NCBI GenBank assembly: GCA_035084275.1
Contig: CM068766.1
Coordinates: 5,332,001-5,396,000, forward strand
Direction of reading: 5' to 3'
DNA from: Hydrolagus colliei
Taxonomy: Eukaryota
Length of the DNA stretch: 64,000 nucleotides
The notes beneath the pieces were generated by a model that was given only the letters and a program-made list of their open reading frames with translations, did no database searches and was not told where the DNA came from. Below, piece by piece: positions 1-64,000 of this stretch (its first letter is position 1; every line of letters starts with the position of its first letter). Position numbers and translations under genes: made by a program.

Positions 1-2384
1 AAAACTCATCTTGGATGTTGGTATCCTGGTAGGGCATTATTGCTTATTCTGTTTGGCTCAGATAATATGCAGCAACAACAACCAAATTAAATTTATAGAG
101 TGCCTTTCATGTCGGGACGATGTCCCATGCAGTCAATATATTTTACAGTATATTCTGTAAAGCGCTTTTAGACATCTCAATTACTCGATAAGCTGCTATA
201 TCAAATGCACAGGTTATTATTATTACTCTTAGTTGCCCTAACTGACTGGCTTTCTCAGCCATTTCTAAGAATGTCAACCGTATAATGTGGTACTGAAGTC
301 AAATGTAGATGGCTTGTTTCTGTCACTGAATGATGTGAGGGAACCAGTTGGGTTTTTGCAATATTGCTGTTTTTTATGTGGCTATTTTTTCTATTCATAT
401 TTAATTTTGCCAATTTTTCTCTCACTATTTTCCTTTTTATTCGTGACCAAACCAGATTATGTCCTTGCCTGAGATCAATTAGCCTGACATTACCCACTGT
501 GTAACAGTTGGGAGACGGCTCATTGACTGTGATAAGGCTACACGCAGTGTCACACTGAGGCCAATTCTGCTAAGATCAGCTACCTCAAATTGGAAGTAGA
601 AATTAAATAAAAATCTTTGTCTACAGGAAAAAGTTGATTTTAAAAAAAAATCCTGAATAATGTTTATCCTGAGCTGATAACTACTCAGCTTTCAGCATTT
701 GGCAGTAACTACATTTATGCATATTAGATCAGGTTTAGAAGAATAACCAGTACATTCTTTAGTTTTAATATTATTCCTGTCCATTTTTCCAGCTTTCTGG
801 AGCTTCACTGTTGCTCTAACATCCAGATGTTAAGGTCAGCCCCATAAGGGAGAGGGTTTCGCCCATAAAATCTAGTCTTTACAGGGTATTCTGTGAAGCG
901 TTTTGATACGTTTTGTTACATCTCGAAGACTTGATAAGGAAGTACATCAAATGCAAGGATTATTACAACAACAACTTGCATTTGTTTGGCGCTCTTCACA
1001 CGGGATAGTACCCTAGAAGGCTTATTATAATAATAATTATTTTGGTTTTGGATTGATGTTGGTAACTATGGAATTCAAGCCTAGCCTTCCAAGAGAGGAG
1101 AGATAAAATTGAACAAACACAGCAAAGAGATTAAATCGACAATTGCTGACACACCAATGAATTCAAACGGTATTTTAAATTTGTAATTTTCATATGTGAT
1201 AATTTTTGAGAGTAAGAATCGTGTGCAAACTTCCCTTACACCTGTTTCTGACCCATCTTCAACTGAGTGGGCAGGACTCTGGGCTCAGCTGGGCTAAAAC
1301 ACTTGTATAAGCAGCTGTCAGGAGTGTGTGGTCTGCGGCGAACCCCAAGCACAGTAAGAGGCCATTTGATCCATTGCCTTGGTGTTGGTGTTTACTCCTC
1401 GAATTAAGCCTTCTATCCTAAGTACAATTAGCTGTTCTTTACTTTACACACAAATGTTTCCTTTACATGTGTTTATCTCATTCCCTTTTAAATACCTCCA
1501 TCATTTTTGTGCTGCATAGGAGGTTAATCATTTTTTTGCCCCTAGAAATTTTCTGTCTCCGTGTTTGGATTGTGAATGCAAAGTTGCACTGTGCAATTTT
1601 GTATAGCACAATATTGTCACTTTATGAAGAGAATTAAGAACCACTTGAGCTTTGCTGGTCATTTCTAATGTGAAATAAAATTCCTGATTTGTATTAGAGA
1701 TGTAATTTTTTCCAGTACATGTAACCTTTTATAAAATGACTGTAATTAAACATGCAGTCACACACACAATGCTTAGCAGTGCAAGACTGTAAGAAAGCCT
1801 CAATTATTTCAAATTATAAAAATATCACACATCTGTAATCAAAAACTTACAAATGAAATTTAAAAAGTGAACAAGATGGATTTCAAATTGAAAACTATTT
1901 ACACTTTTTCCAAATCTTCTACAGAATCATGCCTTTTCTTCAATGGTGAAAATCCAATAGTAGAAACTTAAAAAATCATAAGTGGAATATCATATTAAAC
2001 TAGACGACCAATCAATTGAAGATTTAATTTACAACTGCAAAACTAATCATGTCCTTTAAATTTGCATAGCTAGGAAACATAGTCTTTGGTAACCTTTCCA
2101 GATAATCAACGATTCAAAAGCAAATCCAAAGGAGCCGACAGAAAGAATGACCCATCATCACTCATGGTGAAGTTGTAAGTTCTCTTAAGACTCGTGGTAT
2201 GTTTATTCTATGCAAATTGCGCAAATGTTTGTCAAGCCAGTTTGAAAAATGCTGCACAAAGTCCTTCCGGTATGTGGGTGTGTAGTATAGATAAAATGTT
2301 CACTGTGTACTAATCTTTTGCTGTCACTGGGATCCATTGTCTCAAATGTGGGAATATAACCTTATTTAGTGGAGGTGGTGGAAG

Positions 2385-2960
2385 ACAATGCCTGCCACCA
2401 CCTCCGTAACATTGTCAGACTCCACCACTGCCTCACCACTCAGGCTACTGAAACCTTTGTCCATGCATTCGTCATCAACGCTTGGCTATGGAAACTCTCT
2501 CCTCGTTGGTCTTCCCGGCTCTTCCCTCCACAATCTAGAACTTTGCAGCTCGTGTCCTCTCCTGCACTATCTCCGTGACCACATCACTCCCACCCTCGCC
2601 GGCTCCATTGCCTCCCCACCCCCTGTGGATCGAATTAAAGATCCTCGTCCTCACTTTCAAAGCAATTCACTGCTTTGCCCCCTTCCTATCTCTCTGACCT
2701 GCTGACACCCTACGAATCTGCCTGCCCATCCATTCAGTGGAGGGTCTACTCCAGCCTGGTCCATGTCTCGCGCCTGACCTGCCAAGATCCTCCTTTTTGA
2801 TCGTGCCTTCTGCTGCCTTCCCACCTCTCTTCCCCCTCTCTCCCTACCCTGCCTCTCCCCCATGTTCGGGTCTCGACCCCTGACCATTCAGCGCCTTAAG
2901 ACGTCCTCCCGACATGAAAGGTGCCTTATAAATGTAATTATACATTGTAATTGTTGTATT
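2385..2960 (+). mobile_element. L2 LINE 3' fragment, degraded
   Basis: HHLRNIVRL...ETFVHAFV, HITPTLA motifs and the same 3' stem-loop tail. Confidence 0.8.
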
Positions 2961-3394
2961 TATTTGAATACTTTCCCAGAATCTGAATTGTCTTGTCAGC
3001 CTATACTCGTCTCAGCATCCCAAGGCTAGGGAGGGGCAAACAAATTAGCTAGGTTCCCAGTTTTGTTTGTGACCTGCTAAGTAATGCAGAGATGTGCATG
3101 CACATGGGGGAATTAATTGACTGTGGTCCCTCTTTATCTCTATCACCTGCCTCACCCATAGTCTTCTAACATTTGTAGACCACATAGAAAATATACAAAA
3201 ACAACAACCATTTGTGAACCTCAGTTTGCAGAGGCACTTTTAGGATAGCACTATAATTCCCTTCCACATGATTCACAAATACTGTAATATCACCAGGAGA
3301 AATCTCAGTCTATTTATCTGAGCAAGAATCCTGAGTCTGTTCCCCCTCTCTCTCAGAAATGTTGAGGCTAATTGAAACTATACTCCCGCTGCAG

Positions 3395-3612
3395 CTAATA
3401 ATAATAATAATAATAATAATCCTCCTTGCATTTGATATAGCGCCTTATCACTTCTTTGAAACGTCTCAAAATACTTCACAGAATATACTGTAAAGTGATT
3501 TCACTGTATATTTTGCGAGTGAATCATGGCAGCCAATTGTACACAGCAATGTCTCACGAACAGTCATGGATTGAGTGATCAAATTATTATTTATTTTTTG
3601 AAAGAATTATTA
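3395..3612 (-). mobile_element. Deu-domain SINE, 3' part, with (TAA)n tail
   Basis: (taa)n-ccttgcatttgatatagcgcc...ggcagccaattgtacacagc. Confidence 0.85.
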
Positions 3613-4654
3613 CCCTCAAAAATGATCTGCTAATCAACTAATGACCTGGTTGCTACTTACTGCTAGGTAAACAAAGGTGTGTGGACTAAGTACACTTGCC
3701 CAATGTTTTTCCCCAGGAAATTAGCTTAAAACCATAACAAAATGTTCACTTTCTTTTGTTGTTTTCACAATGCTTTTTCCTAAGCCAGAAAGCTGTGTGC
3801 GTAGTGTGTATGAGTCAATTCTCCATATTCTCCACACTGATCGCAAGGTTTTGCCTTTCAACAAGGCAGTACATGGGATTATGGCTGATCTGTTCTCTGT
3901 CTATTGACTTACTAGTTGCTCAGTTGCTACACGCAGGGATATGGCCAAGAATCTGTGGCGGTTGGGTGCTTTTTGGTCAGTGCCTCTGAAAACAGGTTTC
4001 TCCCCAGAAATATATTTGCAGCAGTTTTATTTACAAGCTCCTCTTCAATAATCGAGGGCAAGCTACAGTTTGCTCACCATAATGTTGATTGTTTCCAGAA
4101 TACACCTGTAACTTTAGAACAACATCAAGTAATAGCAGGGTAGTCTTGCATCTGTCAAGAATTCATCCAAATGTATTGAGTATGTATCTCTTAATCAAAA
4201 CCATCTGCTCCTCTTCTACTATGCCACACTATTTGCTGATAGGTGAATTGCTGGCGGTATAGTACAGTAATAATAATAATCCTTGCATTTGATATAGCAC
4301 TTTTTCACTCTTCTAGATGTCTCAAAGCGCTTCACAGTATATACTATAAAGTAGGGAACGGCGATATGGGATTTTTCCGGATATGGATATATCGGTTTGC
4401 TCATACCTGCTTAAACCGATCTATCGAGTTTTTATACTGCGCATACGCGTGCATTCGAAGTGCGCGTGCATTGATGGCGCGCGCGCGCGCATTTATGGTG
4501 CGCGCTCAGTCGCGGTGCGCGCGCATTGACGGTGCGTCCGCACTGACGATGCACGCGCAGTCGCGGTGCACGCACATTTCGAAATGCATGCTCTAGGTCC
4601 AGAAAGTTTGTAATGTTGGTGTCAAGGTCTGTTGAATTATACGATGTTGTTTGC

Positions 4655-5105
4655 TCCCTACCTCCCCCTCTCCTTCTCTCCCTCCTCTCCTTCTNNNNNN
4701 NNNNNNNNNNNNNNNNNNNNNNNNNNNNNNNNNNNNNNNNNNNNNNNNNNNNNNNNNNNNNNNNNNNNNNNNNNNNNNNNNNNNNNNNNNNNNNNNNNNN
4801 NNNNNNNNNNNNNNNNNNNNNNNNNNNNNNNNCCCCCCCTCCTCTCTCTCCTTCTCTCCCTCCTTTCCCCTCGCTCCTTCTCTCCCTCCTTTCCCCCTTC
4901 GTTCTCTCCCTCCCTCTCCTCTCTTCCTCTCTCCTTCTCTCCCAACTTTCCCCCTCTCCCTCCCTCCCCTCTCTCCTTCTCTCCCTCCTTTCCCCTCGCT
5001 CCTTCTCTCCCTCCTTTCCCCCTCTCCTTCTCTCCCTCCCTCCCTCTCCTCTCTTCCTCTCTCCTTCTCTCCCAACTTTCCCCCTCTCCTTCTCTCCCTC
5101 CATCT
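4655..5105. repeat. Polypyrimidine (CT-rich) low-complexity tract containing an assembly gap (N 4695-4832)
   Basis: Repeated ctccttctctccctcc-type units; 138 Ns. Confidence 0.95.
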
Positions 5106-5296
5106 CTAAACACAAAATAGAACACACACACACCAAAAACAAAATCTAGAGATTTATTCTCCTCCATTTCTTGCTTGAAAGTAGCATGTAATGTCCACGT
5201 GTAAATGAGATCTATTACAATAGAAAAGAGAGAGACAGACAGTCTGACTGTTAGAGTTAGAAGCCAGATTATCACTGCTTCTATGTGTGTGTCTGA

Positions 5297-5776
5297 CTAG
5301 ACACACACAGCAGTGATAATCTGGCTTCTAACTCTCTCACACACAAAAATAACACTTACAGCCACAAAATGCCACTTATTTTTATGTAGTCTGAAGTCTG
5401 AATTAATGTCCTTCGCCATTGGCAAGCTCTCCTTCGCTATGCAAAAAGTGACAGCGTTCGTGATACTTTGCCACTTTTTGTCCCCTCTCTGGTACAATGT
5501 TCTCCTCTTAAATAAAGCAGGAATTGTTTGAGCTGCACTGGCCCCACTACCTGTCGCTTTCTCCGAAGTGCTAGTTCGACTTCCTGCTGTTGTCGACAAT
5601 GATTTCGCTCTGAGGGCAGCGTGCTGGGCGGGATGGTGCTGCTTAATGTGATGTCGCAGGTTGCTCGTGCTCGAATCAGATGTCTTAACCAAGACCTTGC
5701 AAACTGTACATCTATACACACCATTACTGACTGCATTGTTTTCAAAGTAGTCCCATACGGGGCTTCTTTTCCCCAT
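5297..5776 (-). CDS. Truncated hAT transposase: N-terminal BED zinc finger only (159-aa ORF)
   Basis: MGKRSPVWDYF...CTVC...TSNLRHHIKQHH is a BED finger (W..F, CxxC, HxxxxH); ITNAVTFCIAKESLP matches the start of the next hAT domain, then similarity stops; no DDE core. Start context atcATGG. Expression unknown. Confidence 0.75.
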   Translation of the reverse strand: MGKRSPVWDYFENNAVSNGVYRCTVCKVLVKTSDSSTSNLRHHIKQHHPAQHAALRAKSLSTTAGSRTSTSEKATGSGASAAQTIPALFKRRTLYQRGDKKWQSITNAVTFCIAKESLPMAKDINSDFRLHKNKWHFVAVSVIFVCERVRSQIITAVCV

Positions 5777-7346
5777 GATGAGAAAGGTAAATTTTCAAAC
5801 TACAATTTTCAGTGATGCGACTTTGTTAAGACGCCACGACTCACGTCGAGTATACACAGTAAAGTGTGCGCGCGCATCGGATGTGCGCGCCCGTTAATTG
5901 TGCGCGCGCACCGAATGTACGCGCATTCCATGCTCTAGATCTAGGAGGTTGCAATGCCGGCGACAAGGTAAGCTGGAAAAGATCGCATTACACTGATAAT
6001 ACCAACAATATTGATCTATTGCCAGGAATGATATTAAAAATATATCGATGTATATTTTTAAAATCGAATCTCTCGATATAACAGTTTTTTTAGAATCACC
6101 ATATCGGCATACCGATCTGAAAATCATATCGGGTTTAATCGAAAAACCGATTAATCGCCGTTCCCTACTATAAAGTGAATTGACTGTATTTATGTGGGAG
6201 AAATATGGCCGCCGATTGCGCAAGGCTGCGTCCCACAAACAGTTGTGGATTGAAGTGACCAAATTATTATTGTTTTTTGAGGGATTAATAAGTAAACTGC
6301 ATAACTCAACCCTGGTTTAACTTGTCACAACCATTGAGTCGCCATACTATCCTGGCAGTTTCCCATTCAAAATATTAATAAGAGACTGCGCGTTACTTGT
6401 TACTTAACCTGTAACTAGTCAAATTCTAGTTATTCTTGTACGTAGTTCCCATGTAAAATTAATTGGATAATTTTCTCTATAAGATGACATCTTGCATTGC
6501 GGATGCCTCCCAGCCCTATCCTGTGACTGGTGCGGGTGCTCAGCAGAAGTTGGGCGCACTTGCTCAAATGAATCGCAGAAGCCTTTCATCTATTGGAGGA
6601 TGCCATGCCTCATATCCGCCTCTGGTCCTATTCTGTGACAGGTTAGGGCGTTAGGCCAAAGTGTGGCCCTACAGTAGATTAGAGGCCTTTACGATTCATC
6701 CTAGCAAGGGTGCCCAATCTCTGCCCAGTGTCTCCTTGAGCCACTGTAGCCGGGGAGAATCCATGCCTAAACAAGCAACTGGATAACTAGTTGCTGAGCT
6801 CTTTTCCCTTAGTTAGCTAAGTTAACCAGAGTTTATTGCACGTCAAATAAAATAGATGGAATCCTGCCAAGTTTTAATACCTCAGATAAAATAAGTCCAA
6901 TCGTATTGTAAATGTTGGGGTACTTGTGTTGTGTTAGACAAAATCTAATACAATATTCATATAATGCAATGGAAATCTATTCTCAGGAAGGCCTTTGTCG
7001 AATGTACATTTGAAAGTCCTTTTTTGTAGTGGTGGTTCTTTACTTTTGGGTGCGGTTCAACAAATGGGGAATAATAAACAAATGCACAGGTATCCCGCCC
7101 CAACCGCGGCCTCGCCAACCTCAAAACACATGCATCCACAGTTTCCTAAATGGGACAATCGTCGCAAACCGCGTTTTGCGTTTTGCGCGTCCGGACTTTA
7201 AATTCACGGGTTTAAATTTTCAAGTTTAGCACAGTGTATGCAACTAGGACCCAGTTGCCATGTCGCAATCAACCAGCGAGATGTCTCTTCTTTCTTAGGA
7301 TTAAGGTAAATCTCTGTTGATTTCTCTCCCACACCCTCCGTGTCGC

Positions 7347-7968
7347 TAGGGTCCGTCGATATGGAAATTTTCCGATTTAGATATATCGATGGGCTCATAT
7401 CGAGATATACCGAAATATCGATATTTTCGGGTTTTGTCATACTGCGCATGCGCGCGCAGTGCGCGCATTCCGGGTGCACGCGCATTCGGGGCCTATCTCC
7501 TCAGGAGGTAAATATCTTTCTGTCTCTGTGTCTCTCATACTCACTCTCTCCATCTCGGTGTTTTTCTGTCTATGTCTCTCTCCTCTCTCACATCCCCCAT
7601 CTCTATCTATCCGTATATTATCACATCCACCCCGTCTCTCCTCCTCTCCCCCGCCGCCGTCCCTCTCTCCGACCCCCACCCCCCCCTCCCCCCCGCCGCC
7701 GTCTCTCGACTCCCCCCCCACCCCTTGCATACCTGTATTTTGTATTCGAGTACTACGAATACAATATGGCGGCTTTGCACCTCGGTCTGTGCGTTGTGTA
7801 TAGAGATGAGCATTCTGGGTCTTGTGGTTCAGTGTGCGCGCATTACGATTTTTTACCTCGATTTATCGACTTTTCGATATATCGATATTTTTGAAATGCC
7901 TATATCGGCGTATCGATATGAAAATTATATCGGGTTTTAGCGATATATCGATATATCGCCGGACCCTA
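7347..7968 (+). mobile_element. hAT MITE (622 bp), related to the element at 4352
   Basis: TIRs TAGGGTCCGTCGATAT / ATATCGCCGGACCCTA (15/16); 8-bp TSD CGTGTCGC/CGTGTCAC; TATCGATA-rich subtermini; same family at 52381 and 53296 in the opposite orientation. Strand is arbitrary. Confidence 0.92.
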
Positions 7969-8245
7969 CGTGTCACCCACTTCCGTGTCACCCACCCCCA
8001 CCCTCCGTGTCACCCACCCCCCACCCTCCGTGTCACCCACCCCCCCACCGTCCGTGTCACCCACACCCTCCCACCGTCCGTGTCACCCACCCCTCCACCC
8101 TCCATATCACCCACCCACCCTACCCTCCGTGCCCATCCCCCCCACCCTCCGTATCACTCATCCACTTCCCACCCCCTGTGTTACCCAATACCCCCCATAT
8201 TCCGTGTCAACCTACCCCCCCCGCCCCACCCTCCGTGTCACCCAT
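7969..8245. repeat. C-rich minisatellite, unit about CCCTCCGTGTCACCCACCCC(C)A
   Basis: Roughly a dozen imperfect 17-23-nt tandem units; one further unit lies left of the MITE (about 7333-7346). Confidence 0.9.
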
Positions 8246-10888
8246 CATGATTTTTCTCTCTCTCTGTGTAGACCAGTCAGTCAGACAGCCTCGCAGATTG
8301 CTGCAGATGCGCCCAAAAGTACTCCCCCTATCCCCATGTATGTTATAACTGTATGTGTTTTTTGTGTTTAGTTTTACTAAACCCAAACTTACTAAACACG
8401 TATCCCCATGTTTCCCATAGGGCCCTGCATTTTCCAACTGCGAAAAAGAAAATGTACTCCCCCTATCTCCATGTTTGCCAACCGCGATCTTACCAACCAC
8501 AGAGGTTTAGAGGAACGTATCCCCTGCGCCTGTATATTTAAATCAGTATATTTTGGATAACTTCTTTAAATTTCCATTTGGTAGCTCTGTTCCTATGCAA
8601 CTCAAGGCCAAGGTTTTGCATTCTTTTTTAATGAAAATTTTCTGTAAACGATCGGCTAAGTGGGTTTTGCGCACTAGAAAATGTTCTGCTTTTGATGGTG
8701 CTTATTTGAAAGGAACTCGCATTTGTTTGTTTGTTTGTCTGGAGAACACTAAACTGTCATGTTCCATTAAAAGATTTGTTTTTAGCAACATTCATTGTGT
8801 TCTATTGGCATGCTGTGCGTAACATTAGGTGAATAAAGAGACATTGTATTAGGACTTTGTTTGCCAAATCACTGTATGCAAATGGAAGTGTGAACCACAA
8901 GTTTAATTGTGGAAATGCAAGCCAATAGACTTATTGACCAGAGAAGAAGACTTATCATTTATAGTATTATTTATAATACCACATTTCATATGTGGAGTCA
9001 GTGATAGTATAGAAGTTTATATGCCACTTCCGTAACTACTTCTCATTTCTGCACAGATCCTCTCCCCTTCCCCCTCCCTCTACACTGGTCCGTTGACGCT
9101 TGCAGCTGCTCTTTCTCTTTTGTGGCTTCTTACCCTGTTGCAGACATCTATTTTCTTAAGATCTGTCACTTATTCTTCTATCATTCTCAACCCAGCTTGC
9201 GAATGATAACTGAAAAATCTTAGCACACGTGGCTGGGGATTGAGGCATCAGAATGCCACACAACTTGAACTCATGTCCATAGGTTGTGTAGTTTAGGTCT
9301 TATTTTCTCCCCTTTGTAAGGCAACACATCCTTGGCTGCTTGTTGATGAATGGACGGATGACTGCAGTCATTTCCAGGGTCTCTGCCAATAATGAGGCAC
9401 AAAGGGTGCTGAAATTTGTCTTGAGCTTTGGTTTGTGGTTGTGCATTCATATGACATCTCTCTCTGTCTTTCCCCACCCCCACTACCCAATTAACTAGCC
9501 ATCTTATTGCTCATTCCGAACTATCCATAATTCTGTGTTTGAATTTTTGCAGTTGGATACTGTTCTGTAGCACTCATTATTAGCTTTTAACTAAGCTGTA
9601 AGTACTCTGACCTCGCCAACAATACCCCAACTAAAATTGGTCATTCATTTCATGGCTGTTTGTGAGACGTTGCTGTGTGGAATTGACTGACTAATTTGCC
9701 CACACAGTACAGTCACTGCAATTTACAGTAAAGCCTTTGAAGAGTTTTCACATGAAAGGTACAACACTAAATGCAAATATTATTATTATTACATCCAAAT
9801 TTTCTGCTGATGAATGCTAAGCTCGGAAACATAGTACAGTAAATTGTGAAGAGAGCATGCAGACCTTAGACAATTATTAAATGGAGTATAATGTAACAAA
9901 TTCTGAGGTCCAAGAATGGCGGTTATGACAATGTTGATGTTTTGCCCACAAAATACTTGTTCAATCCATGTTAAAATATATTCTGTAAAGTGCTTTAAGA
10001 CCTCTCAATGATATGATATAATATAAGGCGCCATATCAAATGCAATGATTCTTATAATAACATATGGAACTAATTAGGAATTCCAAAAGGGTGTTGGAGA
10101 GTGAATTGGGAAGTAATGTCATCAGTGGATATGAAGAAAATCTTTAATGTTATGCTTACAAGGTTGACATTCTTCTAAGGTTGTTGGACAAATGTTGAGA
10201 AAGTAACATGAAGATTAGATTAAATGTTAGATGTCACTCCCAGTTTAATGGGGGTTTTCAAAACTGTCTTATCTTCTTCCACACTCCTCCTTCCTAGTGA
10301 TTTGAACAATTTGCATTTACATTGTCTGACAGAGTGACTGTCCTCCTGACGTGAAAGGCGCTATTTTCTGTACAACTGTAATTTTGTTGTTGTTGATACA
10401 TTCTGGCCTTTATGTAGGATGATGTCTGAGTGCTTTATAGTGACTGAGTCGGACACACGGCAGAGTGATAGTCGGGTGACCATAGGCATGGTCCAAGAGT
10501 TTGATTTTAAGTTGAGTTAACTGATTACCAATCAGTTGACACTATTTTATAAGGGATGGAGACATTTTTAAAAGCTTAAGGAGAGTGTTCAGGTGGCATA
10601 GAATTATGAACTTTTTTCTCAAATGCAATGAAAGTCATTAAAATTGTGTGCTTACGTGCGTGTGCTTACACACTTGTGTGTTTGTGTGCTTGCTTGCGTG
10701 TGTGTGTGTGCATGCTTGCCGTGTGTGTAAGTGAGTTTGTGTACAAATGAGTGTATGTTTTTCAGAGTCTTCTCTTGCCTGCTTTCGAAAAGCTGTCACT
10801 GTAATTTACAGCCCGACTAGAAATGTGCTTCAGGATAAAGCTACAATTTTCACTGCTGATATTCTGCTTCCAATGCTTTTAATTGCAG

Positions 10889-10959
10889 GTGCAAATCACC
10901 CACTTCATCTGTCACGACCTCTCGTGTGAGATAACAGCAACTATCTTCCAACAAGGGAG
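10889..10959 (+). other. Candidate non-coding 5'-UTR exon of the KDM4B-like gene (71 nt)
   Basis: Acceptor gcttttaattgcag|G and perfect donor GAG|gtaagt in non-repetitive sequence; contains no ATG; the first coding exon starts with an acceptor, so upstream exon(s) must exist. No transcript evidence. Confidence 0.5.
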
Positions 10960-11359
10960 GTAAGTAAAAATCAACATATTCTATATAAACAAACACATAA
11001 GCACGAATGAACTGGCTAGTGTCAAGAAGCACTCTATGGTTTTGCATTCGACCTGTGCACACAGTGATTCCAAAACCTATTTGGGAATAGTGCTTGGTTC
11101 AATGTTATGGCATTTGAATATTCATTAAGATTGTATGTATTTACATGGCTGCTTTGGGTCAGAGTACGAGAGTGATGCTTAAGGAATTCAGTTATGTAAC
11201 TACATATGACGGAGAAATTCTGTATGTGAATGGATATTCTTGATGGACTTTGTGAAGTAAATTTCAAAAAGGGTAGGGCACATTGGTCAACATAAAGAAC
11301 ATGATGATGTGAGATCCATTGTGCTCCCCATAGTTAAAAAAAATATTTCAACCAATTTT

Positions 11360-11873
11360 GCTTTTCTCTGCCTTCTCTCACTTCCACAACATTGCCCGAC
11401 TCTGCCACTACCTACCCCTCAGGCTGCTGAAAGTCTCATCAAGTCCAAGCTCAACTATGCCAACACCCAGTTTGCCGGCCTCCTTCATAGGCTGCAGATC
11501 ATCCGGAACTCTGCAGCCCGTTCGCCCTTTCACACCAGGCCCAGCGAACCTATCATCCCAATTCTCACCCGACTCCACTGGCTTCCCATCGCTCAGAGGA
11601 TTCAATTCAAGATCATGGTCTTCACCTTTAAAACCTTCCATGGCCTTCCCCCACCCTACGTCTGCGCCCTCTTAACCTTCTACCAACTTGTCCGCTCCCT
11701 CCTCTCAGTGGGCTCTGGCCTTCTCCGTGTCCCCCGACCCAACCGCGCTACCATCAGTAGGTGAGCCTTTGACCACATTTAGAATTCCAGCTCAGGTGGG
11801 CAACACTGACTCTCCAGTGCCTTGGGATGTCCTCCCAATGTGAAAGGCACTACACAAATGTAATCTTGTTGTT
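11360..11873 (+). mobile_element. L2 LINE 3' fragment
   Basis: ORF has SKLNYANT...LQIIRNSAAR...ILTRLHWLPIAQRIQFKI...FHGLPPPY (L2 ORF2 C-terminus); tail gccttgggatgtcctcccaatgtgaaaggcac...(ttg)n. Confidence 0.85.
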
Positions 11874-12194
11874 TCTTGGGTTTTAAGATTTTACAGGACA
11901 AGTATGTGTCAATTTAGCATGTTTTTCGGGTTATAGTCTGACACTCCAGCACTGAGGAAACACTGATTGTTTTTCCCTTGGGTACCCTTTAGAAAACGAA
12001 TGACAGGTCGAATCCATTGTAACCCCATAGTCACCTGCATCCAATATTACAGCCGCTGCACGACAGCGAAAACAAAAGAAAATATCTGACGTTCAGGTTG
12101 TTAGGTCACCACTAATGTTGGTAAGCACAAGAGTGCCATTGACATTGCCTTGCAAATGCACATTTAGGAAGTCGCATTAGCAGCTTGCACATAA

Positions 12195-12556
12195 TAAGAC
12201 ATAAGATTCTTAAAGGGCTAGATAAAGTAGGCACTGAGGGACTGTTTCCCCTGGTAGGAGAATCTATAACCAGGGTTCACAGTCTTAAAATTAAGGGTCA
12301 GCCTTTTAGAACAGAGTTGAGGAAACATTTCTTCACTCATAATTTATGGAATTCACTATCCCAGAAGGCTGTAGATGCTCAGTCCTTGAACATTTTCAAG
12401 ACTGAGAGACTGATAGATCTTTGAAAAATAGAGGAATTAGGGGATATGGGGATAGGGCAGGTAATCAGAGTTAGGTGAGAAGATCAGCTATGATCTTATT
12501 GAATGGCGGAGCAGGCTCAAAGGGCCTACTTCTGCTCCTAATTCTTATGTTCTTAT
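12195..12556 (+). mobile_element. CR1 LINE 3' end
   Basis: KILKGLDKV...LFPLVGESITRVHSLKIKGQPFRTELRKHFF and tail cctacttctgctcctaattcttatgttctta; same family as 53850-54220. Confidence 0.85.
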
Positions 12557-13583
12557 AATAGTGCTTTCCTATAGTGCCAATCACCTAACCAGCTGGCCAT
12601 TTTATTACACAGTAAATGATAGAAGCTGAGTTTATTGCATTTCAAGTTCACAATCGTTAAGTTGAATCTGCCCTTACGTTTAATGGAGTTGTTCGGTAAG
12701 TTCCTCTAATGTCATGGCCAACATCACTCCAGATGCATTTCTTATTCCCATCATGGGCTTAAAGGTCCAAGTAGCTGTTGTGCTTGGCACAAAATGAGTT
12801 AGTGAATAAGGGAGAGATTTTGAGTGTGTGTGTCTGCGTATGTGTGCACCAGGTAGTGCCATTGCATGACTTGTATTAGTCTGCAAAAGTTGGGCACTAT
12901 CTCTTCTGGAAAAGCAAAGGTTGTCATTTGCCTAGAGGTTGGATTTAAAGTTATGGTATATAGTTTGTGTACTGATCAATAAGGAAAAGTTCTGTGCCCC
13001 ACGGCCACTTGTCATGCACCAATTTGCTCTGAGCATGGTATTTTTATGGGCTTGTCAGTGGCTCTTTGTGTAGCAGGTGCACAAGTGTGCATTTCCCCTG
13101 CCTCTCCACCCCTTCCACAGGTCCCTAGGGAACCTGTAAAGATTGGCAATGCAGCAGTTATTGACTCGATTTGACAGTTGTCTGGTAGCCGGCAGGTTAG
13201 GGCAGGAAAGTACTTATTTTCTGAGGGTATTTTACTCTCGAGGGTTTTGGCCACCCAATCCCCATTATGTCTATATTCTCCGGGTTAAACACCCAACCAC
13301 TTATACTTATCTTTACCTGACAGTCAGAAGGAACTGATCAGTGGTAAGTGTGCTCCGTGTCACTTGCTGCCTCCCTGTGCAGAGATCAGGACCTGAGGAG
13401 TCATACTATGGCATCGATTCGATGCTCCATCCTTCAGCACATTGTTTAAGCAGACTTCTCAACAGGTAAGATAAATGGTTCGGTTTCCCCTTTGCCACGC
13501 TGTGAAGTGGTGGAGATTGTATAGTTTCCAATATAGTTGTTAATAATAATAATACTAATAAGCCTTGCATTTGATGTAGAGCT

Positions 13584-13891
13584 TAATAATAATCTTTGTA
13601 TTTTTAATATAGCGCTTTTCACGTCTTCTAGACATTCCACTACACACAATATACTGTGAAGTGAATTAACTGTATATTTGTGGGCAAAACACGGCAGCCA
13701 ATTGCGCACAGCAGTGTCCCATAAACAGTCGTGGATTGAAATGACCAATTTTATTGTATTTTTTTGGAGGGATTATTATTATGCATGTGTAGTAAGGAAA
13801 CTTGCCCAAGGTTACGCTCTGACCTGACTGGATTTGAATACAAGTCTCATGCTTATAGAGGGGGTGCTCTAACCACTGAGCCAGGACTCCC
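13584..13891 (-). mobile_element. Near full-length tRNA-headed Deu-domain SINE with L2-type tail (representative; dozens of copies or fragments in the window)
   Basis: Minus strand: A-box-like TGGCTCAGTGGTTAGAGC head, core GGACACTGCTGTGCGCAATTGGCTGCC, tail AAAAGCGCTATATT...(ATT)n. Confidence 0.85.
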
Positions 13892-14699
13892 TTTTCTAGG
13901 CATCTCAAAATGCATCACAGAATATACTGAATATACTGTAAAGTGAATCGACTGTATATTTGTAGGTGAAACGGGGCAGCCAATTACGTAGCAGTGTCCA
14001 AGAAACACTCGTAGATTGAAATGACCAATTTATTATTGTTTTTTTTTGCTTGAGGGATTATTATCAGATGTATGGAGTAAGGAAAGTTGCCCGATGTTTA
14101 GTCCTATCTGGAATCGAACCCAGGAAAGGCAAGCTTTAACCACTGAGCTACAGGACTCCAAAACACTGTTGTGCTCCCAATTAAAATACTTACTGTATTT
14201 AAGAGTGAAATACTCAAATTCAATGTTTGAACATAAAGCAACAATATTAAATGTAATAGAAAGTAAAAATAGTATCTTTTGAGTCAACAAAGTTATTGTT
14301 GCAAGCCAGAGAACCTGAGTTTGATCTCCAGCCAGGCGAAATGTGGAGCTAAATGTTTCCTTAATCCACACACCTCTTTTTACCTAAGTGGGAACCCATT
14401 TGTTACTCAATTGGCAACAAACAAAACTTACATTTATATAGCGCCTTTCACGTCGAGAGGACATCCCAAGGCGCTGTACAGTCAGGTAGGACAAGAGCAG
14501 GGTGGGAAGGATCAGGGCAGGATGAAGAATAGTAGGAAAAGTAACTGTATATTAGTGGGCGAAACGTGGCAGCCAAATTGCGCACAGCAGTGTCCCACAA
14601 TCAGTCATGGAAGTGGGACTAGGGGCAAAAGGGGGTAAAGAAGCAAAAGGGGAGTGGCTTTTCCAGGCGCAATCTTGATTGGCTTAAGCCAGCGCCTCC

Positions 14700-15455
14700 A
14701 TACCTCAGGTACTGGGAGTATCAACCTCCATGGTTACACACTCCACCTCACCAAGCCAGTCAGGAACCTTGGTGTCTTGTTTGATCCTCAACTTGTCTTT
14801 TCTCCCGCACATCCATGCCATGACCTGCTCTGCCTTCACTCACCTCCGCAACACTGCCTGACTCCACCACTACTACTAACTGGCTGAAGCTCTCATTCAT
14901 GCCTTCATCACATCCAGACTTGTTTATGCCTGTTTGTCGATCTCCGCAACTCCTCCCTCTGTAGGCTGCAGATCATCCAGGTCAGAACTCTTCATCCTGT
15001 GTCCTCTCCCACACCAAGCTCCGTGATATTATCACCCTCATTTTCGGCTGAGTCCACTGACTTCCCATCACCTAGAGGATTCAATTCAAGTTCCTGGTCC
15101 TTATTTTTAAAGCCCCCCCATGGCCTTCCCACACCGTACCTCTGTGACCTCCTAATCACCCTATCATCCTGTCCAGTCCCTCCACTCAACGGGCTCCGGC
15201 CTGCTCTATATCCCTGACCCACCCGCCCCACCATCGGTGGGCAAGCTTTCAGCAACTCTGCCTCCAACCATTGTAATTCCATCTCACCATCCCTTTGCTT
15301 CGCCCCTCCTTCAAGTCCCACCTCAAGACCCTCTTCTTCGACCGTGCCATCGGTCACCACTTCACCTTCCCTGATCTCGACTTCAGCTCGGGTCCAGCAG
15401 CTTGGGATGTCCTATCGATATGAAAGGCACTATACAAATGTAACTTTGTTGTTGT
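14700..15455 (+). mobile_element. L2 LINE 3' fragment, degraded
   Basis: VRNLGVLFDPQL motif and L2 tail (gatgtcctatcgatatgaaaggcactatacaaatgtaac-(ttg)n). Confidence 0.8.
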
Positions 15456-16022
15456 AATAACCCTTAAAAAAATTAATAAACTCAGTTTGCGGGGCACTAC
15501 TATGCGCAATTACATGTTGTGTTTTTCCCACCACATATACAGTCCATTCATTTTACAGTATTCTGTGAAGTGCTTTGGGACGTCTTGAATGCTTGATATG
15601 GAACTATATCAAATGCTATTATTGTGTTGATTTCCATTCCTTTATCTCCATCTATTGGTGAAAATTCAAACTACAGCTCGGCTCATTGGACTAGAATAAT
15701 CAAACATTGCTGAAAAGGAGTTCCATTCTGTGAAAGTTTCCTCCAGTAAAACTCTTCTTCCTGAAAGATGATACAGTTACTTGAGTTTTGCCCACAAAAT
15801 CATGTAGTAATCCAATGGAAAAAATATGGTCACTCAATGCACGTCTGTCTGTCACTGCTGAGTGCAATTGGCTGCTGTGTTTCGTCCATAAAATATACAG
15901 TCTCTACGGTTTGAAGTGTATCCTGTGAGTCGCTTTTAGACATTTTGAAGATGTGATTGGAGTCGCTATATCGAATGCAAGGATGATTATTAAAATATAC
16001 AGTCAATTCACTTTACAGTATA

Positions 16023-16285
16023 AAACAATAACAGAAATCGCTGGGAACACTCAGCAGGTCAGGCAGCATCTATGGAGAAAGGAAAGTGAGTGAACGTTTC
16101 AGGTCCACAACCCTTTGTCAGAATAGCTGTGCCTCAAGCTCTGCATTTACCCACTGTTCTGATGGAGGGTCGTGGACCCGAAACGTTGACTCATTTTTCT
16201 TTCTCCTTAGATGCTGCCTGACCTCCTGAGTGTTCCCAGCGCTATCTGTTTCTGTTTTAGACTTCCAGCATCGTTTTTGCATTTT
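16023..16285. mobile_element. Penelope-like retroelement remnant (inverted pseudo-LTR pair) with hammerhead-like motif
   Basis: About 95-bp inverted arms (CTCAGCAGGTCAGGCAGCATCT...AGATGCTGCCTGACCTCCTGAG); motif CTGATGGA-GGGTC-GTG-GACCC-GAAACGTT at 16159-16187; flanked by the 17-bp direct repeat ATTCACTTTACAGTATA (16006-16022, 16286-16302). Confidence 0.75.
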
Positions 16286-16586
16286 ATTCACTTTACAGTA
16301 TATTCTGTGACATGCTTTGAGACGTCTTAAAAACGTGATGCGGTGTATATCAAATGCAAGGATTATTATTATTAATACAGGTTACGCCTGGTAGAGACCC
16401 ATATCATACATCCTGACCAGTAGGTTATTCTCTGGTTGGCTGCTGTGAAACTGAGCATTTAAGTAGTCTCTTGAACCTTGCTCGAAGATTTATTAATAAT
16501 AATTTGCTCACTTAATGCGGGTCACTGCTGTACACAATTGGCTGCTGTGTTTTCGCCCACGATATATAAAGTCAATTCACTTGATA

Positions 16587-16794
16587 CAGTAAAAACCCAT
16601 TTATCTGGCATCCAATCAACCGTAACTTCCGTATAACCGGCATCACAAAAAAAAGGTCCGCATTCGATTAACCGGAATTTATCCGGAAAAATGCATTTTT
16701 TAAAACAAAGTTTCTTTTTTGCGTTTTTGGCCGAATATCCGGCACGCGCTTTAACAGGCATTGGCCAGGGTGCCAGATAAATGGGCTTTTACTG
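16587..16794. mobile_element. Tigger/pogo-like (Tc1/mariner superfamily) MITE
   Basis: 24-bp TIR CAGTAAAAaCCCATTTATCTGGCA / TGCCAGATAAATGGGCTTTTACTG; TA on both flanks; inside a SINE. Confidence 0.88.
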
Positions 16795-19589
16795 TAGTAT
16801 GAAGCGCTTTGAGACATATTGAGGAAGTGATAAGGCGCTATATCAAATGCAAGGATTATTTTTTATTTTATTAAAGGAGCTGAGACATTGAGTGTTGATA
16901 GATTATTCAACCTTATAGGGTGGGGTCAGGATAAGAGAGGTTCACTCAGATCTTGGATCTTTTTCTTACCCAGTGCTTGATTGAATTAATTTCTCTCTTG
17001 ACGGCTTAAGAGTGGTCAGGAATGAGTTACCGGTACCTTACTTTCTCACTACAATATTAGTCTAGCTGTTTCCTGGCTTGGGATCGAATAATAAGTAGGA
17101 AATAGTTTTATATGGATTTTACTTTGGAAAATCAACTTGAGCTTCCTTCTTGCATTTCTGACAATACAATGGTCTCTGACAGGGGTTAAAATATACTGCT
17201 GAAAGCAGCTCCTTGAGATTTTCTCAAGGACTTTGAATAACCATATTTATTGTGGCTAAGATAGTTTTAATAGAGAATAAAGTGTTAAACATTTCCCCTG
17301 GAAATGTTTGTTTATTGTGAATTCTAATCCCTGGTTATTTTTGCATTTAGTTTAAATCACTGATTGAGTTAGGAACCGATTATTGACTGATTATGTACTT
17401 ACTTTTGGTGCACTGATATAATAATATGAAAGTGTTTACTGATTTTTATTTACCCTTCTAGCAGAGGGTAATCCATAACTGAACCCACAACTGTTTGTGG
17501 GATACTGCTGTGAGCAATTGGCTAATACATTTGGCTGACCAAATATTCAGTAAATTCACTTTACAGTATATTCACTTTGAGACATCTTGACATCATGATA
17601 AGGCACTGTATGAGATGCATGGTTTTTAGTTATTGTTAAGTGTTGTTGAGCTGGTTTTATGTATCTCCACTCATGCAGAATTACTCATGCTGCACCAATT
17701 CAGTTGGTTAGTTCACTGCGGTGGAACCAGTTTGTGTCTGTAATTGGAATCCGCAGAGGGCAATCCTAACTCTTCCATTGGAAATAGCTTAATTAGCTGT
17801 GAAATGAGAAATGTCTGCTCTGGAGAATGGGTGGGGGGGATGGGATTCTACATTAGTGGAAAGATTAACCACATTGATATGAATTTATGTCTAGCTAATT
17901 GTTAAATGGCTAGATACATAGTGCATATCTAAAAAAAATCCTGTTCTCTTTTAAACCAAGATTTTTTAAAAAAGCTTTCAAACAATTATGTTCTAATAGC
18001 TTGCCAGAATATTGCTGACTTTTTTTAAAACTGGAAATATTGCGACGTCTTTGCAATATTCTGAATAAACCTAAAATAATTTATTGTGTGCTATAGATAA
18101 TAGATTGAGCTGGTTAAGCCTCATATCCTGGCACTTTGAGCTAAGTTTTCACTTCAATACAGTGTTATGTTCTTATGGGCAAGTGTTGCATTGTAGCAGG
18201 TGCTGTCCTTTGAGTGAGAGATTAAATTGACATGCTGTCTGCCTGTTCAGGTGAATGTTAAAGATCCCAAGGCATTATTTATGTGCCTTGGGATCATTAA
18301 TGTCTAGGAGACATTGCTGATCGCAAATTGTTGGCTGTGTTTATCTACAAAATATGCAGTTATTATACTTCACAGTAAATTCTGTGGCTCTCTTCCTGAT
18401 ATAAAAGTTTCTATGTCAAATAAAAGGATTATTAAATAATAATAAATTGGTCACTTAAATCCACAACTGTTTGTGGTTCACTGATGTAATAAGCTCTATA
18501 TCATATGTAAGGATAATTATTATAAATGGCTACATTCTGTGTTGCTGTCACATCCTCCATGCCAGAAGCTAAGTGCAATACAAGTTCACAGGACACCCCC
18601 CCCATTCCCAGCTTAGATTTAAAACGTATAACTGGCCACTTTATATCACGGCATTTTGTGTTAAAGCTTCTTGAATCATCAAAATTTCATAGGTAATAAT
18701 TAAAATCTACATTGAACCAACTAGCCTGCTCGTATTTATGGTCTGATTTGGGTGGTTGGTTTTTTTTGCTTGGTTGATGTTGAGTTTTCTTACAGCAACC
18801 AAAGTTTTAAGTTAAAAATCAGTCACTATTTTGTCAAATGGGCAATTAACATACATTATCGAGCATCTGGTGGTGGGCTAGAGAATGTTAGCCCATTGGT
18901 TTTTCAGTCTTAAATTAGATTATTTTAATTTAACTAAAACTCTTTAATTCTATCTATTTTTATTAAAATTCAGTTTGAATGTGTTGCTGTGGCTGCTTTG
19001 AATAAACGGTAAGTATACTCCGCCTATTTTGCAGTACAAGTGGCCACATTTAATTGGTCTTTTGGATCGTTTTTGGAACAGAAATGTCACAGTTGATAAT
19101 TTCGAACTGATCTATTTTTAAGCATGGAATGCCTGAGTGAGCTGTAGCAAAAACAAAACAAATTGTGTTTTCAAAAAATTAGAACTCTGTTAACGTCCTA
19201 CTTACACAACCTGTTGCAGAGAGTAATTCTACGTAGGAGAGGGAATCTTCAAATGAGAGTTTCACTATTCGGTGAAACAGGGAATCCAGATAAATATGGT
19301 TTACATAGCAGGTGGTGAGAATATGGAACTGACTATCACCAAAGGCCATAATAGCAACAATAACTTGCTTTATATAGCGTCCCTCATGCAGGTTAGTGTC
19401 CCAGAGCTCTTGACAGTGGCAGAGCATGACCTGGAGGTGGGAGGTGACTAGGCACGGTCAACAGGAAGGTCTTCAGGCACAACCTGGGAAGGAAGGGGCA
19501 AGCCAGAGGGATAGAGGAAACATTGATTGAATTGTGCACAAGAGATGGATTTGAGTGAGTGATAATGTAGAGAAAAGTTAGAGAGGATT

Positions 19590-19850
19590 ACAAGCAGGAG
19601 ACCTAGGTTCAATTCCAGGCAGGGCGAAATCTTGGGCAAGTTTCCTTACTTCCCACGGCTAATAATAATCACTCAAAAAAACAATAATTAATTGGTTATT
19701 TCAATCCGTGACTGTTTGTGGGACTTTCTGTGCGCAATTAGCTGCCGCGTTTCTTCCACAAATATACAGTCAATTCCCTTTACAGTATATTCTGTGAAGT
19801 GCTTTGAGATGCCCAGAAGACATGAAAATCGCTATATCAAACGCAAGGAA
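19590..19850 (+). mobile_element. Deu-domain SINE copy
   Basis: B-box-like GGTTCAATTCC, gggcaagtttccttactt, core and gcaagga tail. Confidence 0.82.
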
Positions 19851-21831
19851 TAGAAGACTTAATGGCAGAGCAAGCTCAGCAGGTCTACTAACCTACTGTT
19901 CCTATTCTGTTCAGATCAAAATGGCAACATTTTTTATTGCAATGAGAGGTGAGCAGCTCCTGGTCAAGCTCTGTACCTCCAACTAGTAGAACCATCATTC
20001 AATAGGAAGAGATGTGTGATCAAGCTGTGGGCAGGAAGGTGGTGGCAATGCTCTCACATATTTCATGCTGAGCTACGTTGATCAACAGGAAGCTGGTACC
20101 TGCCGTCCACCCACTGAGGGCTCAAACCCGTGCTTGTCGGATGTCAAGTGACCAACTAATAACTAATCCTGGTGGGGGGGTAGGGGATAAGAGGTAAACT
20201 GGGACTATCAGCAGAATGTCAGAATTGAGTCAACCCTCTGTGGTGGTCTCGGTAGCTCAGTTCTTGAGCCAGTACTTCAATTCCTGAAGTAGTACTTTGG
20301 TGACCTGCTGATGATAGGTAATTGCGATGTCCTCTCAACATGAAAGGCACTATACAAATGTTATCTTGTTGTAGCCAACCTAGCTGATCAGCATAACTTG
20401 AAAGGGCAAATAAGTCACTGGGGACAAGGCATTCTTCCCACTCAGCTGCTGTTAACCCTGTAAGCCAAAGCCCTAATTGGTAGAATGTTCTTATCTGCCA
20501 AATGTGAGTTTATTTACAAGCTATGCAGTTTTAGCTGGTTATACTCTTAACAGTTATCGATCCCAAAGCACACTCTAGGGTTCTAAAGCCTTGATTTTTA
20601 AAGTCATTTAAAAACGTTCTTATCAATTTTTGTCTAATACTCCAAAATTAGCTAAGCATGATGCATTCCTCCAGAGACAGACTGTATGCATTCCAATAAA
20701 TACCGTGCGAATTTCCATGTATAGGTGGCATGCGTGGAACTCTATTTGGTTTGGATCCTCTCAATAATTTTAATAATAATAATTCTTCCATTTGATATAT
20801 CGCCTTATCTTCGACACGTCTCAAAGCACTTCACATAATATACTGTAATATCAATTGACTATATTTTGTGGGTGAAACGCGGCAGCCAATTGCTCACAGT
20901 ATGTCGCACAAACAGTGGTGGATTGAATGACCATATTATTATTTTTAAGAGATTATTACCCGTGGAAAAGCGAGGAATTTGAATGATTTTAATCACTTTA
21001 AAAATCAAAAGGAGTTGTTTTTAGGATGATTTTTTAGAAACTATATACTGTATTGTGGATGATATTCACCTTAGAGTGGGTGAAAACCTGATATCTAAGA
21101 CAGCTTGTTATGGTTTTGCATTCCCTTTGTTTCAGTGTGGATGGATCCTCTGCCATGTAGTTGAGCACTTATCCTGCCCTCTAGTGTCTGATGATTGATA
21201 TTGTTGGCTCATTCATCAGGTTTGAATAGCAAATGTTTTTGTAAAAAAAAAGGAAATATCAGATAAAATAAGCGTCTAGAGATGTGCATCAGATAGGATC
21301 AGCATCTCAGAGTTAATGTTCTGGATGTGGCGCTTCATCAGAATTCTAGTCATTTGGGTAGATTTTGTTTTGAGTTCTTTTGACATTAATTAATGTGATT
21401 ATTTTCTGTTTAATAATCATCTCTGTTGATATTAATACAATTTCATTGCTCTTTTAATTTTAGAAAGTTTTCAAACCTGTAGGAGTTTCCTCTCCTTGCA
21501 TCAGTGCCATAATCCCCTAAAAATTAGGAATATCAATCATAATTAAACAATCTTTTTCCAAACGATGCTTGACATGAGATTTGTTCCTTGCCAATAGGTT
21601 TACAAAGGAATTGCTTGGTTTATGCTCATCCATTAATAAAAAGCCATCTTCTACCACCCCCACTGCCTATCCTCTTTAAATGATCTTTGCAACACTTCTT
21701 ACGACATGGATATTGGGGATGGGAGGAGGAAAGGGACACCGGGTGTATAGAGTAAGGAAGCAAATAGATCCAAGTCACCACATCCCAGAGATGCCTGGTC
21801 CACATCCGAGAGTTAACCGAGTGAAGTCGAA

Positions 21832-22050
21832 AACAACAACAACAACAACAAATTACATTTATAGAGCGCCTTTCACGTCGGGAGGACGTCCCAAGGCGCT
21901 GCACAGGAGGCGTGTGACCCGAGCTGGGAGGAGAGTGTTTGGGAAGGGGTGAAACACGAAGGGGAGGTAAAAGAGTTCGGGGTGGAACAAAAGGCACGAT
22001 CGAAGAGGAAAGTCTTCAAACCGGCCTTGAAAGAGGAAAGGGAAGAGACG
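21832..22050 (-). mobile_element. L2 LINE 3' end with (AAC)n tail
   Basis: (aac)n-ttacatttatagagcgcctttcacgtcgggaggacgtcccaaggcgctg. Confidence 0.8.
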
Positions 22051-22644
22051 AAACGGAGGGATTGTGTAGCGTTTTGTGGACATCCCAGAGAAAAGCTTGT
22101 AGCATCGTTTGCTGCATTCTGGGCTGTAACTGGGGGTTAAAGTGTCTTGTCTTCAAACCACACAAAACAAAAAGGAGTGTGGGTAAGGAAAATATTGTGA
22201 CTATTCCCATTTTTTAATTTACAAATTGAAAGGGCATAATCTGCATTTTTATTTCCGCCTCAGTTTAAAGGATCCGTGACAATAACAATAACAATAAAGA
22301 TACTTTAAATATATGCCTTATTGAATTAATGTCCAGAAGATAGAGGCTTTTTATTTTCAGTTTGAGATTATGAGAATCAATAACAGAGGAGGTAAGAGGA
22401 GACTTCCTTCCTTTGTTTCTGATTTTACCACGCTCTCTTTAATTTTATTTATGTGGGTGCTTGATAGTGGGGTCAAAAAAGTGGCAAAGAGGTTTAATAA
22501 TAGCATTTCATGCAGGGAATCCTGCCAGTCACAGTCGATTTTATTCAGCTTCACCTTGTTGCTTATATCATCTGATAATCTTGTCACTAATTGCAGATTC
22601 AGCAACTTTCAATCTATTGTCTTTACGCAGGTTTCGGCACAAAC

Positions 22645-22776
22645 ATGGGGTCAGAAACTCTCAATACCAGCTGTAAGATCTTGACCTTCCATCCAACCAT
22701 GGAAGAGTTCAAAAATTTTGGGAAGTATATCGCATACATCGAATCCCAGGGAGCCCACAGGGCAGGTCTCGCAAAG
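22645..22776 (+). CDS. KDM4B: KDM4B-like lysine demethylase, first coding exon (JmjN start); exon begins at 22631 with 14 nt of 5'-UTR
   Basis: Acceptor tttacgcag|G at 22630/22631; ATG at 22645 in aacATGG context; encodes [44 protein letters not shown] (KDM4 JmjN motif); donor AAG|gtaatt, phase 0. Confidence 0.95.
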
Positions 22777-23468
22777 GTAATTTGAAATTCAAGAGTCATC
22801 TAAGGCATTCATTTAAGTTCCAGATTTTATTGAACTGGAAATGTTATTTATTTGGATGCTGATTTGGTAAATTCTACAATCATTAAATCCTACCTGTGAT
22901 CCAAGACTCTGAAATATTGTGTTGTATTGCTCTATACATGGTGGTGTTCCTTGCAATTAAAATCTGAATGTGACAGGAATAGACTTCACATTGCAGGATT
23001 GCACTAAAGTGGAGTTCCCTAAATCAGTCCATTTGCTATTTCTTTTCTGTGATGCACCCCGAGATTTATGGATGTACATGGAAGAAATCTACAGGAGCAA
23101 ACCAGGGTTTAGACTGTGGTCTTCACACTTATGGGAAATACTTACTTAATCCAACCTTGGCCAATCGGCATTCAGATTGAGGTTGGCAATTTTTAAATCG
23201 CTTTATTGCTAAGGGGAAAGGGATTAAAGCGACCGTGATATGGCCAGTGTGGAAAGGTACTGTTTTGCTCTCGGCTCACACTGCCATCTACTGGAATGGT
23301 TGGATCTGGATATGGGAGAAACCCAAATGTGTCCTAATCACTTCCTTTACCTGTGATCCTCACTTGAATTGGAGTTTGAGGCATAGGCTGACCGTGCATG
23401 ATGCTTTCTTTCAACCCACTATCTTCTATGTGACTTTTTGTGACCTATCTTGTGTGTTGCACTTGCAG

Positions 23469-23644
23469 GTTATTCCTCCGAAGGACTGGAAACCAAGACA
23501 ATCCTATGGGGATATTGATGATATGACCATCCCAGCTCCAATACAGCAAGTTGTGACTGGCCAGTCTGGCCTATTCACACAGTACAACATTCAGAAGAAA
23601 TCGATGACTGTTGGGGAGTACAAGCGACTGGCTAACAGTGAGAA
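23469..23644 (+). CDS. KDM4B: KDM4B-like coding exon 2 (176 nt)
   Basis: Acceptor ttgcag|G, donor GAA|gtatgg; encodes [59 protein letters not shown]; phase 0 to 2; 'VGEY.RLANSEK' is KDM4B-type. Confidence 0.96.
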
Positions 23645-23906
23645 GTATGGAAGTTTTTAAGCTTTATTAGCAAAAATGTAAACACTGTTTGAATTAAACT
23701 CAAAACCTTAGGAAAATTTCCTTACTCCACACACCTCTATTTATTCAGTTGTAAATAGGAACCCGGTTGTTAGTCGTTTGTCAGAACGCATCCCAGAGGT
23801 AATAATCCCTCAGAAATAAATTGGGAGTGTCATTCAATCCAAACTATTTGTGCGCAATTGGCTGCTGCATTTCGCCCACAAAATAAAGTCAGTCCATTTT
23901 ACAATA

Positions 23907-24428
23907 CAGTAGAAGCACCTTTATCCGTGGCTCGATGAACCGGCACTTCCGTATAACCGGCATGTCCCCAAAAAAGTCCCCATTTGATAAACCGGAATTT
24001 ATCCAGAACAATAGCGGTGGAGCATTTGTGAGTCATTGTTGCGTAGATGCAGTATTTCGGTTTGCGGCTAGTAGAGTCTAAGGTTATCGGCTTGTTGCTA
24101 GAAAGGTTTTAAAGTCACGCTGCTGTTTTTTTCACCCACTTGGCGTCCTCCATGTTAAAAAGAATCATTGCACTATAAATCTCAACCAGTAAAGGTGAGA
24201 AGCTCAAGAGAGTAGTTTTAACAATAAGTGCCAATATAATATTCTGTTATTATTTGGTCTGGTATACACACACATGGTCTGGTATATACATACCAGACCA
24301 TGTGTGTGTTAAAAGAACTTACATTTTTTTGTGGTGGGTTTTCGGCCGCAGGCTGCCTGAATATCTGGCAGGCACTTTAACCGGCATTGGCCAGGTCCCG
24401 CGGGAGCCAGATAAACAGGCTTTTACTG
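23907..24428 (+). mobile_element. Longer Tigger/pogo-like non-autonomous element of the same family
   Basis: TA-CAGTAGAAGCACCTTTATCC...GATAAACAGGCTTTTACTG-TA; shares CTTCCGTATAACCGGCAT and AACCGGAATTTATCC with the 16587 element; retains a remnant of the transposase start (KGEKLKRVVLTI); inside a SINE. Confidence 0.85.
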
Positions 24429-24479
24429 TATATTCTGTGAAGCGCTTTTAAGATATTTCAATGACATGATAGGGCGACC

Positions 24480-24838
24480 CCTCCTATCTCCCAACCTGCT
24501 GTCTCCCTATGAACCTGCTCCCCCCCTCCGTTCAGTGTGCTCTAGTCTGCTCCATGTCCCCCGGCAGACCCACCCTACCATCAGTGGATGGGCTTTCAGC
24601 CTCTGTGTCGCCTCACTCTGGAACTCCATCCTACAGTCCCTTCACCTTGCTTCCTCTCTTGCCTCCTTCAAGGCCGGTTTCAAGATTCTCCTCTTCGATC
24701 ATGCCTTCTGCTGCCCTCCTAACTCTCTCCCGCCCCCCTACCCTGTCCCTCTCCCCTGCTCGGGTCCCGACCTGACTGTTCAGTGCCTTGCGACGACCTC
24801 CCGACATGAAAGGCACTCTAGAAATGTAATTTTGTTGT
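24480..24838 (+). mobile_element. L2 LINE 3' fragment
   Basis: GWAFS...SLWNSI...SFKAGFKILLF and L2 tail. Confidence 0.78.
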
Positions 24839-25814
24839 GTGCAATTGGTTGCCACATTTTGCCCTCAAAATATACAGTCTATTCACTTTACACTATGTCC
24901 TGCAAAGCCCCTTGAGATGTCTCGACGAAGTGATCAGGTGCTATATCAAATGTAAGGATTATTATTAAATAATTATGCTTATCAGAGTCTTACAGCTGTA
25001 CTTGTATTTCAAAACAATTTGATTCATCCACACACGGAGGGTAGTCAAGCAGCTGGAATGTGTTACTAGGAAAAGTGGTGAAAGCCAGGAAACATAGGAT
25101 TAATTTAAGAAACATCTTGATGGTACAGAGGGAAGAAGATAGGGTTGGGTTTCTGGACGTATGAGATCAAATGGAAAGGACTGTTTCCTTTATTCAAGTC
25201 TGGCTTAAAGAGGAAAGAACTTGTTTAATATCCCATTGTGTTGAACTGTATCAACATGGGTCACAGGTAATTAGTCAAGTATACACGGTCACAACACTGT
25301 ACTGTGTATTCTGTGAAGTGTTTTGAGATGTTTCAACTACATGATAAGGCTCTATATCAAATGCAAGGATTATTGTTATTTATACTTGGAAGTATTTCTG
25401 GAAGAAAAGGTTGGGTCTTGTTTGGTTGAACCTCTCTCGTATTTGTATGACAGCGACAGCTTGGAAGCAATTTTGCATGAGACAAAAGGAAGCTGGAATA
25501 ATTCATTAGATTCTAAATCGTGCTGCCTCTATTATGCACCAGGTTTTAACAAAACAAAATGACACAATGCACATACACTAGAAGTGAACTGCTGTATATT
25601 TTGCAGGACGTAATGAAACTGAGATAAGTAATGCTTAACCACTGATGGCCTTTCCTAATTTTTTTGTGAACAATTATGATTTGCTGAGATATTCATTTAT
25701 CCAGAGCCTGCCTTTGTGTTTCCTTAATTTCTTTTCAGCTGAAGAAAACCTGTATTACTGCACCACTTTCAACTGGAAACCCTCTCAAGATTGCTTACGT
25801 TGACAGAGTTGTGA

Positions 25815-26048
<234 letters not shown>

Positions 26049-28809
26049 TGAGCTATTGTGTGCTACAAGAAACCCTGGTTTCTCTTTACCACTTGGGGAT
26101 GCAGTTGCTCGCCCCTGGAGTTTGGTGGCAATACTATGGTTTGCTTTTGTGTGAATTTTGCTTTGCACTGCATAACCTTGTACAGAATTGATTTAAAAAC
26201 AGTCTGAAGTATGATTTTCAGAGAAGTTGTACAGTACAACTTTAATGAAATGTCAGCTCAGTTCATAGCACTCCCAGGTCTCTTGAGTCAGAAGGTTGTA
26301 GGTTCAAGCCCCGTATTAGGACATTGAACTCGCATAGTCTAAGATGATACTCCAGTGGAGTGCTGGGGGAATGATGTTGTTGGCGGTGCCGTCCTTTGGA
26401 TGAGATATTGACCAGAGGTCACGTCTACCTGTACATCATCCAGGCAGCTGCTGTGCCGTCTATAACAGAGAAGCTGCAGCATGTCCGGCTACTCGGTCTT
26501 TTTCAATAGCAATAAATTGGGGGAACTCAAGCCTCAGAGATGCTTAATGGCAGAAAAACAAATTACTAACTGTTTGCGAGACTTCCTTGGTAGAGAGCTT
26601 TCTTGAGCAGAGTTGAAGTGGTGAATTTATTTAATCTCATTGATATTTCAGGAATAGCAATTTTCCCCAGATGGAAATAGGTGGCTTGAACTTTACTGTG
26701 ACTTTGTAAAATTAGCTTGCAATTTTTGATGTAAGCAGAAAGAGAGAGTCCGTAAAAGAGACAGAGCCCGGAAATCATAGTGGAGCAGTAGTACATTTAC
26801 ACATTGATTCAAGTAGAATTGCAATGTATAATTTCAATGATTTGCAGTATGTATAACCGGCTTGTGCTGTGTGTGTGTTCATGCTCTGGAAAGTGAAGGG
26901 TGACTGCAGAGGAATAGATGTGTGTTTCCTGTTTTAGCCCCTGCGTCCCCTCTGTCAGATACCCTTGGGCCTCATGCAGCCCGGATCAGATGTTCAATCT
27001 AATTACTTTCCAGTTAGGCCTAAACGCCAACAATTTCTCATCCTGTCTTGGCATAAGATTGTGCAGTCTGTGAGAGACTGCTGGATTAGTGGCAGGTTTG
27101 TACCATGGATGCACATCACTGGAAACTGGATTAAGGCTGCCTGTCAACCTATTTCATTTAGGATCTTTTAACTGACATCTAAGAGGAGAATGTGATTCAA
27201 AGGCCCTGGATTGAATTTGTAAACCTGGGTCAGAGAGGCGAAAGAACAGTGTTTTTACCACCCGGACTTGGTTCTCCAATGTTCCAATCTGTAACCGTGT
27301 TCAGGAAATCGAGCGACGCATAATAATATTAAAAATAAAATAAATAAAATGCAGAATTCCTGCTTTCTCTTTTCATTGCAGTGAATTGCAGCTTGCCGTT
27401 TGTCAGGGCTGCTGTTTACATTAGTGCTAGTGTTCAAATCTGGAGCTACCGCACTGAAATAGATCAAACCTCTTTCGTGCCCCTCAGAAATGCTAATACA
27501 CCAGCTGCTTTAAGTAGCCTGGTCGAGTTGCACAAGATGGAGCACTTTTCTTGATTCCCACATACTTTTACCAAGTGCGGGAGTCCTTTTCACCTCTGCA
27601 ATGCTTCATGCTAGACAAATGCTTGCGTATATATTACACTAAAAGGGTCAGAACTCCCATTCAAAGAGGACTCTCATTTATATTCCTGCTGTGATTAAAA
27701 TGTAGAACTTGATCCTCTATAAAGGTGATTTTCTTTGTTTTTTGCTTAGCCTGCTGGATGGATCAATAATGGGAAGGGGGAAGGAAGCAGGTCTCCTAGA
27801 AAAAAACATGTCCCAGCAAATACAAAGATTTCTTGATGATAGCCATATGGCAACCCATCATTCAGATTATTGTCACTCCGAGTCCAGCACTCGGATACTA
27901 TCCTGTGAGACGGGCCGGATTTTTGGCCCCTTGTGTAATGTTCACTCCTATTTCAGTACTGTGGGAGTATTGCATTTTTGGAGGCGCTATCTTTCAGATG
28001 AAATAATAAACTGAGGTTCTAGCTACACATTTAGGTGGACATTAAGAATCCTATTGCACTATTAAAAAACATTGAGTTTTTCATGGTGTCTCAGTGAACA
28101 TCTCCAGCTAAATTGGTCATTTATTTCATGGCTAATTGTCGCATCTTATTAGTACAAATATCTGCCAGTTTTTCTTTTTACAAAAATGCCACGAGGACAA
28201 TAAATACATGTGGAGGGCATTGAGATGTGCCAATGTGATTCTGTGCTAGAAAAATGGAAGTTCTTCTCTCTATCTGCCCTTCACTTGTAGACTTGTGTTC
28301 CTTCTGCTTCCTGTCTGCAAAGCAGATGGTCCGTAAGGTTGACAGATCTCTTACCTCAGTCATCTCTTCGGGTTCCTTTAAGTTATTTCTTCCATCCCTA
28401 AGAGGTTTAGAACAGCGTAGAACTACACTGTTAGAATGCATTGCACAGATGTTCACTCTATATGAACTAGACTCAATTGCAAATATGATTCGAGTAAGCG
28501 TTTTTTGTCCTTGCTGCTCCGATCAAATACTATAGGTCCAATTAATTTTCCTAGCTTGTCCCTTTTTAAACCAGTGAATTCTTGATTTCTTATAAATGTA
28601 TTAGTGGTTCTAATTATCCCATTACATTCAGAGATTAACTAGATGTATTGCAGTGATTATATCAAGTATTATAGTTAATATTATAGAGTTTGCAACCATA
28701 TGGATTAAGATAAGGTTAAACATTTGGGTTAATGAGCCTTCAATGTTTTCGGTTTTGCAGGAAGGACAATTTGTCTTTAAAAATTCTCTTTCTATTTTGT
28801 TTGCTGTAG

Positions 28810-29003
28810 CACATTGACGAATGGAACATCGGAAGTCTCAACACATTGCTTGATATGGTGGAGCAGGAGTGTGGGATAGTGATCGAAGGTGTGAATACAC
28901 CATATCTCTACTTTGGAATGTGGAAAACGACATTTGCCTGGCACACGGAGGACATGGATCTGTACAGCATCAACTATTTGCACTTCGGGGAACCCAAGTC
29001 CTG
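28810..29003 (+). CDS. KDM4B: KDM4B-like coding exon 4 (194 nt, JmjC with HxE iron ligands)
   Basis: Acceptor tttgctgtag|C, donor CTG|gtacgt; my translation is [64 protein letters not shown](W), containing the H-T-E Fe(II) ligands. This frame is not in the supplied ORF track. Confidence 0.97.
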
Positions 29004-29833
29004 GTACGTGTAAAATTGGGTTCTTTTGTATGGGTGTGACTGAGCTGGCTGGCTGGGTCACCCCAGGGCTGAATTCACTTGAGACCTGACCTTTAGGTTC
29101 AATCAAAACCTGACCTGCATAGGCGGTGACACTTAGCTCACATAACTTGATGGAAGAATACTGCTTCTCGGAAATATTGATGCATTTCTGCATCTTATTG
29201 AATTTTTGCCACTAAAGGCACATTTGGGTTTTATATTTCTGGCTCTTCTGTTGGAATTGGAAAAAATTTGTCTGGATTACCGTATCTTGACTAAATGTTC
29301 CCACAAGTTTGTACCCCCATCCTCTCCATTGACTGCAAGGCTTATTGCAAAAATCCTTGCATCAGATGCAAGGATTATTATTGTCTGAATTGGGCTCAAA
29401 TGGTCTGACTAGTTTTGCAAGATATTTGAGCAAAATTGAGTAGTTCATACTTGATTGATTTGACTGACATTTTCTTTGTGACTCAGCAACCAAACAGTGG
29501 CACTTTGTATATACTTTTTTATTTTCGGCAAAAGTCAGCAGGTATCAGAAGTCAGCTGGCACCTGAATTTAACAGGACTTTCTTGTACTACTGAACCACT
29601 TCAGGGAGTAAGCAGTTCTGAAATGCCAGCTCAGGTCTCAGGAAATAGAACCACGTCTACTATGGAATAAATCCCACAACATCCCTCAACAACCTTTAAA
29701 AACTTCACATGCAGTGCACAATTTCTTTTGGTTGCTGGGCCCAATAGTAGAGACTTTAGATCAGTAAGTACAAGCCTTGTTTCAGGCCACATGTAGGTGC
29801 GTGGGCAAGCATGGCATCTCCATGTACAGAATG

Positions 29834-29948
29834 CAGTAAAACCTCGATAATCTGACATTCCAAAAGCTGGCAACTCCTTAAAACTGGCAAACTCCGAAAT
29901 CCGGGAGGTGAGTGGACCCAACCGTGCTGGATTATTGAGGTTTTACTG
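29834..29948. mobile_element. Short Tigger-like MITE (different subfamily)
   Basis: TIR CAGTAAAACCTCGATAATC / GATTATTGAGGTTTTACTG followed by TA; left flank is TG rather than TA. Confidence 0.75.
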
Positions 29949-30141
29949 TAATAATAAAGATAATCCTTGCATTTGATACAGCGCCTTATCATGTCTTCGA
30001 GACGTCTCAAAGCACTTCACAGAATGCGACTACAAAATCAATTGACTGTGTAAGCAAACGTCCATTTATAGAACATCTGAATAACTTGCTTGTCTCCCAC
30101 ATTCCAGTTTCCTTTTTATTTTTGACAGGACAGTAAATTAG

Positions 30142-30430
30142 ATAATAATAATAATCCTTGCATTTGATATAGTGCTTTTCATGTCTTCTAGACATCTCAA
30201 AGCCCTTCACGCACTGTAAAGTGAATTAACTGTATAGTTGTGAGCAAAACGTGGCAGCCAATTTCACACAGCAGTGTCCCACAAACAGTCGTGGATTAAA
30301 ATGAACAATTTTATTATTGTGTTTTTTTTTGGAGGGATTATTATTAGGCTTGTGGAGTAAGAAAACTTGCCCAGGGTTTTGCCCTGACCTGTCTGGATTC
30401 GAACACAGGTCTTACGTTTCTAAGGCAAGT
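30142..30430 (-). mobile_element. Deu-domain SINE copy (one of three clustered minus-strand copies at about 29950-30640)
   Basis: Matches the 13584 copy along its length, including GGATTCGAAC (B box, minus strand). Confidence 0.85.
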
Positions 30431-33400
30431 GAGGCCACTGAAGGCACTTAAATGATGACCCTGTGTAAATGGGTAGCACTAAAATAGCAGTAACTGAGCA
30501 ACAAGCCACCACAGATTCTGGCTTTAATAATAATAATCCTTGCATTTAATATAGCACCTGATCACATCTTCGAGACATCTCAAAACGCATCACAGAATAT
30601 ACTGTACAGTGAATTGACTGTATACTTTGCGGGCGAAACCCACTTGTCGTATAGATCGTGAAATCGATGGAACAGCTTCAGCTCAACACACCGTACCGTC
30701 CCTAGTTGACTGGAGAGATCAAAAGCCTCATTTTAGCATGAGATCAGGTGTCTGTTTACAGTGAACTAGAGTGGGTTTTATATCAATCCAAAGGGAATTC
30801 TTCTGCTGGATTTGCATTTAACTGGATGTGTAAGAGGCTTTGTAAAATGGCGACTGTATTCTCAAATACTGAAGCTGCACAACTAAAGAGAGATCAAAAA
30901 TTTATGAAGGGTTGAAATTGATAGGATGAAGAAAACCGCTGGAAACTTTCAATCTTTTTTCTACCACTTCAAATGCCCATCGGTAAGTGAAGCATTTACT
31001 GTTTGAATACCAAGGACCGACCAGAGAAATCCTACAATTAAGTCTCTGGAATCTCAGAGCAATTCAACGTAGCTTCACTTGTTACAAGTGACTGCTTTGT
31101 TAAAGTTAATTTACAGCTCTGTTTAAGTGGCAGAAAGACAAGGAAATCACTAATGGTAGGCAAGGCAAGCAAAATGAAATGCTTGTGATTTAAGAAAAAA
31201 ATTCCACAAGTTTGTGTGTGTGTGAGTGTGTGTTTATATGTTGAGGCGGTGGGGGGTGATCCCCACAAGGACAGCAATCTCTTTCTCTTTTTATTATGAG
31301 AGATGGCCTTGTGTCTTCTGTTGATTTTACAGTGAAAATGGTGAAGAAGCTGGATATTTATTTTGCATGGCATGGTAGTTCACTCCACTAGGGGGTGCTG
31401 TTGTCTGGATAAATCTGAAAATTTCGATTTACTGGAAGCGAAGTCTTCTGTTCCTCTCTCCCCCCCCACCATCCCTTGGGACTGCACTGCAGTGAATTAC
31501 GAGAACTGTAACCATGGTGAGCGAGCGAGAGCTCTGTATTCGAACACCCTTGGGTTTCATCAATGTAACATTCTATCGGAAACTGAGTGAAACACTTTTG
31601 TAATTGTTACAGATAAAGCTATCGTCATTCTGGTGTAATTTTGATGGTTTAATACATTACTGTACTTTGCATTTGTCGGGAAGATATCCTTTCTGTGCTG
31701 TATTTAAATTGCTATTCCTTCTCTTGTATCCTGCAGAGCTGGCCCTGGGATAATAGAATTCACTAAATAGAAGCCTTTATTTATTCCGTGCAAAACAGTT
31801 AACTTAAGTCGGCGGAGACTCAAAAATTACCGAATGCTTTTCCATCTCTTCAAATGAAATACTGATCAATATTGTGCTGTCGAAAATGTATTTGGAAGGG
31901 AGCATAGAAATCCATTTTCAAGCACAAAAATGTCAAATATATGTAACTCAATATTCAAATTGAAGGTTGCAATCTGTAAATTCAGATCCTGTGGGTTTAA
32001 GTTACTTCATTACTTTTAGGGAAGTTTGGAGGGATTAAGTCAACGACTTTACTTCTGATGCTGCTTCTGTGTAATTTACAGCGGCTGTTTGGCTAATCCA
32101 CACAGGCAGGTCTCGGGTTGCTAATTCAGTGGGAGGTACGGTATTGTGCTGGTGTGTTGGGCACTTAGAAATAAATCGAAAGTTTTCCAGATCCTGAGCT
32201 GTTGCCACTGATTTGCATTTACATTGTTGAAGACCGGACTATCCAATGTTAACAGCTTAAAAACACTTCACTGACCTTAATCGCTGTGGGTTTTTCACAC
32301 AAGTGGAATGGACTGCCTAGTTGAATGATTCTGCCAACATTGAATGTCAGTCTGCTGTGCACAGTCAATGGTTGTATGACTGCGTTGGAAATAAAATCCA
32401 TTCATTTTATAAAGCGGTGACCATTCACAGTCCAGTCAGGCAGATTGCAGTCACAGCACTGAAAGGTAGCCCATTAGAGAATATGGATTTGGTCTCTGTG
32501 TTCAGCACGGGAGTGAATGGGGATATCTTCAAGTGTCTTTGTTCCAGCTCATTGTGCACACAGTTTAGTGTCGGGAAGCTACTTTATTACAACTATAAAT
32601 TTCCATTGTTCCATTAGTTTTAATCTCCTCATTAGAACATTAAATGCAATTAATTAATTGTACAGAGCAAAGGGTAGCAGGAGAGAGGAAATACTCTATT
32701 ATGGACTGAGCACTGTCTTGCCTGGTTTGGTACCAATGGAAGAGATGCACCATTCCTTCTAGCAGTAGAAGGTTTCTGAGCAGGATTTGTACTTGGCTCC
32801 TCTCTTATAATTTTTTTGCCTGGGGCTGAAGTTAACACATTTCATGGTAATGTCTTACCTTAAGTGCATTCATTGAGTTCCTGATTCATTGGTGTGTTTT
32901 AATGTTACAATGGAGCTACTTAGATCACAAACGGCTGTGATGTTTTCTACGATATCTTGTAAGCCTAATTCTAAATGCTGGTGTGATCTTGCATATCAGT
33001 GTTTCCTTTGGGAAGTACTACCATTTGTCTCATATTTGTTTTGAAATGGCATGAAAGGTGGTTATGTATTTGTGACACACCTTTTCTAAGGGCTTCTATT
33101 TCGTACAATATAAAATTGGACAGCTTAATCTAGCCACAGAGATGGGATTGATAGGAGAGGAACTGTTTTACCCTTTTACCCCACACAGGTGCTCTCAACA
33201 AAAGATATTTCCAGACCAATTCATTTAGAACTTTTGATTGTTTGGGGAAATAACACTTTTACCTTGAAATGTGTCAAGAATGTTATAAATTGTGTTATTT
33301 ATTCCCCAGTCCAAGGAGAGTGCTGTGTGTTCAGTATTGTGTTTTCTGTCTCTGCTATAGTGTCAAAATTACATTGCTTGGCTGGAAAGCCAAATTCCCA

Positions 33401-34639
33401 TGTTACCTTGTAGGCAAACGTCTCTAGTTTCATGGGAAGAGTCAGGCTCCAGTTGGACTGAATGTGTGTCTGAATGATTTTAAAGCCCAGAAATTAGCTC
33501 TGCAAAATTGGTTCTTCAGTTCTGCTTCGGAATTGAAGCACTAAAGACTGAGTGAACCTCAGCGTTTACTTTCCAAGATCAGTGTCTTTATCAAAGGGAA
33601 TCTTTACTGCTTCATCTCCAGAGAAGAAAGAAGAAACAATCTCTAAGATCCTAAAAGAAAGTGCACTGGCGTTCTCTCATGTAACAAAGTCCCGAAATCA
33701 TTTGGGAGATGTGCTAAAAGTCAACATGCAAAATATTTAGTGCCTGCCCTTTGTAAATGTCTTTGTTTTAACTGTGTTTAAATAAAACTATTTATTTTAG
33801 TGGTCAATTTATGAGCCCGCGCTGAAATATTGATCTTCGGGAGAGATTTGATAGTGAATGGAGCAACACAAAGATTTGGGAGTAAAAATAGGCTTATGGT
33901 TGAGTTTGAGTAGGTTTAAAAGAGTATGAGTAAGATGGCAGTGGGCCTAAATGGACAACTCTTCAAGAGACTGGTAAAGAGTATAGGGCTGAATGGTCTT
34001 CTGTGCTGCAAAGTTAATGATTCTATGGGAATGAGCCGTCCTGAGATTAGACTGCAGACACGTGGTCTGGACTATCAGACTTAAGAAAATCCATCTGCAG
34101 AATCATCTGAGAAATCATTAAATGAGAGAGAAAAAATGCAGAGCAGGTAGTTGCACTAATTCAGAAATCCAGGCTAGTTTTTAGTGACTTCTCATAATTA
34201 TTGTATATCACAGCAGAGAAACAGGCTATTTGGTCTGTCGATTCTGCGCTGGTATTTTTCTTCACTTGATTCAATTTAATCCCAGTCCTTCAGCCTTTAC
34301 AATTTCTTCTCTCATGCTTCTAATTCCCATTTAATACCATTTATGGGCTCTGCTTCAACTAATAGTTTGGGCAGAAAAATCCACGTTCCAGCCACCTTCT
34401 GTGTAAATCTGTTTTTAACATTTTAATTATTTTGTGCCATCTTTACTGCCTTGTCTATGATATGCGTATTGTAAAGCGAAACACCTAACTATTACTTGCT
34501 GATCAATTTGAGCCGCTCATTCATGGTGTATACATGGAATGCTTTCCTTATTTATCTAATCTTTTGGTGGGGGGTTTCCACTTGCTGAGTTCTTGAAGTA
34601 GCAGTCTACTTTTATAAAATCCATCTCAAAACTCTGCCT

Positions 34640-35103
34640 CCCACACCAAACTTTGTTCCCCCATTGCCCCAGTCCTTGCCAGACTTCACAGGCTCCCTAT
34701 CCCAGAGAGGATAGATTTCAAGAGTCCTCACCCTTGTCTTCAAATCCCTCCACTCCTCTGCAACCATCTACCTCTCCAACCTCCTCTCTCCTCAAACCAG
34801 CACCTGTTGCCTTCGCTCCTCCGGCCTGGCCTCCTCCATGTCCCCGAATCCTCTGCTCCACCTTCGGCGGCCGTGCTTTCAGCCACTCCGCCCCAAGGCT
34901 CTAGGACTCCCTTCCTCACTCCCTTCGTGTCTCCCCCTCTCTTCCCAGCTTCAGGTCCCAGCTAAAGACCTTTCTCTTCGACCGTGCCTTTGGTCACCTT
35001 TCTACCTCTGCCCCTGGCTCGGTCCCGGGATCAGTTATTGTGAAACGCTCTGAAACGTTGTCCGGCGTGGAGGGCGCTATATAAATCAAAGTTGTTGTTG
35101 TTA
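34640..35103 (+). mobile_element. L2 LINE 3' fragment
   Basis: STFGGRAFSHSAPRL motif; tail ggcgctatataaatcaaagttgttgttg. Confidence 0.8.
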
Positions 35104-35633
35104 TGATGGGAAACTAATACACAGAATAATTGCATGGCAGCCAGGAAGACTTACTGGGATTTCCAGTATATTTTCATTCTGTTTAATCATAATAATTTAA
35201 TATAGTGCCTTATCACATCTTCGAAACATCATAAAGTGCTTTCACAGAATAAACTGTAAAATTAATTGACTGTATATTTTGTGCTTGTGCAATAAATTCT
35301 TCCACTCTCTGTGTTTTTGTTGTGCCATAAAATCCACATTTGAGGAGGATGTAGATTTTTTTGTTCATTGTAAATTTGTGTGAATGCTCCCCAAATTTCT
35401 TTCAAATAACGTTTAATGGACAGTCGTGTTTTTAAAACTTTTTTGATATAGCGTTTTATCATGTCATCAAGATGTATCAAAATACTTCACATTTACACTA
35501 CTGTAAACTACTATTTGTAGACAAATGTTTGCCAAGCAATGTACCACAAGCAGCCATAACGTGAATGACAAACCTTGTTTGGGGGGATTGTTGGCGAGGG
35601 CACCAGGAGAAATTGCCTTTTCTTTTTCTAAAC

Positions 35634-35850
35634 CATTAAAAGCCCGATTATCCAGGTCCCGTTTATCCTCGGGACCTGGCCAATGCTGGTTAAAGCGTTT
35701 GCTGGATATTCGACCGAAAATGCAAAAACAAAACTTCAATGCATTTCCCGGATAAATTCCGGTTAATCGAATGTGGACCTTTTTTTTTTTGCGATGCCGG
35801 TTAAATGGAAGTTACAGTTGATCGGGTGCCGGATAAAAGGGCTTTTACTG
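35634..35850. mobile_element. Tigger/pogo-like MITE, inverted relative to 16587
   Basis: Reverse complement of the 16587 family; ends GGATAAAAGGGCTTTTACTG-TA; sits within a Deu-domain SINE. Confidence 0.8.
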
Positions 35851-38800
35851 TAGTATGAACAGGATGTTTAACGTCCACTGATCAGGTTCAGTTTAACCAA
35901 GGACGGCATCTCTGACACAACATTTAACCAATATTGCATTGACAATGCTCATTATAGTGTGAAATTGAGTCTTATTGGAGAAAGATTTGGGTTTCAACCT
36001 GATTTGGTCTGAGTTAGCTGGTCTGTTTTGGAAATATTTCTGCTCTAGCTGCAGGTAAACAGGGAGTAATATGGCCAGGATCAAGATAATGAAAAAAAAA
36101 GTAGATGTCAGGGGTTGTTTACGATAAGGACATAAATCCGTGCACTTCGAGTTTCAAGAATTATTACTTGATGATTGGTGGCGCTTCGCATGTGTGTGTA
36201 TTATTACACTATAGATTAACAGAACAAAGGAGCAACAAACATGTACACTCTGACTGAGAAATAACCACCTTCTAAATCGTAACCTTCAGACACATGCTAT
36301 GAAAAACGTAAAATCATCTCTACAGTCTGGGTTTTGAGCAATTGTACATTCAGTAACTATTGTTTTCAATCAAATTCCTGAATTTCATCAGAATTTATGG
36401 ATATTGAGTGTTGGAATGGCTGAGCTGGTGAAATTTATTCAAAGGTATAGTGTATTAATTGCTGTGTGAAGGTTACTTTTGTTTTCCACCTGCTGCTGTG
36501 TCCAGTCTCTTTCTGCCTTCAAAACCTGACATAAGGGGCCTATCCTTTGCCTACAAATAGTCAATTCACGTTATATTTCGTGAAGCACTTTGAGACGTCT
36601 AGAAGGTGTCAAAAGCACTATATCAAATTCAAGGATTTTTTAAAATGATTATTTGTTTGACCATGAACAAGCTTTTGGTCACCTTTCCCTTCCACTCCTC
36701 AGCTTCCACTCACTCCCCATCTCACCAAATTGGGCTTCAAATCAGTTGCAAAAAGCATTTTGAGATATATCTTCTGATATAAAGGCGCTCTATAAATGTA
36801 AATTATTGTGATGTTGTTACACTCTAAATTCTAATCATCTTTGACCCACTTTAAATTGCTCAAGCTCTGGTTTCGGGATATTATCCTGCAATAATTTCTT
36901 CACATCGTTGACTGTCCAGGACTTTGGGACGCTTTTCCCAATGTGAAAGTTGCAATGCATTTGTAAGTTGTTATTGTTCTCTGAATGAACAACAACTTGC
37001 ATTTACATAGCGGCCTTCACATGGGGTAGTGTCTCGGAAGGCTTGACATTGGCTGAGTCTAACAACAAGCCAGGGGGAAGAGGGAGTGTTGGGGTGGCCG
37101 TAAGCACAATCAAAAAAGGAAGATCTTTGGGCTGGAAGGGAGCGAAAGTGGGGGGGAAGGCACCAGCTGACAAATTTTAGTACTATTGTCCATATTCCAT
37201 TGTTCAAATGAGGGCTACTATGCTAGGGATGGCACATTTTGATTGCACTCAACACTGTCGGGTTGTGTGTAGTAGGGATTAAATGCAGTGCTAAGCTTCT
37301 TTGTATATGTTGACTGAACAGTTGAGAACTGCAACTCAATCTCAGTGGAATTCTCTTCAGTTGTAATATTTCCATGTTTTCTATGTGCTCTTTGTGATCT
37401 CTTCAGGTTTGAGCTGTTGTCAGTCAGTGCTGAGGCTGGAGCAGTTTGTTCATGCAGGCATGGCCACTGACCATTAAATTGCTATTTCCCAGAGTAATTT
37501 TATGAACAAAACCCCAAAGTCTATAAGAGCGGGAGGTTCCTTTATAGTATCGCCTAAGGTTCCAGTGAAGGAAGAGTGTTCATTTATAAACATACTGTGC
37601 AATCCATTTTCCAGAAATAAAAAAATATTGAATGTTGCATGTTCCCTGAATATGTCATGCTGATCTATTGGAATTTGCTCCAGTGTCGGACACCATGAGC
37701 CTTTGGTTACAATCTGATTTTTTTCCCACCTGGCCAATAGGGGAGGCTCTTGATGTTTTGTTCAATATATTTTATTATAGCCTGTTTGATTTTTATTCTC
37801 TCAAATAAGCCAGTATCTTGTTTATACTCTTTCACTCTGCTGCTGGTTCCTGATTACATGCAAGGTAAGTCATCCTGCTGCCTTATTTCTTGTGCATCTC
37901 AGTACATTGCATTTTGTTGGAAATCTGTATTATAAACTGACAACTCACAAATTGCTACAAGTTCCCTACTCAATGGAGAATGGTACTGTAATGACCTTGC
38001 AGGGAAAGTAATGCAGATAACATTTCGAGAAGGAATTAAAAGTTGGTGAAGGTCCAATTTCTAGATATATTGTATTAGAAACGGCCTTCTCCCCTTGGGA
38101 AGTTATTGGGGAAAAGATTTTCCTTGTGTTCATTGATGATATTTGTGCAGTAAAGAGGGAGTACTGCTGAATGTAACATAATGAAAACAAAACTCAGCTT
38201 CTCGCCAATCATCCCCCTTGGAACTGTGTGATCATCCTCTGCTTTAAAGGTCCTAGAAAACTAATGGAAACCAAAGTCAAGTCAAACAGATTTGCTATAA
38301 GATAAAGCAGCTAACTATAATGAAAGGAAGATATGAAGGGTAGAGAAGAATGAGCTGTGAACTGAACATAATGTGCAGCGAGTAATGAGCTAAGTTGGCT
38401 AGGAAAATCACATCTCTATTGCATGACGTAATTTAGACTGCATATCAAACTTGCTGCAGTATAACATAGAAAATCATTCAGTACAGTGGTTTGGGCTGCA
38501 TGGATATGGAAATGAATTGGCGTGTTAGAAACTCAGGGCTGGTGATATCTAGCGTTACTGATCTTGTCATTCCACAAAATACACAGTCAATGCACTTTAC
38601 AATATGTTCTGTGAAGCACTTTGAGATATCTCAACGACTTGATATCAAACACGAGGATTATTATTCATTTCAGCCTTTTAAGAGCTGAATTGTCTCTAGC
38701 ACCCAAACACTTGAAAAATGATAACCTAAGGATCCAGTTCTAAAGTAGCTCTCAGGAAAATACTCTGTAATTAATGTGAAATTGAAGCTTTCGTTTTTAT

Positions 38801-41800
38801 TTCGATTCAAAAATTAAATCTTGACCTTTTCATAGTACTTAATTTTAATGCTTAATAAATGATAAAATATATAAAACAGTATATTTGGCAAGACGAATAA
38901 TGTAGCTCAATGCAGTCTAGCAATGAGTCCCATTGACTCCACTCAGTCCATCACCATTAGAGATTGATGTATTATGCTAAAAACAAACAAAACATCCAAC
39001 AAATTCTTGCCAATGTTAATTGTTGCCTTGTGTTGATGAAGGGTATATGGAGTCTATTATAATAATATGGAGGAAAAGTCAGGTGCACAAATCTTTTTAA
39101 GGTTGATGGTGATACCATTGTAACTTGGTGGTCTAGAGCTGCTCCAAACACTGCGAGTCAAAATTCTGGAGAAATGGGGTAAACAAGAAGCTTGGATTTT
39201 GTAATGCAATTGTTTTGCACTTTCACATCTTGCGATATAAAGGCATTTGATTTTGAGTCTCTTTTCCCCATCACTGATGAAAATTTATTGCCTAGAAATT
39301 CTGAATATCATACAGTCCCTATCCACCCCTGCATTGCTAAAAAGCACAGGACAACAGGAGGCAGCAATTAAAATGCCACCTTGGCAATCGGCAGATAATG
39401 CATTTAGTAGGTCAGTATTTAATTTCAACTGCCATGCTGCTAAAACCTTGATTATCTGTTTATCCGTTTACTTGAGAAGCTAGATAATCATAGAATTATA
39501 CAGCAAAGAATGAGGCCATTCAGTCTATTGTGTTTGTGCCAGTTCTTTGAAAAGAGCTATCAAAGTCAATCCCACTCCCCTGCTCTCCTCTTAGCCCTGC
39601 AAACCTATCCTCCCCAAATAATTATTTACTTCACTCTTAAAAGTTGTTATCGAATTGACTTCAACCACCCATTTAGGCAATGCATTCTAGATCCGAACAA
39701 CTCTCTGTGTGAAAAAACATTCTGCAATCCTTCCTGATTTTGCTCATTCCCACATACCATTAAAATTGAGCCCCTAATAGATTGCTATCTTTAATATTTT
39801 CAGCAATAAAATGATGTGTATGGAACACGTTGACGTTCATTTCAAACTTAACGGCACCAAAGTTACTAATTTGTGACCCTCCAAATCACACATGAATTTA
39901 AACCTATTTGTATGTACATCATTTATCTAAAAAAATGAGAAGGGTAACTTTATGGCTCCAATCAGTTTCTCTGGTCTGTTCAGCTGTGTCGAGGTTTGTC
40001 AGTCACTTAGGACACCGGCTGTTAAGAATACACCAGTGTATGGAGAGGGCTGTAGTGCAATGGAATGTGCCAATTTCAATTATTCACTGGGTGTTTCTTC
40101 CATCATGAAGGTTCCACTTTACAGCACATTAATGCATTTATTGAAGTCAGTTAGTTTAATCTTTGCTGAATCACCGTACTCCTAGGGCTGCCTTTCTCTC
40201 CACTCAAACCTTGAAATACAATTGTGCGTTCATGGCATGTTGGCTATGCTAACGAGCACTGTCGTTTTGCTGCCTATTACTCACATTGACCAGTGTATTG
40301 TTCTTGTGTCCAAATTGATTCCAGGCACCAGTTCTTTGCTTACTTACAGCCCATCTCCTTTACTTTCAGCCACGTTTTGTCAATTAAAAAAAGTGTGTCA
40401 ATTATGTTTTTAAGTAATTGATTGAGCGGTAATGTGAGTGAGCATAACCATTATAATCCTGTCACGTCTAGTTTCGAGTATTACTGGGATTTGTAAAGCT
40501 GTATCAGTGGATTTTGGAGGCAGTCTCACTTATCACAACAGTGTTATTTAAAAAAAATTGAATGATGCCAGTTTTAACATATGTTTTACAATAGAATATG
40601 TATGCTGAATTCATTCAATGTGGCAAGTGGGAAATAGTTTGCAGGTATTAAGGGTTTTGGTATGTCCCAGAGAGAGGAAAGCCGGAGTCCCTTTTTTTTC
40701 TGAATCTTAGTTAATGCCCTTCTATTATACATGACAGATATATGACCAGCTTGCCTGTAGTCACCAAGATATTTGTGAGACAGAAACACTGAGTCAGAAT
40801 TTGCTGTCTCGTATAATCCTTTTCTTTATAGCTTACATTTTCTGTTTGGGGCTTAATAAATTTCTGTTAGTGTTTTGGCTATTATCAAATATGGTTATAA
40901 ATGGCAGCACCATTCTCGTTATTACTCGGCTATTCACCTGAACCTGAATTTAGTATCGAACCGATTTCTGTTTAGTGAAATTACTACATGCATTTGATTG
41001 TGGTGTGATTCATTTAAGGAAATGATGTATTGACAAAGTTGTTGGGTTCTGTTGGGTTGATAAATGGTGGAATGTGGGAAAGATGTTTTGGCTAAATATA
41101 CTGCCGTCATTTGTTAATCAATATCTGAGCATTGAGCTAGTCCTTCCAAGAATTACTGTGAGAGGCAGAAATGCACAAAAAAGGTCAGGTTTACTTGAAA
41201 GGAGCAATGGCTGGTTAGAGTGTATCTGTGAACTCTCTGTTTCGTTTGAGAGGGGTGTGAACTTGCATTCTACTGAATTAGTAAAAATGACCAACAATTC
41301 CCCCAAATAAAATAGATCACTCACTTGGTGGGTATTTGTGGGACATTGCCGCACACAAACTGCCTCCCTAGTTCACCCACAAAATATAAACACAATCACA
41401 GCAGGCAGTCACTGCCCTAAAGTGCCATATCAAATGTAGAATTATTATTAATAATAAATAGAGCAAAGATGTCTGCAAATCTTGATCTGTTTCATAGAAT
41501 TAACCTCCTAAATTAATGGCCTGCAGCAACCATCAAAGAATATCAAAATTATGCATAATACTTAACACGTTCCTGTTCCTTTCAAATGTGTTCAGTCTAC
41601 AATGCCGCAGACATCAATAGCTACACATACCGAGCAGGGGACTTCTTAGGTTACATATAACAAGTGCAGCAGGCGTTCATTCAAGATCCAGTACCGGAAG
41701 ATTAAATTGATTGATGTATTTCATTCCTGGAAGACTCTCATGAAGTGCCGTGGATGCTATTAAAATCCGATAAAGCCGAGGTCACAGGTTGGGGCTTTTG

Positions 41801-43959
41801 TCCAGCAGTGTTGCCCAGGTGATGGATTTCATTGTTGTTTACATTGCACCTATTGGGAAAGAAAGAGAAGGAGCTGTCCTTGTGTGGGAGGCCATCTCCA
41901 GAGCGAAGTATTCAACTCCCAATCACAGTATCGTACCCTGTGAGATTGAATCACAGTCATGACTGCTGCTTGCTCTTTTCTCCAGCGTTTCACTTTTTCT
42001 TGATAGAATAGTTGAGAGCAAATAACATTGGCCACTTGAATCTCTTCAGCCCTTTCACCCATTCTAATTTACACCTCTCTTGAGTTCCCAGTTGTCAACC
42101 GCAAATTGGCATGAAACTAATGGGCGCAATGTAAACAATGTATTGCTATTAGATGCATATCTGTATTGGGTAAACTTCAACATCAGCTTTCTGACTCATT
42201 TTTCTATCCTACTCTTAGTGAAACTTCACAGTTGCCCACACAAATTTACCTGCTTTACCATCACTAACCCAATGCTTTAATCAACACACTTTCCTAATTC
42301 AGCACTACCTACATTTATTTTCTCCCCATTACTCACCATCAAGAATGTCTTGATGGACCACTATTCCGTATTTTATTGTCCTTTCTGTAGTCCAGAGGAA
42401 AGAAGCAAGTTCAAGTGATGATGTTGTGTTGTCACCTCACTTCGCATAAAACATCCCTCACTTTTGTTGAACAGAAAAAAGTCATCATTGAACCTTGGGA
42501 GTGATGTTGTTGTTGTTTCCTTTACTGTCATGTCAGCAGCATGTACACCAAGGTGTGAGTTTTTTTCAAACCAGAAATAATTTGTTTTACGGGAATTGTA
42601 TATTCATTATGAAGTCATTACACTACATTGCCAGATTGCATATGGGAGAAGTCCCGAACGGTATACTCCAGATCAAACCCTCTGGATAAACCGTTTCACT
42701 TCATGCCTGTTTGTGGGACATTGGTGTGTGCAATAAGCTGCTTCATTGCCTAGAAATACTTACCACACATTACAGGAAATCCTCTGAAGCCCTTTGAGAT
42801 GTTGTTATTATATGATATGTAATATAAAATGAAAGGATTATTGTAATATTCTAGTTGAGTGACTGGGACGTCCTCCAGATCTGAAAGGCGCTCTAAAATT
42901 TTTATTTTGTTGTTATTGGTGAATGTTGAGAATGGTAATAGAGGGAGGATCCTAGGAGATATGGATGAAACAAGTACTAGGGCAATGAAGGGACCATTAA
43001 ATTGTATACAATCCCAGTCTTGGGTAACCTTGCTTGGTGCAATGATAATCATAATAATCCTAATCTTTGCATTTGATATAGCGCCTATTCATATCGGAAA
43101 GAAGTCTCATAGCACTTCACAGGATCTACTGCAAAATGGAGCAAAATTGCTTCTTTTCTCTGGACAGCACAACTGTGCACAGCAATGATGTGGAAATATA
43201 TTCCACAGCACTACTAACCTTTTATTTTCCGGAAACTTGGGTGCACCTCCCTTCTAGAACACAATTACCAATCAGGAGCAACAATAAAATGCATTTCTAA
43301 CAAGTGACATTTTGTAAAAGCTAAAAATCAATGGAAAGATTTAGAGTTGCATTTTACTTAACAGACGTCTCTATGTGGTTTCATTTAGGTTTTGAATTTG
43401 TTTGTAATGCGCTTGTGACCTGTACTTCATCATCTTAGCACTTTTTATTATATATTCAACTATGCTTCAGCAAATCCATTAATCACTTTAAATCTAGTCA
43501 AGACTTTTCAAAAGGTTAAAACACTTAAAATCACATGTATTTTTTTTAGGGGGTGGAGGGGGGTATCTAAATGTGATGTGTATTCTGAGCCGGTCATTAA
43601 TGTGAACAGGAAGGACATCAATAATGCCTATTTTTAATGTTCTCTTCACTTTCCTTAATTATCCTAATTGATTTTATGGCTTTTTGTAAAGTTGCATTGA
43701 GATTTATTCCACAGTGTTCACCATCCTTTTAGCTACTTAGGAATTATGGAAGGAATATTCCAGGGGTAGATGAATGTCATGTGGATTTACCAAGATTTAC
43801 TAACAATTCAACCTTCTCAACCACCTTTCCTTCTCTTTCGTAGACTATTATGAAGGAGCCAGCTTGGAATCTTAGACTTCAAATTTTACAGCACAGGAGG
43901 CCAACAACAACAACTCCTGTGCTCTAACAACAACAACAACAATTTACATTTATAGAACG

Positions 43960-44232
43960 CCTAACTTGCCTTACAAGCGGGAGACTTGTGCTCGAATCCA
44001 GGCAAATCAGGGCGAAATCTTGAGCAAGTTTCCTTACTCCACACGTCTAATAATAATCCATCCAAAAAAGTAACAATAATAAAATTGGTCATTTTAATCC
44101 ATGACTGTTTGCCAGACACTGCTGTGCGCAATTGGCTGCTACATTTCTCCCACAAATATAGTCAATTCACTTTACAGTAAATTCTGTGAAGTACTTTGAG
44201 ACGTCGATCAAATGCAAATATTATTATTATTA
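43960..44232 (+). mobile_element. Deu-domain SINE copy
   Basis: cttgccttacaagcgggagacttgtgctcgaatcc head through to the (att)n tail. Confidence 0.85.
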
Positions 44233-44587
44233 ACATAATTACATTTATAAAGCACCTTTCATGTTGGGAGGACGTGCCAAGGCGCTGAAATGAACTCATT
44301 GTGCCTGTTGCTGATTTATCGAGATACCTATCCACCAGTTATCGAACAATTTGGACGTACTTCCTTAACCTTATTTTCATGTAATTTGGTGTTCTAAAGA
44401 TCAAGCAATTGACTTTTAAAAAAATTGGTTAAAACAAATCTGAAGATTAGATAAGCATAAAATCGGAGGTAAAATGTAATTCTTTTAAGGGAATTCTTCT
44501 TTCAAAGTATGTATTTGGTGCAGTCTTGTTGTGTCACTGATTGATACACAAGGGTGTCTCTGAAATATATTGTGTGTCTCACTTTAG

Positions 44588-44882
44588 TATAATAATAATC
44601 CTTGCATTTGTTATAGCGCTTTTCACGTCCTAGACATTTCAAAGCGCTTCACAGAATATACTGTAAATTGAATTGACTGTATATTTGTGGGTGAATCGCA
44701 GCAGCCAGCTGTGCACAATAGTGACCCACAAACAGTTGTGGATTGAAGTGACCAATTTTTTTGGAAGGATTATTATTAAGCGCCGGGAGTAGAGAAAGGT
44801 TCCCAAGGTTTCACCCTGCCAAGAATCGAACTGAGGTGTCTTGTCTCACTTGTGAGGTGAGTGCTCTAACCACTGAGCTAGA
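44588..44882 (-). mobile_element. Deu-domain SINE copy, inverted relative to the neighbouring copy
   Basis: Tail to head: ataataatccttgcatttg...gtgctctaaccactgagcta. Confidence 0.85.
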
Positions 44883-45761
44883 GTACTTTACAACGGTTTA
44901 TCTGAGCATGTGAAAACCAATATAAATTTTTTTAATGTAGGTTTTCAAAGTTCAATACTTTTTATTTGTCCTTGGTGAGAAATATAATCTAGGCTTCTTG
45001 GGCTGTGATGTAAGCCTTTTTGCTAATTGCATTAATTTATCCTTTAGGTGGTTTTTTTTCTTGATTTGTTTAGTTTTTGGTACTTCATTTCCACGTACCA
45101 AAAAAAATCTCCATCATGCAGATATTTAGCACTGTTCTTTTGAAGGACTTTCCTATCTGAGTAGTTGGATCTCCCTACCTTATCCCAGAGCTAGCTAGAT
45201 TGTGTATTCACCCACTGGGATGTGCGCTTCATTCCTTTTCTCCTGTCATCAGCAGCAAATCCTCTCTGTTGTCTCCCATGTGAGAAGAAGGTTCTATCTC
45301 TCTTAATCTTTTTATTACCAAACGGTTTGAATTCTCTCCTACATGTCTTTGACTTGAACAAAGGACATTTTCTTTCTTTTTTTAAAAAAAGCTTATTTTG
45401 TATTTATTCTTCAATGATTTTGAGCTACTTCTGTTAAAATTTTTAAAGCTGTTGATCTGTCCCAGAAATCAATCTGCCCTGGACCTGTCTACCACTTTCA
45501 AGTGGTGAATGACCTTTTGAAATATGAAGCTAGTTCCTAATCCAGCAAAGGACTTTAGAAAGCGACATCTTTAAAAAAGGACTAAGAATCCAACAGCTTC
45601 TTTATGACCATTCAGCAATTCCAGACAGACATAGAATAAGGTCCCTGTAGCTCAGTTTGTTGTGCTATATGGGAGCTCAGTGGTAGATTTGGTTCAAATC
45701 CCAATGTATCTTTGCAGCACTGAACTATTTTGAAGTTTATAAAAATTAGCAACTTTTCTCA

Positions 45762-46052
45762 TTTTTTTTCACCTGGATGGATGGGGTCCTCCATTTTAAA
45801 AAGAATCACTGGACTATAAACCTCAGCATCATGGCTTCAAGCGCAGCATCTACCAGTAAAGGTGAGAAGCGCAAGAGAGTAGTTTTAACAATAAGTACCA
45901 ATACAATATTCTGTTATTATTTATGCATTTACAAATGCTCCACTGCTTTTGTTCCGGATAAGTTCTGGTTTATCGAATGGGGACTTTTTTTGGGCATGCC
46001 GGTTATACGGAAGTGCCGGTTCATTGAGTCACGGATAAACGGGCTTCTACTG
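45762..46052 (+). mobile_element. Tigger/pogo-like fragment with transposase N-terminus remnant
   Basis: ATG at 45831 gives MASSAASTSKGEKRKRVVLTI, resembling the KRKRVVLT start of Tigger/Jerky-like CENP-B-type HTH transposases; ends GGATAAACGGGCTTCTACTG-TA. Confidence 0.75.
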
Positions 46053-46481
46053 TACATACTGTGATTCATAGTGGGAGGCAAGCAGAGTTCCTTAGAACTG
46101 TGCTGAGGTGATGCTCCAGTCAAAGTGAGGCAGATTTGCATTAATCCAAGCCACTGTTTATTGGTTGACCAGTATTCTGGATCAATAACAAGACTTCGAA
46201 ATGTTCTCAATACTAGGAGTTTGGTTTTGTTCCTCCTTTCCTTTTTGGTCTTTGTATCAAATGCTCTTCCATCTTTTAGGGCAATTTGCTCTCATATTTA
46301 GTGAATACTGTTGCTGAGTTGACCACCAGAAAAAGATGCCAGCATAACTATAGCGGTATATTTTTCTCTCTCATCCACATTTAATCGGTTTATATTCAAA
46401 CTTTCAAATGAAATGTACAAGTTCTTTGAAAATCATCTGCTCTGTTTTTGAACTGTCAGGAATTCTCTAACCTTTGCTATA

Positions 46482-46682
46482 CAGTACCGGCAGCATTCTT
46501 AGCTAGCGTCACCACCAGACACCTAGTTGCAGCATTCCAAAATACTGAAACAACACAAAACACCAAAAAAATGCATTTTTCCGGATAAATTCTGGTTTAT
46601 CGAATGCAGACCTTTTTTTTCGCGTTGCGTTTATATGGAAGTTACGGTTATCCGTTTATCACGAATAAGCGGGCTTTTACTG
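46482..46682. mobile_element. Tigger/pogo-like MITE, diverged
   Basis: TA-CAGTA...AATGCATTTTTCCGGATAAATTCTGG...GCGGGCTTTTACTG-TA; right half matches the 16587/35634 family. Confidence 0.7.
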
Positions 46683-47029
46683 TACTTTGAAAAGGATTAG
46701 ATTGTTTTATTTGGCAGATTAATAACAGAGTTTTTATAGGTTTTTAAAAATATATAAACTGGAGATCCAGTTCCGATGACTCAATAGTTTACTGCAAGTG
46801 AAACAAAATTTGGGTCAGCTCTGAGACTTCACCTGTGTAGGGAAGCTATCGATACTGTCAAGGCTAATGTGTGAAAAATGTGCAGTTGGATGAGGTGCAG
46901 GAAGGCACTTCACCATAAGCTCTACCATAATCCTCTGTATTTAGAAAGGAGATAAGTTGATTTTTTAAAACCCCCCAAATATTTTAAGCAGTTTGTGAGG
47001 CTGGGGCTGTTGTTGAAAGTTATGGAATC

Positions 47030-47366
47030 ACATAGTCTATGCTGATACTCGAATGCAATGAGGGAAGTTACTGTTCTACCGTCCTTTGAATGAGACGTTA
47101 AACTGAGGACCTGTTTGTCTGTTCAGTTGGACGTAACAGATCCCATGGCACTATTGAAAAAGAAAAAGGAGTTTCTCCCAATGTCCTGGCCAATAATCCC
47201 CCAAATAAAATTGGTCATTCACTCCATGGATATTTGTGGGACACTGCTGTGTACAAAAAGGCTGCCCATAAAATGCACAAGCAATCTACTTTTGCGGTTA
47301 TCCTGTGAAGCACTTTTGAGACACCACAATGACATGATAAGGTGCTCTATTAAATGCAAAGATTAC
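47030..47366 (+). mobile_element. Older, longer DeuSINE (SacSINE1/AmnSINE1-like); similar copies near 18190, 26255, 27930
   Basis: CCGTCCTTTGAATGAGACGTTAAACTGAGGACCTGT...GGACGTAACAGATCCCATGGCACTATT resembles the conserved Deu domain (recalled, not searched). Confidence 0.7.
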
Positions 47367-49827
47367 GATTTAGTTTCACAAGCTTTCAACATGTTTCAGG
47401 AAAATATTTTGTTTGCAATATTGCAATACTGTTTGTAATATTGAAATCCCTGCTTAAAACTGAATGGTGGGTATGGATCCTTTCATGTAGTCTGTCATAT
47501 GTTAGCAGTGTTCTGAGCGCTTTGGGACTTTATTATATTTTTATAATCATTTATTAAAAATAATGAATCCTGCCACTGCTGCAGTTTGTAACATCAGAGG
47601 CTGCTGCCTCACAGTTTACATAAAGCTCTGGACCAGTATTTTTCAGATGTCTCCCACAATTTCATACAAATCTTTATTTATCACTGAATTAAATCAAAAG
47701 TCTCACAGTTTCAAAAGAAAATAATTCTGTCTTAACAACATAAAAGAAGGCTCAGCCTTGTAAAGAACACACACACACTTCCCGGTTGAAATGTAAAAGC
47801 TGCGTTTGTTTGAATTTTAAAACGTTCTCAAATCTGTACCGTTCCTCACTCATTCAACCTCTTGTCACAAATAGAAACTTGAGCTTGCTGCTGTATGACT
47901 GGGGGGGAAAAACTCATCTGGGACCCTATCAGAGAGGTCCTTTTGGCTGCTGAGGGCTAATGCAACGACCGTGTTAATCTTTACATTCCATATTTGCATC
48001 TCGTATTTTCCTGGTAACCAAATCTGATGACTCAAATTTGCTGCATTGTTGCATCCAAAATCAAGGAAGATACCCCATCATATATATTTTTATCCTATAC
48101 ATAGATTTTACCTGTAGTCTGGGTTGACGCTTACTCCAAAGCTGTGCGAGGGAATGTTAGAGGTACTATGCTGCAGATGAGAGGTTATTCTGAGATCTGA
48201 TCTGTCTTTTCAAGTGAAGATTAAGAGAGACAATGGCGGGATCAGTTTCTTTTGATTTCTTTGCTGAAAGTCTTCAAGATAAAAATGGTCATTCACTTCA
48301 TGACTGTTTGTAGGACATTGTTGTGTGCAAATTGACTGCCGTGTTCACCACCAAACACAGTCACAGTCGCTGGTGAAGCACTTTGAAATGCTCCCAATGA
48401 TTCAGTGTTGAATCAAAGGCAAGGACTATTATTATACATGACATAAAGTCCATTTTTGGTTTGGGTCAGTCTCACTAGAGGTGGTGTAGTCAAATCATGT
48501 GGAACCCTACTATAATTTTCATGCAAAACTTTTGCTGAAACAGATGGAGATTTGGTACAGATGTGGTATATCAAGTGCATAAGAGGTCTGGTTAACAATT
48601 TCATTACAGTTCTGTGCGTTTCCAATTCTTGAAATTGCTTCTACCCAGCAATTTAATTTCCGTGTTCAATCTCAGCATATGTCTAAATGTCCAGCAGGAT
48701 AGTGATGTTGTAATTTGATTTTTGTAAAAAAAAACTTATTGTGATGCATGTTGTCGGGAAAAATATACAGTGCAGTGAAGCAAATAATGTCTGATACAAT
48801 AAGTCTTGAATATCAAATACATTCAGAGTATTTTGATATTTCAATGTAGTTAGACGGTGTGGCACATATGTATGAGGGCAGGTAGTCCTAGTGGGAGAAT
48901 ATTTTTGATAATTGCAGAGAATACCAGAAATTGTTTGTTGCTTTATTATTGAGTTCCTCCCCGCCCACCCCTACCCCCACTCCCACTAATTTACAGCTAC
49001 ATAGTAGAATCACCTGTCTACATATTAGTTCTTTATGTGAAGAGATAAATAATATTTCCTTTCTGTCAGGCAGGTAATGTGTTTTAATCTTGAATCTACA
49101 AGAGTCTGTTTATTGAGATGAGACATCAGTCTCCCTAAAGACTTCTCTTTTTTTCTGTCATTGATATATTGGAATTAAAGGATTCTAAAGATGTTGACAG
49201 AACTCTTATATAGCTTAGCTTTATAATCATATTGTTAGATTCCCTGTGGCTAACCAAAATAGAATCCACTATTTCAAAGAGATTTTGTTTTAATTGTTGC
49301 GGTATCAGTGAAACGATTACCATCCACGTCTTCAGTCGGATGGTGAATAACTCCAAATTATAGATGCACATATTTTAATTTTCATAAAAATGAGTTTGGT
49401 TCAGTATTCCAAAAGCTCCGGTTTACCTTTTACACTCAGATATCATCCGTGTTCATATCAGCCATAGCAGCGTGATTGTTTTTCATGGGGTTGAATCTTT
49501 GATAATATTGAGGAAGAAGTCATTTCATATCAACATCAACTGGGGGAGCTAGCACAGCATAGGCACATTATTTGAATGGTCACCTTATGTGCTAATACAT
49601 TATGGCTTTGGATATTTCCATAGAAATATTGAGTTTAGAGATTATGCATATTAAAGTTAGGAATCTAACAGTATGTAACTATTTGATTTATATGAGCACG
49701 CATGGTCAGCCACAGTTTGAAAGTTATGTATAAAATTGTTATATCTGCCACCCAAATTTAGTAGAGGGATTGTAAAAGCCTGGGAGCAAATCGTAAAGTC
49801 CATCCCCAAGCTTCTGTTATCATTTAC

Positions 49828-49970
49828 AAAAATAGAAGTCGCTGGGTACACTCAGCAGGTCAGGTAGCATCTATGGAGAAATGAAATATGAGTCAATGTT
49901 TCGGATCCAGGACCCTTTGTCAGAACTTGTGTTTCAGATTTCCAGCATCTGCAGTATTTTGCGTTTTTGT
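49828..49970. mobile_element. Second Penelope-like remnant of the same family
   Basis: CTCAGCAGGTCAGGTAGCATCTATGGAGAAA...CCCTTTGTCAGAAC joined to TTTCAGATTTCCAGCATCTGCAGTATTTTGC; matches the left arm and the tail of 16023-16285. Confidence 0.7.
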
Positions 49971-52380
49971 TCTGTTATCATTCTGTGGCTCGTGTAAATT
50001 ACAACCATTTGCAGCACGCACAAAATATATTTCCACTGTGTCATCTAGATGTGTTTTGAATGCCCATTGTCACTAATCCTTTGGTAATCTGGGGGTAATC
50101 GGGAGGCTCGAAATGTGCTAACACCCCCTTTTTTGCGGGTGTATTTACCTTGCAGATCTACAATGTAAAAGGAGATGTGTGTATGTACTTTGTTGGGATC
50201 TTCCATAGGTTAGCTCCCACTGGAGCACGATACACGGAGAATGGCTTGTAAAGTAAATGATTTGGATGACCAGATTCTGAGGTTAATATCTTGCTGTGAA
50301 TTGCTAAACCCGAGTGCATTGAGAATACTTTAGGGGGACCCCTGTGTTGAGGTAGGATAAGCTTTCAAATAAAACGCCAAACTGTCTATTATTGCTGGAA
50401 TGGGCTGTTGAATCTGTTGAATTTACAAGGATGATATTTTATGCATGTCAATCAACTGAACGAGTTTATTCACATGAATGATCTTTCAGTAGAAACAAGA
50501 AATTATGCATTTTAAATTCCTTGTCTTTGCTTTTTGGTAATTATAGCATGTTAAAATACACATCGGCTGTTTGTGCAACCCCTGTGCAACCACCGTGAAA
50601 TTGGCTTCTTCTAATGTACATGACATGGTTAGAAATAGCACTTCAGAGGATTCTTATCAAATATAAAATAGTGCCCTTCGACTAAAAGAACTAAAGTTCA
50701 GTACATTAGGCCTCTTTATGTCATTCGCACCTATTTAATTGCAAGTTGACTAATTAAAATCACCAGTTTTGAAGTCTGTGCTGTTTAATTGCTAGATGTC
50801 TAATTGAAGTAGTCATTTATGTGAAACTGAATTGTTGGAGTGGTGGCTATGCTTAGTTATTACCATTGTAACTGTTCCCCCCCCCACAATTAAATCACAA
50901 CTTAGTAGTGTTAAGCAAAGTTGGATAAAAGTTATTCAAAGTCTAAAGAGAAGAAATGAACAGAAAATTAATTAATCAAAGTAGCTGATATCCTTCACAG
51001 AATATACTGTATAAAGTGTGACTTTGTGTAATGATTCCAAAATTTAAAGAGTCAGTGCTCCCGGGATGCTATGCTGTACAATGGTTATTTATAGATGCAA
51101 GCTGCTGTTGTCATTCCTCTTGCATGTGGAGGTAATAATAATAATAATGGAAGATTAGATCACAAATAGGGATTTTGGGTGTCAACAAAACTGTCCATTC
51201 TATACTATGCATTGCTCCTGAAGCAAAGGTGGCGTTAGGAGGGATTTATCCCTAAGTAGTCTGCTTTGCTTTGTGCATGGATAAACAATTCTCACATAAA
51301 TGATGCGCCTACCTTTAGTGAACAGGAAAAAAACTGTTGAGCTACTCGATTAAATCAGTGAACCTTGGAATGAATTGTTTTCAAGGGAGGAAGGAGAGAT
51401 CTTTGATGAAGTGCTATTGCCATATCACCACTGAATAGAGACTTTGAAACATTAAAGCTGAATAGAGCCAAATGGAGAGTAGATGCAGAGACCCTCTTCC
51501 AAACTCCCCCTCTTTCCTCGCGAAATGCTGAGCACACAAACACCTATTGCCATAAAACATGAAAAATACTCGGGGACACAATTTATCTCCTTCTCTCAGA
51601 TCAGATATTGTAAGTTATACGTTGAGGTCCTGAACTGCACTAAATCCTATTTATGGAGCATTCCCACTCTTAATAATTCCACATTGTACTTGACTTGTTG
51701 AAAGCATTTCATCATATGTGTACAGCAGGAAGCAATGCAGTCAGAAAATTATCACAATGTTAAAGTACATCAGTGGATAACACTAAAATATTTTATAACA
51801 TTGAATACTATTTTTCTTTAGGATTTAGTTTTGCAAGCAGCTCAGTTTATTGGTGAGCAATGGGAATGGATGTATTCAATGGGGCCAAATATGAAACTAT
51901 TTTAATGTTATTTTCTAACAGTACATAGAACATAAAATTGAAGAAAACAAACACAATGCCATAATAATAATAATTCTTACATTTGGTATAGTGCTTTTCA
52001 CGTCAGGAGGACCTCCCAAACACTTCACAGTGGCTATGGGTGTTTTTGTGAGTGAACACAGCCGCCAGCCAATTTGCGCACAGAAATGTCGCACAAATAG
52101 CCATGAGTGAATGTGAAATTTTATATTGGGAGAAAATTCACTTCTCTTTTTGAATATCTCCATGGGATCTTTAACGTCCACCTGAACAGGCAGATGGGGC
52201 CTTGGTGTAATGTCTCATCCAAAGCACAATGCCTCCAACAAGGCAGCACAACCCTGTGGGGAAGTGTGAAGTTATTTACCTAAAAACAGAAAAGCGGATT
52301 ATTTTCTAGAAGGGGAGAGACTAGATAGTGTTAGTGTTCAGAGGGATTTGGGTATTCTTGTACAAAAAGTTAGTATGCAA

Positions 52381-53287
52381 TAGGGTCTGGCGATATATCG
52401 ATATATCGCTAAAACCCGATATAATTTTCATATTGATACGCCGATATAGGCATTCCAAACATATCGATTTACCGAAAAAACGATATATCGAGGTAAAAAA
52501 TCGGAATGCACGCACACTGAACTACAAGACCCAGAATGCTCATCTCTATACACAACGCACAGACCGAGGTGCAAAGCCGCCATATTGTATTCATAGTCCT
52601 CGAATTCAATATACAGGTATGCAAGGGGTGGGGGGGGGGGAGAGTCGGCTGGGGAGGGGGGAGGATGGGGAGAGAGACGGCTGGGGTGGGGTGAGAGAGA
52701 CGGCTTGGAGGGGGTGGGGGGTGGAGAGAGACGGCTGGGGGGGTGGTGGGGGAGAGAGAGACGGCTGGGCGGGGTGTGGGGGGGAGAGAGACGGCTGGGT
52801 GGGGGGTGGGGGGGAGAGAGAGACGGCGGGGGGGGAGGGGGAAAGAGACGGCTGGGGGGGTGGGGGGGAGAGGGTCGGCGGGGGTGGAGGTGGGGGGAGA
52901 GAGACGGCTTGGGGGGGGAGGGAGAAGGACAGCGGGGGGGTGGGGGGGAGTGGCGGGGGTGGGGGGTGGATGTGATAATATACAGATAGATAGAGATGGG
53001 GAGATGTGAGAGAGGAAACACAGAGACACAGACAGAAAAACACAGAGATGGAGAGAGTGAGTGTGAGAGACACAGAGAGAGAAAGATATTTACCTCCTGA
53101 GGAGATAGGCCCCGAATGCGAGCGCACCCGGAATGCGCGCGCACCCGAAACGTGCGCGCACTCTGAATGCGCACACCGCGCGCGCATGCGCAGTACGAAA
53201 AACACGAAAATATCGATATTTCGCTATATCTCGATATGAGCCCATCGATATATCTAAATCGGAAAATTTCCATATTGACGGACTCTA
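52381..53287 (-). mobile_element. hAT MITE, same family as 7347, with expanded internal G-rich minisatellite
   Basis: TIRs TAGGGTCTGGCGATAT...ATATTGACGGACTCTA; TSD GTATGCAA (52373-52380)/GTATGCAG (53288-53295); reverse complement of the 7347-7968 element. Confidence 0.92.
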
Positions 53288-53295
53288 GTATGCAG

Positions 53296-53600
53296 TAGGG
53301 TCCGGCGATATATCGATATATCGCTAAAACCCGATATAATTTTCATATCGATACGCCAATATATCGACTTTTCGATATATTGAGGGAAAAAATCAGAATG
53401 CGCGCACACTGAACTACAAGACCCAGAGTGCTCACTCATCTCTATACACAATGCACAGACCGAGGTGCAAAGCCGCCGTATTGTATTCATAGTCCTAGAA
53501 TACAATATACAGGTATGCAAGGGGTGAGGGGAGAGAGACGGCTGGGGGGGAGGGGGGGGGGGGGGGGTGGGTGTGGATGTGATAATATACAGATAGATAG
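53296..53600 (-). mobile_element. Second, truncated hAT MITE copy in tandem with the previous one
   Basis: Starts TAGGGTCCGGCGATATATCG immediately after the 8-bp TSD; same orientation; stops after about 305 bp, where CR1 sequence resumes. Confidence 0.9.
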
Positions 53601-56600
53601 TTCATTACAAAACGGTTAGAATACAAGAGTAGGGAAGTCTTGCTGCAATTGTGTAGGACCTTGTGAGACCGTACCTAGAATATTGTGTGCAGTTTTGGTT
53701 TCCTTATTTAAGAAAGGACGCGCTCGCCTTAGAGTAGGTGCAGCGTAGATTCATTAGGTTGGTTCCTGGGATGAGGGGGTTGACTTATGAGGATAGGTTG
53801 CGTATACTAGGCTATATTGTCTAGAATATAGAAAAATTAGAGGTGATTTTATAGAACCTATGAGATTATTAAGGGGCTTGACAGAGTAGACAGTGGGAGA
53901 CTGTTTCCCTTGGTTGGAGAATCTCAGGGGTCACAGTTTTAAGATAAAGGATCAGCCTTTTCGAACAGAGTTGAGGAAACACTTCTTCACTCAGAGAGTA
54001 GTGAAATTATGGAATTATCTACCCCAAAGGCTGTAAATGCTCAGGCCATGAACATATTCAACATTGAGATTGATAAATTTCTAATGGATAGAGGGATTAA
54101 GGAATATGGGGGGGGATAAGGCGGGCAGATGGAGTTAGATTAGGAGATCAGCCATGATCTTATTGAATGGCGGGGCAGGGGCCGAATGGTCTACTCCTGC
54201 TCCTATTCCTATGTTCCCATGGAACCCCAGCACTGTAATGAAGTGTCATCTTAGACTGCTTGAGTTCCACATCCTGATATGGGGCTTCAACTGACAACAT
54301 TCTGACTCCCAAGGCGAGAGTGCAACTAACTAAGCCAAGTCTTGTGTTTCTACTGCAGTCAATATTTGAGGTTGTTGTAAATTGCGTATATGGAGATTCT
54401 ACAGCTGTTTGTGGGACATTGCTGTGTGCAAATTGGCTGTTTTGTTCAGAAGCTTGTAAAAAAGAGATCAGTACTTATTGGTCAGCTTGGTGACTTAACA
54501 CATGGAAACCCATCACCACGCTTGAGAGACCACTGCTGTGCACAATTGGCTGCCACATTTTGCCCACAAATATACAGTCAATTCACTTTGCAGTATATTC
54601 TGTGAAGCGCTTTGAAACGTTGATCAGGTGTGAAAAGTGCTATATCAAATGCAAGGATTATTATTATTATTATTGAGGACCCTGGAGTGTTTGCTAGGTT
54701 ATTGCTTGTGTTTAACCAGCTAAAACTGTGTCTTGCCATTGAGCCCACTGTCTGACAAGTTTCTTGCTGATTTTCCAACCTACTCTACCTCTTGGGACAT
54801 TGTCTTGCAGTGTTGACTAGAGCTGAGTGTAAAGAATCTCTAGTCCTGATACTGGTCTGCCCCTCCAAGTCCTGCTGATAAACCAGGCCTTCTTGTCCAT
54901 AATCAGCACTAACCTGGAGTCTGTGGATTTGTCTGGCTCAGTAACCTCAAGATACATTGTTTCTCAGATTCAAATTATTTGAAATCTTGTTTTTTGTTTT
55001 TGTAGCCTATACAGCGTTACTAAATGGGAATAAAAATAATCCTAGCTTGGCGATTGAGGCACGCCAAGGGGTTAAAAACTCGCTTGCATTAGGAGTCTGA
55101 AAGATGTAAACCCTGTTTGATGGATTAATATTACTTAACGATATTAGAAATGAAGTAAGGTGTGTTTGATTTTGAAAGAAGTTGATGGATTAGAAGGAAA
55201 ACTAATTTATTGTTCCAAGACTCTTGTGATTGATGTAATAATCCATTCCTACAATGCAGCATTACCTTAATTACAATTGGTAATTGCTAGTTGTAAAGAT
55301 AAGATTAATGCAGTCAGGGAGACTTAAAGCTTTAATATGCCTGAACATCAGCGTCCGTCCGTTATCTTTGCCTCCAGATTGCTGTTCCCGTGCCAGGTCG
55401 TTATTGCGTACGGTTTAGAGACGGCTTTTTATTCCAGAAGGGGGTGGGCATGTTGCAGGAACCTTGGTAAATAATACGCTGCTCCTATCGGTGGCACAAG
55501 TTAGCTGTACATCAAAGCTGCACCATATCTTAATGAAGAAATTAGTGAGGAGGCCTGTGTGTGGAAAATAGTTTTCCCATCGAGGTTATTGCTTTCTGTC
55601 AGCAAACGTTCATCACCGCAAAACAATTTCACTGGTGTACAACTGACAACTGCTAACTCATCAATGTCTTGGCATTTTTTGCTTTGCTTCTATTGTTCCA
55701 AATACTCAACTAGTCAAGTTCAGGTTGGTTTCAACGCTCACTGAATACCAAACCGATCTTACATACTTGTCTCACGTACACCTTAAGTCAGAATGTGTGA
55801 AGAATTATTAAAAACTAATGCATACTTAGGAGTGAGATATAAAAGGTTGATCTGTACTTGTTTAGTTGTTTGAGTAGGGAAAGAAGGAAAGTCCAATTTT
55901 AAGATTCTGGTTTTGAACTCTCTTAATAAGATATTTAGCATACGCCTTGTATGTATTTTTCTTTCTTTGAAATGAATCTAGCATTGAGTTCAGTATCCAG
56001 CAGGTTGGCAGTAAAGTGGTATTTAGAGATTATGTGCAAATAGAAAATGCAGAAACAACAGTATTGCCACTGCTAACTGCTGGGGGAGGTGCTGCAGCGC
56101 CCTGCTCATGCACTTGGGTTCAGAGAAGGTGCAGGTTCTGTGATCCAGTGGAATAGGTATTTTTACCCTCCTTTTACCACCCGCCTGCTCCCCCCACCAA
56201 AAAAAACATCTATCCACCTCAGTCTTGAAAATTTCAATGGATCCAGCATCGACAGCCTTTTGGGGAGATATTAATTGTATAAAACATGTCAATAGATGTT
56301 AATTGTATTTTAAAAATTGCTTGTATACTTTTAAAAAAAAATCAGGAAACCATCTTATCAGCTGAATAGTAAATATTTATTATGTTAAAATCCTAATGAC
56401 ATTTCTAGGCTGCAGGTTGGCATATAAATTGGAAACTGCTCAAGCTTTGATCTCGTGGCTTGTGCCCTCTGAGCCCCTTGAGCTGATTATTGCTCTGTAA
56501 TATCAGTGAACTAAATGTCTTGCTCTACAAGTGTTGTTTCCCATCTCTGCTCGACACCCTGATGCTTGTGTGTTTCTGTTCAAAGCACTGATGAGTAATT

Positions 56601-57737
56601 TCTTATTCAAATACATATGAGCCTCAAAGATTAATCTGATTTATATTTGGTCTTTCAACTCAATATTAGGATAACCTGAACTTGTATAATGTCCTCTGTC
56701 AGAAATGTTCAATAATGTCATACCACAGAAAAATGTTTCCCCTCTAGGCTTTCTATTCAAACACATTATAAAGTCAGCAAATAATTGCAAATTATTTAAA
56801 GAAATCTCAGTTTTTTTTGTCTTAATGACATTTAAATGCAAAATCTGTTTTCCTCAAGTGGAATACATTAATGCTGTATTAAAATATGGGACAGATCTTT
56901 ATTGGAGCAGACTTTTTAGAATTATTTTATTGAATGAAGCAGTGAAGGGGGAAGAGATCTAATAGAAAAGCGGCTGGAAATTAATGTTTTGGACATTTGA
57001 TTGCACAGTTCTTTGTTGAGTTTTAGTAGCTTGTTGTGCCTTATTTTGATATGTGTTGTGCTCGCAATTCCCCTCCTATCTTTGCTGAAGCGTGTTGCAT
57101 CCCCTTGAAATATCATCTTGTCCTGTTCATTTTCCAAGGATGCTTCGTACCAGTCCAGCATTGTAAGGGATAGAGAGTTCTTGGTGACATGAGAGAAAAA
57201 ATATATAGAGGAATGTACCTAACAGTTAGATTACATCTTTCAGTCGAGTTCAGAGATGGAATGATATCATGAAGAAAATTATCACCAGTTCAGTTTGGGA
57301 TCTGTGTTATGGCAAGTTACATACCCTTTCATCTGAGTATTAGCACAGTTAGTCAGAGAGAAAACAAAACCAAGTCCGAGTATGTAAGCCAGGCAGATTG
57401 CTTCGTGCCTGTACAGCATTGTAAGGGATAGAAATGTGACAAATCATTGTTGAAATGTCTGGGAAATTAAGTAAGACGGACTTGTTTTGCCCCTGCTTCT
57501 ATTTGTGAATGAATCCCTTTATATAAAGCAAGAAGGGGGTCAACAGAGATGAACTCTGCTTTTTGCCCCCAAAATATACAGTCAATTCACTTTACAGTAT
57601 ATTCTGAAGCGCTTTGAGTCGTCTCAACAATATGTTAAGGCGCTATATCAAATGCGAGGATTGTTATTACTTTTAATAGTGAGTCTACAAGTTATGATCT
57701 AGGTTAAACCAATTCAGTGGAGTGCAGATTAACCTCT

Positions 57738-58735
57738 TCATAGAATCACACAATTTTCTAGCATAAAAGGGCGCCATTCGGCCCACAGTGTCTGTGCCGG
57801 CTCTTTGAAAAGAGCTATTCAAAGTCAGTTCCACTCCCCGGCTCTCTCACATAACCCCGCAAATGTGTCCTCTGCAAATAGCTATCCACCTCTCTTTTAA
57901 AAGTTGTTATCGAATCGGCCTCCTCCACCCTTTCAGGCAATGCATTCCAGATTTGAACAACTTGCTGCGTGAAAAAATTTCTCTCACCTTCCCTCTGCTT
58001 CTTTTAGAAACTATTTTAAATCTGTGACCTCAAGTCAGTGGAAACAATTTTTCCCCGTTTACCCTATCGAATCCCCTCATGATTTTGAAAACCTATATTT
58101 GGTCTCCTTGTAATCTTCTCTGCTCCAATGAGAATAATCCTAGCTTCTCCAGCCTTTCCTCATAACCAAAGTCCCTTATTCCTGGTATCATCCTGGTAAA
58201 TCTCCTCTGCACCCTTTCCAATGCCTTGACATCCTTCCCAGAACTGAACACAGTACTGTAGCTGAGGCCTAACCAACCTTTTATACAGGTTAATCATAAC
58301 ATCCTAACTTTTGTACTCTATGCCCCTAGTTATAAAGTCTAGTATCCCATATACCCTTTTAACAGCCTTATTTACCTGCCCTGCCACCTTCAAAGATTTA
58401 CTTATATGAAACTCTAGGTCTCTTTCCCTTCACCCCCACTTAAGATTGTACTATCTAGTCTATATTGCCTCTCCCCATTCTTCCTCCCAAAGTGCATCAC
58501 CTCGCATTTATGTTCTATTGCAGTCTGCCACTATCCTCCTCACTATTTACTACTTTTATTAACTTTGTATAATCTCAAACTTGGAAATTGTACCTAAGGC
58601 CAAATCGATTATATATCTATATTAAAAAGAGCAGTGCTCCCAATTCTGATCCCTGGGGGACGCCACTGTACACTTCCCTCCAATCAGAAAAATAACCGTT
58701 AACCACAACTCTCTGCTTGCTGCCTCACAGCCACT
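57738..58735 (-). mobile_element. CR1-type LINE 3' fragment (second family; short copy at about 39488-39737)
   Basis: Minus strand carries the RT motif (GVPQGSELGALLF-like at about 58625-58665) and ends ...ccgaatggcgcccttttatgctag...attctatg. Confidence 0.8.
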
Positions 58736-61427
58736 TCTGGATGTTCTCCCAGCAAGCACTTTGTGAGTTTTCCACAAGCTCCACTTTCTCTAAAGCAACA
58801 GATAATCGAATTGTTACAATTCATCATGCTTGCCATCTCCCTAATGAAAAGGATGCCTGTGCCGATTGGCAAAGTGCACAAGAAACTCACAATCAGTATA
58901 GGAATGGGTATTCTGATCTATTCAAAGTAACGAAGGGTAGAAAAATGTCGCTAGTTTTAATGGAAATGTGCGCTTCATAAAAATTGATTTGTCTGGCTTC
59001 AGAAATTGCAATAGTTTGGTGTGGATTCCAGGTAATACGTCTTAAAACATGTATTACACAGTGGAAATGTATGAGAATTGAAACCCACGGAAGCAAGGCC
59101 ATTCATTTGTGGTTTGAGATCTTCGCAGCATCTTGGCAATGTCATCAATATTAATAAATTAAAAGCTGCTGATGAAATTCTTCGGATTACAGTCTCAGGA
59201 AGCGTAGCTCTGTTTTGTTCCATTTTTATAACACATCTATCCAGGCCTTTTTTTTACCCAATGAAAATATGATTTTATGATAGTTGAGTGGGTGGGAGTT
59301 GATGATCGCTTGCAGGCAAACTGTCAACCAGCCTCTTTTGATGACACCTCGACTATGGATTGCAAGGTTGAGATTTTCCCTAATCTAGTCTAGGCTAATA
59401 CTTCATTTGGATCCTCGGGGAAGCACTTGGACCCCGCTTCTTCAGAATGTGCAAAACTATATAATTGGTATTATTAAAAGGTCAATTAATGTAATGAAAA
59501 CCCCCTGTATGTAAAAATAGGAAACTGGAAAATGCTATATGGCCTATTGAGTCTAATCTCAACTTTCAATGCCTTTTCTGCTCTTCCCTGAATACTCTTC
59601 TTACCTAAGTATCTCTAACCTGTTAAACATCACAATCAATTCTACGACCGACAACTTTCAGGATCTGAGAGGGTATCCTGTGGGAGGGGCACTATATAAA
59701 TGCAAGTTGTTGTCATTGTTCTTGTAGTGCTTTCCATATTCTCACAATCTTTTTTCTGAAGAACTATTTTGACTTCTCCTTACATTCTTAGCTCTAATTT
59801 TTTATTTACGTTTTATTCAGTGCAAGAAATACCACTTAGGAATACGCTATCATGGGTTGCAAAGCATTTTAGAGTGTTGCATAATGCTGCCAGCTATGTA
59901 CATTGGAGATGTTGAGTATATCAGTATATTTGGATGGTCTGACTCAGATAGTAGATCTTATGCAAAGCAAAGAGTTAGTGCAATGTGAAATTAATTTTAG
60001 TCCATACTGTTGTGCAATGTGATTTGATCTCCTAAAAAAGAAGTTTCACCATTGGACCTCTAGTTAATATTAGATTTAACTTTACACTTGAATTTGTTTT
60101 GACCTTTTATATCCCTCCCTTGCACCAATCTTCTCTCTTCTCCCCTCCTGACAGCCTCTGAAACCTTTTGTTTGCCTTTAACTGGATTGAGACTGCAACC
60201 CAGTTTTACAGCAAAGATTTGCATTTATTTAGCGCCCTTCACGCAGGATAGTATCCCGGAGAGCTTGCATTGTAAATCCACATGGAATCCGAAACTGTTC
60301 ATATCTTCTGCAAAAATGGATGATCAATTCATGGACAGAGTTCCACGGGCAACTTGAACCCTCCAATACCTGGCCCGCAGTGATTATTTGTGGATGGGAG
60401 TGAGTGTCAGCAGGGTGTTTGACTGCAGGAGAGCAATTGTTTCCTCACCTTGCCAACAGAAGGTGAAGGTGAATATGAGACTTAACTGGACTGACTTTTT
60501 AACCATGTACAATTGATGCAATTGCTGGAGGCTTACGTGTTACGTGTTATGTGCAATTGAATCCGATTCAACAATATGGCGAAATCTGTAATACAATGGT
60601 TGTGTGTGTGATGTGTATTTTAAAAAAGCATCAGTGATAGCATTGCATCAAGCAAGTCGTCTACTACTGCTGTGCGCATTTGGCTGCCGCGTTTCGCCCA
60701 CAACTACACAGTCAATTCACTTTACAGTATATTCTAGGAAGCGCTTTGAGACATCGATAAGATGTGAAAAGCGCTATATCAAATAAAAGGATTATTAGTA
60801 GTAGTAGTATAATACACTAAACTAATGCCCTAATTCAATTAAAAGAACATCACAAAGACCAGGGAGGAGAAGCTCAGTCTTTCAGCAAAGAAACAGAGTT
60901 CTTGAATAAAGATATCATACAGTGTGAGACTGCACCATGGCAAGCTTCCGAAAGGAGATGCTTGATTATAGTCTCACCACTATACTCACCACCTGGTGAG
61001 TTTGACATATGTATATCACCCAACCATTGGAAAGTTCCTTTTGGCTACGTCTTTTCTGGAAGGGAATGGACACTGTCTCCTGGGAGGGATGCCCCTTGCT
61101 TAATTAATTCAGGACAGCAATAATGCATAGGTTAACAATGATCCTTACATTTGCTACAATGTCTTTCACGATGGGATCAATGTGAGTGAGAGGGGAGGTT
61201 AGCAAGAACCTCTTGGCGCGAGAGACCCAATGTCAAATGGTAGAATTATTGATAATAATAAGGCCACATGTAAAAATTCAATGTAACTTTAGTGAAAAAA
61301 TTATAAGCATCATTTTTTGATTTGATGTAGCGCCTTATCACATCATTGAGTTGTTTCAAAGAGCTTCATAGGATGTACTGTAAAGTAGATTGACTGTATA
61401 TTTTGTGAGCGATGGGCCCCAGTCAAG

Positions 61428-61769
61428 ATGTCCCATAGCTCAGTGATTAGAGCACTTGCCTTGCAAGCGAGAGACCTAGCAGATCAATTCCCAACAGAGC
61501 GAAACCTTGGATAAGTTTCCTTATTCCACATGCCCGATAATAATCCCTTAAGAAAAAAAAGTCATAAAATTGGTCACTTCAATCCACAACTGTTGTGCTC
61601 CACTGAGTGCAATTGGCTACTGCGTTTCGCCCACAAATATGCAAACTTTACAGTATATTCTGTGAAATGCTTTGAGATGTCTGGAGAACGTGAAAAAGCA
61701 CATTCTGATGTCTGGAGATGTCTGGAGAACGTGAAAAAGTACTATATCAAATGCAAGGATTATTATTAT
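61428..61769 (+). mobile_element. Deu-domain SINE copy with tRNA-derived head and internal tandem duplication in the tail
   Basis: TAGCTCAGTGATTAGAGCACTTGCC head; gagatgtctggagaacgtgaaaaag present twice. Confidence 0.85.
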
Positions 61770-63189
61770 CCCTGGAACATGGGAACAGAATTAGCTGTGT
61801 TAATCCAATAGACCAGTTAGAGAGGTTATCGATTGTTCAGCAGTAACCATGCATTCATTATTATCTATGTGACAAACTTGTAGTCATTTTCTTCTGAGTG
61901 AAGAACAAATACATTACGTGCTAATATAAATGTCTCCCCTTTGTTTTATCAACAGCTACTCTGCTAATGTGTGCATAAGAGAAAATAGACCATCTAGGAT
62001 TTCAATAGTGTACATTTTCTCCTAGACAATTGATTTGTAGAATGACCTCTCCAATTCCTCTCTTGTATCTACACAACTAAGTCAGTTTGAGTGTTTCAGG
62101 GGTTGGGTCTATCTCTAATATACCACCTTAATCTCACTACCAATATCTAAATGAAACCAGTAATTCAGGATACTCAACAGGCTGCTTTCCTCATTCCCTC
62201 CACCCATTATTGATCAAGATTAGTCTTCAATGAGTAATTGTGAACAGCACCAGAAGAAAGTGCTTCAGTAAAAGCTTTGGTGATGTCTCAATTGGTAATA
62301 CTTTCGCCAAGTATTCAAACAACCTCCTTGTTTGAACTTGATTTTATATATCAATTTGCACTAATATAGTGTTTCCATGTCTGTTCATTTTGGGAATGCT
62401 GCACAAACACTTGGCTAATACTCCAGTGTGGGATTGTTGGCCTTGACATTGGGAGAAATTCTGTTCTCTTTCCAAATCGAGTCATGGGATCTATAACATC
62501 TACCGATAACAATACCTCTGATAATTGATAATTCGCTTGATGGCTGAATGTGGAATGTTACTGTTAATGTTACTGCGTTGCTTGTAAAAGTGGTCATTCC
62601 ATTTGCCACTAATTACAGCAAAGCACTTCATAACAATGCACTGTAAAGTTCCTTCTTTCCACATTGTGCTGTTGACTATTGTAGTTCAGAATGTCACAAG
62701 TTCAAGTCTACATTTGACAATTCACCAGATTCATCTTTTTCCATTTTGATCACTTTTATTTCTGCTTCATTTAATACTTGACTTCTTCCATTCCTCTTTT
62801 ATCATTCAGTTCCTCATGTTATTGCTATTTAATTTTCCCCAAAGGTATTGTGTAGGCAATGGATCTGAAATGGAGGAGAAAGTTAGTTGATTGTAATTTT
62901 TGCCACTGTAGGAGGATCTCTTCACCTATCATCCTGCAATAGTCTCAAAAGCAGTCAACTCCTTGGTTCATAGAGCCCAACTTTTTATTAGTTTGAGGCA
63001 TATGTTTAATACATTTGCTCAGCTTTACTCATTATTTGGGAAGGGAAGAGAGAGTTCCATAGGTTTTCTATGTTTCCAGTCCAAAACAAAAAATATGTGT
63101 GAACAGGTGTTTCCAATGTAGCTGCTCCTTGGTCTCCCGAGTTCTACTATCTACATAAGCTTCTGCCGATCGAAAATCCACCCCAAACT

Positions 63190-63570
63190 GCATCAACTCA
63201 AACCTCTCCTGATTGCACTCTCCTTCTCTGTCCTCACTGCATCAAATTCAACAATCTCACCTATCAATCCTTCCACTTCTTAGAATCACCCCATCTCTGT
63301 GACTTTTTCCTCATCCCACTCTCATGTTTGTTCCCTTCGCTCGACTAACTTGAGCTTGCTTCACACCCTCTATAACCTCATTGGTGATGATCCTTTAGCT
63401 ACTATGCCCCGAACCTCTGGAACTTGCTCTCTCTATTCCTCTGTCTCACCCTCTCTATAATCTTCTCTTCTTCTCCCTCTTTTCCCTCCCTCAGTGTCAA
63501 ATCCTGACCTTGTTGACCACTCCAAGATGTTACCCTATGTGAAGTGCACTGAATAGATGTAAATTGTTGT
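63190..63570 (+). mobile_element. Old L2 LINE 3' fragment upstream of exon 5
   Basis: Degenerate atcaaattcaa..., cctttagctactatgccccgaacctctggaac, and the tail motif. Confidence 0.6.
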
Positions 63571-63768
63571 GTATTTCTGTGTTATATCTAATCTTCTTCA
63601 CTCCCCACCCAACATGTTGATTATATAAAATGCAAGGAATGTAGTGGGTGAATATCTAATAGTTTATGCCAGAGCTGTTGGATGACCTGCATATTTGTAA
63701 TGGTTTACTTTCTAATTGATGAAGATCAGAATAAGAAGATAATTTTGTATTTTTCCATTGTCTCCTAG

Positions 63769-63818
63769 GTATGCAATACCCCCAGAACATGGCAAAAGAC
63801 TGGAGCGACTGGCTAAAG
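63769..63818 (+). CDS. KDM4B: KDM4B-like coding exon 5 (50 nt); gene continues beyond the window
   Basis: Acceptor tctcctag|G, donor AAG|gtaagc; completes the TG|G Trp codon and encodes YAIPPEHGKRLERLAK(G), the expected next KDM4 segment. Confidence 0.95.
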
Positions 63819-64000
63819 GTAAGCATGCAAAATTTAACGTTTACTGATCAGCAATGGATTCATTATAATACCCTATTAAAATCTTATCTCCTGTACATGG
63901 GAGCAACAGAGTGGCCAGGGGGTCATGTGCCTGATTTAAATTTAGGAATTTGGCATATTTGAAATCTTTCCTGGCATGAGCAAAATATGGACTAAAATAC

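Follow-up and report, generated by a model that had tools for sequence, protein, structure and literature searches.

The window analysed here is a stretch of 64,000 nucleotides in which four copies of one SINE are interrupted by other transposable elements (TEs), and every one of the nested insertions claimed in the original prediction (a hAT, a Penelope-like element and two MITEs) is present where it had been placed. The first SINE copy (4266..6290, minus strand) contains a non-autonomous hAT with TAGGG terminal inverted repeats (4352..6167, 1816 bp, no strand assigned); positions 6290–6168 correspond to SINE consensus positions about 95–218 and positions 4351–4266 to 211–295. The 8 bp TSD of the hAT (4344..4351 and 6168..6175, both minus strand) reads CTTTATAG on the SINE strand, which is consensus 211–218 with one change. 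The second copy (15993..16375, plus strand), 5'-truncated at consensus position about 194 and without the promoter, carries a Penelope-like (PLE) remnant (16022..16287, plus strand) composed of inverted plus direct pseudo-LTR (pLTR) pieces, with a degenerate hammerhead-like core recognized by eye at 16159–16184. The 17 bp duplication reported for this insertion exists (16006–16022 and 16286–16302), but the core TSD defined by junctions genome-wide is 14 bp long: its first copy (16008..16021, plus strand) equals SINE 208–221 and is preceded by AAT, and its second (16288..16301, plus strand) is followed by ATT. The third SINE copy (16504..16863, plus strand) is interrupted by a Tigger/pogo-like MITE (16587..16794, no strand assigned, 208 bp, TA TSD), and the fourth (23798..24473, plus strand) is interrupted at TA 219–220 by another (23907..24428, no strand assigned, 522 bp, TA TSD). 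An imperfect palindrome had been proposed for all four sites. It is present in the SINE consensus (arms 211–218 and 225–232) but absent from the third copy, since a 7 bp deletion there has cut into the right arm and left little of the loop; the TA used at 16587 arose by mutation, at consensus 216–217.

The SINE consensus, built from 1327 matches, has a TGC anticodon loop, a block at about 60–85 that we take to be CORE-like, and a tail common to the SINE and a LINE. Extrapolation from 784 copies in 1.564 Mb gives a copy number of ~500,000. Judged by architecture, the element is probably a CORE-type CmiSINE. It appears to resemble the CmiSINEs and SacSINE1-CM in its Ala-tRNA head, CORE-like body, DeuSINE-shared 3' part, L2-type tail and copy number (PMC5499810): the CmiSINEs SINE2-1_CM and SINE2B-1_CM combine an Ala-tRNA head, a CORE-like body and an L2-derived tail in several hundred thousand copies, and their 3' 160 bp are common to the DeuSINE SacSINE1-CM (PMC5499810). 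The DeuSINE label first given to the element is not supported by this architecture; a truncated copy could be of CmiSINE or SacSINE1-CM origin. The words 'nested', 'Penelope' and 'palindrom' do not occur in the main text of the CmiSINE paper (PMC5499810).

With its inverted plus direct pLTR pieces and TSD, the PLE copy in the window has the structure expected of an EN+ PLE. Among eight short PLE frames, all from truncated copies, none matched a telomerase-like RT domain and seven had no Pfam match; the eighth, from a longer relative, gave a sub-threshold GIY-YIG match (PF01541, E 7.6e-4, 20.2 bits, cut-off 22.6) immediately upstream of this pLTR. The hammerhead motif is core-like by eye and has one exact regex match in the sample, and an Rfam search of the PLE returned no hammerhead and no meaningful match.

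Pairing of SINE fragments yielded 231 pairs without a TSD filter and 57 candidates with one, mostly chance in both cases, and whole-genome counts of anchored junctions were therefore used instead, the PLE junctions being tallied by eye among the matches listed. Among these listed matches, 56 of 58 sense PLE junctions near the site join the PLE 3' end to the SINE at 207–212 and 49 of 51 antisense junctions join it at 219–223; other anchors gave 53/61 and 35/41, and the upstream PLE junction ends at SINE 220–221 in 12 of 15 cases. Insertions in either orientation therefore duplicate a single 14 bp segment, SINE 208–221. An estimated 184 sense and 213 antisense ends lie there, 11 % of about 3550, which is an enrichment of 223-fold per base, or about 70-fold if the site is taken to be 3 nt wide. 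Control windows within the SINE hold fewer PLE junctions than expected (2 against 12.6 at 234–269, 1 against 9.2 at 142–187 and, for antisense junctions, 7 against 13.1 at 243–288). As an unbiased check, 4 of 46 PLE clusters from the sample outside the window lay at the site, and no two of the four had the same structure. Positions 205/222 are the sole AAT/ATT pair with 14 nt spacing in the SINE consensus; weaker PLE sites, at 192–205 and in the SINE tail, also have ATT at their ends. As a test of prediction, the tail of the LINE that is the SINE's partner was examined. It has a similar site without the SINE hairpin, and 6 of 10 PLE junctions there agreed with the expected register, at a rate of about 8e-5 per site versus 4e-4.

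Such an accumulation might go back to a handful of ancestral SINE–PLE or SINE–hAT chimeras, or even a single one, amplified later, and duplicates do occur among the listed junctions (three pairs in 61 for PLE, and one MITE junction on C40 that occurs nine times). The PLE junctions, however, come in both orientations and with several end and junction variants, the inserts in five sampled PLE events measure about 96, 100, 131, 266 and 1269 bp, each with its own TSD, and the TAGGG-hAT junctions show three end variants; these independent structures refute the chimera reading, to which we attach almost no credence. In a further proposal, PLE RNA directs insertion by pairing with the target, through a 7-mer shared by the pseudo-LTR and the start of the TSD and through the T-rich pseudo-LTR end. 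The 7-mer TCACTTT is indeed present in the pLTR consensus, and sense junctions carry 0–3 extra T. We nevertheless judge such guidance very improbable, since antisense insertions, which join without 7-mer homology, are equally frequent (213 vs 184) and the anole PLE protein uses a non-homologous site in the RNA for priming (PMC11167929).

The PLE site is shared by a second family, the TAGGG-hAT, which has short TIRs, an 8 bp TSD and about 15,700 ends in the genome. Its junctions fall at the 8-mer SINE 211–218 in 47 of 79 cases (about 53-fold enrichment) and at the right arm in four, and about 3 % of its copies lie at the SINE site. Its target type suggests, from non-autonomous ends, an Ac/Tol2-like element: its flanks agree with the weak palindromic target nTnnnnAn and, scored by eye in 100 genome-wide flanks, show S-T-n4-A-S in 30 and A at −1 in 40, and the rate predicted from these flanks is 3.8e-4, against 4.2e-4 at the site. 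Two other families behave differently. The Charlie-type hAT has none of its 25 junctions at the PLE/hAT site and 21 of 25 at a consensus site of its own, SINE 243–250. The MITE, defined by a TA TSD and CAGT-starting TIRs and presumably Tigger-like, inserts at the site at 1.3–1.9 times the average TA, below the 2.6-fold that a generic R-TA-Y preference predicts, and was rejected as a user of the hot spot. Among 86 listed MITE junctions, nine of them one repeated event, the two loop TAs hold 25 (off-axis) and 23 (on-axis) and TA 214–215 holds none; with the same anchor, 124 MITE junctions lie within the next 45 nt downstream.

Because one further family shares the PLE site and two do not, the SINE palindrome is not the general landing pad that had been envisaged. 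Clustering beyond chance genome-wide is borne out for PLE and TAGGG-hAT; the MITE shows neither such clustering nor any special attraction, and the Charlie-type hAT ignores the site. What survives is that the SINE, in ~500,000 copies, disseminates an integration site favoured independently by two unrelated superfamilies. The suggestion that it acts as a sink for other TEs fails, as SINE matches span ~13 % of the sample and an estimated 15 % or so of PLE ends lie inside them; a new protective role as a sink is not shown by the case.

The PLE TSD (208–221) and the hAT TSD (211–218) have a common axis at 214|215. The original explanation was that the imperfect palindrome, extruding as a hairpin or cruciform or forming a fragile site, draws in unrelated elements, and its axis, 221|222, is the best dyad of the SINE (8/10 pairs). 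Of the two deduced PLE nicks, one would coincide with the centre of the loop and one would be close to the base of the stem, and the GIY-YIG family includes the junction resolvase Slx1 (PMC3045582). Yet the hairpin is of low stability (−3.9 kcal/mol as DNA, with one mismatch), and a stronger stem–loop at 231–268 is depleted of PLE ends. A symmetric structure should give symmetric use, whereas the mirror PLE site at 222–235 has no junction among the 58+51 listed and the hAT uses the arms unequally (left 47, right 4). Nor is the on-axis TA preferred by the MITE over the off-axis TA (23 and 25), and the right arm is intact in 26 of 50 PLE-hit copies compared with 96 of 168 in the background (p=0.52). 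Deletions show no peak across SINE 191–230, at 6.3–6.8 per 100 copies per 10 nt. With the axes differing, the mirror PLE site unused and no deletion peak, models based on a cruciform or a fragile site are largely refuted, and we consider them improbable.

We favour instead, with a probability of about 0.72, the reading that SINE consensus 205–224 (AAT–14 nt–ATT) is a hot spot for PLE and TAGGG-hAT by plain sequence and not by folding. The sequence of this segment would match the symmetric target preference of each enzyme. A dimeric PLE protein may place one nick on each strand, immediately 5' of an ATT, with 14 nt between the two (nick positions deduced from TSDs), and reverse transcription could be primed by either 3' overhang; the anole PLE protein, a predicted dimer, cleaves 5'-ATT-3' on each strand (PMC11167929). 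The hAT transposase, for its part, would recognize the weak palindrome that it ordinarily targets, S-T-n4-A-S preceded by A and followed by T, and every other family would choose its own best SINE site. The site would not have evolved in the SINE as a trap; rather, amplification of the SINE would have multiplied a favourable target to about half a million copies.

The ATT motif by itself does not suffice to explain the strength of the PLE hot spot. An ATT lies 14 nt away at 129 of roughly 1000 PLE ends (the total being estimated); among 100 such ends listed, about 44 are at the SINE site and about 12 in the SINE tail, and outside these two the enrichment is about twofold. Non-SINE PLE TSD flanks read A-R-Y / R-Y-T in about half of the half-sites (18 TSDs, 51 clusters). 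The ATT at 222–224 is no more conserved in PLE-hit copies than in others (38/50 vs 131/168, p=0.85), the AAT at 205–207 tends towards conservation (32/35 vs 100/126, p=0.14), and the 214|215 dyad (7/10 pairs) is not unique within the SINE. Taken together, the weakness of ATT, the half-matching flanks, the unexceptional conservation of ATT and the non-unique dyad mean that something further is required, either a longer motif or a shape term. The PLE might be semi-site-specific, with a dimeric endonuclease that reads an extended symmetric sequence and makes a defined double cut leaving 14 nt 3' overhangs, and might itself have adapted to exploit the commonest SINE as a safe harbour; we find this unlikely, but, if true, it would amount to a form of TE-on-TE targeting without a described precedent among vertebrate PLEs. 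True specificity for the SINE as a safe harbour, evolved by reading extended SINE sequence beyond any generic motif, would account for about 11 % of PLE copies lying at one site, at 70–220-fold enrichment, when an ATT pair elsewhere gives far less, and precise PLE targeting is known for 28S rDNA in spike mosses (PMC8557442). However, about 85–89 % of PLE copies lie elsewhere, the PLE also uses the LINE tail site, and upstream of the site the host SINE copy in the window is reduced to about 14 nt, and we think such specificity unlikely.

TE-in-TE hot spots as such are already known. Most human TE families insert into other TEs at defined positions (Levy, Schwartz and Ast, PMC2836564); MER1 hATs occupy two positions in the CORE-SINE MIR3, and insertions of both orientations share them. 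The present hot spot is of this kind, with the difference that a retroelement and a DNA transposon meet on one axis and that about a tenth of the PLE family is involved; the human data set, as set out in the available text, is without PLEs (PMC2836564). In the available literature, PLE target choice is described in terms of an AT-rich or ATT preference alone, and our search of mostly open-access work found no PLE hot spot in a SINE. Target-biased PLEs are known, Naiad, Hydra and Neptune favouring microsatellites and Chlamys of spike mosses 28S rDNA (PMC8557442); our PLE shares with them a strong insertion bias, but the sequence it favours, a non-repetitive 20-mer within the SINE, takes a minority of insertions. 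For PAc, a Poseidon PLE of Anolis carolinensis, the element's own junction was tested in vitro (PMC11167929). PAc has in common with our case the ATT cut on both strands, extension of both strands, a predicted dimer and AT-rich targets, while the available account gives no fixed 14 nt stagger, extended motif or genomic hot spot (PMC11167929). Hundreds of independent PLE insertions on one 14 bp segment, in both orientations, give the geometry of the two cuts, and the segment is a natural substrate for the existing in vitro PLE system. More generally, the case illustrates how, through a SINE, hot spots specific to single families arise from weak enzyme preferences, a point that matters when TEs are dated by nesting and when parallel insertions serve as markers. 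The published target consensus of the hAT Tol2 is TNA(C/G)TTATAA(G/C)TNA (PMC4825651), and the SINE site matches most positions of the weak 14 bp palindrome that surrounds the 8 bp TSD of Tol2 and other Ac-group hATs. Unlike the Tol2/Ac-group case, the best-matching site is here present in about half a million copies, and a weak hAT preference thereby becomes visible as a hot spot.

At positions 205-224 of its consensus (AAT, 14 nt, ATT), the Hydrolagus colliei SINE carries a real, sharp and family-specific insertion hot spot for Penelope-like elements (PLEs) and for one hAT family, TAGGG-hAT. The 295-nt consensus was built from 1327 matches in a 1,564,000-base sample of 14 blocks, the matches (partner-LINE tails included) making up 7-18% of each block and about 13% overall. 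Its tRNA head, whose anticodon loop reads TGC, is followed by a putative CORE-like block, an A tract, a 3' body and an L2-type stem-loop (231-268), and the consensus ends in a TTA tail. The imperfect palindrome originally predicted to be a landing pad for unrelated transposons has arms at 211-218 and 225-232 and a computed fold of only -3.9 kcal/mol as DNA. All four interrupted SINE copies of that prediction are present in the window (G000:C33:5332001-5396000, in a genome of 1.0 Gb), which holds 50 SINE fragments; one is split by a hAT with an 8-bp target-site duplication (TSD; hAT at 4352-6167), one by a PLE remnant (16022-16287) and the other two by MITEs flanked by TA (16587-16794 and 23907-24428). 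The copy interrupted at 16587 lacks the palindrome, because its TA is mutated and 7 bp are deleted across the loop. Further TAGGG-hAT copies lie at 7346-7968 (outside any SINE, its 8-bp TSD with one mismatch) and 52381-53571, and another PLE remnant, at 49819-49966 and away from the SINE site, has a TSD of 13 bp. The nested events fall within the region of a putative KDM4-like gene, so named for an exon at 23470-23645 that by eye resembles the JmjN region of this histone demethylase.

Element ends were tallied genome-wide beside fixed 9-10-nt SINE anchors, whose numbers were extrapolated from the sample; positions were tallied by eye, which could shift them by one or two. There are about 3550 exact PLE 3' ends (2820 of them counted with a letter other than C at +12), 46 of which are joined to the exact 10-mer at SINE 209. 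Sense junctions with anchor 223-232 start at 207-212 in 56/58 cases, antisense junctions at 219-223 in 49/51, and the far junction ends at 220-221 in 12/15; 208-221 is therefore duplicated in both orientations. With other anchors, 53/61 and 35/41 junctions are at the site, and control SINE windows are depleted (2 ends versus 12.6 expected, 1 versus 9.2, 7 versus 13.1). By estimate, 11% of PLE ends are at the site, which corresponds to 223x the mean per base, or to about 70x if the site is counted as 3 nt wide. The 17-bp repeat of the window copy comprises the 14-bp core (208-221) and three coincident letters. Its host SINE keeps only about 14 nt upstream of the site, so a Pol III promoter is not required. 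Outside the window, 4 of 46 sampled PLE clusters are at the site, and as they differ in structure and length the events are independent; in a longer copy, 1/8 frames tested matched GIY-YIG weakly, the match lying upstream of the same pseudo-LTR. The LINE tail has a similar site, where 6/10 PLE junctions fall in the register predicted, with a rate about one-fifth that of the SINE site. Weaker PLE sites, each with ATT at its end, occur at SINE 192-205 and 275-288. A LINE tail is inserted at SINE about 220 (G000:C35:1664963-1665030), and elsewhere a SINE is nested at about 221 with a 7-bp TSD (L041:9109-9421).

The hairpin is unlikely to be the cause. PLE and TAGGG-hAT targets have a common axis between 214 and 215, an interrupted dyad with 7/10 pairs, unlike the hairpin axis between 221 and 222; the mirror site (222-235) has no junction among the listed PLE junctions; ends avoid the stronger stem-loop; and, after removal of 3 duplicate pairs from a 61-junction listing, the palindrome arm proved no better kept in PLE-hit copies (26/50 versus 96/168). 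A fragile site is also unlikely, deletions along the SINE having no peak. The PLE TSD lies between an AAT and an ATT, and no other such pair in the consensus is spaced by 14 nt. An anole PLE protein cuts at an ATT motif on both strands, and a dimer is predicted for it (PMC11167929). We infer that the PLE may make two nicks 14 nt apart and prime from either. However, outside the SINE, ATT at +14 is only about 2x enriched, half-sites match in about half of sampled TSDs and conservation tests were not significant; the ATT motifs alone do not account for all of the specificity.

The TAGGG-hAT hot spot is ordinary. Among about 15,700 ends (of which 12,478, with a first letter other than C, were counted), 47/79 junctions follow 211-218, about 53x the mean, and 4/79 follow the right arm; the rate at the site, 4.2e-4, compares with 3.8e-4 predicted from 100 genome-wide flanks, 1 of them at the site. 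The MITE (15,048 ends) is not specially drawn to the site. Upstream of the 234-242 anchor (n=86), 25 junctions are at TA 219-220, 23 at TA 221-222 and none at TA 214-215, nine of the 86 being one repeated event; 124 lie in the 45 nt downstream, and an upstream TATA is used in about 14/51. The loop TAs receive 1.3x the average TA, or up to about 1.9x counting SINE-type anchors only, below the 2.6x predicted from the MITE's own R-TA-Y preference. The repeated junction, in nine copies on one contig (G000:C40:330928-1196098), points to a large repeat, tandem or segmental. SINE 214-220, TA-CAG-TA, has the same sequence as the end of the MITE and as the Tc1/mariner excision footprint; it may reflect chance, or an old footprint that the master copy carried. 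A fourth family, a Charlie-type hAT, has 0/25 junctions at the site and 21/25 at SINE 243-250 (TCTAGA variant), a separate hot spot, with one event in sequence L158.

The proposal that the SINE is a genome-wide sink fails: the hot spot (11%) with tail and secondary sites (about 4%, scaled) comes to about 15% of PLE ends, the SINE matches making up about 13% of the DNA, and about 3% of TAGGG-hAT copies are at the site. The SINE focuses insertions within itself, without drawing them from the rest of the genome.

None of the literature searched, supplements and subscription papers aside, describes a PLE hot spot within a SINE. Earlier reports describe hot spots for insertion of one transposable element into another, among them those of hATs inserted in either orientation in a CORE-SINE (PMC2836564), PLE bias to microsatellites and 28S rDNA (PMC8557442), and AT-rich targets with 8-10-bp TSDs for PLEs (PMC3846280). 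The SINE site resembles the Tol2 target consensus (PMC4825651). By description, the SINE itself fits the CmiSINEs, CORE-SINEs that have their last 160 bp in common with the DeuSINE SacSINE1-CM (PMC5499810).
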